The notes below the pieces were generated by a model. It worked only from the letters and a program-made list of their open reading frames with translations. It was not told the origin of the DNA and ran no database searches. Source: Deltaproteobacteria bacterium (lineage in GTDB: Bacteria > Desulfobacterota > Desulfobaccia > Desulfobaccales > 0-14-0-80-60-11). Taken from it: a stretch of 47,268 nt of DNA. The position numbers were made by a program, and so were the translations under genes. How positions within the stretch are numbered: position 1 is the first letter of the stretch; each line of letters opens with the position of its first letter. This document shows, one piece after another, positions 1 through 47,268 of the stretch. The stretch is taken from NCBI GenBank assembly GCA_030655955.1, contig JAUSOZ010000187.1:1-47268 (forward strand). The letters are read 5' to 3'.

Positions 1-121
1 AAGGCGCAAGCCCTTTCTGCGGCTGGTAAGCCTTGGGAAAACCTGGTTATTCTCCGGGGCCGGCGCCACTCGGCCGCCAGTCGGGCCTTTTTGCTTGGTT
101 TACCCCACTGTTTTCGATAAA

Positions 122-1039
122 ATGTCTGCAATGCTAAGGATGTGGAGATTTTGGGCCTTTTTGCTGCTGGGCTGGCTGATCATGGCCGGGAACCCCGCGG
201 TCGCGGCCGGGCCGTTCACCTACCGCTTCCCGACCAACCCGGGCGGGGACCCATCCGCGGTCACCGTGGTGGGCCAGCCCCAGACGCACCACATCGTGCG
301 CTATGAGAATCTCTACAAGATCGCCCGGGAATATGACCTGGGGTTTTGGGAACTGGCCCGTTTCCATCGCCCCCTGGATCATTTCTATCTGCCCTGGGAA
401 ACCGATATCGTCATACCCACCCAGTGGATCCTGCCCTCCGACACCTCGCCCCCCGGCTACCTGCTCAACGTGGCGGAACTCCGGGGCTACCGGTTTTTCC
501 CGGATAAGCACGAAGTCTGGACCTTCCCCATCGGCATCGGGGTGCTGGACTACAAGACTCCCTTTAACCAGCGCTTCCGGGTCCAGAACAAGGCGGTCAA
601 CCCGGGCTGGCGTATTCCGCCGGGATTGCAGGCCAAATACGGCATGTCCTACATGCCCCCGGGGGAAGACAACCCCGTGGGCAACCGCTGGATGGGGCTG
701 TCCCACTACGGCCTCCACGGCACCGCCGCGCCCATGGGGGTGGGCCGCCTGGTGAGCCACGGCTGCATCCGGCACTACCCGGAGGACATCGTCAAGCTCT
801 TTGACATGACCCCGGTGGGCACCTCGGTGATGATCATTTATGAGCCCGTGAAAATCGGCTTCCTTGAGGGGCGCACCTATATTGAAGTGCATGAGGATAT
901 CTATTATAAGATCCCGGATATGCTCCAGTACGCCATGAAACGGGTGCAGGACCGGAACCTGGCCGGGCGGATCGACTGGAACCGCTTTCTTAAGGCCGTA
1001 GAAGAACAAACTGGAGCTCCGGTAGATATTAGCCGATAA
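122..1039 (+). CDS. L,D-transpeptidase (YkuD domain), secreted
   Basis: This is the frame of ORF 95..1039. The first ATG at 122 gives a signal-like N-terminus, MSAMLRMWRFWAFLLLGWLIMAGNPAVAA. The C-terminal half carries the YkuD catalytic signature LSHYGLHGTAAPMGVGRLVSHGCIRH. The frame stays open to the window start, so the start choice is a judgement. Confidence 0.8.
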   Translation: MSAMLRMWRFWAFLLLGWLIMAGNPAVAAGPFTYRFPTNPGGDPSAVTVVGQPQTHHIVRYENLYKIAREYDLGFWELARFHRPLDHFYLPWETDIVIPTQWILPSDTSPPGYLLNVAELRGYRFFPDKHEVWTFPIGIGVLDYKTPFNQRFRVQNKAVNPGWRIPPGLQAKYGMSYMPPGEDNPVGNRWMGLSHYGLHGTAAPMGVGRLVSHGCIRHYPEDIVKLFDMTPVGTSVMIIYEPVKIGFLEGRTYIEVHEDIYYKIPDMLQYAMKRVQDRNLAGRIDWNRFLKAVEEQTGAPVDISR

Positions 1040-1131
1040 GCCCTAATATCTCCTCAAGCCTACCAGGACGGCGCCTGACGCCAGCCCGGAAATGGCCTGA
1101 CCGAGCCGGGCAAGACTCCCGGGAGTCGAAG

Positions 1132-2418
1132 ATGAGCGTTAATCCGGCCTCTCAAAGAAGTGAGTCAGGCAGCAAGGAAGCTCATGACGATGCGGATCAC
1201 TGCACCAAAATATTACAGGTTATGGAAAGGCTGTCTCAGATCAAAGATGTGCAGGCCTTATTGGCTGAGGTGCTTCTCCATGCCCGCCGGTTGACCCGGG
1301 CCGACGCCGGCTCCATGTATCTCATCGAGAATAATGTCCTCAATTTCAGCTATATCCAGAACGATACCCTGTTTGGCGCCTCCGAGGTCAATCGCTATCT
1401 CTATTCGAGCCACACCGTGGCGATTGATAACCATTCGCTGTCCGGGTACGTGGCCCTGACCGGGAAGCCCCTGCTGATTGACGACGCTTATCACCTGCCG
1501 CCCGGGATGCCTTTCACCTTCAATGATTCTTTTGATCGCCTGTCGGGCTATCGGACACAATCAATCCTGGCGGTGCCGCTCGTAACCAGCCACAACAAGA
1601 CGGTGGGGGTGATGCAAATTCTCAATCCCCTCAACGACGACCGGCAAACCTCAACCTTTACCCCCGGAGACCTCCTATTGCTCAAGCACTTTGCCGATAA
1701 CGCCGCCGCCGCGATTGAACGCGCCATGATGACCCGGGAGATCATCATGAGAATGATCCAGATGTGCGAACTGCGTGACCCCAAGGAAACGGGGCTGCAT
1801 GCCAACCGGGTCGGCGCCTATGCCGCCGAGGTCTATCATCAGTGGTCCCTCAAGCAGGGTATTGCCGACGACGAGATCAAGCGCAACAAAGACTCGCTGA
1901 GAATTGCCGCCATGCTGCACGATCTGGGGAAAGTGGCCATTTCTGACCTCATCCTGAGAAAACCCGACAAGCTGAATTCCGAAGAATTCCGGATCATGCA
2001 GTACCACACGATTCATGGGGCCCGTTTGTTCCGGAACCAGGAGTCCGACCTGGATGTCCTGTCGGCGGAAATCGCTCTGAATCATCATGAAAAATGGGAT
2101 GGTACGGGATATCCAGGAAAAATCGATGATATTTACCAGGACCAGCTCCGGTTTGGTCAGGGGAAACGGGGGGAGGAAATCCCTATTGCCGCCCGCATCG
2201 TGGCCCTGGCCGACGTCTACGATGCCCTGGTGTCCCCAAGAGCCTATAAAGATGCCTGGTCCGAGACCACGACCCTGAGTTACATTAAAGATCAGTCAGG
2301 TAAGCTTTTCGATCCGGAAGTGGTGCACGCCTTTCTGGCCATTTACGATGTCATTACGGCCATTCGAGGCAAATATCCGGAAGAAAGCTCGCCCTCATCT
2401 CCGGCCACCTCATCTTAA
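1132..2418 (+). CDS. GAF-domain HD-GYP phosphodiesterase (c-di-GMP signalling)
   Basis: A 428-aa ORF with GGGAG about 8 nt before the ATG. It has a GAF-like N-terminal half and the HD-GYP motifs AAMLHDLGK and HHEKWDGTGYPG. Confidence 0.85.
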   Translation: MSVNPASQRSESGSKEAHDDADHCTKILQVMERLSQIKDVQALLAEVLLHARRLTRADAGSMYLIENNVLNFSYIQNDTLFGASEVNRYLYSSHTVAIDNHSLSGYVALTGKPLLIDDAYHLPPGMPFTFNDSFDRLSGYRTQSILAVPLVTSHNKTVGVMQILNPLNDDRQTSTFTPGDLLLLKHFADNAAAAIERAMMTREIIMRMIQMCELRDPKETGLHANRVGAYAAEVYHQWSLKQGIADDEIKRNKDSLRIAAMLHDLGKVAISDLILRKPDKLNSEEFRIMQYHTIHGARLFRNQESDLDVLSAEIALNHHEKWDGTGYPGKIDDIYQDQLRFGQGKRGEEIPIAARIVALADVYDALVSPRAYKDAWSETTTLSYIKDQSGKLFDPEVVHAFLAIYDVITAIRGKYPEESSPSSPATSS

Positions 2419-2562
2419 CTGACCGGTCTTCCCCTCCCGGGCAAAATTCTTGATTCCGGTTTCAACTTGGTGTGGAGAGAGGCAGTTACCTGCCGACTCC
2501 GCGCCCATGAGTGGCGGCATAATTTAGGCTACGTCGCCTCGCCTGGCAGCCCGGCAGGATAG

Positions 2563-3522
2563 CTACCGGAAATGGCAGGCGACCCGGTGGTCCGGGGCGG
2601 TTTCCCGTAAGGCGGGGACGGACTCCCGGCAGAGGGGGAATTGGGCCTCGGGGCAGCGGGGGTGGAAGGGGCAGCCCGGGGGGACGTTGACCGGGCTGGG
2701 CGGCTCCCCCTTGAGGATCGGGGGGTTATAGGTCCGCTCCGGGGTGGGCCGGGGCACCGCGGCGAGCAGGGCCTCGGTGTAGGGGTGCAGTCGCCCGGCG
2801 GCCAGAACTTCCCGGGAGGCCATTTCCATCAGGCGGCCCACGTACATCACGGCCACCCGGTTGCTGATCTGGGAGATGACCCCCAGGTCGTGGGAGATGA
2901 AGAGGTAGGTCAGGCCGTGGCGCTGTTGGAGCTCGGCCAGGAGGTTCAAAATCTGGGCCTGGATGGAGACGTCCAGGGCACTGACGGGCTCGTCCGCCAC
3001 GATGAGCCGGGGTTTTAAGGCCAGGGCCCGGGCGATCCCCAGGCGCTGGCGCTGGCCGCCGATGAATTCGTGGGGATAGCGGTCGGCGACGTCAGCGGTC
3101 AGCCCCACTTCCGTGAGCAGCTCCTCCACCCAGGCCCGGCGCTCGGGGCGGCGGCCCAGGTTATGGATGACGAAGGGCTCTTCCAGGATCTGGCCCGCGG
3201 TCATGCGGGGGTTAAGAGAGGAATAGGGGTCCTGGAAGATGATCTGGATCTGGCGCCGCAGCTCCTTCAGATGTTTGTGGGAGACCCGGGCCAGGTCTTC
3301 CCCGGCGAAGATGATGCGGCCCCGGGTGGGAGGCAAGAGGGCCAGCGCCAGGCGGCCCAGGGTGGATTTGCCGCAGCCGGACTCCCCCACCAGCCCCAGG
3401 GTCTCCCCGGGATTCAGGGCAAAACTCACCCCGTCCACCGCCTTGAGCACCGGCCCTTTACCCCAGGCGCCGGCCAGGCGGAAGTAGCAGCTTAAGTCCT
3501 GGGCTTCCAGCAGTTCAGACAT
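2563..3522 (-). CDS. Oligopeptide/dipeptide-type ABC transporter ATP-binding subunit (OppF/DppF-like)
   Basis: Walker A GESGCGKST, signature region GGQRQRLGIARAL, Walker B LIVADEPVSALD, and the Cys-containing C-terminal extension typical of Opp/Dpp ATPases. The start is set at ATG 3522 (MSELLEAQDL), which overlaps the upstream stop by 8 nt. The longer ORF reaching 3792 lies inside the upstream gene. Confidence 0.85.
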   Translation of the reverse strand: MSELLEAQDLSCYFRLAGAWGKGPVLKAVDGVSFALNPGETLGLVGESGCGKSTLGRLALALLPPTRGRIIFAGEDLARVSHKHLKELRRQIQIIFQDPYSSLNPRMTAGQILEEPFVIHNLGRRPERRAWVEELLTEVGLTADVADRYPHEFIGGQRQRLGIARALALKPRLIVADEPVSALDVSIQAQILNLLAELQQRHGLTYLFISHDLGVISQISNRVAVMYVGRLMEMASREVLAAGRLHPYTEALLAAVPRPTPERTYNPPILKGEPPSPVNVPPGCPFHPRCPEAQFPLCRESVPALRETAPDHRVACHFR

Positions 3523-4495
3523 AATTCCAACAGCGTACCTGGTGTCCGGGGCCCACCTCCACCCAGGGCGGTTCTTCCCGGCAGCGGCCATGGGCCAGGG
3601 GGCAGCGGTCCCGAAAGAGGCAGCCCGAGGGGGGCTCCGCCGGCAGGTGGCCTGCGATGGCCGAGAGGATTTCCCCGGGCGGGTGGCTGAAATCCAGCCG
3701 GGGCACGGAATTGAGCAACCCCACGGTATACGGGTGATTAGGATGCCGGAAGAGTTCCTCAGTGGAGGCCACCTCCACCATGAGCCCGGCATACATCACC
3801 GCCACCCGGTCGGCGGTCTGGGCCACGATCCCCAGGTTGTGGGTGATGAACAACACCGCCAGCCCCAATTCCGCCTTGAGTCTGGCCAGCAAGGCCAGGA
3901 TCTGGGCCTGGATGGTCACGTCCAGGGCGGTGGTGGGCTCGTCGGCGATGAGCAGGTCCGGGTCGCAGGCCAGGGCCATGGCCATCAGGGCCCGCTGGCG
4001 CAAGCCCCCCGAGAGCTGGTGCGGATATTGCCCCAGGCGGTGGGAGGCGTCGGGGAAGCCTACCCGGGTCAGGGCCGCGGCCGCTTCACGCCAGGCCTCC
4101 GGGTGGGACATGCCGCGGTGAAGGCGCAGGGCCTCGGCCACCTGCTCGCCGATGGTGAGGACCGGGTTCAGGGCGGTCATGGGTTCCTGGAAGACCATGG
4201 CAATGCGGTCGCCCCGGATCTGGCGCATGCGGGCCTCCGGGCAGGTCGTCAGGTCTTCGCCCTGAAAGCGGATCACGCCGGTGACCTCCGCCGGGGGAGT
4301 CTGGAGGAGCCGCAGGATAGACAAGGCGGTGACGGTCTTGCCGCAGCCCGATTCGCCCACCAGCCCCAGGGTCTCGCCGGGGGCCAGATCGAAGCTCACC
4401 CCGGCCACGGCCCTGACCTTACCCCGGGCCACATCGAAGTTTACCGTCAGGTCCCTGACCTCAAGCAACGGGGCGGCGTCCGGCTTGATCGCCAA
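3515..4495 (-). CDS. Oligopeptide/dipeptide-type ABC transporter ATP-binding subunit (OppD/DppD-like)
   Basis: Walker A GESGCGKTV, signature LSGGLRQRALMAMAL, Walker B LLIADEPTTALD. The ORF-track start at 4495 is a TTG with no clear SD, so the exact start is uncertain. Confidence 0.85.
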   Translation of the reverse strand: MAIKPDAAPLLEVRDLTVNFDVARGKVRAVAGVSFDLAPGETLGLVGESGCGKTVTALSILRLLQTPPAEVTGVIRFQGEDLTTCPEARMRQIRGDRIAMVFQEPMTALNPVLTIGEQVAEALRLHRGMSHPEAWREAAAALTRVGFPDASHRLGQYPHQLSGGLRQRALMAMALACDPDLLIADEPTTALDVTIQAQILALLARLKAELGLAVLFITHNLGIVAQTADRVAVMYAGLMVEVASTEELFRHPNHPYTVGLLNSVPRLDFSHPPGEILSAIAGHLPAEPPSGCLFRDRCPLAHGRCREEPPWVEVGPGHQVRCWNYV

Positions 4496-4549
4496 ATTAT
4501 CGGCCCTATAACTCAGAGAGTTCTCCTGTCCTGAAAAATCCTTCCGGTA

Positions 4550-4571
4550 GCACAGGCTTTCCAGCCTGTGC
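4550..4571. repeat. REP-like hairpin, family A (GCACAGGCTTTCCAGCCTGTGC)
   Basis: A perfect 8-bp stem with a 6-nt loop. The same motif recurs at 14395, 14437, 15749 and 22390. Confidence 0.8.
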
Positions 4572-4667
4572 GGACTGCATGGCAGGCGCGGAGGCCCGCC
4601 CCACCAACATTTTCATGCTTTACGGGTGGGGCAAAGGCCCATGAGTGACTGCCCTGAAAAGTCTTTC

Positions 4668-4690
4668 GTAGGGTGCGTCCTACGCACCAT
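4668..4690. repeat. REP-like hairpin, family B (GTAGGGTGCGTCCTACGCACCAT)
   Basis: A palindromic GGTGCG..CGCACC core. It recurs at 14661, 14701, 15824, 21262 and 34781. Confidence 0.8.
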
Positions 4691-4725
4691 CAATCCAGTT
4701 AAGGCCCGTATCCCGTAGCAGTAAA

Positions 4726-4866
4726 GCGCAGCGCATCCCGCCTTGCCCTCGTTCCCAAGCTCCTGCTTGGGCCATCTGGTGCAATACATAGATGATTCTC
4801 TCGCAAAGCAGGAGCTTTGCCTGCAATGGGGTTCCCAAGCGGGAGCTTGGGAACCAGAAACAAATT
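4726..4866 (-). repeat. Composite ~145-bp repeat unit, copy 1 (inverted relative to copies 2 and 3)
   Basis: The reverse complement reads TTTCTGGTTCCCAAGCTCCCGCTTGGGAACCCCATTGCAGGCAAAGCTCCTGCTTTGCGAGAGAATCAT...CAAGCAGGAGCTTGGGAACGAGGGCAAGGCGGGATGCGCTGCGC. This is nearly the same string as 14204..14347. It contains the GTTCCCAAGC..GCTTGGGAAC hairpins. The stop codon of the adjacent kinase gene lies at its edge. Confidence 0.8.
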
Positions 4867-6256
4867 ACCCCTCCACCACTGGCGCTTCGTTTACGGGCAG
4901 CTGGATGGTAAAAGTGGTGCCTTGGCCCGGGGTGCTGTCTACCAGAATTATGCCACCGTGCTCGGAGATGATGCCCTGGCTGATGGCCAGCCCCAGGCCC
5001 GTCCCCTTATCCTTGGTGGTGAAATAGGGCTGAAAAATATTGCCCGCCACCTCCGGGGGCATACCCTCGCCGGTATCGGCGAGGCTGATTTCGGCGTTGG
5101 CCCCCTGAACCCGGCTGGTGATGGTGATCTCCCCGCCGTCAGGCATGGCCTCCAGGGCGTTTTTCAAGAGATTGATCAGCACCTGATGCACCTGCTTGGG
5201 GTCGAAATTCACCGCCGGCAATGGGGTCTCCTCCACCCGGCGCACCTGGATATTATGCTCCTTAAAGGTATCCTGGAACAGTTCCAGGGCATTGGTAAGG
5301 GCGTCGCCAAGCTGCCCCGGGCGCTTTTGGGCCGGCGGGCGGCGGACAAATTCCCGCATTTCGGCCACCATCTCTTCCAGCTGCCTCACCTCTTCGGCTA
5401 TCATGGACAGCTTGCGGCGGGACTTGTCGTCCAGGCCCGGGACCTTGATCAGCTGCTGGGCGAACCCCCCAATGATGAGCAGGGGGTTTTTGATTTCATG
5501 GGCGATATGGGTCATGGTATTGCCCACCGCGGCCAGGCGTTCGGTATGGAGCACCCGGTCTTCCAACTCCTTATATTCGGTGATGTCGCGGATGATGCCG
5601 GTAAAATAAAGGTTGTCCCGTATCTCGGCCACGGAAAAGGAGATGCTGATGGGGAATTCGCCGCCGTCCCGGCGCTGGGCGCTGAGGCGGGCGTGCTTGC
5701 CGATCAGCCGGGCCTCCCGGGTGGCCATATAACGGCGCACGTAATCCCGGTGATCGGCCTTATAAGGCGGCGGAATGATGATGGACAGGTCCTGGCCCAG
5801 GGCTTCGCCCCGGGTGAAGCCGAACATCTGCTCCGCCCCCAGATTGTAGCCCACAATGACGTGGTCCTCGTTGATGGTGATAATGGCGTCGGTGGCGCTG
5901 TTGATGATGCCGGAGTTGATTTCCTGCTTCTGGCGCAACTCCTGGAGCTGGCACACCAGCTCGTTGAGGAAACGAGCCACGGGACCGGTGATGAGATTGT
6001 CCACCGTTGCCGGCGAAAACGCCGGGCGCCCGGCGGTCATAAACTGGCCGTCCAGAATGAGGTCAAAAGCCTGGGGATCTAAATCGGGTAAGAGGTTCAC
6101 CTGGCAGCCGGCTGCCACCTCGGGTTTGGTGCCGTACAAAACCAGGTCCACCGGCGGGTAACCTTCCAGGGAAAAGGGCAGCGTCACCGCCTGGCAGATG
6201 AATTCCTGCCCGTTTAAGACGATGGCGATGCGGATGGGTTTAGGGGCGCTGGTCAT
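4865..6256 (-). CDS. Soluble PAS-domain sensor histidine kinase (paralog 1)
   Basis: PAS-like region (INSATDAIITINEDHVIVGYN), HisKA H-box HIAHEIKNPL, HATPase_c motifs (NLLKNALEAM, DTGEGMP, GTGLGLAI). No hydrophobic TM segment. An unassigned ~110-aa N-terminal region is present. Confidence 0.85.
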   Translation of the reverse strand: MTSAPKPIRIAIVLNGQEFICQAVTLPFSLEGYPPVDLVLYGTKPEVAAGCQVNLLPDLDPQAFDLILDGQFMTAGRPAFSPATVDNLITGPVARFLNELVCQLQELRQKQEINSGIINSATDAIITINEDHVIVGYNLGAEQMFGFTRGEALGQDLSIIIPPPYKADHRDYVRRYMATREARLIGKHARLSAQRRDGGEFPISISFSVAEIRDNLYFTGIIRDITEYKELEDRVLHTERLAAVGNTMTHIAHEIKNPLLIIGGFAQQLIKVPGLDDKSRRKLSMIAEEVRQLEEMVAEMREFVRRPPAQKRPGQLGDALTNALELFQDTFKEHNIQVRRVEETPLPAVNFDPKQVHQVLINLLKNALEAMPDGGEITITSRVQGANAEISLADTGEGMPPEVAGNIFQPYFTTKDKGTGLGLAISQGIISEHGGIILVDSTPGQGTTFTIQLPVNEAPVVEG

Positions 6257-6270
6257 TTTTTCATAGAGCC

Positions 6271-6296
6271 GTGAGCAGTGAGCTGCGAGCAGTTAG
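6271..6296. repeat. REP-like repeat, family D (GAGCAG/AGCTG-type, GTGAGCAGTGAGCTGCGAGCAGTTAG)
   Basis: Related strings built from AGCTNNCAGC-type units occur at 7821, 7958, 21205 and 34806. Confidence 0.55.
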
Positions 6297-6392
6297 GCCC
6301 GCCGCAGTTGATTTTAATGGAGGGCAGGCATTGCCCGCCATCAATGGATTCGCTTCTCTATCGGCCATGGTTAGCGGCCACGAAACGCCGCG

Positions 6393-7817
6393 CTAGCCGC
6401 GGTTTTCCTCTATGGGCCGGGTGCCCCCGTCAGCCGGGGAGGTCTCCTGTAAGGGCAGTTGGATGGTGAAGGTAGCCCCCCGGCCCGGGGTGCTGTCGGC
6501 AAAGAGACAGCCGCCGTGCTCGGTCATGATATTCTGGCAGATGGCCAGCCCCAGTCCGGTGCCCTTTTCCTTGGTGGTGAAATAGGGCTGAAAAATATTG
6601 TCTGCCACCTCCGGCGGCATACCGGCGCCGGTGTCGCTGACGCTGATTTCTGCGTTGGTTCCCGCAACCCGGCTGGTGATGGAGATCTCTCCGCCTGTGG
6701 GCATGGCCTCCACGGCATTCTTCAATAAATTGATCAGCACCCGGTGCACCTGCTTGGGGTCGAAGGCCACGGGCGGCAGCGGCGTTTCTTCCACCCGGCG
6801 CACCTGGATATTATGCTCCTTAAAAGTATCCTGGAACAATTCCAGGGCTTCGTCAACCACCGCCGCGATCTGCCCCGGGCGCTTGACGGTCGCCGGCTGG
6901 CGCACGAAATCCCGCATCTCGGCCACCATTTCCTCCAGGTGACTCACTTCTTCGGCCATGATGGACAATTTTCGGCGGGCCGGGTCGTCAAATCCCGGGG
7001 CCTTGAGAAGCTGCCGGGCAAACCCCCCGATGATGATGAGGGGGTTTTTGATTTCGTGGGCGATGTGGGCCACGGTACTGCCCACTGCGGCCAGGCGTTC
7101 GGCGTTGAGCACCCGGTCTTCCATGGCTTTATATTCGGTAATGTCCCGCATGATGGCGGTAAAATACAGGTTACCCTGAATCTCGGCCACGGAAAAGGAG
7201 ATGCTCAGGGGAAATTCCTGCCCGTCCCGGCGCCGGGCGGTGAGGCGCCGTTGCCGCCCGAGCACGTGGGCCTCCCGGGTGGCCAGATAGCGCCGCAGAT
7301 AGTCCACGTGGACTTCTTGGTAAGGCGGCGGAATAATGAGTTTCAGGTCCTGGCCCAGGGCTTCGGTGCGGGTGTACCCGAACATCTGCTCCGCCCCTTG
7401 GTTGTAACCGATGATGACGTGATCGGAATTGATGGTGATGAGTCCATCGGTGGCGCCCATGATGACGCCGGCGTTGATCTCCTGCTTCTGGCGCAACTCC
7501 TGGAGTTGGCACACCACGGTTTTCAGAAAGCTGGCGGCAGGGCCGGTTACGAGGTTATCCAGCCGGTCCGGGAAAAAATCGTCTATCCCGGCGGTCAGGA
7601 ACTGGCCGTCCAGGATGAGATCGAACCCCTCCGGGTGCAAATCCGGCAGGAGGTTCACGGTCAGGCCAGGGGCCGGGGTTTCGGGTTGGCGGCCGTACAA
7701 GACGAGTTCCACCGGCGGGTAACCTTCCAGGGAGAAGGGCAGCATGACCGCATGGCAGACGAATTCCTGCCCGTTTAAGACGATGGCGATGCGGATGGGT
7801 TTGGGAGCGGCGGTCAT
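6393..7817 (-). CDS. Soluble PAS-domain sensor histidine kinase (paralog 2)
   Basis: Same architecture as 4865..6256 and alignable over its whole length, for example the identical LELFQDTFKEHNIQVRRVEETPLP. The start is set at ATG 7817 (MTAAPKPIRIAIV) by comparison with the paralog's MTSAPKPIRIAIV. The ORF-track start at 7826 is a TTG. Confidence 0.85.
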   Translation of the reverse strand: MTAAPKPIRIAIVLNGQEFVCHAVMLPFSLEGYPPVELVLYGRQPETPAPGLTVNLLPDLHPEGFDLILDGQFLTAGIDDFFPDRLDNLVTGPAASFLKTVVCQLQELRQKQEINAGVIMGATDGLITINSDHVIIGYNQGAEQMFGYTRTEALGQDLKLIIPPPYQEVHVDYLRRYLATREAHVLGRQRRLTARRRDGQEFPLSISFSVAEIQGNLYFTAIMRDITEYKAMEDRVLNAERLAAVGSTVAHIAHEIKNPLIIIGGFARQLLKAPGFDDPARRKLSIMAEEVSHLEEMVAEMRDFVRQPATVKRPGQIAAVVDEALELFQDTFKEHNIQVRRVEETPLPPVAFDPKQVHRVLINLLKNAVEAMPTGGEISITSRVAGTNAEISVSDTGAGMPPEVADNIFQPYFTTKEKGTGLGLAICQNIMTEHGGCLFADSTPGRGATFTIQLPLQETSPADGGTRPIEENRG

Positions 7818-7820
7818 GGT

Positions 7821-7857
7821 CAGCAATGAGCTATCAGCTTTTAGCAGTCAGTTAGCA
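7821..7857. repeat. REP-like repeat, family D
   Basis: CAGCAATGAGCTATCAGCTTTTAGCAGTCAGTTAGCA lies directly upstream of the kinase start. Confidence 0.55.
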
Positions 7858-7957
7858 AGAGTTGGCGAATGGATCATAAAAGGGCGCAATAAAATGCGCC
7901 CCCACATGGTTTAATACCGGGGCGCGGCTTGTCGTGGCCTTAAATTTCACTTTCGCC

Positions 7958-7997
7958 GCTAAAAACTGACTGCTGCAAGCTGACCGCTGCCGGTTAG
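7958..7997. repeat. REP-like repeat, family D
   Basis: GCTAAAAACTGACTGCTGCAAGCTGACCGCTGCCGGTTAG lies directly downstream of the fabF stop. Confidence 0.55.
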
Positions 7998-8000
7998 TTC

Positions 8001-9317
8001 TCAGTCTTCATAGCGTTTGAACACCAGGGCCGCATTGGTGCCGCCGAATCCGAAGGAATTGGACAGGACGTGGCGGATATCGGCAGACCGGGCCTCCCCG
8101 GTGACGATATCGAGCCCGGCACAGTCCGGGTCCAGGTTGTCCAGGTTGATGGTGGGCGGCACCTTCCCGTCCCGGATGGACAGGGCGCAAAGAATGCCTT
8201 CCACCGCCCCGGCGGCGCCCAGCAGGTGGCCGGTCATGGACTTGGTGCCGCTCACCAGCAGCTGTGAGGCGCGATCGCCAAAAATATCTTTCAAAGCCCA
8301 GGTTTCGTTGCGATCGCCCACGGGGGTGGCGGTGGCATGGGGGTTGACGTAATCAATGTCGGCGCAGGTGACGCCACCATCTTTCATGGCCTGCTGAATG
8401 CAGCGCTTGGCGCCCTCCCGATCCGGATCGGTAATGTGGTGGGCATCGCCGGTCATCCCGAAGCCGACGATTTCGGCATAGATATTGGCGTTGCGGGCCA
8501 GGGCGTGGTCCAGTTCCTCCAGTACCAGGATGCCGGCGCCTTCGGACATGACAAAGCCGGAGCGCTTGAGATCAAAGGGACGGCTGGCAGCCTCGGGGTG
8601 GTCATTGTAGCCCACGGCCAGGGCCCCCATGCGGTAAAAGGCCGTCATGGTCAGGATCGTCACCGCGGCCTCAGTACCCCCCGCGGCCATGAGGTCCGCT
8701 TCTCCCATTTGGATGGAGCGGTAGGCCAGGCCGATGGCATGGGCCCCGGCGGCGCAGGCGGTGGACAGGGCAATATTGGGACCCTTGGCTTTAAAGCGGA
8801 TGGAGACGTTGCCCGCGGCCAGGTTGGGAATCATCTTGGGCACCAGGAAGGGGGAAACCCGGCGCACCCCTTCGGCCAGGAGTTTCTGGACCCCATCCTC
8901 CCATGAGCTGACCCCGCCCATGCCACTGGCAATGATCACCCCGGCCCGATACGGGTCCTCCACCTCCAGGTTGAGACCCGAGTCATGCACCGCCTCAACG
9001 CTGGCGGCCAGGGCAAACTGGGTAAAGCGATCGGTGTACTTGATTTGTTTCAAGTCTTCCTTGGTGACTTCTTTTTTGCGGGTCTGCAAAATTTCTTTCA
9101 GATCAAAATGCTCGATGGCCCCGCCGATGATGGGGAAATCCTCCGGAATGCGGTAGCGTTCTACGAGTTCGGGATTAAAGCGGTTCAGGCGTCTTACCCC
9201 GGATTCACCGGCCAGCAACCGCTTCCACACGGTGGGCACATCGAGGCCCAAAGACGTCACCATACCCACGCCGGTGATCACCACCCGCCGCATTCCCATG
9301 GTTTTTGTAAACGACAT
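8001..9317 (-). CDS. fabF: Beta-ketoacyl-ACP synthase II
   Basis: Cys-His-His active-site contexts LSTACAAGAHAIG, NPHATATPVGD and KSMTGHLLGAAG. GGAGAGG sits 9 nt before the ATG at 9317. No acpP or fabG neighbours lie in the window. Confidence 0.9.
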   Translation of the reverse strand: MSFTKTMGMRRVVITGVGMVTSLGLDVPTVWKRLLAGESGVRRLNRFNPELVERYRIPEDFPIIGGAIEHFDLKEILQTRKKEVTKEDLKQIKYTDRFTQFALAASVEAVHDSGLNLEVEDPYRAGVIIASGMGGVSSWEDGVQKLLAEGVRRVSPFLVPKMIPNLAAGNVSIRFKAKGPNIALSTACAAGAHAIGLAYRSIQMGEADLMAAGGTEAAVTILTMTAFYRMGALAVGYNDHPEAASRPFDLKRSGFVMSEGAGILVLEELDHALARNANIYAEIVGFGMTGDAHHITDPDREGAKRCIQQAMKDGGVTCADIDYVNPHATATPVGDRNETWALKDIFGDRASQLLVSGTKSMTGHLLGAAGAVEGILCALSIRDGKVPPTINLDNLDPDCAGLDIVTGEARSADIRHVLSNSFGFGGTNAALVFKRYED

Positions 9318-9561
9318 GTATAAAAACCTCTCCCCCCGTCAACGAGATATAGTATCCGGGCGCCTCTCAGCGGGCATTGATTATCGGCCCCCCGAGGGGG
9401 CCAAATATACAATTACGTTAATGATTCATTGCCATTGTAAATTACTCGTGTTACTATTGCAACGGGTTTCCGGTTCGCAACCGAGAGTCGGTACCGGCCA
9501 GGATTCCAGGGGCGGGCACCAGCCTGTTTTATCCCAATGTCGTTTTAATAGCCACTGACGG

Positions 9562-9807
9562 ATGAAGTGCCGGGTAGAGACATACTCCGGGTTTCGACTC
9601 CATGAACGCCCCCGGCGTTTTACCTGGGGGCGGACTTGGCTGGAAGTGCACCAGGTCATGGAGCAGTGGGTGGCTCCAGGTCATCTCTGCTTCAAGGTCA
9701 AGGTGGCGGATCGCGCCTATCTCTTGAAATACCATCAAGCTCGGGATACCTGGGAGGTAGAGTTGGTAAGGTCCGGAGCCATGCCGCCGGCCGACGGAGG
9801 AAATTAG
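9562..9807 (+). CDS. Hypothetical small protein (81 aa)
   Basis: ATG-initiated ORF with no overlap to better ORFs and a balanced composition. I recognised no motif. Confidence 0.4.
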   Translation: MKCRVETYSGFRLHERPRRFTWGRTWLEVHQVMEQWVAPGHLCFKVKVADRAYLLKYHQARDTWEVELVRSGAMPPADGGN

Positions 9808-9915
9808 AGATTTACTTTCCAATGGGCTGTAGGGTACAATTGGATATTTTAGCCGATACGCCAGCGAATTTTTTTCGCCCGGCTGCTTAGTTTCTATCCG
9901 AAAAGAGGATTTTAT

Positions 9916-10548
9916 ATGAAATGCCAAGTTAATCCACGTTACATGGAACAATTATATTCGTTTATTTCGCCGTTCTATGAATACGTTTTTGGCAAACTCC
10001 TGGGCCCCGGCCGCCGCAAGGCCTTTAAATATGTGCCCCGACGGCCTAACCAGCAGGTCCTGGAGATCGGCGTGGGTCCCGGTTCCACCCTGGATTTCTA
10101 TCCCCCGAGGACCAAGCTGGTGGGGATCGACATTTCCCGGGCGATGATCGAACGGGCCCGGGCAAAAGCCGCCAATATCAATAGCGGCTGCCGCTTCGAC
10201 TTGCACGTCATGGACGCCTCCCGCCTGGAATTTCCCGACAATCATTTCGACCTCGTCATGGCCGCCTACGTGATCACCACGGTCCAGGACCCCTATAAGG
10301 TCTGCCGGGAGATCCACCGGGTAGTCAAGCCCGGCGGCCAGATCATTGCGGTTAACCACACCCGCTCTCAGAACGGCAGTCTCTGGGGTCGCGTCGAGGA
10401 CGTCATGGCCCCGGTTTTTGTCCGCGTCGGCTTCACCACCGATCTGGACGTCATCCGGGTCATGAAAGACGCAGGCATTTCCGTGCACCAGTCGGTGCCG
10501 TGCAACCTGCTCAATACCGGCCGGATCATCATGGGCACCAAAGCATAG
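9916..10548 (+). CDS. Class I SAM-dependent methyltransferase (PmtA/UbiE-like)
   Basis: SAM motif I VLEIGVGPGSTL, acidic loop VGIDIS, and post-I/II motifs. AAGAGGA lies before the ATG at 9916. The substrate is not inferable. Confidence 0.75.
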   Translation: MKCQVNPRYMEQLYSFISPFYEYVFGKLLGPGRRKAFKYVPRRPNQQVLEIGVGPGSTLDFYPPRTKLVGIDISRAMIERARAKAANINSGCRFDLHVMDASRLEFPDNHFDLVMAAYVITTVQDPYKVCREIHRVVKPGGQIIAVNHTRSQNGSLWGRVEDVMAPVFVRVGFTTDLDVIRVMKDAGISVHQSVPCNLLNTGRIIMGTKA

Positions 10549-10689
10549 GGGAGGTCTGGCGCCGGCCCCTGCCGCAGGTGGCTTGCAATCCGGCGGCCCG
10601 TCCCCGGTTAGCTGGCTGAGGTTCTGCAACGAATGCATGTTAATCCCGGTTCAATGGGTTACGTGCTGATTTTTTTTCAGGAGAACACC

Positions 10690-11193
10690 ATGAACATCGA
10701 TAAGAATTCCTTTGTGACCATTGATTATCTCATCAACCTGGGTGAGGCCGAGACCTATCCCCCTGATGGGAAGCCGGAGGAAATCTCTTTCTGCATGGGC
10801 GGCGGGGCGATGCCTCCGGGGCTGGAAGAAGCCCTGCTCGGCATGAAAGTAAATGACGCCAAAGTCATCAACCTCTCGGCCGAACAGGCCTACGGCGAAT
10901 TTGACGACGAACTGCTCATGGAAGTCCCCCGTTCCGACTTCGGGCCGGAGGTGGAGTTGCGCCCGGGCCTGGTGTTCGAGACCGAAAACGAAGACGGTCA
11001 GGCCGTCTACTTCATCGTCGAAGAGGTGCGGGACGAATCGGTGCTCGTCGACTTTAACCATCCCCTGGCGGGCAAAGACCTGGAAGTTTCCTTTACCATC
11101 CGCCAGGTGCGGGAGGCCACCCCTGAGGATCTCGAAGAGCAGCAGGTCTGTACCTGCTCTGAATGCCAGGAAGGAGGCTCCCACCAGCATTAG
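10690..11193 (+). CDS. slyD: FKBP-type peptidyl-prolyl isomerase, SlyD-like
   Basis: MNIDKNSFVTIDYLINL, an IF-domain-like insert, NHPLAGKDLEVSFTI, and a Cys/His-rich tail CTCSECQEGGSHQH. CAGGAGA SD lies 6 nt before ATG 10690. The ORF-track start at 10633 adds an implausible leader. Confidence 0.8.
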   Translation: MNIDKNSFVTIDYLINLGEAETYPPDGKPEEISFCMGGGAMPPGLEEALLGMKVNDAKVINLSAEQAYGEFDDELLMEVPRSDFGPEVELRPGLVFETENEDGQAVYFIVEEVRDESVLVDFNHPLAGKDLEVSFTIRQVREATPEDLEEQQVCTCSECQEGGSHQH

Positions 11194-11202
11194 AGGAGGG
11201 CA

Positions 11203-12879
11203 ATGATGACCTTTCCCTGGGCGGCGCATTATGACCCGGGAGTGCCTCTCACCGTGGGGCCGGTCACCACCTCCTTGCCCCGGCTGTTGCTGCAAGCGGC
11301 GGAACAATCTCCCCAGTCCCCGGCTTTGGTGTTTTTCGGCCGGACCACCACGTACGGCGAACTCAACACCCGGACGGCCAGCCTGGCCAGCGCCCTGCAA
11401 AACCTGGGGCTGGCCCCTGGTGAGCGCCTGGGAATTTTCCTCCCCAATTGTCCCCAACTGGTGATGGCCTATCATGCCGCCCTGCGCCTGGGCGCTGTGG
11501 TGGTGATGCTCAACCCCCTCCTGAGCGCCAAGGAACTGGCCTATCAACTGGCCGACTCCGGCGCCCAGCGGTTGGTGCTCCTGGACCACTTCCTGCCCCG
11601 ATTAGAAGAAATTCGGGCTCAGGTTGACCTGACGCATGTCATCATTACCAGCCTGGCGGAGGCTCTCCCCTGGCCCCGGTCTTGGCTCTATCCCTTCAAG
11701 GCCCGGCGGGATGGCCTGGCCACCGGTTTCGAGCCGGGGCCGCAGCGCTATGCCTTCCGGGAGTTGCTGAAATATCCCGTCCAGCCCACCCCGCCTGAGC
11801 CTGCACCCGGGGATCTGGCGGTGCTGCAATATACCGGCGGCACCACCGGTACCCCCAAGGCGGCCAGGTTGACCCACGGCAACCTCATGGCCAACGTGGC
11901 CCAGATCAGCGCCTGGCTGCCCCAGGTGCGGTTCGGCGGCGAACGCCTCATGGCCCTGCTCCCCTTTTCGCACTCCTTCGGGCTCACTGCCTGTCTCAAC
12001 TGGCCCATGTCCCAGGGGGCCAAGATCATTGTGCTGCCCCGCTTCGATATCAACAGCTTTATCAAGGCCATGCGGAAATACCGGCCCACCATGCTGCCCG
12101 GGGTCCCCACCCTCTTTGTGGCCCTGATCAACGACCCCCGCCTGCCCAAGCTCGACATGTCCTCCCTCTGGGCCTGCATCAGCGGCTCGGCGCCTCTGCC
12201 CCTGGAAGTCCGGGACCGCTTCGAGGCCTTGAGCGGCTGCACCATGATGGAGGGCTACGGCCTGACCGAAGCCGCGCCCATTACTCATCTCAATCCGGTT
12301 CGGGGGAAGCGGCCGGCCGGCAGCATGGGCATGCCCCTGCCCAGCACCCAGGCCAAGGTGGTGGACCAGGAGACCGGCGCCCGGGAACTTCCGGCCGGCG
12401 AAGTGGGGGAGTTGGTCATCCGGGGCCCCCAGGTGATGGAGGGATACTGGCGCAACCCCGAAGAGACCGCCCTGGTCCTTAAAGACGGCTGGCTGCATAC
12501 GGGGGATTTGGCCCGCATGGATGAAGACGGCTATTTTTATATCGTCGAGCGCAAGAAGGATCTGATTATCGCCGGGGGCTACAAAATCTATCCCCGGGAG
12601 GTGGAAGAGGTGCTCTATCAGCACCCGGGGGTGAAAGAGGCTGTGGCCCTGGGAGTCCCCCATGCTTACCGGGGGGAAACGGTGAAAGTGGTGATCGTGC
12701 CCCAGGATGGGGCCGGGCTCACCGCGGCCGATATCGAGGCCCACTGCCGCGGCTTGCTGGCGGTCTACAAGGTTCCCAAGATCATCGAGTTCCGGTCCGA
12801 GTTGCCCAAAAGCGCGGTGGGCAAGGTGCTGCGCCGGGAGCTCAAGGAGGCCGGGGACGGCCCGGCCGGGTCCCCATAA
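11203..12879 (+). CDS. Long-chain-fatty-acid--CoA ligase / AMP-dependent synthetase
   Basis: AMP-binding motif LQYTGGTTGTPKAARLTHGNL, plus GYGLTE, TGDLARMDEDGYFYIVERKKD and a C-terminal PKSAVGKVLRREL. Confidence 0.85.
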   Translation: MMTFPWAAHYDPGVPLTVGPVTTSLPRLLLQAAEQSPQSPALVFFGRTTTYGELNTRTASLASALQNLGLAPGERLGIFLPNCPQLVMAYHAALRLGAVVVMLNPLLSAKELAYQLADSGAQRLVLLDHFLPRLEEIRAQVDLTHVIITSLAEALPWPRSWLYPFKARRDGLATGFEPGPQRYAFRELLKYPVQPTPPEPAPGDLAVLQYTGGTTGTPKAARLTHGNLMANVAQISAWLPQVRFGGERLMALLPFSHSFGLTACLNWPMSQGAKIIVLPRFDINSFIKAMRKYRPTMLPGVPTLFVALINDPRLPKLDMSSLWACISGSAPLPLEVRDRFEALSGCTMMEGYGLTEAAPITHLNPVRGKRPAGSMGMPLPSTQAKVVDQETGARELPAGEVGELVIRGPQVMEGYWRNPEETALVLKDGWLHTGDLARMDEDGYFYIVERKKDLIIAGGYKIYPREVEEVLYQHPGVKEAVALGVPHAYRGETVKVVIVPQDGAGLTAADIEAHCRGLLAVYKVPKIIEFRSELPKSAVGKVLRRELKEAGDGPAGSP

Positions 12880-12888
12880 TCTTTCCCT

Positions 12889-13395
12889 ATGGCTCTGCGA
12901 CGCGTGCTCCGCTATCACTGGCTGAAATTCCTCCGTCTCCAGGAGGACCCCCGCAAACTTGCCTGGGGAATGGCCCTGGGGGTGTTCATCGGCATCACCC
13001 CCACCATTCCTTTCCATATGGTAGGGGCGTTGGCCCTGGCCGCCTTGTTTCGGATCTCGCTGGTGACCGCCTTTATCGGCATCCAGATAGGCAATCCCCT
13101 TACCATCCCAGCTATCTATATAGCCTCCTACAAGGTGGGGCAATTCCTGTTGTATCGCGGCAAGCCCCTGGTGTTTCCGGAGACCTTCAGTTTTGAAGCC
13201 TGGATGGGCGTGCTCTGGCAGGGGGGGGTAGCCTTGCAGGTGGGGGGGGTCATCCTGGCTATTCCCCCGGCCATCGTGGCCTATTTCTTGACCTTATGGA
13301 TCGTCCAGCGCTATCGCCGGCGCAAAGCGGCAAAGGCTCTCAGTGTCCTCGCTCTCTCCCAAAACCCTCCTGCTGCGTCTGGGCCTGAGGCCTAA
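12889..13395 (+). CDS. DUF2062-family membrane protein
   Basis: The pattern PRKLAWGMALGVFIGITPTIPFHMVGALALAALFRISLVTAFIGIQIGNPLT matches my recollection of DUF2062. It has 3-4 hydrophobic segments. Confidence 0.65.
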   Translation: MALRRVLRYHWLKFLRLQEDPRKLAWGMALGVFIGITPTIPFHMVGALALAALFRISLVTAFIGIQIGNPLTIPAIYIASYKVGQFLLYRGKPLVFPETFSFEAWMGVLWQGGVALQVGGVILAIPPAIVAYFLTLWIVQRYRRRKAAKALSVLALSQNPPAASGPEA

Positions 13396-14203
13396 GAAGG
13401 CCCTGGGGCAGCATTTCCTGCTCCACCCGCACCAGGCCCGGCGCATTGTCGCCGCCTTGAACCTTACCGGTGCGGACACCGTAGTGGAGATCGGCGCCGG
13501 GCTGGGGGCCCTTACCGGCCTTTTGGCGCCGGCCGCCCGCCGGGTGATCGCCCTGGAACGGGACCCGGAACTGGCCCGGTTTCTGGCCGAAGAGCTCCTG
13601 GTCGAATCCCCCGGGGTCCAGGTCATCTGTCAGGATGTGCTGACGTTCGACTTCCCCGGGGCCGCCCGGGAGGCCGGCCACCCCCTGGCAGTGGTGGGGA
13701 ACCTGCCCTACCAGATCACCTCACCGCTTTTGTTCACCTTGATTCGGGACGTTGCGGCCATCAATTGTGCCGTGCTGATGATGCAGCTGGAGGTGGGGGT
13801 GCGCCTCACGGCCTCCCCGGGCACCAAGGATTACGGCATTCTGTCGGTCCTGGTCCAGTACCATTTCCGGGTGACCCGCCTTTTTAGCCTGTCGCCGGGC
13901 AATTTTTATCCCCCGCCCCAGGTGGATTCGGTGGTACTGCGGCTGGTCCCGGAAACCCCGGCTTCGGTGGCCCTTGACGCGGCCTTGCTGCACCAAGTGG
14001 TCAAGGCCGCCTTCGGCCACCGCCGCAAGACTCTGAACAACACCCTGGTATCCGGGGCTGCGGCCTTCGGGCTGAGCCCCGAGGCGATGCGGGCCATCCT
14101 GGCGGAGTTGAACATCGACCTGAAGCGCCGGGGAGAAACCCTGAGCGTGGCGGAATTTGTGGCGCTGAGCAATAGGGTGGCGGGCTTGAGGGCAGAAATG
14201 TAG
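13343..14203 (+). CDS. rsmA: 16S rRNA (adenine1518/1519-N6)-dimethyltransferase
   Basis: KKALGQHFL, SAM motif VVEIGAGLGALT, NLPYQITSP. A GTG start at 13343 overlaps the upstream gene by 53 nt. The N-terminal PKTLLLRLGLRP fits the KsgA N-terminus, so this start is plausible. Confidence 0.9.
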   Translation: MSSLSPKTLLLRLGLRPKKALGQHFLLHPHQARRIVAALNLTGADTVVEIGAGLGALTGLLAPAARRVIALERDPELARFLAEELLVESPGVQVICQDVLTFDFPGAAREAGHPLAVVGNLPYQITSPLLFTLIRDVAAINCAVLMMQLEVGVRLTASPGTKDYGILSVLVQYHFRVTRLFSLSPGNFYPPPQVDSVVLRLVPETPASVALDAALLHQVVKAAFGHRRKTLNNTLVSGAAAFGLSPEAMRAILAELNIDLKRRGETLSVAEFVALSNRVAGLRAEM

Positions 14204-14347
14204 TTCTGGTTCCCAAGCTCCAGCTTGGGAACCCCATTGCAGGCCAAGCTCCTGCTTGGCGAGAGAATCATATATTCATTGCGCTATGCGCCTCAAGCAG
14301 GAGCTTGGGAACGAGGGAAAGGCGGGATGCGCTACGCTTTCCCGCCC
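14204..14347 (+). repeat. Composite ~145-bp repeat unit, copy 2
   Basis: It begins one base after the rsmA stop. The string is TTCTGGTTCCCAAGCTCCAGCTTGGGAACCCCATTGCAGGCCAAGCTCCTGCTTGGCGAGAGAATCAT...CAAGCAGGAGCTTGGGAACGAGGGAAAGGCGGGATGCGCTACGC. Confidence 0.85.
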
Positions 14348-14394
14348 TACGGGCTCCGTGCCCGCCGCTGCCATAAGATCTGGCATTGGCTGGT

Positions 14395-14460
14395 GGCACA
14401 GCCTTTCCAGGCTGTGCACGATTAACCCGCTTCCTTGACACAGGCTGGAAAGCCTGTGCC
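14395..14460. repeat. Two family A hairpins in inverted orientation
   Basis: GGCACAGCCTTTCCAGGCTGTGC (14395..14417) and GACACAGGCTGGAAAGCCTGTGCC (14437..14460). The stems differ by compensatory GCC/GGC changes. Confidence 0.8.
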
Positions 14461-14482
14461 ACCAATTTAAAGAACTTTTTGT

Positions 14483-14630
14483 TTCTGGTTCCCAAGCTCC
14501 AGCTTGGGAACCCATTGCAGGCCAAGCTCCTGCTTGGCGAGAGAATCATCTATTTATTGCGCCATGTGCCTCAAGCAGGAGCTTGGGGAAAATTTACGTT
14601 CCCAAGCAGGAGCTTGGGAACGAGGGAAGG
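14483..14630 (+). repeat. Composite ~145-bp repeat unit, copy 3 (279 bp after copy 2)
   Basis: The first ~70 nt are nearly identical to copy 2. It has an extra internal duplication of the CAAGCAGGAGCTTGGG module. Confidence 0.85.
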
Positions 14631-14660
14631 CATGAAAAGGGTGGCCGTCTCGCCCGCCGC

Positions 14661-14723
14661 TGGTGCGCGGTGCGCACCCTACATTAACTGCCATAAGCTC
14701 ATGGTGCGTAGGACGCACCCTAC
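14661..14723. repeat. Two family B hairpins
   Basis: TGGTGCGCGGTGCGCACCCTAC (14661..14682) and ATGGTGCGTAGGACGCACCCTAC (14701..14723). Confidence 0.8.
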
Positions 14724-14783
14724 TGAGAAAACAGCCCGGATTGGCTGTTCCACAGAAAACAGAAAACTTTTCACGGCAGCAAT

Positions 14784-15668
14784 ATGAGTATGGGAACCTG
14801 GTTGGCTCTGGGTCTGGGTGCGGCCCTGGGAGATTCCGGCGCCGACGTTTTGACCAAGCGGTATTTCGTCCAGCTGTCGCCTTACGGCATGGCCCTGGTG
14901 CGGCTGCTGGGGGCGGTGCCGTTTCTGGCCCTGGTGGCCCTCGGCCTCAGTCTGCCGGAGCTGACCCAGCCTTTCTGGCTCATTGTGGCGGTCATGCTGC
15001 CCCTGGAGGTCCTGGCCCTTCTCCTCTACATGCGGGCCCTGCGCCTCTGTCACCTGTCGCTGTGCGTCCCTTTCCTGGCCTTTACCCCGGTTTTCCTGAT
15101 CTTCACCGGCTGGCTGGTGCTGGGAGAACGTCTGAACCGCTGGGGGGTGGTCGGCACCTTGATGATCGCCCTGGGGTGCTACGTCCTGGGACTGGGGGCC
15201 GACGGCCAGGGCAAGACCGGGGTCCTGGCGCCGCTGAAGGCCCTGGCCCAAGAGCCCGGCGCCCGCCTGATGCTCATGGTGGCGGCCATCTACTCGGTGA
15301 CCGCCGCCCTGTACAAGTCGGCTATTCTGCACTCCGGCGCCCTCTTTTTCGGGACCCTGTATCCCCTGGCCGTTACCGGGCTGATGGTGTCCGCCTATCC
15401 CTGGAACCGGGTGCGGCTGGGGCCCAGCCTCAAGGCACACTGGGGCTGGTGGGTGGTCCTGGGGTTATGCGCCGTCCTGAGCTTCCTGTGCCTGGCCGGC
15501 GGCATGGAACTGGCCCCGGCCGCTTATCTGGTGGCGGTAAAACGCCTGAGCCTGCTGTTGAGCGTCCTTTTAGGGGGGCTATGGCTCAAGGAGCGGCCCT
15601 TCCTGCCCCGGGTCCTCGGGGCGGGCTTGATGTGCGCCGGCGTGGGGCTCATTGCCTTGAGAGGTTAG
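14784..15668 (+). CDS. EamA/DMT-family transporter
   Basis: A 294-aa protein with about ten hydrophobic segments in two similar halves, which is the typical drug/metabolite transporter layout. Confidence 0.75.
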   Translation: MSMGTWLALGLGAALGDSGADVLTKRYFVQLSPYGMALVRLLGAVPFLALVALGLSLPELTQPFWLIVAVMLPLEVLALLLYMRALRLCHLSLCVPFLAFTPVFLIFTGWLVLGERLNRWGVVGTLMIALGCYVLGLGADGQGKTGVLAPLKALAQEPGARLMLMVAAIYSVTAALYKSAILHSGALFFGTLYPLAVTGLMVSAYPWNRVRLGPSLKAHWGWWVVLGLCAVLSFLCLAGGMELAPAAYLVAVKRLSLLLSVLLGGLWLKERPFLPRVLGAGLMCAGVGLIALRG

Positions 15669-15748
15669 GAAATGGGGGGTGTTAGTCATTGAGGCAGGTG
15701 CTCATCCCGAGTTGCCGCCAAGCAAATATTTTTTTCCAAATTTTTGGT

Positions 15749-15772
15749 GGCACAGGCTTTCCAGCCTGTGCC
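15749..15772. repeat. Family A hairpin
   Basis: GGCACAGGCTTTCCAGCCTGTGCC, a 9-bp perfect stem. Confidence 0.8.
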
Positions 15773-15823
15773 TGGAGCGCCGGGGCGGCAGTCCGCCCTA
15801 TCTTCAGAAACTTTTCAGGCGCA

Positions 15824-15846
15824 ATGGTGCGTAGAACGCACCCTAC
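15824..15846. repeat. Family B hairpin
   Basis: ATGGTGCGTAGAACGCACCCTAC. It is followed by a GGGAGAGGG-type G-rich repeat at about 15862..15895. Confidence 0.8.
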
Positions 15847-15934
15847 AAAAATCTTAAGGGATTGGGAGAGGGGGTTTGGGGGAGAGGGTAAAGGCCACTT
15901 ACGAAAAAGCCCTTAGCCTTCTCACCCACAAGCA

Positions 15935-16672
15935 ATGTCTACTAAAGCCTTTGAACCCCGCACCTATCGCACCCGCATGGCCCGGGCGGGCCTGGTGGGT
16001 TTTCGCGTGGTGGTGAAGGAGACTGACCTCTGGGTACTGGCCGCCCGGGATTTATCCGCCGAGGTCCGGGAAATCGTCATCCAGGAACGGCAGCAGTTGG
16101 AGGCCTACATTGCTGCCCACCCCGGCTTTCTCACGGCGCTGGCCCCCTGGCCGGGGGACCCCTTCGCCCCGGCGGTGGTCCGGGAGATGATCGAGGCCGC
16201 GGCGGCTACCGGGGTGGGTCCCATGGCCGCGGTGGCCGGGACTTTGGCGGCCCGGGTGGGGCGGCAGTTGGCCACTTTGAGCCCCGAGGTCATCGTGGAA
16301 AATGGCGGCGACATCTTTCTGGCCATTCAACAGCCGGCCACTGTGGCCCTGTTTGCCGGGCACTCTCCTTTGAGCCACCGGGTGGGGCTTAACCTCGACC
16401 CCAGCCTCAGTCCTTTGGGGGTGTGCACCTCTTCGGCCAGCGTGGGGCATTCCTTGAGCCTCGGCCGAGCCGACGCCGCCTGTGTCCTATCCCCCAGCGC
16501 CGCCCTGGCCGACGCCGCGGCCACCGCGCTGGGCAACCGGGTGCAGGGCCCCGACACCATAGCCCCGGCCCTGGCGTGGGCCGCCAGCCTCCCCGGCATC
16601 CTGGGCGCACTCGTCATCGTGGGCGAGAAATTGGGCGCCTGGGGGCGAGTGGAACTGACGCCTTTAACCTGA
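15935..16672 (+). CDS. UPF0280-family protein (ApbE-superfamily-like)
   Basis: The conserved blocks ETDLWV, GVGPMAAVAG, VIVENGGDIFL, GVCTSSASVGHSLSLGRADA and ALADAAATALGN match my recollection of UPF0280. Confidence 0.65.
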   Translation: MSTKAFEPRTYRTRMARAGLVGFRVVVKETDLWVLAARDLSAEVREIVIQERQQLEAYIAAHPGFLTALAPWPGDPFAPAVVREMIEAAAATGVGPMAAVAGTLAARVGRQLATLSPEVIVENGGDIFLAIQQPATVALFAGHSPLSHRVGLNLDPSLSPLGVCTSSASVGHSLSLGRADAACVLSPSAALADAAATALGNRVQGPDTIAPALAWAASLPGILGALVIVGEKLGAWGRVELTPLT

Positions 16673-16716
16673 AGGCACGCCTGGGCCGCGGTAGGATTTT
16701 CTTCGCTCAAGAAACA

Positions 16717-16725
16717 TGATATAAT
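16717..16725 (+). promoter_or_regulatory. Candidate extended -10 promoter (TGATATAAT)
   Basis: TG-N-TATAAT lies 42 nt upstream of the small ORF at 16767. No good -35 is present. Confidence 0.3.
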
Positions 16726-16766
16726 ATAAAAAGGGGATATAATGGGCTACCTAACCGGAGGTTATT

Positions 16767-16928
16767 ATGGGGTTAGATGCCATGTGGCAACAAGGTACCT
16801 ACGCCGGTTACCAGGTGTGGGCCTGGATAAGGTACGAGGCCGCCATGCATCCGTTCATATTCCTGGCCGCCGTGATTGTTATCATATCAGCCTTTATCAT
16901 GTACAAAGCTGAGGTCAGAAGCAGATAG
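16767..16928 (+). CDS. Hypothetical small membrane protein (53 aa, below the ORF-track cutoff)
   Basis: GGAGG lies 6 nt before the ATG. The product is MGLDAMWQQGTYAGYQVWAWIRYEAAMHPFIFLAAVIVIISAFIMYKAEVRSR, with one clear TM segment. Confidence 0.4.
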   Translation: MGLDAMWQQGTYAGYQVWAWIRYEAAMHPFIFLAAVIVIISAFIMYKAEVRSR

Positions 16929-17016
16929 GGGGCAAGGCGGGGACAGATGTCCCGGGAACCACCCCGCCGCTCAACTTTCCTTGCCGGCGGCGGCAGACGG
17001 GGGTGCCTTTCCGGCC

Positions 17017-17259
17017 ATGTGCTTCCGGGACACCGTGATCGGGACCATCCTTTTTTATGCCGGTTTTTTGCTCATCATCTTCTTGTTCACCGAGGAGTTT
17101 GCCCGGGCCCTGGAATGGCTCCAGGCTCGCCTGAAGCGGTCTCTCTGGTGCCGAATCATCGTCTACCCCCTGCTTTTGCTGCTCATCGTCGCCGCCGGGT
17201 TTATCATCATCACTTCCCTGATTAAGTTTTCCACCAGCCTCACCTTTTCCTACGATTAG
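17017..17259 (+). CDS. Hypothetical small membrane protein (80 aa)
   Basis: This uses the internal ATG of ORF 16876..17259. The product MCFRDTVIGTILFYAGFLLIIFLF...IVYPLLLLLIVAAGFIIITSLI has two TM segments. The SD is weak. Confidence 0.35.
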   Translation: MCFRDTVIGTILFYAGFLLIIFLFTEEFARALEWLQARLKRSLWCRIIVYPLLLLLIVAAGFIIITSLIKFSTSLTFSYD

Positions 17260-17339
17260 CCCCGGGCTCTCCCGGGACCATCTGCCTGCCTATGCCCTTG
17301 AAATCTGCCGGTTCGGTACTTTACCGTGAAAGTCCACCC

Positions 17340-17367
17340 GTAGGGGCGGTTCGCGAACCGCCCCTAC
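17340..17367. repeat. Perfect 28-nt palindrome GTAGGGGCGGTTCGCGAACCGCCCCTAC
   Basis: Fully self-complementary. It shares the GTAGGG...CCCTAC ends with family B. Confidence 0.8.
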
Positions 17368-17665
17368 AAGGAATTTCGTGATTGAGGTTGGCCCAAAACG
17401 GCCATGATGGTTTAAGCTATTTTTTCCAGTTTATCCCTGAAGATTGGCGCCATCGCCGGAGTACCCCGGTCTGCGGCGCGGCGATTTATTCTTTTTCACC
17501 GGCAAAAAACAGGTTTCTTGACCGCCAATATCAGGGATTCCCGGATAGAACTTAGTTAAAGACTGGTTTAACTTCTTTACTCAACAGCCCGGCAATCCCC
17601 CTGCCATGAACCGGGAACCCTGATTCAAAGGGCGCAATTTGTCGGTTGAGCGAGGAAGGAAAACT

Positions 17666-18121
17666 ATGCGGTGCAGATTTGGGTCTGATGTGAAGCGGGG
17701 CCTGCGTGGGGAACATGGCGCCATCGCCGTGGAGTTCGCTATAATTATACCCTTATTTATTTTTCTAATCCTGGGGGGGTTGGATCTTGCCCATATGTTT
17801 TACATAGAGCATATTGTCACTACTGCTAGCCGGGAAGGCGCCCGTTATGGAGCGAAGTATACAGGGAACCCCCCCGTTGACCCCACTTCTACCCAAATCA
17901 CAGCCTTCGTAACCTCGACGCTCCCACCCTTAAACGGTTTAGTTGTCAATAGTCCCGTTTATGCTACTGTGCCTGGGCCTCCAGCCTATAGAGTTGTTAC
18001 TGTTACTGTTACAGCGCATAAGCATTGGTGGGTACTTGGAACCTTTAATTTTTATGGTTGGGTACCATTCCCCAACCCACAGACAATGACTGGCACAACG
18101 TCTATGAAGGTGGAGTTCTGA
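17666..18121 (+). CDS. TadE-like (Flp pilus assembly / pseudopilin-like) protein
   Basis: The TadE-type N-terminus GAIAVEFAIIIPLFIFLILGGLDLAHMFYIEHIVTTASREGARYGA. GAGGAAGGA lies before ATG 17666. Confidence 0.7.
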   Translation: MRCRFGSDVKRGLRGEHGAIAVEFAIIIPLFIFLILGGLDLAHMFYIEHIVTTASREGARYGAKYTGNPPVDPTSTQITAFVTSTLPPLNGLVVNSPVYATVPGPPAYRVVTVTVTAHKHWWVLGTFNFYGWVPFPNPQTMTGTTSMKVEF

Positions 18122-18132
18122 AGGAGACTGGG

Positions 18133-19170
18133 ATGTGTAATAGGAAAGCGAAGAAGAAGTGTGCCTTGGCCTTTGATGAATCAGGATCCATTGGTGTTAT
18201 CGCCGCTATCATTTTTACCACAATTTGCGGGTTCGGGGGGCTGGCGCTTGATTTTGGGCATTACTATAAGGTAAAGGCCGAGTTGCAGAGGACTGCGGAT
18301 GCCGGGGCTTTGGCCGGCGTGACAGGTTTTATTCCCTATACTGGCACTGCACCTAAAACGCCATACTGGACGGGTGGAGAGGCTTTGGCCATCAAGATGA
18401 TCACTGATGAACATAATAAAGCTGATGATATACAATATACTACTGGTGATGCCACTATTGTTGTCGAAAGTGGATACTGGTTGTTAAAACCAGTATCGGG
18501 TGATACACAAACTCTTCCCAAAGTTCGCCCCGATTCAACAAAACTGCCTGAGCCGGCAGTAAAAGTGACGCTGAGTAGAGATGTCACTATGTATTTAGCA
18601 CCGTTGATCGGGTTCTCCGGTCCCATGAAAGCGACAGGTTCAGCAACCGCAATTCTCCCTGAGGTCTATGGTGTTACTGGCGTCCCCCCCATCGGAGTAG
18701 ACATTGATACTGTTTATAATATTGGTCCGGGGGATACTTTAACAATAGACTTCACTCAACAAGATATTAAGCCGCAGAGCAATAAAGGCGTAGCAGGGTG
18801 GATTAATCTGAATGGAGGCAATAGCGTCCCGTCGGTCAGGTTCGATGTTCCCTTGTTTGCCAACCCCGGCGGCCCCGTTCAAACCGGCAGCAGCGTTTAT
18901 TTTACGCCAGGTACGGAGGCTACCTTGATGGGTTCCCTGGTCCACGTAGGCGAGACCCTTATACTGCCGGTGGTCGATTTCGTTGAGAAAACGGAATGGA
19001 AAACTATCCAAACGTGGTGCGAGTTTGTAGTCGATGAGAAAGACGCGAACTCCATGACCGGGCATTTTAAGGAAATTGGTTATGTGCCCGGTCAAAAACC
19101 AGATGCACGTCCCGCTGGTCTTCCTGAAACACCATTTGTTTGGGACACGCCCAAATTAGTCAGTCCGTGA
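18133..19170 (+). CDS. TadG-like / Tad_N-domain protein
   Basis: AAGGAG lies 6 nt before ATG 18133. The N-terminus ESGSIGVIAAIIFTTICGFGGLALDFGHYYKVKAELQRTADAGALAG resembles the TadE/G-like N-terminal domain. The C-terminal ~270 aa are unassigned. The gene is clearly AT-richer than its surroundings. Confidence 0.6.
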   Translation: MCNRKAKKKCALAFDESGSIGVIAAIIFTTICGFGGLALDFGHYYKVKAELQRTADAGALAGVTGFIPYTGTAPKTPYWTGGEALAIKMITDEHNKADDIQYTTGDATIVVESGYWLLKPVSGDTQTLPKVRPDSTKLPEPAVKVTLSRDVTMYLAPLIGFSGPMKATGSATAILPEVYGVTGVPPIGVDIDTVYNIGPGDTLTIDFTQQDIKPQSNKGVAGWINLNGGNSVPSVRFDVPLFANPGGPVQTGSSVYFTPGTEATLMGSLVHVGETLILPVVDFVEKTEWKTIQTWCEFVVDEKDANSMTGHFKEIGYVPGQKPDARPAGLPETPFVWDTPKLVSP

Positions 19171-19540
19171 TACCATTATTAGGCTGTAAGGTATGCCTGC
19201 CGAGATTAGCCCCCCGCCTTGGATAGGCCGGTGGAAAAATGTTTTGCGGCACCTTTAAGGTGGAATCCACCAACCAGGGTAGCAAGATATTTATGGACAA
19301 TTTTACCAGGAATACGCGCTTACCAACCCCCAAGGGGTCACCCAAATATAGATTTCACCAGCAAGTCCCCCCAACTGGTTTACTGATAGCCCGGTAATCC
19401 CCCGACAGTGCGGCTTACCCGCCTCCGGGCGGGGCGTTGGTTACGCCGGAAACATCCATCCTTATTGACTATTATTTTCCCTTGGCCTGCCGCCGGACTT
19501 CACCTTGACATTGGGATTGGCTCGGTATAATAAAGGACTT

Positions 19541-21199
19541 GTGAAAACTAAAATCATCTTCATCACCGGCGGGGTGCTGTCCTCCTTAGGCAAGGGCGTG
19601 GCCGCCGCGGCCATCGGCGCCTTGTTGGAAGCCCGGGGGCTGCGCATTACCTTTCAAAAGCTCGACCCCTATATCAATGTGGACCCCGGGACCATGAACC
19701 CGTTCCAGCACGGCGAGGTCTACGTCACCGAAGACGGGGCCGAAACCGACCTGGATCTGGGGCATTACGAGCGCTACACCTCGGTCACCCTGGGCCAGGA
19801 GCACAACTTCACCTCGGGCCGCATCTATCACAACGTCATCACCAAGGAGCGCCGGGGCGACTATTTAGGCGGCACCGTCCAGGTCATCCCCCACATCACC
19901 GACGAAATCAAGCAGGCCATCATGGCCGTGGCGCCCTCGGCGGATGTGGCCATCATCGAGATCGGCGGCACCGTGGGGGATATCGAGAGCCTGCCCTTCA
20001 TGGAGGCCATCCGCCAGCTCAAGGGGGACCTGGGCAAAGAGAACGTCTGCTACATCCACCTGACGCTGGTGCCCTTCATCAAGAGCGCCGGGGAGGTCAA
20101 GACCAAACCGACCCAGCACAGTGTCAAGGAATTGCGCTCCATCGGCATCCAGCCTGATATTCTTTTGTGCCGCACCGAAAAGTTTTTGGGCCCGGACATC
20201 AAGGCCAAGATCTCCCTGTTCTGCAACGTCGAGCCCCAGGCGGTCATCACCGCCCAGGATGTGGACAACATCTACGAGATTCCGCTGCTGCTGCACCAGG
20301 AGGGACTGGATGACCGCCTGGTGGAGACGCTCAATATCTGGACCCGGGCCCCCCGCCTGGAGGTCTGGGAAAAGCTGGTGGCGCGCATCAAAAATCCCAA
20401 GGACCGGGTGGAAATCGGCATCGTCGGCAAGTACGTGGACCTGCGAGAGTCGTATAAAAGCCTGCACGAGGCCCTGGTGCACGGCGGCCTGGCCAACGAA
20501 GTCCAGGTGGCCCTCACCTATATCGACTCGGAACGGGTGGAGCGGGAAGGCCCCGTGAGTCTGCTGAGCCACCTCCACGGCATCCTGGTTCCCGGGGGCT
20601 TCGGGGTCAGGGGCGTGGAGGGCAAGATCCTGGCCATCCGCTATGCCCGGGAGCAGAAAATCCCCTACTTCGGCATCTGCTTCGGCATGCAACTGGCGGT
20701 CATCGAATTTGCCCGCCAGGTGGCCGCAATCCCCGGGGCCACCAGCGAAGAATTCTTCCCCGAGGCCGAGCACCCCGTCATCTACCTGATGCGGGAGTGG
20801 TATGATTACCGCACCGACGCCATTATCCGGCGGGACTCGGCGGCGGACAAGGGCGGCACCATGCGCCTGGGGAGCTACCCCTGCGTCCTGACGCCCGGCA
20901 CCCTGGCCGGGGTGGCCTACGGCGAGGCCAAGATCATGGAACGGCACCGCCACCGCTATGAATTCAACAACAGCTACCGGGAACAACTGCAGAATGCCGG
21001 CCTGGTGATCTCCGGCACCTCCCCCAACGGCGAGCTGGTGGAGATCATCGAAATCCATAACCATCCCTGGTTCCTGGGGTGCCAATTCCATCCGGAATTC
21101 AAGTCCCGGCCCCTGAAACCGCATCCCCTGTTCCGGGACTACATCCGGGCCTGCCTGGAATATAAACTGGGCCTGCCCCACCCCGGTGGGGAGATTTGA
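19541..21199 (+). CDS. pyrG: CTP synthase
   Basis: [16 protein letters not shown], and the glutaminase domain GICFGMQ with the HRHRYEFN and QFHPEF motifs. The start is placed at GTG 19541 by comparison with the usual short PyrG N-terminus. The ORF-track TTG at 19505 is the alternative. Confidence 0.9.
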
Positions 21200-21204
21200 A
21201 AGAT

Positions 21205-21284
21205 AGCTATCAGCCGTCAGCTTTCAGCCAAAAACCAGGGGCTCGCAGGGACCATACCCATGTAGGGTGCGCCCTGCGCACCAT
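21205..21284. repeat. Family D repeat plus family B hairpin
   Basis: AGCTATCAGCCGTCAGCTTTCAGCC (21205..21229) and GTAGGGTGCGCCCTGCGCACCAT (21262..21284) lie between pyrG and kdsA. Confidence 0.7.
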
Positions 21285-21310
21285 GCTTTTTTCTTCATTG
21301 AGCCTTCGTT

Positions 21311-22135
21311 ATGGATAATCCCGTCGCAATCGCCGATTTTTGGATAGGTTCCGGCGACCTGGTCATGATCGCCGGGCCTTGTGTCATCGAGTCCGCCGAG
21401 CTTACCCTGGCCATCGCCCGCACCCTGAAAGACTATGCCGCCGAGCTCAACCTGCCCCTGATCTTCAAGGCCTCCTTTGATAAAGCCAACCGCACCTCCC
21501 TGACCTCTTACCGCGGTCCCGGTTTGAAAACGGGCCTGGAAATCCTGGCCCGGGTGAAAGACGAAGTGGGCCTGCCGGTGATCTCGGACGTCCATCAGGT
21601 CTCCGACGTGGAACCGGCGGCGCGGGTCTTGGACGTCTTGCAGATCCCGGCCTTTCTCTGCCGCCAGACCGACCTCTTAGTGGCCGCAGCCCAAACCGGC
21701 AAGGCGGTCAATATCAAGAAAGGCCAGTTTATGGCCCCCTGGGACATGGGGCCGGTGGTGGACAAGGTTTTTGCCACGGGCAACCGGCGGCTGCTGCTCA
21801 CCGAACGGGGCGCCATGTTCGGCTACAACAACCTGGTGGTGGATTTCCGCAGCCTCCCCATCATGCGCAGCCTGGGCTGCCCGGTGGTCCTGGACGTAAC
21901 CCACAGCGTTCAACTGCCCGGAGGGCAGGGGTCGTGCTCCGGCGGCCAAAGGGAGTACATCCCCTTGCTGGCCCGGGCCGGGGTGGCCGCGGGGGTGGAC
22001 GCCTTGTTCATGGAGGTCCATCCGGACCCGGACCGCGCCCGCTGTGACGGCCCCAATTCCCTGCCCCTGGCCCAGGTCCTGCCCCTGTGGCGGCAACTGG
22101 CGGCACTGCACCAGGTGCTCCGGGGGCAGGAGTAA
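21311..22135 (+). CDS. kdsA: 3-deoxy-8-phosphooctulonate (KDO-8-P) synthase
   Basis: Full-length match to the KdsA pattern: AGPCVIES, FKASFDKANRTS, LQIPAFLCRQTDL, NIKKGQF, DVTHSVQLPGG. Confidence 0.9.
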   Translation: MDNPVAIADFWIGSGDLVMIAGPCVIESAELTLAIARTLKDYAAELNLPLIFKASFDKANRTSLTSYRGPGLKTGLEILARVKDEVGLPVISDVHQVSDVEPAARVLDVLQIPAFLCRQTDLLVAAAQTGKAVNIKKGQFMAPWDMGPVVDKVFATGNRRLLLTERGAMFGYNNLVVDFRSLPIMRSLGCPVVLDVTHSVQLPGGQGSCSGGQREYIPLLARAGVAAGVDALFMEVHPDPDRARCDGPNSLPLAQVLPLWRQLAALHQVLRGQE

Positions 22136-22144
22136 GTACAGGAT

Positions 22145-22355
22145 TTCATAAATACGCTCACGTCATATATCGCCCCCCTCACCCCAACCCTCTCCCCCCG
22201 AAGCGGGAGGAGAGAGGGTAGTTATTTCGCCGGGTTTAATGACGCCAGAACCTTACCCCGTTTCGTCTTTTCCCCTCCCCCCAAAGGGGGGAGCGGGCTA
22301 GGGTGAGGGGGAAGTAATCTTCACGGATAGAGAAATACGTGAGCGAATTTATGAA
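22145..22355. mobile_element. 211-bp foldback (MITE-like) element with 19-bp terminal inverted repeats
   Basis: The left end TTCATAAATACGCTCACGT (22145..22163) matches the reverse complement of the right end ACGTGAGCGAATTTATGAA (22337..22355) at 18 of 19 positions. The interior is built from G/C-run hairpins such as CCCTCTCC..GGAGAGAGGG and CCCCTCCCCCCAAAGGGGGGAG. It has no coding capacity, and I saw no target-site duplication. Confidence 0.45.
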
Positions 22356-22389
22356 CTGCTGTACTAATGCCGATTTGCATTCAAATGGT

Positions 22390-22412
22390 GGCACAGGTTT
22401 TCAACCTGTGCC
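22390..22412. repeat. Family A hairpin variant
   Basis: GGCACAGGTTTTCAACCTGTGCC, followed by a second hairpin GCAGGCTGAAGCCTGC. Confidence 0.75.
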
Positions 22413-22527
22413 AGCGCAGGCTGAAGCCTGCGGCTACCCAAAATTACCTTTAGATTTCGACTTTTTTTCCCCATTCTCCTCGGTGGGCCCGGGAACTCCG
22501 TCGGACAACTTCACAGGAGGAAACCCC

Positions 22528-24915
22528 ATGAACGCTTCTCCCCCATCTCGCACGGCAAAACTGCTCCTCACCATTCTGACCGTTATCCTGACCGTCGCCG
22601 GCCAGGTGGGGCCGGGCGCCGCGGCCGATCTGCCGGTTCTCACCCTGCCGCCGGTTACGCTGACGGCCTTCGCCGAGTTGCCGCCGCAAAAAACCCTGGA
22701 GGTGACCCCGGCGCTGAAAGACTCCGCCACCACGGTGGACAAGGCCACAAACCTCAAGGGAGTCATGAAATTGCTCGGCGTCCGACTCACCGCCGCCCAG
22801 AAAAAATTTCTCAATGAGCACAAGTTCCTGATGGTTCCCAAGCGCGCCACCCGGTTTAAGGGGATAATGGGTGACGGCTGGGAGTGGGACGAAATGCTGG
22901 GCATGTTCGATGAGGTTGGCGGGTCTGAAGCCGCGTCAGAGCGGAAGCCGGAAAATGCGCGCCTGGTTACGCCCGACGTCTTGCTCCACGCCTTTCACAA
23001 ATATTTTGAAAACTCGCTGGAATACCTGGAAAGATTCGACTTAGCCCCCCTGCTGCGCCGCTTTCTGAGCCAGGCCCAGGCATGCGCCCTCAAATACCGG
23101 AGCCAGTCCAGCGGCAAACTGGCGGCCCGCTATGAACTGGTGGCGGCGCAACTGACGGTGCCCCTGGTTCTCCTTGAGAACGCCCAGTGGTCCAAGTCCT
23201 ATGAGGAGAGGCTCAAAAAGCCCTATGAACAGCAGGAGTTAGCCGACAAACCCGACATCGCCGAATCCCTGGAAGGCGCCTTGGAGGGGCTGGGTAAGTA
23301 TCAAAAGCATTTCTCCCCGGAGGTCTTTGGGCGCATGACCCAGGAGATCAAAAACATTTATCAGGCCGACGGGGTGGGCGTATCGCCCCTTTACGGCCAG
23401 TATGGCAAAGACGGGGAGGTGAAAACCGACTACACCCAGTTTACGCCCCGGAGCCACTACGCCAAAACCTCTCTCTTGCGGGCCTACTTCCGGGCCATGA
23501 TGTATCTGGGCCGCAACAGCTACTTGCTGAATAACCCCGAGGCAGTTTCTGACGCCCTCCTGCTGGCCTACCTGATGGCGAGCCCCGGCCCTGACGGGCA
23601 GCCCTTGGTCAAAGACTGGCAGAAGCTCATGGAGATCACCGCCTTCTACGCCGGGGCCTCGGACGATATCGGCTACCCGGAGTGGCGCAATTTCGTCGTC
23701 AAGGTCCTGGGCACGGAGAAATTTTCTCCGGCCGAGGCGGTTAATCCGGAGGTCTTGACCAAGATTTCCCAACAATTGGCGGAACTCAGGCCGCCCAGAA
23801 TTTTGTCCGACGTCATCATCAGCGACTCCGTGCCTCAACAGACCAAGGTAGAACTGTTGGCCAGCACCAAGGCCTTTCGGATATTCGGCCAGCGCTTCAC
23901 CTTCGACGGCTGGATATTAGGCCGACTGACCGCGGGGCAGGAGAAGGTGACGGTGCGCCTGCCCTCCACCCCCTCGGCCCTGTTCGTCCCGGCGGCGTTG
24001 GACGATACCGTGGCGCGGGAGTTTGCCGGCGCCTTTCTGAAGCAGGAGGCGCCGCCATTTTCCGCTGCCGAGGTGAGCGCATTTTACGGCAAACTGGATG
24101 AGGTGGCCGCTGATCTCAAGCGCGTGCAAGAGGTGGAGTGGTACAGCTCCGTGGGCACGGCCTGGCTGAAACTGTTGGGGACCTTGCCGCAGACTTTCGG
24201 CCCCGGTTACCCCCTCTACATGCAGGGAAAACTTTTCCCGCTCAAGCAACTGCAGACCTTTCTGGGATCGTACACCGAACTCAAACACGACACCTTGCTT
24301 TACGTTAAACAGAACTTTGCCGAGAAAGGCGGCGGCGGTGATGATAACAGGCCGCCGGTGCCCAAAGGTTTTGTGGAGCCGAATATGGCTTTCTGGCAAG
24401 AACTTGCCCGTCTGGTAGATTATACCGCGGCCGGGTTCAAGAAATACGGCCTGTTCAACAAAGAACTGGAAGAATTCGGCCGGTTGAATTACTTTAAAGC
24501 AAGGATAAACTTCTACACTTCCCTGGCGGTCAAGGAATTGAGCGGCACCCCGCTCAGCGAGGAAGACTACGAGAAGCTCCGCAGTGGCAACCTCTCTTTC
24601 CTGGCCGGGCCCTTAGTCGAGGGAGCCATCCTGGAAGAGAAAGAAAAGCGGGCGGGCCTCATCGCCGATATTCACACCGACGCCGTCAAGGGCCAGATTC
24701 TGTATGAAGCTACGGGCGAACCCTACTTCATCCTGGCCCTGGTGGGTAACGAGGGCGTCAGCCGCCTTACCGTGGGAGCGGCTTACAACTACTACGAGTT
24801 CACCGGCCCTCTCACGAGGCGTTACACCGATGCGGACTGGCAGGCACGGGTGTACAAAACCCCGCCCCAGTTGCCGCTGAAGCCCTTCTGGTATAAGCCC
24901 TTGATTGCCAGATAG
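22528..24915 (+). CDS. Large secreted protein, DUF3160-like
   Basis: AGGAGG lies 7 nt before ATG 22528. The signal peptide is MNASPPSRTAKLLLTILTVILTVAGQVGPGAAA. Blocks such as FTPRSHYAKTSLLRAYFRAMMYLGR match my recollection of DUF3160. The ORF-track N-terminal extension runs through the repeats. Confidence 0.55.
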   Translation: MNASPPSRTAKLLLTILTVILTVAGQVGPGAAADLPVLTLPPVTLTAFAELPPQKTLEVTPALKDSATTVDKATNLKGVMKLLGVRLTAAQKKFLNEHKFLMVPKRATRFKGIMGDGWEWDEMLGMFDEVGGSEAASERKPENARLVTPDVLLHAFHKYFENSLEYLERFDLAPLLRRFLSQAQACALKYRSQSSGKLAARYELVAAQLTVPLVLLENAQWSKSYEERLKKPYEQQELADKPDIAESLEGALEGLGKYQKHFSPEVFGRMTQEIKNIYQADGVGVSPLYGQYGKDGEVKTDYTQFTPRSHYAKTSLLRAYFRAMMYLGRNSYLLNNPEAVSDALLLAYLMASPGPDGQPLVKDWQKLMEITAFYAGASDDIGYPEWRNFVVKVLGTEKFSPAEAVNPEVLTKISQQLAELRPPRILSDVIISDSVPQQTKVELLASTKAFRIFGQRFTFDGWILGRLTAGQEKVTVRLPSTPSALFVPAALDDTVAREFAGAFLKQEAPPFSAAEVSAFYGKLDEVAADLKRVQEVEWYSSVGTAWLKLLGTLPQTFGPGYPLYMQGKLFPLKQLQTFLGSYTELKHDTLLYVKQNFAEKGGGGDDNRPPVPKGFVEPNMAFWQELARLVDYTAAGFKKYGLFNKELEEFGRLNYFKARINFYTSLAVKELSGTPLSEEDYEKLRSGNLSFLAGPLVEGAILEEKEKRAGLIADIHTDAVKGQILYEATGEPYFILALVGNEGVSRLTVGAAYNYYEFTGPLTRRYTDADWQARVYKTPPQLPLKPFWYKPLIAR

Positions 24916-25014
24916 CCGGGATGGTTTAGGGCTGGATGGCGGTAGGTGAGTCCGCCAGGCCCAAGGTGCCGGTTGCGTCTCCCCCTGACCCGCTCCCGGC
25001 ACCTAACTTGTGAA

Positions 25015-26544
25015 TCAGTTTTGCGGGGTCAGGTCAGCGGGGCTCGTGGCTTTCTCCCCAAAAATCCAACCGGTGGCAAAAGTCAAAAATGTGCCGATCA
25101 ACAACAGCCAGGTCCATCCCAGGGGGAATATCTGCTTCTCGGAAAGAATCAAAAGAACCAGCATGGCAAGGGCGGAAAGGGACATGGCAACGACATTGAC
25201 CCGGTTGCATCGCCTTGTGGTCAGAAGACCGAGGAGAAAAACTCCCAGTAAAGATCCGTAGGTGACCCCGCCAATTTTAAACGCCAGCCAGAGGAATTTT
25301 TCAAAATAACTGAAAAAGTAGGCGATAAACCCTAAGATAATGCCGAAAATAACCACACAGACTCTGGAAACGAACAGATAGTGGCGTTCAGTTGCCGATT
25401 TAACCAGCACCGGACGATAAATGTCCGTGACAAACGAAGAAGTCAGGGAACCTAAAGGCGAGTCAATGCTCGCCATCACAATCGCCGCCAGCATCAGCCC
25501 TCGCATCAATGGGGGCATCGTCTGCTCGATAAAATGCGGAAAAATTTTGTCCAATTTTGCCGGCAGGGGCAGCCCGGGGTTCTGAACATAGAAGGCATAA
25601 AGGCAGGCGCCAATAAAGAGGAAGATAAACATCACCAGGAAACTGCCGATGGGGGTCAACAGTATGGTTTTTTGGCTTTCCCGGCGCGTTTCCACCGTCA
25701 GCAGTCTCTGCATGATCTCCTGATCAGTTCCAAAGGCCGCCATGGAGCCAAAAAACCCATTCAAAGTCGCCAGGATAAAGAGATTGGGGTCCGTGAACAG
25801 GCTCTTCAGGACGGCTCCCAGTCCGGATTCCGCCAGACCCGGTCCCCAGTTGAAGATTTTCAGTTTTCCAGCGCTGCCTGCAAGCGCGACTACGGCCGCG
25901 GCCCCGCCGTCAATCTGCGTCAGCAGGAACACGATGGCCACCACTCCCGCCACCGTAAAGGTCAGGGCTTGCACCACATTGGTCCAAATTACCGCCTTGA
26001 TCCCGCCCCAGGCGATATAGAGTATGCAGATGACCGAAAAAAGCAGGATAGTCGGAATGATCGGCCAGCCGATGAGGATGCTCACCGCCAAACAAGCTAC
26101 CATCAGGCGGACGCCGGACGCCAACAGACGCGTGATGAAAAACAGGATCGAGCCGGCGATTTGGGTTGCCGGTCCGAAGCGATATTTCAAAAATTCATAA
26201 ATGGAGGTGCAGTTATACCGGTAAAAAGCCGGGATAAACAGAAAGGCGATGACGATTCGGGCCAGAAAAGAGCCGATAAAAAACTGGGCATATTCCCAGT
26301 TTTCCATATACGCCACCGCAGGCACCGCGATCAGGGTTACGGCGCTGATTTCAGTCGCCACAAACGACAGACAAGCCGCCCACCAGGGGATCTTCCTCCC
26401 CCCCAGGAAAAAGTCATCGGTGGTTTTTTCTTCTCTGCCGAAGTAAAAGCCGACAAAAATCAACAGCACGAGAAGCACGAAAACAACCGAGTAATCCTGC
26501 CAGGTCAGACTGCTGTGGCTTACAAAAAAGGTTTGGATTTCCAT
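25015..26544 (-). CDS. Sodium:solute symporter (SSF) family transporter
   Basis: A 509-aa protein with about 13 hydrophobic segments. It has the SSF-type N-terminal block FFLGGRKIPWWAACLSFVATEISAVTLIAVPA. Confidence 0.8.
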   Translation of the reverse strand: MEIQTFFVSHSSLTWQDYSVVFVLLVLLIFVGFYFGREEKTTDDFFLGGRKIPWWAACLSFVATEISAVTLIAVPAVAYMENWEYAQFFIGSFLARIVIAFLFIPAFYRYNCTSIYEFLKYRFGPATQIAGSILFFITRLLASGVRLMVACLAVSILIGWPIIPTILLFSVICILYIAWGGIKAVIWTNVVQALTFTVAGVVAIVFLLTQIDGGAAAVVALAGSAGKLKIFNWGPGLAESGLGAVLKSLFTDPNLFILATLNGFFGSMAAFGTDQEIMQRLLTVETRRESQKTILLTPIGSFLVMFIFLFIGACLYAFYVQNPGLPLPAKLDKIFPHFIEQTMPPLMRGLMLAAIVMASIDSPLGSLTSSFVTDIYRPVLVKSATERHYLFVSRVCVVIFGIILGFIAYFFSYFEKFLWLAFKIGGVTYGSLLGVFLLGLLTTRRCNRVNVVAMSLSALAMLVLLILSEKQIFPLGWTWLLLIGTFLTFATGWIFGEKATSPADLTPQN

Positions 26545-26599
26545 CGAGGTCCAAACTATCGTATCAAAAAAATATTTGCATGGTTAAAATGATCTCACC

Positions 26600-28132
26600 A
26601 TGAAATTAGAAGAATTAGTGGGCCAAAGGCTGGTCATCGGCATTCCCGGCACCAGGATCACTCCTGAGATTTTGTGTCATTTTAAGGAGTTGCATGCGGG
26701 GGGGTTGATTCTCTACCGGAGAAATTTTGACTCGCCGGTGCAGATTAAAAAACTGATTGCCGATCTGGAAGAGGCTCTCGGCCGCAAACTGCTGGTGACG
26801 ACAGACCATGAAGGCGGGCGGGTCATCATGTTCCGGGACGGCATTACCGTTTTCCCGGACAATCTGGCCCTGGGGACGGCCGGAAAAATCGACTATGCCC
26901 GGCAGCAGGGGGAGATCGAGGCCAAAGAACTGCGGCGGCTGGGGCTGGACGTGAATCTGGCCCCGGTGCTCGATGTCTTGACCGAGGCTTACAGCCCGAA
27001 TATCGGCATACGATCTTACAGCCAAGATTGGCAATTGGTGGCACAGATGGGCGCGGCGCGGATTGCCGCCATGCAGCAGGGCGGACTTTCAGCCTGCGCC
27101 AAGCATTTTCCCGGCAAGGGTCATGCGCCGGTAGATGCCCATCTGGGCCTGCCGGTCATCGGTTCCTCCTGGAAAGAGATGGAAGCGGTGCATCTTAAGC
27201 CTTTCGTGACCGCGATTCAAGCCGGGGTCGATCTGGTGATGTCTTCCCACCCCTACTATCCCAAACTTGATCCGTATCCAAATATGATTGCCACATTTTC
27301 CAAAAAAATAATTTACGATTACCTCAGATGTGAGCTCAATTTTCAAGGGGTTATTGCGAGCGACGATCTTGAAATGGGCGCGATTAAGGCCATCTGCCCC
27401 ATCGGCGAAGCAGGGATCTTGGCTACGCAAGCGGGACATGATCTCTTGCTGGTTTGTCATGATCCCAAGGCGCAGAAAGAAGTTTACTATAAATTGCTCG
27501 AGGCCTATAGAAGCCAGCAACTTCCCCTGAAAGAACTGGAGGAGAGCGCCGCCCGGATCAGAAGATTGAAATTAAAGCGCGCCCAAAGATTTGCTGGCGG
27601 AGAACCCGGCGCCGAACCCGCCGGCGCCAGCCTGGCGGCAAGAATCTGCCGTGAATCGGTCCAGGTTCTCCAAGACGAGAGGAAATTAATGCCGCTGCCG
27701 CGCGGACAACAACGAATCGGGGTGATCTTGCCGCGATTTTCCGATCTCGACGCCAAAATCATGATCGAAAGGGAAGTGTTGCAGGAACAGGATTTCGTCC
27801 GGCATGAGTTCAAGAAATTTGGTTTTCATCCCGAGATTCACCTGGTCTCCATCGAGCCGGCGGATGCAGAAATTCAACCGGCCGTGACCCTGGCCAGAAA
27901 CTCAGACGTGACTATCCTCTTCTGCTACGACGCCCATCTCTATCCTGCCAACAAAAGACTCCTGGATGCAATCCAGGGTGCGGCCCAAAAGCTGGTGGTT
28001 GACCTGTTGCGCGCCCCTTATGACGCCGCCCTTATTCAGGCAGGCAACGCCTGCCTGACCGATTTCGGCTGGAGAGCCTGCCAGATCAAGGCCGCCATTG
28101 AAAAAATTTGTTCCGGTCAGATGGACCGGTAA
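26600..28132 (+). CDS. nagZ: Beta-N-acetylhexosaminidase, glycoside hydrolase family 3
   Basis: GH3 N-domain motifs TTDHEGGRV, KHFPGKGH and ASDDLEMGAI, plus an additional C-terminal ~170-aa region. Confidence 0.8.
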   Translation: MKLEELVGQRLVIGIPGTRITPEILCHFKELHAGGLILYRRNFDSPVQIKKLIADLEEALGRKLLVTTDHEGGRVIMFRDGITVFPDNLALGTAGKIDYARQQGEIEAKELRRLGLDVNLAPVLDVLTEAYSPNIGIRSYSQDWQLVAQMGAARIAAMQQGGLSACAKHFPGKGHAPVDAHLGLPVIGSSWKEMEAVHLKPFVTAIQAGVDLVMSSHPYYPKLDPYPNMIATFSKKIIYDYLRCELNFQGVIASDDLEMGAIKAICPIGEAGILATQAGHDLLLVCHDPKAQKEVYYKLLEAYRSQQLPLKELEESAARIRRLKLKRAQRFAGGEPGAEPAGASLAARICRESVQVLQDERKLMPLPRGQQRIGVILPRFSDLDAKIMIEREVLQEQDFVRHEFKKFGFHPEIHLVSIEPADAEIQPAVTLARNSDVTILFCYDAHLYPANKRLLDAIQGAAQKLVVDLLRAPYDAALIQAGNACLTDFGWRACQIKAAIEKICSGQMDR

Positions 28133-28203
28133 GGCCCCCGGTTGTCTATACCCGCGTTTTTCTTAAGCTGCCCGGACCGGCTCAAGTCAGGTAACTTAAC
28201 CGG

Positions 28204-29661
28204 TCAGCCCGGGAGCGCCTGACGCCGGTCCAAACGGGCGACGCATTCGATGTGGGCGGTGTGGGGGAAGAGATCGAAGGGTTGGATGGTGCCGATTTCG
28301 TAGCGATCCTGGAGGAGGGCCAGGTCCCGGGCCAGGGTGGCGGGGTTGCACGAAACGTAGATGATCCGCCGGGGGGCAACCTCTCGCAGGGCCTCTACCA
28401 CCTGGGGGTGCATGCCGGCCCGGGGCGGGTCGGTGACGACCACATCGGGGCGAGGCTGGCCGCCGGCTCGCAAGGTCTCCCGCAGGCGCTGTTTCAAATC
28501 TCCCGCCAGGAACTGGCAATTTTCCAGGCCATTGAGTCGGCTGTTGGTGTAGGCATCGTTCACGGCCGCCGGGATCAGTTCAAATCCCACCACCCGGCGC
28601 ACGTGAGAGGCCAGGTGCAGGGCGATGCTGCCGGCCCCGCAATAGAGATCCCAGACGGTCTGATCATTGCTGAACTCGCCCAACCGGCTGATGGCGTTAT
28701 ATAAACCTTCGGCCGCGGCGGTATTGGTTTGCAAAAAAGAGTTGGCCGAGATGCGCAAGCACAGATCGCCCAGGTGCTCTTCGATATATCCCGGTCCCCA
28801 CAGGGTGCGGCTGGACTCGCCTACGGCCACCTGGGCCTTGGTCTGACGCCGGGAATGCACCAGGGAGGTGATGACCGGGAAGCGGGCCACCAGGTGGGCG
28901 GCCAACGCCTCCACTACGGCCGGGTCGCCCTGGTCGGTGGTGATGAGATGCACCAGCGTCTGGGCGGTGCGCTTCCCCTCCCGCAGCACCAGGAATCGCC
29001 AGAAGCCCCGATGGGTGTGGGTGTTATAGGCGGCCAGGCCGCTTTGGCCGCACCAGCGGCGCACCTCGGCCACGATGGCCGTCGACTGGGGGGATTGCAG
29101 GAAGCAGTGCTCCAGATTAAAGATCCGGTCAAAAGCCGCCCCCACATGCAGCCCCAGGGCGACGGCGCCCCCAGCCGCGCGGTTTGCCACCGCAGGGTCG
29201 CCAGCTGACAGCCAGGCTCGGGGAGCAAAAGCGAATTCCATTTTGTTGCGATAATAGCGCTGCTCCGGTGAGGCCACCGGCGGCAGAATATCCCCGGGCG
29301 TCAGTCCCGCCAGATGCTGGAGACATTCCTGGACGTGGATCTTTTTCCAGTGCAACTGCTCCTCATAGGCGAGATCCTGCCATTGGCAACCGCCGCAGAG
29401 GCCAAAATGGGGGCAGAAGGGCGGGGCATACGCCGGAGACTGCTCCAGGAGCTGCACGACCTCGGCTTCGGCGAAGCGCGCTTTTTTCCGGGTAATCCGC
29501 ACTCGCACGCGCTGCCCGGGGACGGCGTGCTCCACGAAGACCACGAAACCGTCCACCCGGCCCAGGGCTTTGCCGCCAAAGGCCAGCTTTTCTATGCTCA
29601 GATCGACTTCGGCGCCCTTGGACAGCGAGGCGGATGCGGCCGTTGAATTCGCCGGGGACAT
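28204..29661 (-). CDS. rlmD: 23S rRNA (uracil-C5)-methyltransferase, RlmD/RumA family
   Basis: TRAM-like N-terminus, Fe-S cysteines CPHFGLCGGCQWQ, SAM motif DLYCGAGSIAL, and catalytic YVSCNPATLARD. Confidence 0.85.
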   Translation of the reverse strand: MSPANSTAASASLSKGAEVDLSIEKLAFGGKALGRVDGFVVFVEHAVPGQRVRVRITRKKARFAEAEVVQLLEQSPAYAPPFCPHFGLCGGCQWQDLAYEEQLHWKKIHVQECLQHLAGLTPGDILPPVASPEQRYYRNKMEFAFAPRAWLSAGDPAVANRAAGGAVALGLHVGAAFDRIFNLEHCFLQSPQSTAIVAEVRRWCGQSGLAAYNTHTHRGFWRFLVLREGKRTAQTLVHLITTDQGDPAVVEALAAHLVARFPVITSLVHSRRQTKAQVAVGESSRTLWGPGYIEEHLGDLCLRISANSFLQTNTAAAEGLYNAISRLGEFSNDQTVWDLYCGAGSIALHLASHVRRVVGFELIPAAVNDAYTNSRLNGLENCQFLAGDLKQRLRETLRAGGQPRPDVVVTDPPRAGMHPQVVEALREVAPRRIIYVSCNPATLARDLALLQDRYEIGTIQPFDLFPHTAHIECVARLDRRQALPG

Positions 29662-29964
29662 GTCAAAAAACCTGCAGAGAACGGGACAGGAGTTGAGTAC
29701 AAGGGGCGGCTTTAATGGTTGCCAAAACGCTGGCGGCTTGACTCATGGGGCCCCTGCCGCCAGGTTTGAGACGCCGCCCTGATGCTTCCAGTTTGCCTGA
29801 ATTATCCAGACAACGTATCCGGTGCCCTTACCCGAGCCCATTGACATGCCTACATGATACCAAGATTGAAGCCGCAAAGCAAAATATGGGGATCATGAAC
29901 TAAGCGCCTGACCTGTGGTTCCGGAGGACAAATGAGCTGCAGAAAAATCACCCGGTGCTGGGGA

Positions 29965-30000
29965 GAAAAAATAAAGGGGCCAGCTTTTTGAGCTAACCCC
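29965..30000 (-). terminator. Rho-independent terminator after tRNA-fMet
   Basis: The minus strand reads GGGGTTAGCTCAAAAAGCTGGCCCC followed by TTTATTTTTTC, starting 12 nt after the tRNA 3' end. Confidence 0.55.
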
Positions 30001-30011
30001 TCGGTTTAATT

Positions 30012-30088
<77 letters not shown>

Positions 30089-30104
30089 TCGTTGACGTCT
30101 TGAA

Positions 30105-30133
30105 AATATAACAAGTTGATCCAGCAGAGTCAA
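30105..30133 (-). promoter_or_regulatory. Candidate sigma70 promoter for tRNA-fMet
   Basis: The minus strand has TTGACT, a 17-nt spacer, then TATATT. The -10 ends 16 nt before the tRNA 5' end. Confidence 0.45.
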
Positions 30134-30331
30134 TAAGAAAATGCCCCCCCTGGCAGGGGCCGGCCTGGATAAGCCGCGCGGCCTCAACGCCTCGGGTCCA
30201 TTAACTGCTCTCGATAAAAAGACTTTTTGCCGGTGCAGCCCGGGAGATTATTATGCCGCCCTGGGGGCCCAAGGGCTCACCTGGCCGGCTGGGCCGCTCC
30301 CTACCGCCCCGGCCCGCTGGCGTCCCGAACC

Positions 30332-31588
30332 TTATCCGAGGGGCTCATCCTTAAGATCAATCTCACCGGCGGCAGCCAGGTCACCTTTGAGGTGGGGCAG
30401 CGCCGAGAATATCAGCACCGCCCCGGCAGCCAGGGCCACCAGGGTGAGGGAGACGCCCCATTTGAGGCTGGCCAGGTCCGAGACCCAGCCGATGAGCAGC
30501 GGGGAAGGCACATCTCCCACCAGGTGAATGACCACGATGTTCAGAGCCACCGCCTGGGCCCGGCGCCAGGGGCCCGCCACGCTCACCACCACCGCGGTGA
30601 GCACCCCGGGGTTCAGGAACAGGAGGAAAATCGCCCCGGCCAGGGCCGGAATATAGAGCGCCGGGGCCGCCACGAAGATGACCACCGCCGCCAGGGGGAG
30701 AGCCAGCACAATTCCCAGACCACTCACCCATAGGGGGGCTCTTAGGGTGTAGCTCAGCAGGCGAGACCCCAGGAACCCGCCGGTCAAAATCCCCAATCCT
30801 CCCGCCCCAGCCACTGAAAAAGATAATATTTGGTTGGCCTGGGCCAGGGTGAGCCCCTTGACTTCGTGCAGATAGATGGGCATCCAGAGTGCCAAGCCCC
30901 CCAGGGCAAAGGTCACCATGCCGTAGCCCAGGGTTACCCGCCGCAGGGTGGGAACCTTGAAGAGCCCCCAGTAAGCCGTCAGGGGGGACCACGTGGTCGT
31001 GACGGTTGTGCCGGCCGCCGGCTCCGACCTGACTTCACGTAAGAGGAAAATCAGCCCGGCCATGGCCAGCCCCGGCAGGCCGGCCAACAGAAAGGCCGGA
31101 CGCCAGCCCCAGGAGTAGGTGCCCACGAGCTTGCCCACCATATAGGCCAGGGCGGCGCCCAGGGGCAGGGCCAGGTAAAACAGGCCCAACGCCCGGGACC
31201 GGCGCTTCATGGGCAGGAGGTCCGCCAGGTAAGCCGGGGCCAGGGTGCCGAAAGAGGCCTCTCCCACCCCCACCAGACCCCGGGCCGCCACCAGGAAGGG
31301 ATAAGACGGCACCCAGAAGGTCAGGCTGGTGGCCAGGCTCCACAACACCGCCCCGCCGGCCATGAGGCGGAGGCGGCCCCAGCGGTCCCCCAGGTAGCCG
31401 AACAGGGGCGAAGTCACGAAATATACCAGGATAAAGGCGGTCCCCAAAAACCCGAACGCGGTGTTGGATAAGCCCAGGTCGGCCTTCATCAAGGGGCCCA
31501 GAGAGGCCACCAGGTAGCGGTCCAGATAGTCCAGGAGGTTGAGGCCGGTGAGGATAAGCAGGGCTCGGGTGGTCAGGGACATGGACAT
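30332..31588 (-). CDS. MFS transporter
   Basis: A 418-aa protein with about 12 TM segments and the MFS loop motif GYLGDRWGRLRLM. Confidence 0.8.
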   Translation of the reverse strand: MSMSLTTRALLILTGLNLLDYLDRYLVASLGPLMKADLGLSNTAFGFLGTAFILVYFVTSPLFGYLGDRWGRLRLMAGGAVLWSLATSLTFWVPSYPFLVAARGLVGVGEASFGTLAPAYLADLLPMKRRSRALGLFYLALPLGAALAYMVGKLVGTYSWGWRPAFLLAGLPGLAMAGLIFLLREVRSEPAAGTTVTTTWSPLTAYWGLFKVPTLRRVTLGYGMVTFALGGLALWMPIYLHEVKGLTLAQANQILSFSVAGAGGLGILTGGFLGSRLLSYTLRAPLWVSGLGIVLALPLAAVVIFVAAPALYIPALAGAIFLLFLNPGVLTAVVVSVAGPWRRAQAVALNIVVIHLVGDVPSPLLIGWVSDLASLKWGVSLTLVALAAGAVLIFSALPHLKGDLAAAGEIDLKDEPLG

Positions 31589-31599
31589 GGGTCGGACTT

Positions 31600-32508
31600 T
31601 TACCTGGCGTCAATAATGGGCAGGCGCGCCGTCTTTTCCCGGTGGGCCTTTACGTCAGGATCGTACCACAAAAGATTCCGGCCCTTGACTTCGCTGACAT
31701 CCCGGGCCCGATACCATCTCCTCCTGTAGGGAAAAGAGGGCACATAGCCATAACCGGCTAAAAGTTCCTGGATTTCGTGCTTATCCGTTCCCGAGGCCGC
31801 CAGGGTTTCGGCTTTCATTTCTACCAGCACCAAGGGCCGGGAAACCGCCAGCATCTCCCGGGCGCCCCGGAGCACAAATAATTCCGCCCCCTCCACATCG
31901 ATTTTGATAAAGTCCGGGCCGGGCAAACCATGCGATGGGGCGAATCCGTCCAAAGATACCGTCCGACAGATTTCCTGGGCCGTTACCTCAGGCCCGGCGC
32001 CGTATAAGCTGGCGCAGCCATCGGCAGTCTCGGCAGCCAGATGCAGGGCCGCCTCCCCTTCCCGGTCGGTCACGGCCAGGTTAAAGGTGGTTATATTGCG
32101 AAAAGGATTGAGGCCAATATTGTCCATGAGCCTGGCATAGGCCACCTGGCCCGGTTCAAAGGCAATAACCCGGCCGCTCTGCTGCAAGGTCGCCGCCGCC
32201 AGCAACGCAAAGTAGCCGATATTGGCCCCAATGTCCCAGAAGATTTCGCCTTTATCCAGCACGCGGCGAATCATCTTCGCTTCATACCTTTCGTCATAAT
32301 CCCCGTAAAAATACATGCGCCGCTGCACCGCATCCTGTAAATCGAGCTTCATGGCGAAGCCGGCATCCAGGGCCACGGTAACGAAACGCTCGGGCGGGGT
32401 GAGCCGCGGGGACAGGCGTTGGTAGAAGAACGTCTTGCCGTCCCGCAGGGGAAATTTGCGCAGGTACCAGCGGAGGATATCGCGGCTTGTAGAGGAAAAC
32501 CAATGCAT
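31600..32508 (-). CDS. FkbM-family methyltransferase
   Basis: FWDIGANIGYFALLAA, VIAFEP and FIKIDVEGAE blocks. The start is set at ATG 32508 because the longer ORF overlaps the aroA 3' end. Confidence 0.75.
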   Translation of the reverse strand: MHWFSSTSRDILRWYLRKFPLRDGKTFFYQRLSPRLTPPERFVTVALDAGFAMKLDLQDAVQRRMYFYGDYDERYEAKMIRRVLDKGEIFWDIGANIGYFALLAAATLQQSGRVIAFEPGQVAYARLMDNIGLNPFRNITTFNLAVTDREGEAALHLAAETADGCASLYGAGPEVTAQEICRTVSLDGFAPSHGLPGPDFIKIDVEGAELFVLRGAREMLAVSRPLVLVEMKAETLAASGTDKHEIQELLAGYGYVPSFPYRRRWYRARDVSEVKGRNLLWYDPDVKAHREKTARLPIIDAR

Positions 32509-32542
32509 GGCTCGGCGTCCCAGGACGGTGAGAAAATCCAGG

Positions 32543-33796
32543 TTAGAGCTGCTTAAAAAACTGCCAGAAATCCGGGAAAGATTTGGCGACGCACTCGGGG
32601 TCCTCAATGGCCACGCCCGGGATCTTGAGGCCAGCCACCGCGAAGCTCATGGCGATGCGGTGGTCGCTATATGTGTGAATGACCGCTCCCTTAGGTGTTC
32701 CCCCCCGGATGACCAGGCCGTCTGGGGTTTCCCGGGCCTCGATGCCCAGCTTGCCCAGCTCCGTCGCCACCGCATGCAGGCGGTCCGACTCCTTGTGGCG
32801 CAGGTGGGCCACCCCGGTGATAACGGTGTCGCCTGCCGCGAAAGCGGCCAGCACCGCCAGGGTGGGGACCAGGTCCGGCATGGTAGACATGTCCACCGTG
32901 ACCCCCTGCAGCGGTCCGCCCTGAACCGTCAACCCCGACGGGGTAGATTCGATGGTGCAGCCCATCCGCCCCAACACCTCGGGGAAGGCCGCATCGCCCT
33001 GGCTGGACTCCAGGCTCAGGTTGGTGATGGTGACCCGCCCGCCGGTTAGAGCCGCCGCGGCCCAGAAATACGAGGCGCTGGAGGCGTCGGCCTCGATGAC
33101 ATAGTCCTGGGGCAGATAACACTGGCCGCCGGGAAGCTCAAACAAGCGGTAGCCTTCCCGGTAATAAGAGATGCCAAAATCGCCCAGCACCTCCAGGGTC
33201 AGGTCCACGTAGGGCCGGGACACCAGCTCGCCGGTGATTTCGATTTCCAGGCCCTTCGGCGCCAGGGGCCCGATGAACAGCAGGGCCGAGAGGTACTGGC
33301 TGCTGATGGCTCCGGAAAGCTGGGCTTTGCCACCGGTGAGGCCGCCGGTGACCCGCACCGGGGGGCAGCCGTCGCCTCTCTCGGAGACGGCCCGGACCCC
33401 CGCCTGGCCCAGCGCCTCCAGCAACTCCCCCAAGGGCCGCTGGCAGAGGCGCTCGGTGCCGGTCAAGAGATACTCGCCCTCTCCCAAGGCCGCCAGGGCC
33501 GTGAGGAAGCGCATGGAGGTGCCGGAGTTGCCCAGGTAAATGGGCAGCGGCGCCGGCAGCCAGCGGCCGCGGCGCCCTGTTACCCGGATGGTAGTGCCCT
33601 GCCAGTCGATCCCGGCCCCCAACTGCGCCAGGGCGGCGGCGGTGAGTTCGGTGTCTTCGGCGGCCAGGGCGTTGGTGAGGATGCTTTCCCCCGCGGCCAG
33701 GGCCGCAGCCATCAAGGCGCGGTGGGTGTAGCTCTTGGACCCGGGCAGGGTGAGAGTGGCCTGGACTTGCTTACAGGGGGTGATTTCTTGGGCCAT
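32543..33796 (-). CDS. aroA: 3-phosphoshikimate 1-carboxyvinyltransferase (EPSP synthase)
   Basis: LPGSKSYTHRALMAAALA, LGNSGTSMRFL, and DHRIAMSFAVAGL near the C-terminus. Confidence 0.95.
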   Translation of the reverse strand: MAQEITPCKQVQATLTLPGSKSYTHRALMAAALAAGESILTNALAAEDTELTAAALAQLGAGIDWQGTTIRVTGRRGRWLPAPLPIYLGNSGTSMRFLTALAALGEGEYLLTGTERLCQRPLGELLEALGQAGVRAVSERGDGCPPVRVTGGLTGGKAQLSGAISSQYLSALLFIGPLAPKGLEIEITGELVSRPYVDLTLEVLGDFGISYYREGYRLFELPGGQCYLPQDYVIEADASSASYFWAAAALTGGRVTITNLSLESSQGDAAFPEVLGRMGCTIESTPSGLTVQGGPLQGVTVDMSTMPDLVPTLAVLAAFAAGDTVITGVAHLRHKESDRLHAVATELGKLGIEARETPDGLVIRGGTPKGAVIHTYSDHRIAMSFAVAGLKIPGVAIEDPECVAKSFPDFWQFFKQL

Positions 33797-33818
33797 GATT
33801 CCCTAAGTCAGCCTGTCG

Positions 33819-33937
33819 GGTGGGCACCGCCCACCTTCAACGTCATAGGAGACGGGCAGTGCCCGACCTGCATTTCTGTTTGGGCAGTTTTTTTCTGCCT
33901 ATGGTCTGAAAAGCAGGGCGGACACATGGGTCCGCCC
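33819..33937. repeat. GC-rich hairpins in the aroE-aroA spacer
   Basis: GGTGGGCACCGCCCACC (33819..33835) and GGGCGGACACATGGGTCCGCCC (33916..33937, abutting the aroE stop). A GGGCGG..CCGCCC-type motif is also seen near 15783 and 40354. Confidence 0.65.
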
Positions 33938-34756
33938 CTACGGCTTCGTTCCCAAAGCCTGATAAGCGGCCCGGGCCATGACCTCCGCCGGGGCTTCTTG
34001 ACCCGTCCACAGCTCAAACTGGGCCGTGGCCTGGTGAATGAGCATCTGGAGGCCGTCGATGGTGGCGCAGCCATGCACCTCAGCTTCCCGGAGCAGCCGG
34101 GTTTGTAAGGGCTGGTAGACGATATCCATGACGACCTCAAAACGGCCCAGCCGGTCCGGGTCGATGGGAATGCCGTCCAGATCCGGAGCCATGCCCACGG
34201 GGGTGGCATTCACCAGGATGGTGGCGGGGCAATCCCCCACGGTGTTCAAGGGGATGGCTTCGCCCCCCAAATCTTTGACTAAAGCCGCGGCGCGGGCTTG
34301 GTCCACATCCGTCAGGCTGACCCGGGCCCCTTTCTGGATAATGCCATAGGCGATGGCCCGGGAGGCGCCCCCGGCCCCCAGGATAAGGACATGCCGCCCC
34401 TTGAGGCCGACTTTGGCCGTGAGCGCGGTCACCGCCCCCAGCCAGTCGGTATTGTAGCCGGTGAGCCGGCCGTCCCGGTTGACCACGGTGTTCACCGCCC
34501 CGATCCTGCCGGCCTGGGGGTCCAGGTCATCGATCAGAGGAATAATCTCTTCCTTAAAGGGGATGGTGACGCTCACCCCGCCGATCCCCAACCCCCGGAG
34601 GCCGGACACGGCCTGGGCCAGGTCGGTGACCGGAAAGGCCACGTAGGCCGCATTGATCCCCAGGTGGCGGAAGGCGGCGTTGTGCATGACCGGGCTCAGG
34701 GAGTGGGCCACGGGCCGCCCCAGGATGCCGAAGATTTTTGTCTGGCCGTTGATCAT
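33938..34756 (-). CDS. aroE: Shikimate dehydrogenase
   Basis: ILGRPVAHSLSPVMHNAAF, VTIPFKE, GAGGASRA. The start is set at ATG 34756 (MINGQTK). The upstream part of the ORF is the translation of a family B repeat. Confidence 0.9.
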   Translation of the reverse strand: MINGQTKIFGILGRPVAHSLSPVMHNAAFRHLGINAAYVAFPVTDLAQAVSGLRGLGIGGVSVTIPFKEEIIPLIDDLDPQAGRIGAVNTVVNRDGRLTGYNTDWLGAVTALTAKVGLKGRHVLILGAGGASRAIAYGIIQKGARVSLTDVDQARAAALVKDLGGEAIPLNTVGDCPATILVNATPVGMAPDLDGIPIDPDRLGRFEVVMDIVYQPLQTRLLREAEVHGCATIDGLQMLIHQATAQFELWTGQEAPAEVMARAAYQALGTKP

Positions 34757-34780
34757 TTTGCGTGTGCCGCTGGCAGAGCG

Positions 34781-34830
34781 ATGGTGCGCAGTGCGCACCC
34801 TACACGGCTAACTGCTAATAGCTAACCGCT
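34781..34830. repeat. Family B hairpin plus family D repeat
   Basis: ATGGTGCGCAGTGCGCACCCTAC (34781..34803) and GGCTAACTGCTAATAGCTAACCGCT (34806..34830) lie between aroD and aroE. Confidence 0.75.
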
Positions 34831-35545
34831 ACTTTAAAGTGTTCCACACCCGCTTGAGGTCGTTCACCGTGAGCTGGCCCGGGGCCGAGGCCCTTTGTTT
34901 GCTGAAAGGGGCGAAGGTAAGCCAACTCCCCAAAAGCGGCGCCGCGAGCCGGGACCATTTCCCCAACGGCCCCATGCAAAAGGCAATGACGTCCTTGCCT
35001 TGGGCCTGAGCCCGGGGGATGAGGGAGAGCATCCGCAGGTTGTCGGCCGGCTCCCGGGCCAGGGCCACCAGTTTGACCACGTCGGCGTCCGCGGCCAGAA
35101 TCTCATCTAAGACCGCGTCCAGCCGGGCCGCGTCCGGGGTGCCGGCAAAGTCGTGCCAGGACAGGATGAGCCGGGTCTTGCCCCGGCGGGCCCAAATCTC
35201 CCGGCGGAAGCTCGCGTCCGCGGCCAGTTCCACATCCAGGCAGGTCACACCCAGATCCAGGGCTTGCGCCAGGAGGGCCAAGCGTCCCACCTCAGTCCCG
35301 GTCCAGCGCCCGCCTTCCGCAGCCATGCGGTTGGTGGCGATCACCGGCCCCGGCAGGCTCCGGAAGAGTTTTTGTAGGTCCGGGGCCGGCTCTTCCAGAT
35401 AATCCAGGCGGATCTCGGTCCACAAGCCCTTGCGCGCCGCCCGCTGGTACTTGCCCCGGGCCCGGTTGACCGTGGCCTCAACCACCGGCACGCAAATGCG
35501 GAGAGAAGGTTTCCGGTTTTCCGTTTTCTGTTTTCTGTGGGGCAT
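34829..35545 (-). CDS. aroD: 3-dehydroquinate dehydratase, type I
   Basis: LRICVPVV, a DYLEEP-type block, DVVKLVALA, and a C-terminal APGQL. The start is ambiguous between ATG 35545 and GTG 35560. The first ~10 codons are encoded by a heptamer repeat array. Confidence 0.8.
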   Translation of the reverse strand: MPHRKQKTENRKPSLRICVPVVEATVNRARGKYQRAARKGLWTEIRLDYLEEPAPDLQKLFRSLPGPVIATNRMAAEGGRWTGTEVGRLALLAQALDLGVTCLDVELAADASFRREIWARRGKTRLILSWHDFAGTPDAARLDAVLDEILAADADVVKLVALAREPADNLRMLSLIPRAQAQGKDVIAFCMGPLGKWSRLAAPLLGSWLTFAPFSKQRASAPGQLTVNDLKRVWNTLK

Positions 35546-35658
35546 TTTCCTTGATGACACGTCCTTTTTGAAATTTAAACATGTTGAATTAATTACAAAT
35601 TACCACGAATTCTTCCAGGTGAACGTTACCCCCTAACGGAAAACGGAAAACAGAAAAC
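35516..35658. repeat. Inverted arrays of three 7-nt-spaced GAAAAC units flanking a 103-bp AT-rich spacer
   Basis: GTTTTC occurs at 35516, 35523 and 35530. GAAAAC occurs at 35639, 35646 and 35653. A further two-unit GAAAAC array lies at 14755..14767. Confidence 0.75.
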
Positions 35659-35660
35659 GG

Positions 35661-36761
35661 TCAACTGAGGTTCTCCACCCCGGCGGCCCGGGGAAAGGAG
35701 CCCAGGAGTTTGAAGTGGGCGCTGATGGCCTCCACTTCCTCCAGGGCCTGCCCTACCTGGGTTTCGGTGGTGTGGCCGTCCACGTCCACAAAGAACAGAT
35801 AGCGCCAGGCCTCGTTTTTGGCCGGTCGCGAGACGATGCGGGTCATGTTGAGTTCCCGTTCCGCCAGGGGGCGCAGGGTTTTATACAGGGCCCCGGGGAT
35901 ATTGTCCACCGCAAACAGGATGGAGGTCTTGTCCTTGCCGGTGGGTCCGGGGGCATCAGCCCCGATGACAAAGAAGTGGGTGACGTTGCCGGGGTTGTCC
36001 TCGATGCGGGCCTCCACCACCCGCAGGTCATACAGGGGCGCGGCGAAGGCGCTGGCAATGGCCGCGGCGTTGGGGTTTTTGGCCGCCTTCTGGGCCGCCA
36101 CCCCGGTGGAGGCCACCTCCAGGATGGGAATATCGCCCAAATGGGTCCCCAGCCAGCGGCGGCACTGGGCGTGGGCCTGGGGGTGGGTGTAAATGACCTC
36201 GATATCGGCCCGCTGCCCGGACTTGGACACCAGGTCGTGAGACACTTCCAGATAGATTTCCCCGCAGATCTTCACCGAGGTCTCGGCAAACAGGTCCATG
36301 GAGATGTTGACGATGCCTTCGGTGGAATTCTCGATGGGCACCACCCCGTATTGGAACTTGCCCTTCTCCACTTCGGTAAAGACCTCCTGGATAGTACTCA
36401 TGGGGCCATAGCGGGTGGCCCGGCCGAATTTTTTCAGGGCCGCCAGGTGGGAGAAGGTGGCCTCGGGCCCCAAAAACGCCACCCCGAAGGGCATCTGGAC
36501 CTCCCGGGCGGCGGAGATGATCTCCCGGAAGATATTGCGCAGGGCCGAGGGGCTCAAGGGGCCAGGGTTCAGGTGCATGAGATGGGCCAAAACTTCCTCT
36601 TCCCGCTGAAAATCCAGGGTGCCCCGGCCTTCCCGGTTTTTGATGCGCCCGATGGCCTGGGCCAGGGTCTGGCGCTGATTCAGCAGGTTCAGGAGTTCCT
36701 GGTCCAGGGCGTCAATCCGGCTTCGGATGGCTTCTTTTTCCGTTTTTTCCATAATAGTCAT
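35661..36761 (-). CDS. pheA: Bifunctional chorismate mutase / prephenate dehydratase (P-protein)
   Basis: N-terminal CM helix IDALDQELLNLLNQRQTLAQAIGRIK, PDT domain VAFLGPEATFSH, and a C-terminal ACT region. The ATGA overlaps the upstream stop. Confidence 0.9.
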   Translation of the reverse strand: MTIMEKTEKEAIRSRIDALDQELLNLLNQRQTLAQAIGRIKNREGRGTLDFQREEEVLAHLMHLNPGPLSPSALRNIFREIISAAREVQMPFGVAFLGPEATFSHLAALKKFGRATRYGPMSTIQEVFTEVEKGKFQYGVVPIENSTEGIVNISMDLFAETSVKICGEIYLEVSHDLVSKSGQRADIEVIYTHPQAHAQCRRWLGTHLGDIPILEVASTGVAAQKAAKNPNAAAIASAFAAPLYDLRVVEARIEDNPGNVTHFFVIGADAPGPTGKDKTSILFAVDNIPGALYKTLRPLAERELNMTRIVSRPAKNEAWRYLFFVDVDGHTTETQVGQALEEVEAISAHFKLLGSFPRAAGVENLS

Positions 36762-37768
36762 TTCTCCAGGATGGTTTCCTGGATTTTGTGGCCGAAGTGG
36801 CGGCCCGTCTCTTCCAGGGCTACCAGCACTTCATCCCCAGGTTGTAACGTCACAATGGACACGGCCTCGCCGCTGGCGCGGGTGAGGCGGATGGTTTCGG
36901 CGTTCTGCAAAATGGTGGCGATCTCCCGGCCGCCGGCGTCGGCGGCCACCAGCATCAGGGGGCGGCGCTCCACCTTGACCCGGCCCACCACCGCCGGGGT
37001 GGTGCGCCCCTGGTGATTAACCACCAGGACTTCGTCCCCGGCCGCCAGTTCCCCCAGGTACCTGGTCTTGTCCCCGGTGACCCGGATATAGGCGTGCACG
37101 GGTCCGGCGTTGACCCTAAAGGGCCGGGGGGCGACATAAGGGTTTTCCAGGGATTCGGCATGCACCAGGAACAGGCCCCCGGAGGAGTTGCCCACCAGCA
37201 TGCCCTCCCCCAGGCCCAGGTTGCTGCAGGTATCGACGCAGACCCGGTCGCCCATCCCCAGGGGCTTAAGTGAGGTGATCCTGGCGGTGGTCAAGGTCAC
37301 CGGCGGTGAGGCTTCTTTCACCAGGCGGGCGATTTTTTTGATCATAGCCGGCGTCGCCTCGGTAACCACCAGGCCGTCCACCCCTTTTTCCAGCACCCCC
37401 AGGGCGGTGCGGGCCGCGTCCTCATCGCTGACCTCAACGAAGATGTTGTGCGTCTGGGCCACCAGGTTTTCCAAAGGAATGATGCTCCAGTCGGGGGTGT
37501 GCACCACTACCGGTCCCTGGCGGGCCAGGCGGATGACCTCGGCCTCATCGGCGGTACTTGAAATCGCCACTTCCTGGACGTCTCGGCCCGGCACCAGGTC
37601 GCCGTCCGGCGCCACCACAGTGATGAGCCCCAGGGCCTTAACCGCCTCGGTCCGGCCTTGGGGAACCCACACTGCGTCCGCCCCGCTCTCCAGGGCAGTG
37701 GTCACGAGCTTTTTGTCCCAGGGGTCAACTTTGACCCATAGCTGTTTCATAGCGGCGTCCCGGCTCAC
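36758..37768 (-). CDS. 3-dehydroquinate synthase II (archaeal-type)
   Basis: [29 protein letters not shown] and the overall ~336-aa layout match the DHQS-II family and are unrelated to AroB. A 4-nt overlap links it to the upstream gene. Confidence 0.85.
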
Positions 37769-38562
37769 ACTGTCTGCAAAAACGACAGGGCTTCTTCGAC
37801 GCCGGAATTTTCATTCACGATCATGCTGATCGCCCCCACCATGCGACTGGGGTCACGGTGCTGGAAGACATTGCGCCCGATGGATACCCCGGCCCCCCCG
37901 GCCTCGATGGCCCCCTGGACCATCTCCAGAATGTCCCGGTCCGAAGTCATTTTGGGGCCGCCAGCAATGACCACCGGCACCGGGCAGCCGGCCACCACCT
38001 TACGGAACGACTCCACCGAACCGGTGTACGAAACCTTGACGATGTCCGCCCCCAGTTCCGCCCCCAGTCGCGACACATGCATGATCACCTGGGGGTCGTA
38101 TTCATTCTCGATTTTCTCGCCCCGGGGGTACATCATGGCCAACAGCGGCATGCCCCATTCCCGGGCCTGCCGGGAGACCCGGCCCAGATCGGACAGCATC
38201 TCCTGATCGGAGCCGTTCCCCACGTTGACGTGAATGGAGAGGGCGTCCGCCCCCAGCTTGATGGCTTCCTCCACGGTGCACACCAGGGTTTTGGCATTGG
38301 GATGGGGTGACAGTGAGGTGGAAGCCGACAGGTGAATGATCAACCCCACGTCCTTGCCCCGGCGGCGATGGCCGCTGGACACCAGCCCCTTGTGGATCAG
38401 AATGGCATTGGCTCCGCCGCTGGCCACCGCATTGACGGTAGTCTTCATGTCGATGAGGCCTTCAATGGGGCCAACCGTGACGCCGTGATCCATGGGCACG
38501 ATCACCGTGCGCCCCGTGTCCCGGTTCATGATGCGTTCCATACGAATCTGTTTGCCGACCAC
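37765..38562 (-). CDS. 2-amino-3,7-dideoxy-D-threo-hept-6-ulosonate (ADH) synthase, class I aldolase family
   Basis: [53 protein letters not shown] aligns by eye with the N-terminus of the archaeal ADH synthase/DhnA family. The start is set at GTG 38562, preceded by GGGAGGAG. The ORF-track ATG at 38649 would cover the leader terminator. Confidence 0.8.
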
Positions 38563-38617
38563 TTTCTCCTCCCTCGCCGCAGTGCCTGAGAGGGCCTGAG
38601 ACCCCACGGCCGCCGAT

Positions 38618-38653
38618 AAAAAAAGCCGTGGTCGCCTCGCCTGCGCCACGGCT
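38618..38653 (-). terminator. Intrinsic terminator inside the 5' leader of the shikimate operon (attenuator)
   Basis: The minus strand reads AGCCGTGGCGC-AGGCGAG-GCGACCACGGCT followed by seven T (the first T pairs with the 5' A). It ends about 55 nt before the GTG of the first enzyme gene. Confidence 0.7.
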
Positions 38654-38703
38654 TTTAAAAGATTTTTTTTCCTGTGCCTACATTCTTTTAAAAGTCGAGG
38701 CGC
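38643..38703 (-). promoter_or_regulatory. Candidate antiterminator helix
   Basis: GCGCCTCGACTTTTAAAAG (38703..38685, spanning the leader stop codon) pairs at 17 of 19 positions with CTTTTAAAAGCCGTGGCGC (38661..38643). The latter contains the terminator's 5' arm. Confidence 0.55.
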
Positions 38704-38771
38704 ACTCCCGGCCCGGTAAAATAATAATAGCTAAAATAAAAGTTCGGGGTCCGGGACCAGCTGGATTGCAT
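38688..38771 (-). CDS. Aromatic-rich leader peptide (27 aa)
   Basis: ATG 38771 has GAGGAA 11 nt upstream. The product is [27 protein letters not shown], with 7 Phe/Tyr in 8 consecutive codons. It is below the ORF-track length cutoff. Confidence 0.65.
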
Positions 38772-38796
38772 TTTATTGATTTCCTCGACTTTTATA

Positions 38797-38825
38797 ACCC
38801 TAAAATATTCATCTCCCGGTGTCAA
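38797..38825 (-). promoter_or_regulatory. Candidate promoter for the leader/shikimate operon
   Basis: The minus strand has TTGACA, a 17-nt spacer, then TAGGGT. The -10 is poor, so this is low confidence. Confidence 0.25.
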
Positions 38826-38951
38826 TAAAAATTTTTTTGTCTTGACGGTAATTATGATATGCTGAAACTTATGGAGGCGTTGATTGGCTGGGGTTAAAGG
38901 GCCATCGGCGTTTCATGGGTTGGGCAGCCGCCTGCCCAAATTGGCGGGACT

Positions 38952-39542
38952 ATGGAACCCCCCCCCGATCAGCGCAGCTTCATCTGGATTATCGACAACG
39001 CCGATAAGATTGTCCACGTCAACGATAATTGGCTGGCTTTCGCCCGAGAAAACCGCGCGCCCCAATTAATGGCATCCTTGGTCCTGGATCAACCCATCTG
39101 GCGTTTTATTCAGGGGAAGGAAACCAGCTATTTATACCAACAGATTTTCAGCCGGGTCCGCGCCGGCGTCTCCCCGGTCAAATTTCCCTTCCGGTGTGAC
39201 TCCCCCGATTGCCGGCGGTTCATGGAAATGGAACTTGCCTTATTACCCGGCGATGCCATCCAATTCACAGCGCACATGCTCCGGGAGGAATGGCGTGACC
39301 CCGTAGACCTCTTGGATGCCTCCCGGGATAGATCCGGGGAATTCCTGAAAATCTGCAGCTGGTGCAAGAAAATCATTATTCCGGGGCGCAGCTGGGGGGA
39401 GATCGAGGCGGCCATCGCCGCCCTGGACCTCTTTGGCCACCACTCGATGCCCCAGATGACCCACACCATCTGTGATTCTTGCCGCGGTGCTCTCAGCCTG
39501 GAGTTAAGTGAGGAGTCGGGAGAAAAGCCGAATTTCGACTGA
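38952..39542 (+). CDS. Hypothetical PAS-like protein with C-terminal CxxC...CxxC motif
   Basis: A 196-aa ORF. The N-terminal ~110 aa look PAS-like (WIIDNADKIVHVNDNWLAFARE). The tail reads ICSWCKKIIIPGRSWGEI...THTICDSC. Confidence 0.6.
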   Translation: MEPPPDQRSFIWIIDNADKIVHVNDNWLAFARENRAPQLMASLVLDQPIWRFIQGKETSYLYQQIFSRVRAGVSPVKFPFRCDSPDCRRFMEMELALLPGDAIQFTAHMLREEWRDPVDLLDASRDRSGEFLKICSWCKKIIIPGRSWGEIEAAIAALDLFGHHSMPQMTHTICDSCRGALSLELSEESGEKPNFD

Positions 39543-39639
39543 ACGCGACCGCACCAGGCCCAGGCGGGCGGCCGGGCAAGACGCCGGCCTTTGTCCGGCT
39601 GGCTGGCCGGTTCGACCCGGAGACCATGAAGGAGGCGGC

Positions 39640-40278
39640 ATGCCCCGCACCGATGATTATAAGACGGCCCTCGCCCTGGCCGTGGCAGAATTGAAACCCC
39701 TCAACCCCAAGCGCCTGGAAAACCGAACCGGCGCCCAACACTTTGTCGACTCTTCCCAAGAGGGCCTCACCCTGCCCTATTTCGGCCAGGATCGGCGCAT
39801 CACCTGGCCGGAGGTCAGCGTCACCCCGGGCAGCGGCGCCGGCGAAATTTCCCTCCCGGAGCAGATCCTCATCCTCCACTACCTGCTCAAGGCCTCGGGA
39901 GAGCCTCTCACCGGCCGGAGCATCGATTTCCGCCAGGTCCCGGAAGGCGGGTTTTACTGGTCCGCCTTCGTCTCCCGGGCCCAAAAGCCGTTGCTCTCGA
40001 CCTTCGGGTCCGACCTGCCGCTCTACGTCAAGGTGGCGGCAGCCCTGGGGGGAGAACCCCTGGACCTGGGCGATGCCTCCGCCCGGTTTATGGCCTTTCC
40101 CCGGGTGCCCATCACCCATGTCTTGTGGGGCGGAGACGAGGAATTTACCCCCGAGGCCACCATCCTGTTCGATGAAATCATCCCCGGGTATTTCCCCACC
40201 GAGGACATCGCCGCCCTCGCCGGCGCCTCGGTCTACCGCTTGATGGGGGCGGCGCACCAATTCCGGCAGAGCCGCTAA
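39640..40278 (+). CDS. DUF3786-like protein
   Basis: GAAGGAGG lies 5 nt before ATG 39640. The block ILILHYLLKASGEPLTGRSIDFRQVPEGGFYWSAFVSRA matches my recollection of DUF3786. The upstream part of ORF 39508 is an implausible Arg-rich extension. Confidence 0.55.
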   Translation: MPRTDDYKTALALAVAELKPLNPKRLENRTGAQHFVDSSQEGLTLPYFGQDRRITWPEVSVTPGSGAGEISLPEQILILHYLLKASGEPLTGRSIDFRQVPEGGFYWSAFVSRAQKPLLSTFGSDLPLYVKVAAALGGEPLDLGDASARFMAFPRVPITHVLWGGDEEFTPEATILFDEIIPGYFPTEDIAALAGASVYRLMGAAHQFRQSR

Positions 40279-40480
40279 CGGGCCTCCCGGGCTAGCGGTG
40301 CGCCCCAGTTAAATCTTGCAGCAATATTCCCACTTTTTCGACAGGTTTTCCTAGGGGCGGTGCGCTCACCGCCCCGGCCCCTTGGTGATGGCCGGAATTT
40401 AAACGATACTCTCGGGGTGCGCCACCAGGCGGGCACGCCAGTCTCCCGGAATCGGGTAACCGCCTGGCGGGGCGGGGGCC

Positions 40481-40508
40481 TTGCAGAAACCTAAATAATG
40501 GTTATAAT
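40481..40508 (+). promoter_or_regulatory. Candidate sigma70 promoter for ssrA
   Basis: TTGCAG, a 16-nt spacer, then TATAAT. The -10 ends 10 nt before the tmRNA 5' end. Confidence 0.45.
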
Positions 40509-40518
40509 TATATTCAAG

Positions 40519-40865
40519 GGGGGCGTAACGGCTTCGACGTGAATAGAGAACTGTAAGTTGCATGCCGAGGTCCTGTCCGCTCGTTAAACGGGTAGGAAAA
40601 CCATAAGTGCCGACAACTACGGCTACGCTCTAGCCGCTTAAGGCTAGCATCTGGGGCTCGACGCCGGGAGAGGGCCCTGAGATGACGATATCCTGGCAAA
40701 GCTGCCAATAACGCCTGCGGGTTGGCGGACAAAAACTAAGCGGGCTAGCCTCTAAGAATTCTGCCAGCGGAAGTCTTCAGGGGCGAAACTAAAACGCCGG
40801 CTAAGCATGTAGAAGCTTCCAGGGACTATTGGCGGACGCGGGTTCGACTCCCGCCGCCTCCACCA
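40519..40865 (+). ncRNA. ssrA: tmRNA
   Basis: The 5' GGGGGCGTAACGGCTTCGACG and the 3' GGACGCGGGTTCGACTCCCGCCGCCTCCACCA form a tRNA-Ala-like acceptor with a G3-U pair. The tag reading frame GCC GAC AAC TAC GGC TAC GCT CTA GCC GCT TAA (40609..40641) encodes ADNYGYALAA. Confidence 0.95.
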
Positions 40866-40928
40866 TGTTATTGCATTTAATTCAGTTAGTTGCAATAATT
40901 TAGGTGCTCAAAAATTAGGGTCAGAACA

Positions 40929-40962
40929 GGGTCAGGCTTTTAGAGTCTGGCCCATTTTTTTT
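40929..40962 (+). terminator. Rho-independent terminator after ssrA
   Basis: GGGTCAG, an 11-nt loop, CTGGCCC (7 bp including one G-U), then A plus eight T. Confidence 0.6.
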
Positions 40963-41174
40963 CTGAAGATTGTGTTCTTGTTGAAATCGATTGCAACAAC
41001 CCTCTGTGTCAACATGGATGAGACACCCTGGACCAGAAATTACTGTAGCAAGTGTTCGGTCTGAACCTCCTTTGGGGGTGGATTGATCCAGACGGCCTCG
41101 GGCAGCGGCAGGGCGACTGGCGGTTGCAGGACTTTTTGGCTCGAATGCAGGTTCATGAAATGTCAGCCAGGCCT

Positions 41175-42128
41175 TTATATACTCTTTTCTAAATACTTGA
41201 CGCAGGGTGTCCAGGATTTCAGGGGCCGTTGGCAGCCCTTGCAGGAGGTGGCTCCCTGGCGCTGTTTGCAATAACTGTTGACCACATATTCGAAAATCCT
41301 GGCATTACGGATGGCGAAGGCGATTTCTTCGGCGATGGAATCCAGCAGCAGGCGCTCGTCATCGGTAAAGGGCTCGCCGCCGGATTTGTTGACAACTTCC
41401 ATGAGGCCGATTTTCTCCTCACCCGCGGTCAACGGGATGGCTATCATATTTCTGGTGACCACCCCGGATTGGGAATCGATCTGGTCGTAAAACCGGGGGT
41501 CTTGCCCGACGCCGTTAATCACTTCAGATTTCTGGTTTTGCAGGACGGAACCGGCAATACCTTTATCAGCCGGGAAGGTCGTGGTTTGCAGCGCTTCCTG
41601 GGAAGGCCCTCCCAGGCTGTAAAACTCGAGGTTCACTCCGTCCTCGTCCAACAGCAGGATAGAAGCCTCTTCGGCCGAGACGGTCTCCATAACGGTGGGC
41701 AAGACAGCTCCCAGGAGTTCGGGCAGGTCCAGGCATTGGGCCACCATGGAACTAATCGTCAGGTAGGTATTGAGGTGCCTGGTCTGCTTCATAAGTTCCC
41801 GGTGCATGGTCTCCAGGCGTAAGCGGCTCTCTCTGAGACGCTGTAAAATGAAGCCGATGAAACCCCAAACTACCCCGCCAAACAGGCCAAAGATGAGTAA
41901 CATGGGCCACATGTGCCAATGGAAGCTGTGGGAAAAGGCTCCCTTTATATCCAACGGGGTGCCCGAATTAACAAAGTTGTAAAAACCGTCAACCAGCATC
42001 GACAGCGGGTGGCCGATGAAGATTCCCACCGCGATGCCAAACAGGATGCCGATCCAGGGATAGAACCACGTTCTTTCCTGGGAGCTTGGGGTTTCCAGGC
42101 CCATCGGCTCGGACTGCTTAGGATTCAT
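41175..42128 (-). CDS. 2-TM membrane protein with cytoplasmic GAF domain and Cys4 tail
   Basis: Two hydrophobic segments (WIGILFGIAVGIFIGHPLSMLV and PMLLIFGLFGGVVWGFIGFIL), a coiled linker, a GAF-like domain (ASILLLDEDG...IAIPL...GLMEVVNK), and the tail C-X8-C-X2-C-X9-C. Its start overlaps the upstream gene by 11 nt. Confidence 0.7.
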   Translation of the reverse strand: MNPKQSEPMGLETPSSQERTWFYPWIGILFGIAVGIFIGHPLSMLVDGFYNFVNSGTPLDIKGAFSHSFHWHMWPMLLIFGLFGGVVWGFIGFILQRLRESRLRLETMHRELMKQTRHLNTYLTISSMVAQCLDLPELLGAVLPTVMETVSAEEASILLLDEDGVNLEFYSLGGPSQEALQTTTFPADKGIAGSVLQNQKSEVINGVGQDPRFYDQIDSQSGVVTRNMIAIPLTAGEEKIGLMEVVNKSGGEPFTDDERLLLDSIAEEIAFAIRNARIFEYVVNSYCKQRQGATSCKGCQRPLKSWTPCVKYLEKSI

Positions 42129-42720
42129 GCGGCTCCTTGACTGCCTCGGCCTTCAGACGGGCTTCCAGTTCCTTTTTCAGGTCGATCATCTGAGTGCGCC
42201 ACCCATCGATGTATTGTGCGTGGTCTATTTTACTGACGTTTTCTAAAGACACAATGACCTCGTCGATTTCATGGGAGGCCCGGTGGATGAGTTCCAGTTG
42301 GTGCCTGAGCTCCGGATCGGTGATATGCTTTTGCAGATGCTGGCTGAATCCGCCGATGACCAGGTTGGCGTTGCGAATATGGTGCGCCAGGGTGACCATG
42401 AGCTCACGCACGGTATTCAGGGCCGCTTGGCGGCGCTGGGTCTCCAACTGCTCCTGCGCCAAGCGCTCTTTTTGCAGGTACCAGGCCCCCAAACCGAAGC
42501 CAGCCGCCCCTCCCATAAGGCTGAAGGCCAGACCCATGACCACCATCTCGGGGCTAAAGGTGGCTTGGACCTGGCGGGCCCAGAGAGAGAAGTCCCAGGA
42601 CCCGTGCGGATGGTGTGGCCCCAGGATATAGGCCAACATGGCGAAAGGGTGCATCAACAGGTAGCCTACGACTATCCCTGCCAGGGTAAACCATATTAAC
42701 CGCGCAGACCCCATATGCAC
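42118..42720 (-). CDS. 2-TM membrane protein with HisKA-like dimerisation domain only (no ATPase domain)
   Basis: The TM module resembles that of 41175..42128 (IWFTLAGIVVGYLLMHPFAMLA and MVVMGLAFSLMGGAAGFGLGAWYL). The H-box-like TLAHHIRNANLVIGGFSQHL compares with HIAHEIKNPLLIIGGFAQQL in the kinases at 4865 and 6393. The protein ends about 60 aa later with no N/G1/G2 boxes. Confidence 0.65.
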   Translation of the reverse strand: MHMGSARLIWFTLAGIVVGYLLMHPFAMLAYILGPHHPHGSWDFSLWARQVQATFSPEMVVMGLAFSLMGGAAGFGLGAWYLQKERLAQEQLETQRRQAALNTVRELMVTLAHHIRNANLVIGGFSQHLQKHITDPELRHQLELIHRASHEIDEVIVSLENVSKIDHAQYIDGWRTQMIDLKKELEARLKAEAVKEPHES

Positions 42721-42758
42721 CTATGACTTTAAAAAGGTCCTGGAATATGGACCTTGAA

Positions 42759-43151
42759 TCAGTGCTGATGTTCCCCCTGTTTTTTTATAGTATTAAGCTG
42801 CTGCTGCATTCCCTGGAGCCGCTGTTGGTGTTGCTGCTCCATTTGCGGAGTCATGGAGCCGCCCATTTGCTGCTTCATCTGGCCCAACTGGTTCATCATG
42901 TCCTGCATCTGCTGTTGGTGCGCCGGGGTCATATGCCCCTGGCCCATCATCTTTTGCATCTCACCCATCATTTGGTTCATCATGTCCCTGTTGTGCTGGC
43001 CCATCATGTGCTGACCGGAGCCCATCATGCCACCACTGGACCCGTGCATGCCGCTCCCGTGCATCCCGCCGCCGGGGTGCTCCTGGGCCGCCAGAAACCC
43101 GGGCAAGGCGAGCCCAACTACGGCCACGATAATCATAATTTTCCGCCTCAT
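42759..43151 (-). CDS. Secreted Met/His/Gln-rich protein (130 aa)
   Basis: GGAGGAAG lies before ATG 43151. The signal peptide is MRRKIMIIVAVVGLALPGFLAA. By my count, the mature part has 22 Met in ~108 residues. It also has GMHGSGMHG and MTPAHQQQM / MTPQMEQQH motifs. Confidence 0.7.
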   Translation of the reverse strand: MRRKIMIIVAVVGLALPGFLAAQEHPGGGMHGSGMHGSSGGMMGSGQHMMGQHNRDMMNQMMGEMQKMMGQGHMTPAHQQQMQDMMNQLGQMKQQMGGSMTPQMEQQHQQRLQGMQQQLNTIKKQGEHQH

Positions 43152-43353
43152 AACTTCCTCCTTCGGTTCGACTGGCAAGATTATCTTCACCAGGCGTTGG
43201 TTATCGCTGGCAACTAAAAGGATATCTCCCTTCGGAACCTGACGGCATCAAATATCAGGGCAGAGACAGCGCGGCTGCACCTGTCTCTCACCGTCATTTT
43301 AGGGCAGCCTTGATGCACGAACGGTTGCCGTGCTCAGGCGCGGCAAGAGGAGA

Positions 43354-43536
43354 CTAAGAGGAGCAGCAAGACTTTCCCCCGGGTTTCCCCTTCGCCGGCG
43401 CTGACAGGAACTTTTGGCGACAGTTGTCGCTGCAAAAGTAGAACGTCGTTCCATCGCGTTCGACGTGGAGAGCGGTTGCTTCGTCCACGGTCATTCCGCA
43501 GATGGGGTCTTTGGTCACGGATTTCGATTCTTTCAT
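43354..43536 (-). CDS. YHS-domain (TRASH-type) metal-binding protein (60 aa)
   Basis: DPICGMTVDEATALHVERDGTTFYFCSDNCRQKF is the YHS pattern seen at the N-termini of copper P-type ATPases. The C-terminus ends in KSCCSS. AAGGAG lies 7 nt before ATG 43536. Confidence 0.75.
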   Translation of the reverse strand: MKESKSVTKDPICGMTVDEATALHVERDGTTFYFCSDNCRQKFLSAPAKGKPGGKSCCSS

Positions 43537-43591
43537 GGTCATGCTCCTTGCTTGGTTAACAGTTCACTTCGTTGCCGCGACGAGCGCTGAA

Positions 43592-43717
43592 TTATTTTTT
43601 GGACTGCTTGCTGATAACGACGACTAGCAGGACTACCGCCAGGATGCCGACCACCGTCCAGACCCACATCCCTCCGCCCGCCCATCCACCCATCCATCCG
43701 CCAGTTTGGTTCATCAT
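43592..43717 (-). CDS. Gly/Trp/Met-rich single-TM peptide (41 aa)
   Basis: MMNQTGGWMGGWAGGGMWVWTVVGILAVVLLVVVISKQSKK. Only this part of ORF 43592..43930 looks protein-like. Its ATG overlaps the TGA of the preceding small ORF (ATGA). Confidence 0.5.
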   Translation of the reverse strand: MMNQTGGWMGGWAGGGMWVWTVVGILAVVLLVVVISKQSKK

Positions 43718-43839
43718 AAAGAGCCTTTGGTTACGCTGCGACTGACCCACCACCGGGCAAACCAGAATGTGAGCGGAGGCAGCAGCGTCATTTGGAGTAG
43801 AGGCCACAGGCCCGCGCCAAGCATGGACACCACGGGCAT
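43714..43839 (-). CDS. Hypothetical 41-aa hydrophobic peptide (not in ORF track)
   Basis: MPVVSMLGAGLWPLLQMTLLPPLTFWFARWWVSRSVTKGSL. Its stop overlaps the next start. It is in frame with the ORF at 43849..44025, separated by TAA plus three codons. Confidence 0.3.
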   Translation of the reverse strand: MPVVSMLGAGLWPLLQMTLLPPLTFWFARWWVSRSVTKGSL

Positions 43840-43848
43840 GCGCCCCGC

Positions 43849-44025
43849 TTACGACCAGCGCCCGGCGGCCAGCGCCGCATAAGCCAGCCCCAGAACAGCC
43901 GCCGGGGCGTAAATGTTCCAGCGGCCGCACAAGCCCCAGCCCAGTCCGCCAGCGGCCAGCGCGCCCGCCGATTTTTCGTCAATGTCCTTCGTACCATTGC
44001 GGATTAATCTTAATTTTATCCGCAT
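43849..44025 (-). CDS. Hypothetical 58-aa glycine-zipper-like membrane peptide (not in ORF track)
   Basis: MRIKLRLIRNGTKDIDEKSAGALAAGGLGWGLCGRWNIYAPAAVLGLAYAALAAGRWS. It has GC-rich third positions, unlike the two listed ORFs in other frames, which translate to Arg/Trp/Pro-rich junk. No SD is visible. Confidence 0.3.
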   Translation of the reverse strand: MRIKLRLIRNGTKDIDEKSAGALAAGGLGWGLCGRWNIYAPAAVLGLAYAALAAGRWS

Positions 44026-44116
44026 GATTAGGTTAACCGGTTATGGATTTAAAGGGTCGACTCCGGCGGAGACTGGTATGCTGCTCTCCTTGCCAATATC
44101 CGCCTGGTTTATTAGC

Positions 44117-44551
44117 TTACTTTTTAGGATGTTCTGGTTTTTCCTGCTGCTCCATCATCTTCATCATGGGGCATGATTTCATCATGTCAGCCATTTTCTT
44201 TTGGTCTTCGGGGCTCATCTTGCCTTGGCTCATCTGTTCTTTCATCTTCATCATGGGGCATGATTTCATCATGTCGGCCATTTTCTTTTGGTCTTCAGGG
44301 CTCATCTTGCCTTCGCTCATCTGTTCCATCATCTTCGTCATGGGGCATGATTTCATCATGTCAGCCATTTTCTTTTGGTCTTCGGGGCTCATCTTGCCTT
44401 GGCCCATCTGTTCCATCATTTGGGGCATTTGCCCCTGCATCATCATACCTTGGCCCATTTTGCCTTGTCCGGCGCCAGGCGTTTGCGCCAGCGCCATTCC
44501 GGAAAAAGCGAGTAACACTACTACGAGAGTTGCCATGGTAAATCGTCTCAT
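44117..44551 (-). CDS. Secreted Met-rich protein with three 29-aa tandem repeats (144 aa)
   Basis: GGAGGA lies 6 nt before ATG 44551. The signal peptide is MRRFTMATLVVVLLAFSGMALA. By my count, the mature part has 32 Met in ~122 residues. The repeat unit is GKMSPEDQKKMADMMKSCPM(T/M)KM(M/K)EQMS. Confidence 0.75.
   Translation of the reverse strand: MRRFTMATLVVVLLAFSGMALAQTPGAGQGKMGQGMMMQGQMPQMMEQMGQGKMSPEDQKKMADMMKSCPMTKMMEQMSEGKMSPEDQKKMADMMKSCPMMKMKEQMSQGKMSPEDQKKMADMMKSCPMMKMMEQQEKPEHPKK
44147..44398. repeat. 87-bp tandem repeat, ~3 copies, in frame within the Met-rich gene
   Basis: TCATCATGGGGCATGATTTCATCATGTC recurs at 44161, 44248 and 44335 (TCGTCATGGGG in the third copy). Only a few substitutions separate the copies. 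Confidence 0.85.
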
Positions 44552-44614
44552 AATTTCCTCCAAGTTTAAATTAGGTAAATGTCCTATTGAGTTAGGCCAT
44601 TAAGTAAAAATTAA

Positions 44615-44821
44615 GAACCTCCGGAGTGCTTGTCAAGTTGCGCTAACGATGGTTTAGGGGGCCAGGTGCCGACGCCAGCTTCCATGATCTTGCTGGGTCC
44701 CGGCCTGCTAGCCTGGGTGGGATGGCGGCGCTTCAGGAGAAGCCAAGCCAGGGCTGGGGTGGACGCGGGCGTAAGGGGGCCTCCTCGCCCCAGCGACCTA
44801 TCGAAATACGCCAAAGCTTAA
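44615..44821 (+). pseudogene. Possible remnant of a PEP-CTERM sorting domain
   Basis: The frame open from 44615 reads ...GGQVPTPASMILLGPGLLAWVGWRRFRRSQ.... This is a PEP-like motif, a hydrophobic stretch and a basic cluster. No upstream protein body exists and 26 extra codons follow. Confidence 0.3.
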
Positions 44822-44891
44822 GTGAACAGCATTGCCCTTAAGCGGGGAGGGATAAGAGTAATTTTCGCTCACCGACCCAACCAGCGGATCA

Positions 44892-45851
44892 TCATCCGAA
44901 CCGGCCGGTGATGTACTCTTCCGTCTTTTTTTGCGAGGGGTTGGTAAAGATTTGCTGGGTTTCGCCAAACTCGATGATATGTCCCTGAAAGAAGAAGGCG
45001 GTGAAATCGGAGATCCGGGCGGCCTGCTGCATGTTGTGGGTGACAATGACGATGGAATAGCTGGCTTTGAGCCGGTTGATCAGTTCCTCGATCTTGGCGG
45101 TGGCGATGGGGTCGATAGCGGAGGTGGGTTCGTCCATGAGCAAGACTTCCGGCTCCACCGCCAGGGCCCGGGCGATGCACAACCGCTGCTGCTGCCCCCC
45201 GGAAAGCGCCGTACCCGGGCGGTGCAGGAAATCTTTCACTTCGTCCCACAAGGCGGCCCGGCTCAGGGCTTCCTCCACGCGATCCGCCATTTCGCCTTTT
45301 TTCATGGAATAATGCAGCTTCAGGCCGTAGGCCACATTATCGAAGACGCTCATGGGAAAGGGGGTGGGCTTCTGGAAGATCATGCCGATCTTGCGCCGCA
45401 GTTCCATGATGTCATAGTGGGGCTCGATGATATTGACGCCATCCAACAAGACTTCCCCGGTGGCCCGCTGGTCGCGGTAGAGTTGATAAATCCGGTTGTA
45501 AATCCGCAGATGGGTGGATTTGCCGCAACCGGAAGGGCCGATGATGGCGGTCACCCGGTGCTCGGCGATATCCAGGTTGTTGTCGAATAAGGCCTGGTTG
45601 TCGCCATAGAAAAAATTGAGCTGACGGGTGGCAACTTTACTGGTCAAACCCAGACGCGCCAGAAGCGCCTCGGATTCTATGCCGGTCTCGTCTTGACTGG
45701 CTGCTACCGGGAGTTTTTCAACTACCTGTATGGGAGTAGCCGGCTTGCCCTGGAGTTGGGGGCGCACCACCTCGCGGGGAGCAAGATTCGACTTACGTCT
45801 GAATGGGGTCAACCGCCCAATAAGGGGGAGCGTGAGATTATGGGATGACAT
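44892..45851 (-). CDS. pstB: Phosphate ABC transporter ATP-binding protein
   Basis: [18 protein letters not shown], Walker [37 protein letters not shown], and a C-terminal [14 protein letters not shown] lies 8 nt before ATG 45851. It carries a ~60-aa N-terminal extension relative to E. coli PstB. Confidence 0.9.
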
Positions 45852-45870
45852 GGTCAGGATCTCCGTTTAT

Positions 45871-46716
45871 TCAAACTTTTTTCTCCCGCAACAAAAAGCG
45901 TGCCGAGACCGTTAAGATGAGGACTCCAAAAGTAATCAGCAGCGAGGCCCCCCAGGCCTTCTGCTGCCAGTCCGGATAAGGCGACATGGCGTAATTGTAA
46001 ATCGTCACGGTGAGGTTGGGAGTGGGCTCATTCAAGGAGCCGAACCAGTAGGGGCTGTTGAGGGCGGTAAACAGCAACGGCGCAGTCTCCCCACTCACCC
46101 GGGCCACGGCCAGGAGGATGCCGGTGATGAGCCCGCTTTTGGCAGCCCGGAACACAATGGCCAGGGTGACTTTCCACCGCGGCGCCCCTAAAGCCAGGGC
46201 CGATTCCCGCAAGGTATTGGGCACCAGCCGCAGCATGTCTTCGGTGGTGCGGGTAATCACCGGCAGCATCAGGATGGCCAGGGCCAGGGCCCCGGCATAA
46301 CCGGAAAAGTGGCCCAGGGGCACCACCACCAGGGTATAGGCAAAGATCCCCACGATGATGGAAGGCATGCCCATGAGGACGTTGGCGGAAAAGCGGCTGT
46401 AGTCACCCACTTTGGAGTCGTCGCTGAATTCGGCCAGATAAATTCCGGCCATCAGCCCCACGGGAACGGCAATTACCGTGGCCACCGCGGTGAGCGCCAG
46501 GGTGCCGACGATGGCATTGGCCAGCCCGCCGCCCATGATCCCCGGCGGGGTGGGCAACTGGGTGAAAAACGCCAGATTGAGGGCTCCCAGGCCCCGGGCC
46601 AAAACCACGTAAAGGATCCAAAACAGGATCAAGATTCCCAGGAGCGCCGCAGCCCCGGCCCAAATACTCACCGCCAGGTTGGTGAGGCGGCGTCCGGTAG
46701 GCGGCCTTAGTTTCAT
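45871..46716 (-). CDS. pstA: Phosphate ABC transporter permease PstA
   Basis: A 281-aa protein with six TM segments and the EAA-like loop ESALALGAPRWKV. Its position between pstC and pstB fits. A 4-nt overlap links it to the upstream gene. Confidence 0.9.
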   Translation of the reverse strand: MKLRPPTGRRLTNLAVSIWAGAAALLGILILFWILYVVLARGLGALNLAFFTQLPTPPGIMGGGLANAIVGTLALTAVATVIAVPVGLMAGIYLAEFSDDSKVGDYSRFSANVLMGMPSIIVGIFAYTLVVVPLGHFSGYAGALALAILMLPVITRTTEDMLRLVPNTLRESALALGAPRWKVTLAIVFRAAKSGLITGILLAVARVSGETAPLLFTALNSPYWFGSLNEPTPNLTVTIYNYAMSPYPDWQQKAWGASLLITFGVLILTVSARFLLREKKV

Positions 46717-47268
46717 AACCCCACACTCCAGGCGCGGTACATACGGCGCAGCATCATCTGGGAAACCACCTGCACCAGATAGGTGATGATATAGAGCACC
46801 AACCCCAAGGCCACCAAAGAACCGACGTAGAGCGGTTCGGTGGCTTCACTGAATTCATTGGCCAGGGTGGAGGCGATGGTGTTGCCGGGGGCAAAGAGGG
46901 AAGCAGAAAGGCGGTGGGCGTTGCCGATGACAAAGGTGACTGCCATGGTCTCACCCAGGGCTCTGCCTAAACCCATGAACACCGCGCCGATGATGCCCAC
47001 CAGGCCGTAGGGGATGGTCACCTTATAGGTTACCTCCCAGGTGGTAGCCCCCATGCCGAAGGCCGATTCCTTGACGACCGGAGGCACCAATTGAAACACA
47101 TCCCGGGTGATGGCGCTGATGAAGGGCAGCACCATGAAGGCCAGGATGATCCCGGCGGTGAGCATGCCGATTCCCATGGGCGGACCTTGAAACAGGGGGA
47201 GAAATCCCAGCGTCTGGCCCATTAATGGCTGGACGTAGTGGGCCATAAAGGGGGCGAAGATAAATAGC
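46713..47268 (-). CDS. pstC: Phosphate ABC transporter permease PstC (5' end outside the window)
   Basis: The frame is open to the window edge (…LFIFAPFMAHYVQPLMG…). The permease loop is ESAFGMGATTWEV. The listed ATG at 47246 is probably internal. Confidence 0.85.
   Translation of the reverse strand, partial: LFIFAPFMAHYVQPLMGQTLGFLPLFQGPPMGIGMLTAGIILAFMVLPFISAITRDVFQLVPPVVKESAFGMGATTWEVTYKVTIPYGLVGIIGAVFMGLGRALGETMAVTFVIGNAHRLSASLFAPGNTIASTLANEFSEATEPLYVGSLVALGLVLYIITYLVQVVSQMMLRRMYRAWSVGL

Follow-up and report, generated by a model that had tools for sequence, protein, structure and literature searches.

In Firmicutes, aromatic amino-acid genes can be regulated by T-box and TRAP systems, in which either a terminator or an antiterminator forms in the upstream RNA. 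Their signal is uncharged tRNA, read directly or via a tryptophan-bound protein, and no leader ORF is required. Other aromatic biosynthesis genes are preceded by leader-peptide attenuators. Described cases include trpL of the Escherichia coli trp operon (Yanofsky 1981, cited in PMC11802643), pheL-pheA of E. coli and gamma-proteobacteria (Zurawski 1978; Gavini & Pulakat 1991; cited in PMC11802643), and the aroR leader peptide upstream of aroF, encoding DAHP synthase, in Corynebacterium glutamicum (Neshat et al. 2014, summarised in PMC11802643). According to that summary, limitation for Phe alone was reported to matter at aroR.

In this study, we analysed a 47,268-nt stretch of DNA (the window), which carries a six-gene operon on its minus strand. 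The leader of this operon is in all likelihood a classical ribosome-mediated transcription attenuator that ties the shikimate/pheA genes to the supply of charged tRNA-Phe and tRNA-Tyr, as judged from the DNA of the window and of related loci. The genes were assigned by Pfam matches:

32543-38562, minus strand: regulated operon, six genes
38562-37765, minus strand: aroA' (ADH synthase, DeoC-family aldolase), starting with GTG
37768-36758, minus strand: aroB' (DHQ synthase II)
36761-35661, minus strand: pheA (chorismate mutase-prephenate dehydratase)
35560-34829, minus strand: aroD
34798-33938, minus strand: aroE
33796-32543, minus strand: EPSP synthase

The order aroA', aroB', pheA, aroD is identical in three related loci (L067-L069), and the intergenic gaps within the operon (35661-35560 and 33938-33796) contain no second leader or terminator. 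The upstream neighbour, a DUF3786 gene (39508-40278), is divergent. The leader itself contains the following elements:

38820-38825, minus strand: predicted -35 hexamer TTGACA, from sequence reading and conservation
38797-38802, minus strand: predicted -10 hexamer TAGGGT, ending 6 nt before AGUCGAGG and 7 nt before GUCGAGG
38783-38790, minus strand: region 1, AGUCGAGG, the predicted RNA 5' end, overlapping the leader Shine-Dalgarno sequence (SD)
38786-38781, minus strand: leader SD GAGGAA, 9 nt before the ATG at 38771
38771-38688, minus strand: leader ORF of 27 codons plus TAA (ATG at 38771, TAA at 38690-38688)
38741-38718, minus strand: regulatory codon run FYFSYYYF, in which 7 of 8 codons are for Phe or Tyr, each of them UUU or UAU
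38684-38703, minus strand: region 2, GCGCCUCGACUUUUAAAAGA, spanning the leader stop codon; antiterminator 5' arm and also partner of region 1
38643-38662, minus strand: region 3, UCUUUUAAAAGCCGUGGCGC, partner of region 2 (antiterminator) or of region 4 (terminator)
38656-38643, minus strand: terminator 5' arm AAAAGCCGUGGCGC, followed by the loop at 38642-38636
38635-38621, minus strand: terminator 3' arm GCG-A-CCACGGCUUUU, with U7 at 38624-38618
38618-38635, minus strand: region 4 (GCG-A-CCACGGC) plus the U7 tract, forming the predicted intrinsic terminator with 38656-38643

An earlier note on this DNA had proposed a 27-codon ORF preceded by GAGGAA and holding 7 Phe/Tyr in 8 codons, and all of these were present when we re-read the coordinates on the minus strand. 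The leader thus includes, downstream of the predicted promoter, a short ORF equipped with an SD and a start codon, and its codon cluster is for amino acids made by the operon, which combines the common aromatic pathway with pheA. Across the six frames of the window, the leader run is the single 8-codon stretch with at least 7 Phe, Tyr or Trp codons, and none arose in 30 shuffles of the window. Leader peptides (n = 4) gave no meaningful match to Pfam and NCBIfam HMMs at E ≤ 10. If gene callers predict a peptide of this kind, they leave it without a name or call it a 'hypothetical protein'.

The terminator hairpin lies between the leader ORF and the first gene, about 56 nt upstream of the aroA' GTG, and is far more stable than expected by chance (dG -22.3 kcal/mol, z -3.9; none of 200 shuffles as stable). 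A GC-rich hairpin with a T-run inside the leader, as the earlier note had read it, is thereby confirmed. A simple terminator scan of the window did not report the hairpin at 38656-38618, apparently because of its bulged A. For the antiterminator, the note had counted 17 of 19 paired positions with a segment one base shorter at either end; 38703-38684 against 38662-38643 pairs at 18 of 20. This helix, too, is far more stable than shuffles (dG -23.2, z -3.5; again none of 200 shuffles as stable), also when scored as a duplex (z -4.4 against 300 shuffles). The two structures share the strand 38656-38643 and are therefore mutually exclusive, as had been claimed. The 241-nt fold of the whole region is close to shuffles in stability (z -0.7).

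The spacing also fits the geometry proposed in the earlier note, in which region 2 is accessible while a ribosome is stalled on the Phe/Tyr codons and is covered once the ribosome reaches the stop codon; the note's interpretation as ribosome-mediated attenuation is supported. About 13 nt separate the last Phe/Tyr codon (38720-38718) from region 2, which itself contains the stop codon. Going by the size of the ribosome footprint, we took a ribosome with its A site on 38720-38718 to protect the RNA to about 38708, so that region 2 (38703-38684) would be free.

The predicted promoter lies upstream of the leader ORF and not downstream of 38688. TTGACA and TAnnnT, separated by 17-18 nt, were found upstream of the leader ORF in 31 of 34 Desulfobaccales-type loci, and in every one of these 31 the end of the -10 hexamer is 6-8 nt from GTCGAGG. 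A consensus promoter scan of the window did not list the site at 38825-38797; TAGGGT is a poor match to TATAAT (3 of 6 positions), and the scan demands at least 4. From the position of the -10 hexamer, we infer that transcription starts near 38790, which would make region 1 the 5' end of the RNA.

Region 1 is an element beyond the account of the earlier note. AGUCGAGG pairs with CCUCGACU (38700-38693) inside region 2 (duplex z -3.5), so that the untranslated leader is predicted to fold as the 1:2 helix plus the terminator. Indeed, the minimum free energy (MFE) structure of 38790-38618 is this fold (-51.4, against -46.2 with the antiterminator forced). The 1:2 helix appears in both the MFE and the centroid structure of the untranslated window leader, and it recurs in every MFE structure of a set of 30 Desulfobaccales leaders, made up of the window's own and those of 29 relatives. 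In the predicted folds the stem encloses the entire leader ORF and sequesters the leader SD, and the AU-rich part of 2:3 (CUUUUAAAAG with CUUUUAAAAG) stays paired in both states. GTCGAGG is invariant in all 29 aligned leaders; the 1:2 helix shows no covariation in the window's clade, since neither strand ever varies. In the Desulfovibrio-type sister family this helix is only modestly supported, with a median z of -0.86 and z below -2 in 9 of 52 leaders. We have modest confidence in the conclusion from these models that the 1:2 helix would make termination the default of an untranslated leader, a conclusion that depends on the predicted transcription start. Another hairpin, CUGGUCC (38760-38754) with GGGCCGG (38714-38708) around the Phe/Tyr run, is part of the MFE structure and looks compensatory in a few relatives; it is unpaired in many others and was dropped.

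Among 149 related loci, 100 carry an aromatic-run leader ORF upstream of the ADH-synthase gene aroA', and runs with at least 7 of 8 aromatic codons occur at no other position in six-frame translations of these loci (750 kb). Conservation of the Phe/Tyr run in orthologous operons, which the earlier note had set as a check, is thus borne out. Homologous leader ORFs were present in every Desulfobaccales-type locus with enough upstream DNA. One such contig (L068), which encodes an aroA' protein assigned by UniRef to the cultured species Desulfobacca acetoxidans, has the same leader, MPSWQSPCFFSYFYYFWGLRCASTFKRP. The leader peptides vary in sequence and length, and the Phe/Tyr/Trp run is always retained through synonymous and Phe-Tyr codon changes. 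Within the window's clade identical DNA gives two different peptide tails (...GPGVRLDF* and ...ECASTFKRM*), depending on the frame, so the tail is constrained as RNA and the run as codons; region 2 is invariant there despite the two-frame tail.

The same check had called for covariation in both helices, and here the outcome differs between clades. In the window's own clade about 60 nt of the leader are invariant and all four regions are essentially so, with 0, 1 and 0 pairs changed on both sides in the three helices, and covariation is therefore uninformative; the terminator is 99% paired across the 29 relatives, with a loop that varies in length and sequence. In the diverged Desulfovibrio-type sister family both helices covary. 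Across 54 leaders of this family, 83% of the antiterminator cells are paired, compared with 38-48% when the partners are slid; nine pairs change on both sides, one of them taking the forms UA, UG, CG, AU and GC, and the covariation score was reached by none of 500 shuffles. The terminators of this family, which we located by a fold-based search after a regular expression had missed a third of the loci, are 94.5% paired with 6 compensatory pairs. In seven further leader types (L042, L045-L048, L054 and L058) the antiterminator arm lies 6-15 nt downstream of the last aromatic codon (z -2.6 to -5.1), and the arm ends at or near the stop codon, which is inside the arm or at most 9 nt from it. Two distant leaders (L033 and L041) gave no significant antiterminator with the hairpin chosen. 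Hence, the structural support comes from thermodynamics and from a sister family with helices unlike the window's in sequence.

Taken as an attenuator, the leader would work as follows. Transcription would start near 38790. With no ribosome on the leader, region 1, including the leader SD, would pair with region 2 and region 3 with region 4, and RNA polymerase would terminate at the U7 tract before reaching the aroA' start codon. When Phe and Tyr are plentiful, the ribosome would reach the stop codon and cover region 2, and the terminator would form. When Phe-tRNA or Tyr-tRNA is scarce, the ribosome would stall on the FYFSYYYF codons, disrupting the 1:2 stem and halting short of region 2; the freed region 2 would then pair with region 3, the terminator would be blocked and the operon transcribed. 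Where transcription starts, that the ORF is translated, that ribosomes stall and that read-through follows amino-acid supply are all deductions from sequence.

The near-invariance of about 60 nt, together with a GCCRYGG stem core found across phyla, is more than a plain attenuator needs and could reflect an extra constraint. A bolder reading, which we regard as unlikely, is that all these leaders belong to a single RNA family of ancient origin, passed from phylum to phylum along with the archaeal-type aroA'-aroB' genes. Its GCCRYGG/CCRYGGC segments would form a relay of at least three alternative hairpins (2:3, region 4 with a second copy of the core, and the second copy with CUGCGGC) that couples stalling to both termination and access to the aroA' ribosome-binding site (RBS), or a factor would read the frozen stem core. 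The elements in question lie downstream of the terminator:

38610-38604, minus strand: second GCCGUGG copy, with candidate partner CUGCGGC at 38582-38576
38575-38566, minus strand: aroA' SD, abutted by CUGCGGC at 38582-38576

The same elements bear on an explanation to which we give only a slim chance, namely that control acts mainly or additionally on aroA' translation, with alternative folds of region 4, the second GCCGUGG copy and CUGCGGC setting RBS access and the U-tract hairpin serving as a weak terminator. In the 241-nt fold, region 4 indeed pairs with the copy at 38610-38604 when region 2 occupies region 3, the alternative partner CUGCGGC abuts the aroA' SD, and two tandem hairpins with the same core occur in each of four leaders (L041, L042, L046 and L048). 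Region 4 with the U tract is also complementary to the SD/start region of aroA' (GACCAC:GUGGUC), with z -3.0 in L068 and only -1.4 in the window, but such complementarity is to be expected between a U tract and any purine-rich SD. Moreover, a hairpin of -22 kcal/mol directly before U7 is a canonical intrinsic terminator, and translational control would add a layer to attenuation rather than replace it. The post-terminator structures (region 4 with 38610-38604, that copy with CUGCGGC, and the U tract with the aroA' SD) are kept here as a side observation only: their folds do not agree from one relative to the next, and most do not outperform shuffles. The segment 38576-38610 may be a post-terminator relay or an SD-modulating element, and its role in the mechanism is uncertain.

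We find it very improbable that a trans-acting factor, either an RNA-binding protein or a small ligand, reads the conserved GCCRYGG hairpin and sets the switch, with the ORF incidental or secondary. What speaks for such a factor is that the core GCC-R-Y-GG ... CC-R-Y-GGC is common to leaders of very different lineages, that it is nearly confined to the leader position across about 550 kb of loci, and that the 60 nt invariant in the window's clade are unusually strict for a plain attenuator; yet the three interdependent pairings (1:2, 2:3 and 3:4) can alone account for frozen sequence. The hairpin loops are free in length and sequence, and the stem core varies by compensatory substitution (GCCAUGG/CCAUGGC and GCCGCGG/CCGCGGC), which argues for pairing and not for sequence recognition. 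Furthermore, no riboswitch, T-box or other Rfam family matches, and the sole feature common to all families is an in-frame aromatic run that follows a start codon and is closed by a stop at region 2, none of which a factor-driven switch would need. That the ORF and helices are a chance occurrence or a by-product without regulatory role, such as a neighbour gene's terminator or a repeat element, is barely credible and already contradicted by the comparative data: the unremarkable stability of the 241-nt fold and the silence of the simple promoter and terminator scans would suit it, but the divergent DUF3786 gene leaves no gene for the hairpin to terminate, more than 100 loci have the element in place between a conserved promoter-like site and the first gene of the operon, the aromatic run is confined to the leader position, both helices covary in the Desulfovibrio-type sister family, and the individual helices are far beyond shuffles.

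We also asked whether the leader corresponds to a catalogued RNA. In the window and in 9 related loci, nothing scored at the gathering threshold of any Rfam family, leader, riboswitch and T-box families included, and at E ≤ 10 no leader, riboswitch or T-box family appeared in 38500-38900. Weak Rfam matches to miRNA and sRNA families correspond to the palindromic hairpin only. In the searchable full texts we found no description of the leader, and neither Rodionov 2004 (on delta-proteobacterial regulons) nor Naville & Gautheret 2010 mentions it; subscription papers were outside the search, and an earlier description is possible. The anaerobes that carry the leader enter the shikimate pathway via an archaeal-type ADH synthase and DHQ synthase II, a route for which the literature searched gave no description of regulation. 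The attenuator proposed here offers a concrete and testable mechanism for the regulation of aromatic amino-acid biosynthesis in Desulfobaccales, Desulfovibrio-type bacteria and related anaerobes. With more than 100 members, whose aromatic runs combine Phe and Tyr and in many cases Trp, this uncatalogued family would enlarge the known set of leader-peptide attenuators. It would also be a clear case from nature in which the interlocking of three pairings can hold about 60 nt of non-coding RNA unchanged. Annotation pipelines miss the leader peptide or label it hypothetical, a gap that would be closed by turning these alignments into a covariance model.

Compared with the described systems, the leader differs from T-box and TRAP control in having a leader ORF and, for the T-box, in the lack of an Rfam match in the window and the 9 loci. 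Like pheL-pheA (Rfam Phe_leader), it combines a short leader ORF bearing a run of Phe codons with an intrinsic terminator and an overlapping antiterminator, and in both cases a gene for chorismate mutase-prephenate dehydratase lies downstream, which pheL controls, and this leader would control, according to tRNA-Phe charging. Unlike pheL-pheA, to which it shows no sequence or structure match at the Rfam gathering score or at E ≤ 10, its run contains codons for both Phe and Tyr (and in sister families also for Trp), its cargo is a six-gene operon beginning with archaeal-type ADH synthase and DHQ synthase II, and its region 1 is the predicted RNA 5' end including the leader's own SD, whereas that of pheL lies in the coding part of the leader. 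With aroR, as described in the summary of Neshat et al. 2014 in PMC11802643, it shares a leader peptide with Phe and Tyr codons, at which ribosome stalling controls, or here would control, the gene for the first committed aromatic step. By the same description, aroR has only a Phe-Tyr-Phe triplet, compared with 7 of 8 codons here, and regulates a canonical DAHP synthase in an actinobacterium. The four-region logic proposed for it is that of trpL: 1:2 and 3:4 together would mean termination and 2:3 read-through, untranslated RNA would terminate by default, and stalling at the cognate codons would free region 2. The amino acids are other than in trpL and the sequence is unrelated; the predicted 1:2 stem of the present leader takes in the whole ORF and its SD, and the AU-rich part of 2:3 persists in both modelled states. 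Hence, a well-supported reading of the sequence is that this leader represents an uncatalogued addition to the classical pheL/trpL/aroR kind of attenuator.

The leader of the shikimate operon was laid out on the minus strand from 38860 down to 38560. The earlier note had described a Phe/Tyr-rich ORF, a hairpin and an alternative helix here, and on re-reading the sequence we found each of them in place, including the aromatic run. The elements and the genes that follow are:
38825-38820, minus strand: candidate -35 element TTGACA, by sequence reading
38802-38797, minus strand: candidate -10 element TAGGGT, 17 nt after TTGACA
38790-38783, minus strand: AGUCGAGG (region 1), its final bases being the start of the Shine-Dalgarno (SD) sequence GAGGAA
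38786-38781, minus strand: leader SD sequence GAGGAA, by sequence reading
38771 (ATG) to 38690-38688 (TAA), minus strand: leader ORF of 27 codons, encoding a 27-residue peptide
38741-38718, minus strand: aromatic run FYFSYYYF within the leader ORF
38656-38618, minus strand: terminator hairpin with U7; 5' arm AAAAGCCGUGGCGC, 7-nt loop, 3' arm GCG-A-CCACGGCUUUU
38562, minus strand: GTG that opens the first enzyme gene, 56 nt past the terminator U7 and preceded by GAGGGAGGAG
Gene 1, same strand: DeoC-family aldolase, closest relatives named 2-amino-3,7-dideoxy-D-threo-hept-6-ulosonate (ADH) synthase; here aroA'
Gene 2, same strand: DHQ synthase II
Gene 3, same strand: chorismate mutase-prephenate dehydratase with ACT domain
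Gene 4, same strand: type I dehydroquinase
Gene 5, same strand: shikimate dehydrogenase
Gene 6, same strand: EPSP synthase

The hairpin begins 34 nt after the leader stop codon. Folded alone it reaches -22.3 kcal/mol (z -3.9), and the antiterminator, in which region 2 (38703-38684) pairs with region 3 (38662-38643) at 18 of 20 positions, reaches -23.2 (z -3.5); none of 200 shuffles equalled either. As a duplex the antiterminator has a z of -4.4 against 300 dinucleotide shuffles of its upstream arm. Because 38656-38643, the 5' arm of the terminator, is part of both helices, the two are mutually exclusive, which bears out the earlier claim, and their near-equal energy is as expected of a kinetically decided switch. 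Simple scans of the window reported neither the hairpin, whose bulged A is the apparent reason, nor the -10 element, as TAGGGT fits the consensus poorly.

We gathered 149 loci (750 kb) around relatives of the aldolase: 66 from genomes, 80 from metagenomes and 3 contigs that encode the aldolase listed by UniRef under Desulfobacca acetoxidans. The genomes nearest to the window are Desulfobaccales metagenome-derived genomes (MAGs). The comparison proposed in the earlier note for the F/Y run found it at the leader position only: runs of at least 7 aromatic residues in 8 codons occur 100 times in the six frames of these loci, all on the strand of the aldolase gene and 60-300 nt upstream of it. In the six frames of the 60%-GC window such a run occurs once, and in shuffles never. 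A homologous leader ORF is present in all Desulfobaccales-type loci whose upstream DNA is long enough, and ORFs of the same kind but unrelated sequence (for example MLTRIRRTFFFGFYFFRHACGLGVTL, MQSLINPTAGFYFWFWFSHARGLGRGAV and MTNFSLNHSLYFFWYFYFSRACGLRGLL) are present in Desulfovibrio-type, Syntrophobacter-type, Desulfobacterales and even Aquificota MAGs. Within the window's clade, the run codons vary synonymously or between Phe and Tyr, while identical DNA encodes the peptide tail in two reading frames, ending in GPGVRLDF or ECASTFKRM. Hence, the constraint on the run is on its codons and that on the tail is on the RNA, the pattern that an attenuator would predict.

Two contigs of MAG MFD01476.bin.2.41 (L010 and L011) have an identical leader and aroA' start, reflecting either duplication or assembly redundancy. 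Four seep or hydrothermal deltaproteobacterial MAGs (L035, L037, L040, L044) share a conserved, very short ORF, MMFFAFFD(T/A)S, in which Phe fills 4 of 6 codons. It lies ~190-220 nt upstream of aroA'; a hairpin search found no convincing terminator near it, and it may be a different leader type.

We aligned 29 sequences of the window's clade. Regions 2, 3 and 4 (region 4 being the terminator 3' arm, 38635-38618, with U7) and the heptamer GUCGAGG are invariant, and the flanks, spacer and hairpin loop vary. Pairing is retained in 99%, 99% and 94% of cells, with a single A-U pair turned into U-A in one sub-clade and A-to-G changes after which both alternative helices still pair, as G-U. As helices so nearly frozen are uninformative for covariation, the test was moved to more diverged leaders. 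In 54 distinct leaders of the Desulfovibrio-type sister family, 83% of antiterminator cells are paired, versus 38-48% with the partners slid; two-sided changes occur in 9 of 15 pairs, one of which appears as UA, UG, CG, AU and GC, and none of 500 shuffles reached the covariation score. The terminator of these leaders is paired in 94.5% of cells and has 6 compensatory pairs. The covariation that the earlier note had proposed to look for was thus seen in the sister family, the window's own clade being near-invariant, and it is there that sequence evolution supports the exclusive helix pair. In 7 independent leader types, the ORF 3' end pairs best with the terminator 5' arm in a helix that begins 6-11 nt past the last aromatic codon and has its other end at the stop codon or close to it (z -2.6 to -5.1 versus shuffles); in L033 and L041 the antiterminator was not significant with the hairpin chosen.

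Of 34 loci, 31 have a promoter-like site, TTGACA-17/18-TAnnnT, whose -10 element ends 6-8 nt before GUCGAGG; this puts the expected start of the RNA at ~38790. The predicted 5' end, AGUCGAGG, is perfectly complementary to CCUCGACU within region 2. Both the minimum free energy fold (-51.4) and the centroid of the predicted leader (38790-38618) contain the 1:2 helix, closing a long stem with all of the ORF inside it, together with the terminator; forcing the antiterminator costs ~5 kcal/mol. The same fold was obtained for 30 of 30 Desulfobaccales leaders (the window's and those of 29 relatives). Some members of the Desulfovibrio-type family have region 1 within the first leader codons, where it shows a compensatory exchange (CCCUCA/UGAGGG versus CCUCCA/UGGAGG), but overall its support in that family is modest. 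Region 1, absent from the earlier model, likely sets termination as the default state; it depends on a predicted transcription start, and its invariance in the clade leaves no room for covariation there.

We propose that untranslated RNA would form 1:2 and 3:4 and terminate, and that a ribosome at the stop codon would cover region 2, again allowing 3:4 and termination. A ribosome stalled on the FYFSYYYF codons would keep the 1:2 stem open and protect the RNA only to ~38708, a limit given by the usual ribosome footprint. Region 2, free from 38703, could then pair with region 3, and polymerase would read through into aroA', a putative response to Phe and Tyr supply. The attenuator reading of the earlier note is supported and extended, and the finding is real. 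A single Trp codon lies upstream of the run at codon 5 (38757-38759, minus strand) and is kept in most Desulfobaccales-type leaders; stalling there would probably not free region 2. Desulfovibrio-type leaders have Trp codons inside the aromatic run itself. The Phe and Tyr codons of the window's run (38718-38741, minus strand) all end in U (UUU, UAU). Across the six operon genes, Phe is UUU 20 times and UUC 28 times, and Tyr is UAU and UAC 16 times each.

Attenuation could be joined by a translational layer on aroA'. A second GCCGUGG (38610-38604, in a site at 38602-38610, minus strand) is a possible partner for region 4 while region 3 is engaged elsewhere, and its alternative partner CUGCGGC (38576-38582, minus strand) adjoins the aroA' SD. 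Two tandem hairpins with the same core in each of several distant relatives (L041, L042, L046, L048), of which L042 has a U tract after the second hairpin only, suggest a relay of alternative hairpins, but folds of the post-terminator segment are inconsistent among relatives. The terminator 3' arm and U tract (38621-38635) are also complementary to the aroA' SD and start codon (38548-38575, minus strand), GACCAC pairing with GUGGUC and the U tract with GGAGAAA (z -3.0 in the Desulfobacca-like contig L068, 2935-3015; -1.4 in the window).

The only hint of a switch driven by a factor or ligand is that the GCCRYGG stem core is unusually conserved across phyla. The core, GCC-R-Y-GG ... CC-R-Y-GGC, lies 50-115 nt upstream of aroA' in leaders of Desulfobaccales, Desulfovibrio-type, Syntrophobacter-type and Aquificota MAGs; elsewhere in ~550 kb it has two chance sites, both in coding DNA. 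However, the hairpin loops vary, the core itself is altered by compensation, no known RNA family matched, and the one thing that all leaders share is an aromatic run read in frame. The common core would be explained by common descent, with operon and leader spreading together by horizontal transfer, or by another sequence-specific constraint. The comparative data rule out both chance and a terminator belonging to a neighbouring gene; the upstream DUF3786 gene is divergent, so the hairpin is not its terminator.

The window's spacer between leader promoter and DUF3786 gene (38826-39640) contains a 196-codon ORF (38952-39542, plus strand) without a Pfam match; at ~700-800 nt it is longer than its counterpart in L067-L069, which are Desulfobacca-like contigs (~350 nt). 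A tmRNA gene (190 bits; 40519-40865, plus strand) and a tRNA gene (30015-30088, minus strand) lie on either side of the operon region. EPSP synthase is followed on the same strand by a FkbM-type methyltransferase ORF, whose listed TTG start is 65 nt inside the EPSP synthase gene, and an MFS transporter (30332-32607, minus strand). Gene arrangement and size suggest that a 274-residue DAHP_synth_1-family protein (21311-22135, plus strand), encoded immediately 3' of the CTP synthase gene, is KDO-8-phosphate synthase rather than DAHP synthase.

No Rfam, Pfam or NCBIfam model matched the leader or its peptide, which gene callers missed, left unnamed or called 'hypothetical protein', and the searchable literature, a scope outside which subscription-journal attenuator surveys fall, held no description of it. 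The leader family is large, appears to be uncatalogued and is tied to archaeal-type shikimate entry enzymes in anaerobic bacteria; its frozen 60-nt core, the stem motif common across phyla and the possible relay hairpins are unexplained. The mechanism is classical and will not surprise a specialist. The window leader shares the four-region logic of trpL and works like pheL-pheA, in which a Phe run controls the chorismate mutase-prephenate dehydratase gene. Closest in purpose is aroR-aroF of Corynebacterium glutamicum, in which a Phe-Tyr-Phe leader controls aroF, the gene of the pathway's entry enzyme (PMC11802643).

Follow-up and report, generated by a model that had tools for sequence, protein, structure and literature searches.

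Several described systems resemble parts of the locus that we analysed. SilE, a disordered protein of the periplasm, acts as a Met/His "molecular sponge" (PMC5008109), the YHS domain is a copper-sensor module (PMC4626032), and FasC, which has TM and DHp parts only, suffices when paired with FasB (PMC12675982). ZraP and CpxP report to their kinases, and the Met-rich proteins of this locus may have an analogous role. An earlier note on this DNA had described a possible periplasmic metal or envelope-stress module with no transporter and with kinase-less sensors. Our analysis supports a metal module of the Cu(I)/Ag(I) type that has Met-rich proteins in the periplasm and sensors in the membrane; it does not support the lack of a transporter and of a kinase as a design. 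Instead, we consider it fairly probable that the window (the whole 47,268-bp stretch analysed) holds the truncated accessory-plus-sensor half of a Cu(I)/Ag(I) homeostasis cassette from uncultivated Desulfobaccales/Syntrophobacterales-type bacteria.

The six main open reading frames are all present where the earlier note had placed them; the genes of the cluster are on the minus strand, with the tmRNA alone on the plus strand:

40519-40865, plus strand: tmRNA gene, ssrA (ARAGORN; Rfam 190 bits), tag ADNYGYALAA
41040-41156, minus strand: histidine-kinase gene remnant, first 13 codons MNLHSSQKVLQPP at 41156-41118
41175-42128, minus strand: 2-TM GAF sensor subunit, 317 aa (GAF 56.9 bits)
42118-42720 (alternative start 42714), minus strand: DHp-only sensor subunit, 198-200 aa, two TM helices
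42729-42755, minus strand: terminator/attenuator-like hairpin between MetRich2 and the sensor genes
42759-43151, minus strand: MetRich2, secreted, 130 aa, Met/His/Gln-rich, the accessory protein conserved in the core of the cassette
43354-43542 (alternative start 43536), minus strand: YHS protein, 60-62 aa, cytoplasmic (Pfam YHS)
43592-43717, minus strand: 41-aa single-TM Gly/Trp/Met-rich peptide, MMNQTGGWMGGWAGGGMWVWTVVGILAVVLLVVVISKQSKK
43792-44061, no strand: window-specific GC-rich spacer, 270 nt (about 100 nt in the related locus L064)
44117-44551, minus strand: MetRich1, secreted, 144 aa, Sec-type signal peptide ending ALA/Q
44552-44783, minus strand: promoter/leader region upstream of MetRich1 (blastn to L064, 94% over 44783-44061)
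44892-45851, minus strand: pstB, the far-side neighbour of the cluster

We compared the cluster to about 60 related loci and found that its genes do occur together elsewhere, in the order MetRich2, DHp-only gene, then kinase and GAF genes, in about 50 loci. This core (MetRich2, the DHp-only protein, a 2-TM histidine kinase and the 2-TM GAF protein) is found in Desulfobaccales/Syntrophobacterales-type MAGs. It lies directly 3' of cusC-cusB-cusA in at least 20 loci, and in many loci MetRich2 sits between cusA and the sensor genes. In the other arrangement, the core is upstream of a YHS/HMBD-bearing CPC-type P1B ATPase; P-type ATPases with a YHS or HMBD N terminus and a CPC motif are nearby in L011, L020 and L065, directly after the kinase in the latter two. 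L065 is the complete subtype, with an intact DHp-only gene (90% aa identity), the GAF protein, the kinase, the YHS protein and an HMBD-ATPase. Some loci have a receiver-only response regulator too, and related loci also hold secreted YHS proteins, Gly/Met-rich secreted proteins and MamS/MamX-like proteins. The flanks of the cassette differ in every relative, in a mosaic fashion. The absence of a transporter from the module, noted earlier, is therefore not supported as a design.

Gene neighbourhood and amino-acid composition together suggest the Cu(I)/Ag(I) function and the metal specificity. The CusA proteins next to the cassette share 54-55% of their residues with E. coli CusA, and both the three-Met site (M573/M623/M672) and the proton relay (D405/E939/K984) are conserved in them. 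We considered that the cassette might sense or buffer something else, be it a soft metal such as Hg, Cd or Zn or be it oxidants, for which the Met-rich proteins would be sacrificial methionine sinks. Surfaces rich in Met are able to scavenge oxidants, divalent metals too have their HME-RND pumps and P1B ATPases, a YHS-fused pyridine-nucleotide disulfide oxidoreductase is encoded in L011, and in L018 a rubrerythrin adjoins an orphan DHp-only gene. However, the adjacent RND pumps bear the CusA-type TM4 motif A-I-G-x-M-V-D-A and the three-Met site rather than the CzcA-type signature, the ATPases carry CPC, and methionine sulfoxide reductase was absent from the Pfam listings and scans of the loci examined, all of which make this reading quite unlikely.

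The window itself contains neither pump nor multicopper oxidase, MerR-type regulator or response regulator, as the earlier note had said, based on Pfam searches of about 40 further ORFs and on tblastn with CusCBA, kinase, P-ATPase-neighbour and receiver queries; no partner kinase for the sensors was found within the window either. By contrast, a paralogous 2-TM histidine kinase is present in every GAF-bearing related locus that extends far enough, and in close relatives (90-95% nt identity) it is immediately 3' of the GAF gene. Indeed, the 13 codons at 41156-41118 match the kinase start in relatives (MNLHSSPKVLQPP in L064), and past 41118 their frame enters unrelated sequence, giving a 38-aa ORF. 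Homology to L020, L064, L065 and L066 stops abruptly at 41118 in all four (blastn, alignments). Thus, the absence of the kinase is a local truncation, and a kinase-less design of the two sensors is not supported. The uncharacterised copper/silver cassette is present here in a cut-down version that has lost kinase and pump.

That one identical end point is seen against four relatives might also mean that the contig is chimeric at about 41118 and that in the real genome the kinase and P1B ATPase come after the GAF gene, as they do in the relatives; the window is an entire MAG contig, and variable flanks with IS elements nearby, as seen around this cassette, tend to break assemblies. We regard such an artefact as distinctly improbable, given that neither an N-run nor a repeat was noted at the junction (sequence read, repeat scan) and that the upstream end of the cassette is likewise joined to unique chromosomal sequence (pstB). 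Moreover, relatives have undergone independent rearrangements, such as deletions of the DHp-only gene, and real structural change is therefore common in this cassette.

The cluster might also be a genomic island that entered at the tmRNA gene, as the earlier note had hinted. The cluster does adjoin ssrA, genomic context differs from relative to relative, transposases are near the cassette in L011 and L065, and GC is somewhat below that of the upstream core genes. However, the ssrA 3' end is not repeated in the window within three mismatches, no integrase or recombinase was found in the window, and ssrA, being on the plus strand, converges on the cluster and has a terminator of its own (40929-40953). 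Nor does AT-richness point to foreign origin: the GC minimum (0.45-0.48) falls exactly over MetRich1, where ATG, AAR and CAA (Met/Lys/Gln) codons dominate and so cause the dip, and GC across the remaining cluster is 0.54-0.64, near that of pstB. We therefore view insertion at ssrA as very unlikely; the tmRNA gene, which runs towards the cassette and marks its boundary, is not one of its parts. On the pstB side, the homology of the MetRich1 leader to L064 stops at 44783, short of pstB, and a consensus scan called no promoter upstream of MetRich1.

The two secreted proteins have exactly the Met content claimed for them: 32 of 122 mature residues (26%) in MetRich1, which has three Cys and only one His, and 22 of 108 in MetRich2, which also has 10 His and a GMHGSGMHG stretch. 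The triple repeat of MetRich1 likewise proved real, consisting of 87-nt direct repeats (92-95% identity) that encode three tandem 29-aa units (EQMxQGKMSPEDQKKMADMMKSCPMxKMx). We found 19 MetRich1 homologues, with one to three units each, and the repeat number in the family changes always by whole 29-codon units; the L064 copy is 96% identical and at the equivalent position in its cluster. In MetRich2, Met61, Met65 and Met69 are invariant in the family alignment (spacing i, i+4, i+8), and in an AF2 model three helices come after a disordered N-terminal part made up of Gly, Met and His. The two families are related to each other (hhalign 98.4%, E 5e-15). Unlike SilE, neither protein has MxxH/HxxM motifs in number, which, like the single His of MetRich1, speaks against the Cu(I)/Ag(I) reading.

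Because the opposite strand of both Met-rich genes also holds long ORFs, as is typical of low-complexity sequence, we considered the possibility, raised in the earlier note, that these ORFs are untranslated low-complexity DNA. This is contradicted by the signal peptide and strong SD of both (in MetRich1, GGAGGA, 7 nt upstream), by their conserved placement beside sensors or pumps, by the change of repeat number in whole units only, and by dN/dS across homologues (0.09-0.44), and we judge it extremely improbable. The ratios were 0.09-0.19 for MetRich1 (inside its own family) and, against relatives, 0.26-0.44 for MetRich2, 0.27 for the YHS protein, 0.20-0.29 for the DHp-only protein and 0.12-0.35 for the GAF protein. 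By this measure, the five main genes tested are real coding genes under purifying selection.

We also weighed the idea that the cluster serves envelope stress or chaperoning in general. The Met/Gln-rich proteins would then be divergent periplasmic chaperones of the CpxP/Spy/ZraP type, feeding back on the membrane sensors, and Cu or Ag would have no special role. The likeness to that family noted earlier comes down to a (M/L)(T/S)PxxQ motif (HMTPAHQ and SMTPQMEQ in MetRich2). These short motifs align in the same order as the two LTXXQ motifs of CpxP, HMTPAHQQQMQDMMNQ and SMTPQMEQQHQQRLQ being colinear with CpxP's LTEHQRQQMRDLMQQ and a second 20-letter CpxP stretch; moreover, the gene adjoins its sensor genes, like cpxP and zraP, and the helical model is compatible. 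Tests of membership failed throughout: hhalign probabilities were just 1.5% and 3%, a PDB profile search found no member of the family, and Foldseek gave no match. The cassette is also tightly and repeatedly linked with CusCBA and CPC-type ATPases, and we regard this alternative as unlikely. Furthermore, a Met content of 20-26% is foreign to Spy and CpxP. As for Pfam Metal_resist, MetRich2 had no match, and the weak match of MetRich1 (E 0.026), a point in favour of chaperones, scored 15.1 bits, half the cut-off of 29.2.

The DHp-only, kinase and GAF proteins are three paralogues that share a rare membrane module (41 clusters among 1.84 billion representatives). In the GAF protein, found in 39 metagenome loci, the module in common with the kinases reads ERTWFYPWIG...GHPLSML...HSFHWHMWPM, the His of the "HP" motif varying among distant members. 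The Cys4 tail seen earlier is C-x8-C-x2-C-x9-C, with all four Cys invariant in four orthologues. The GAF gene overlaps the DHp-only gene by 11 nt. The DHp-only protein is paralogous to the TM and DHp segments of neighbouring kinases, at 24-35% identity and with E values as low as 1e-9. Its outer loop (GPHHPHG) is short and rich in His, and its DHp hairpin bears the H-box TLAHHIRN, in which His113 is invariant; HisKA scored 22.7 bits, under the cut-off of 26.9, the DHp region of AtoS matched at E 3.8e-8, and a domain search found no HATPase_c. In three close relatives (L020, L064 and L037/L041), the DHp-only gene has decayed beside an intact kinase, and the necessity of this subunit is therefore doubtful. 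Orphan DHp-only genes with no adjacent kinase were seen in two distant MAGs (L016 and L018); thus, the protein need not be crippled when it has no neighbouring kinase.

In full form, the cassette comprises MetRich2, sometimes joined by MetRich1, as its secreted Met-rich helical proteins, often a YHS protein, and three paralogous two-helix membrane proteins built on one rare membrane module: a DHp hairpin only, DHp plus ATPase domain (the kinase), and GAF plus Cys4 tail. Some loci add a receiver-only response regulator, and the exporter is either CusCBA, encoded immediately upstream, or a YHS/HMBD CPC-type P1B ATPase, encoded immediately downstream. We propose that in the periplasm the Met-rich proteins would capture Cu(I)/Ag(I) by thioether and imidazole ligands and serve as buffer or chaperone in the manner of SilE or PcoE; they may also signal to the membrane module, by way of its short His-rich outer loops, how much metal is present. 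The DHp-only subunit may partner the kinase subunit and be phosphorylated in trans, as with FasC/FasB; the GAF subunit may tune the sensor complex, possibly by a cyclic nucleotide or a cytoplasmic thiol or metal signal; and the small YHS protein would handle Cu(I) in the cytoplasm. With the kinase cut after codon 13 and the ATPase that close relatives have behind it gone, the locus alone cannot autophosphorylate. Metal is probably still buffered here by the YHS protein and the secreted Met-rich proteins. For the two sensors we see two possibilities: reliance on a kinase encoded elsewhere in the genome, or a drift into decay.

The YHS domain scored 54.2 bits against a Pfam cut-off of 30.3 (E 1.4e-14); the protein has D12, C15, C37 and C41, a ligand set that agrees with one described (PMC4626032), and a C-terminal KSCCSS, with 92-94% aa identity in L020 and L064. 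The 41-aa peptide, a candidate small membrane protein, is kept at 88% aa identity in L020 and at 93% in L064, each time directly 5' of the YHS gene, with no match to any family in Pfam and profile searches. Compared to L020 it has 3 nt changes in 114 nt, against about 9% divergence elsewhere, and its start codon is not conserved there. Two tiny hydrophobic ORFs proposed earlier (43849-44025 and 43714-43839) were not confirmed: they had no tblastn match in any fetched locus, and both are mostly inside the 44061-43792 insert, which the closest relative lacks. This spacer, which had no Rfam match, is probably non-coding.

The hairpin between MetRich2 and the sensor genes (AAGGUCC-N8-GGACCUU followed by UUUUU) has a fold energy of -16.4 kcal/mol (z -2.5) and is also found in L020, L037, L042, L064 and L065. 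Against the Cu(I)/Ag(I) reading, we also note that MetRich1-family genes elsewhere occur in a non-metal context, in the order GATase, 60-aa ORF, MetRich1, DUF3192 lipoprotein.

All of the features that the earlier note had listed for this cluster are present, on the minus strand between pstB and the tmRNA gene (ssrA). The tmRNA gene converges on the cluster, since it lies on the plus strand. From pstB to ssrA, the features are:

44892-45851, pstB, flanking the cluster
44551-44120, minus strand, MetRich1, a secreted Met-rich protein with a typical signal peptide and three 29-residue units
43542-43357, minus strand, YHS protein, 60-62 aa, Pfam YHS at 54.2 bits against a cut-off of 30.3
43151-42762, minus strand, MetRich2, a second secreted Met-rich protein, with Met at 22 and His at 10 of its 108 mature residues
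42720-42121, minus strand, DHp-only protein, about 200 aa, two TM helices and a DHp-like hairpin with no ATPase domain
42128-41178, minus strand, GAF protein, 317 aa, two TM helices, GAF at 56.9 bits and a four-Cys tail
40519-40865, plus strand, tmRNA gene (ssrA), flanking the cluster

Met accounts for 32 of the 122 mature residues of MetRich1, and a repeat scan revealed that its 29-residue units are encoded by 87-nt direct repeats with 92-95% identity. The genes for the DHp-only and GAF proteins share an 11-nt overlap. We found that dN/dS relative to related loci was low for YHS (0.27), MetRich2 (0.26-0.44), the DHp-only protein (0.20-0.29) and the GAF protein (0.12-0.35), as well as among members of the MetRich1 family (0.09-0.19). 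These ratios (0.09-0.44) speak for real genes and against the alternative that the Met-rich ORFs are untranslated low-complexity DNA; all five main genes tested (MetRich1, MetRich2, YHS, DHp-only and GAF) are real genes. Two close relatives also have the 41-aa TM peptide, always directly before the YHS gene, but it is a candidate only, because its start codon is not conserved in one relative and its dN/dS is uninformative. The two tiny hydrophobic ORFs that had been proposed were treated as non-coding, since they fall largely within a 270-nt window-specific insert (44061-43792) and have no tblastn match in any locus; the region is missing from the closely related locus L064.

We also noted a terminator-like hairpin between MetRich2 and the sensor genes (window 42729-42755, minus strand; AAGGUCC-N8-GGACCUU plus a U-run; -16.4 kcal/mol, z -2.5), which is kept in five close relatives (L020 5586-5608, L037 341-363, L042 289-311, L064 7867-7889 and L065 9191-9213). 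This hairpin could place the secreted protein far above the sensors in abundance.

Among about 40 other window ORFs scanned with Pfam, housekeeping genes were evident, including the shikimate pathway, CTP synthase, KsgA and pstBAC, along with two PAS kinases and genes for a Tad pilus. Neither exporters (RND pump or P-type ATPase) nor a multicopper oxidase, a MerR-type regulator or a response regulator were found among them. Similarly, tblastn of the window found no CusCBA, kinase catalytic domain, MamS/MamX-like protein or receiver remnants. An Rfam scan of 38000-47268 (E up to 0.1) returned only the tmRNA and sub-threshold permuted-tmRNA noise, and promoter and terminator consensus sites were no more numerous than in shuffled sequence. 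The two PAS kinases are tandem paralogues of PAS-HisKA-HATPase_c type (4865-6256 and 6393-7826, minus strand), with no response regulator nearby; they are the sole complete kinases in the window, and the DHp-only protein as query matched them weakly by tblastn (E 6.6e-6 and 0.003).

The closest relatives of the window cluster are four contigs of one study, with 90-95% nucleotide identity to it. In gene order, they carry:

L064: MetRich1 (96% amino acid identity, three repeats), 41-aa peptide, YHS, MetRich2, decayed DHp-only gene, GAF protein, kinase
L020: 41-aa peptide, YHS, MetRich2, truncated DHp-only gene, GAF protein, kinase, YHS/HMBD protein, P-type ATPase
L065: MetRich1 remnant, MetRich2, intact DHp-only gene (90% amino acid identity), GAF protein, kinase, YHS, 835-aa HMBD ATPase with CPC
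L066: GAF protein, kinase

Homology of the window to all four stops at 41118, 57 nt past the GAF stop codon. The last shared segment, which tblastn had missed and nucleotide alignment to these relatives revealed, holds the start of the kinase gene (window MNLHSSQKVLQPP; L064 MNLHSSPKVLQPP), such that only 13 codons of the relatives' kinase are left; past 41118 lies unrelated sequence and then the ssrA terminator. On the simplest reading of this alignment, deletion or rearrangement removed the kinase here, together with the ATPase that follows it. As a less likely alternative, the MAG contig may be chimeric at this point. The earlier note, from the window alone, proposed a module with no transporter and with kinase-less sensors; with loss at this locus as the preferred reading, that arrangement is instead a truncation artefact, since relatives carry both kinase and exporters, and sensors lacking kinase and pump in this window are no evidence for a novel way of resisting metals without a transporter.

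No two relatives share the same genes on either side of the cassette: the window has pstB and ssrA, L020 has BcrAD-type genes, L064 has CLC/CBS genes, and L065 and the related locus L011 have IS elements; thus, the cassette is a mosaic. Transposase genes lie upstream of it in L065 (1929-3236 and 4323-6864; DDE_Tnp_1 and IstB_IS21 by Pfam), and next to it in L011 is an ORF that by eye resembles a transposase (524-1621), which fits the differing genomic context of the cassette. In contrast, the suggestion of an island targeted to the tmRNA gene did not hold: the 26-nt 3' end of ssrA occurs in a single copy at up to 3 mismatches, no integrase is found among the scanned window ORFs, and neither the repeat scan nor the ssrA 3'-end repeat search yielded island borders. 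Nor is the AT-richness a sign of an island, as the GC dip coincides with the Met/Lys/Gln-rich coding sequence of MetRich1.

We observed a reciprocal pattern of loss in the sensor genes: where close relatives still have the kinase, their DHp-only gene has decayed, the window has an intact DHp-only gene with the kinase gone, and L065 has both. The decay maps to L020 5619-5764, L064 7916-8363, L037 375-520 and L041 570-716 (compare window 42118-42720), and the deletion boundaries are not the same in L020 and L064. Orphan DHp-only genes occur in two distant MAGs. In three close relatives, the DHp-only gene was lost and the kinase retained; thus, the sensor subunits are not strictly interdependent.

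A search for the same neighborhood in other genomes bore out the co-occurrence of these genes, which recur with a common layout in the mapped loci, 10 from a GTDB scan with the DHp-only protein (all in Desulfobaccales, Syntrophobacterales or "Deltaproteobacteria" MAGs) and 39 more from a metagenome scan with the GAF protein. MetRich2 had only 18 homologues in the indexed search, and on their contigs the recurrent layout was cusC-cusB-cusA, MetRich2, a DHp-only protein of about 200 aa and, overlapping the latter gene, a kinase-type protein of about 359 aa, which has the membrane module of the window GAF protein but with DHp and HATPase_c; a MamS/MamX-like Gly/Met-rich secreted protein is often next, with a receiver-only regulator on the opposite strand. 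Across the mapped loci, the sensor set comprises three paralogues (DHp-only, kinase and GAF protein, the last two in either order) and is usually directly downstream of cusA. The kinase (HATPase_c at 53-55 bits in relatives) is present in every locus with a GAF gene that extends far enough. L013, a candidate second kinase-less locus, was rejected when relaxed tblastn placed a kinase start in its last 350 nt.

CusCBA-type efflux genes, of which the window holds neither copies nor remnants, are present beside the orthologous cassette in relatives. The adjacent CusA is 54-55% identical to E. coli CusA and keeps the M573/M623/M672 site, the D405/E939/K984 relay and the CusA-type TM4 motif, and by these sequence criteria the adjoining RND pumps are genuine CusA orthologues. 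The regulator of the full cassette matches Pfam Response_reg alone, at 135-176 aa with no DNA-binding domain (L006 10860-11327 on the minus strand, L009 4057-4587, L014 14406-14813 and L015 10789-11280). The secreted Gly/Met-rich protein with a precomputed MamS/MamX-type Pfam match, often found after the sensor genes (L006 10195-10710, L009 3214-3750, L014 7458-7946 and L015 9693-10214, as well as L033, L043 and L051) and missing from the window, is a candidate for a further uncharacterised periplasmic metal-binding protein.

The three sensor paralogues share their membrane portion. Over its first 115 or so residues, the GAF protein shares about 70% identity with the corresponding part of the kinases, and the cytoplasmic part is swapped; GAF family profiles match residues 133-275 (GAF 56.9, GAF_2 53.4 and GAF_3 44.4 bits). 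More distantly, the DHp-only protein is paralogous to the TM and DHp portion of the kinase (24-35% identity); its HisKA score (22.7 bits) falls below the 26.9 cut-off, but it matches the DHp region of AtoS (E 3.8e-8) and its H-box His113 is invariant in 4 orthologues. Pfam found no HATPase_c in either sensor of the window cluster. An exhaustive HMMER search with the membrane module, which is covered by no Pfam family, recovered only 41 clusters among 1.84 billion representatives and proved more useful than a word-indexed search, which gave mainly fragments. Most of these clusters are kinases of about 350-360 aa, a few have NarL-type DHp, GAF or Cys-rich tails, and a protein of DHp-only type (P0078) was also recovered. 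The AF2 model of the GAF protein, built from a shallow alignment, was left out of the fold search because of its poor pLDDT (55 overall, <50 in much of 148-226 and the Cys tail). The outer loops of the sensors are short (about 25 aa) and His-rich (GPHHPHG; HSFHWHMWP). In this they recall intramembrane-sensing kinases of the kind that depend on accessory proteins.

There is direct experimental precedent for pairing a DHp-only protein with a full kinase paralogue in the FasB/FasC/FasA system of group A Streptococcus, where two kinase-like membrane proteins act as a heterodimer, and where a FasC reduced to TM and DHp suffices while its DHp histidine is essential (PMC12675982). The sequences, organism and signal are unrelated, Fas has no GAF-bearing third subunit and no metal link, and natural FasC retains its kinase domain, unlike the DHp-only protein.

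Profile comparison links the MetRich1 family to the MetRich2 family (hhalign probability 98.4%, E 5e-15, to which signal peptide and composition contribute in part); both have the core QG(H/K)M(T/S)PxxQxxMxDMM, which can be seen in the DNA as well (repeat family D2). The number of whole units in MetRich1 varies from 1 to 3 across 19 known homologues. Family members with one or two units from other metagenomes (L001 10001-10258, L003 2321-2728, L004 138-671 and L005 1852-2385) lie in a non-metal context of GATase, 60-aa ORF, MetRich1 and DUF3192 lipoprotein. In MetRich2, Met61, Met65 and Met69 are invariant at spacing i, i+4, i+8, and would line one helix face. Its AF2 model (pLDDT 68; about 80-88 in the helical part) is disordered at 18-47 and has helices at 45-70, 76-96 and 102-128.

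The resemblance of these proteins to the CpxP/Spy/ZraP family, also raised in the earlier note, stands at the motif level only. The (M)TPxxQ motifs of MetRich2 (MTPAHQ and MTPQMEQ; MSPEDQ three times in MetRich1) are colinear with the two LTXXQ motifs of CpxP and align with them in order (pairwise E 0.012 and 0.16). Like members of that family, the Met-rich proteins would be helical and periplasmic, and are encoded beside a sensor kinase (CpxA and ZraS in the known cases, which are modulated by their partners); the Met-rich gene adjoins the sensor genes in the window and in about 30 loci. ZraP itself has a Gly/Met/His-rich tail and is a metal binder. In contrast, the spacing between motifs is about 27 aa, compared to about 70 aa in CpxP, and family membership was supported by none of the comparisons: MetRich1 scored 15.1 bits on PF13801 (cut-off 29.2) and MetRich2 had no match, NCBIfam was also negative, and hhalign with E. 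coli CpxP, ZraP and Spy gave probabilities of 1.5% and 3.1%. A PDB profile search returned no member of the family, and Foldseek of the MetRich2 model (pLDDT 68) returned no CpxP, Spy or ZraP structure (best E 3.9).

SilE and PcoE appear to be the nearest functional analogues. These are secreted, disordered Met/His "sponges" for Ag and Cu, encoded with the sil and pco sensors and pumps, that is, alongside a two-component sensor, a CusCFBA-type RND pump and a P1B ATPase, a setting comparable to that of the cassette (PMC5008109). Like them, the Met-rich proteins are small (about 140 aa), secreted, Met/His-rich and partly disordered with helical propensity, and the signal peptide, the 20-26% Met content and the predicted disorder at 18-47 are all compatible with a protein of the SilE/PcoE kind, which folds when it binds Ag(I)/Cu(I). 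However, Pfam and NCBIfam gave no SilE/PcoE match. Moreover, SilE motifs are defined as MxxHxxxxxHxxM / HxxMxxxHxxM (PMC5008109), and MxxH/HxxM occurs once in MetRich2 and not in MetRich1, which relies on Met and a CP(M) motif with almost no His; Met content is also about threefold higher than in SilE, and the (M)(T/S)PxxQ motif is present.

The 60-aa protein is, from its alignment, a bona fide YHS domain with an Asp/Cys3 ligand set, matching positions 2-45 of 47 in PF04945 with D12, C15, C37 and C41 present. YHS domains are proposed copper sensors found on CopA-type ATPases (PMC4626032), which matches what the relatives' neighboring genes show, since YHS-ATPases occur in their loci. Known YHS/TRASH modules include the N-termini of CopA-type ATPases and the YHS adenylyl cyclase of Mycobacterium phlei; unlike these, the window protein is a separate cytoplasmic polypeptide that carries an additional CC pair at its C-terminus, and in some relatives a secreted 103-aa YHS protein takes its place.

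The metal (Cu/Ag) module proposed in the first reading is backed by association, as orthologous cassettes are physically linked to Cu(I)/Ag(I) exporters. The cassette varies on a known theme, in which a metal-responsive sensor is combined with a periplasmic accessory protein and an exporter. As with E. coli CusRS-CusCFBA, the cassette of relatives adjoins an orthologous CusCBA whose metal site is the same, and the loci also encode a membrane kinase and a receiver protein. Unlike that system, CusF was not detected in the mapped loci, and the place of the accessory protein is taken by a helical Met-rich one; instead of the large periplasmic domain of CusS, the sensor has only a loop of about 27 aa, and its functions are divided among three paralogous subunits; the regulator consists of a receiver alone; and the window itself is without the pump, kinase or regulator of the cassette. 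The literature on SilE/PcoE, YHS and copper, CpxP-type proteins, Desulfobaccales copper and DHp-only kinases offered analogies and no description of such a cassette, which appears to be uncharacterised and made of rare, unannotated families.

We considered how these components might work together. The Met-rich proteins would bind periplasmic Cu(I)/Ag(I) and may signal to the sensor loops; the kinase subunit would phosphorylate the DHp-only subunit in trans, and the GAF subunit may modulate the sensor complex. The window copy would be unable to autophosphorylate unless a kinase is encoded elsewhere. It is possible, although we regard it as doubtful, that the DHp-only, DHp plus ATPase, and GAF plus Cys4 paralogues form an undescribed multi-subunit Cu(I)/Ag(I) sensor with the Met-rich protein. 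In such a sensor, the rare His/Met-bearing module would detect metal at the membrane or inside it, the Met-rich protein would act as a co-sensor, phosphorylation would occur in trans between unlike subunits, and a second input, which might be a cyclic nucleotide made by a HAMP cyclase of the same locus, would enter through the GAF subunit; the window would then show parts of the system persisting, and maybe functioning, without the kinase. A cyclic-nucleotide branch is suggested by the GAF subunit together with the recurrence of HAMP-cyclase genes near the cassette in L007/L008, L056, L064 and L011.

If the inferred role of the cassette in Cu(I)/Ag(I) control is right, anaerobic Thermodesulfobacteriota steer CusCBA/CopA-type exporters via components without characterised relatives, including a periplasmic family with 20-26% Met and variable repeats and a rare membrane input module that is found combined with DHp, kinase, GAF and other outputs. 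Metal homeostasis would gain a new sensor architecture, and there would be a natural case of a histidine kinase divided into unlike subunits. For annotation, "hypothetical" Met-rich ORFs beside cusA are real genes.

Two further observations concern the surroundings of these genes. The HAMP adenylate/guanylate cyclases map to L007 8043-9713, L056 2428-3510, L064 22-1866 and L011 9527-10057 (a fragment), and in L007/L008 a degenerate remnant of the GAF-protein gene (7744-8046) lies directly before the cyclase. On the other side of the tmRNA gene, the AT-richest patch of that window end (GC 0.48-0.51) encodes a 196-aa protein (38952-39542, plus strand) with no Pfam match and a C-terminal CxxC...CxxC (KICSWCKKI...ICDSCRG); a distant family member, P0087, combines the rare membrane module with a similar Cys-rich tail.
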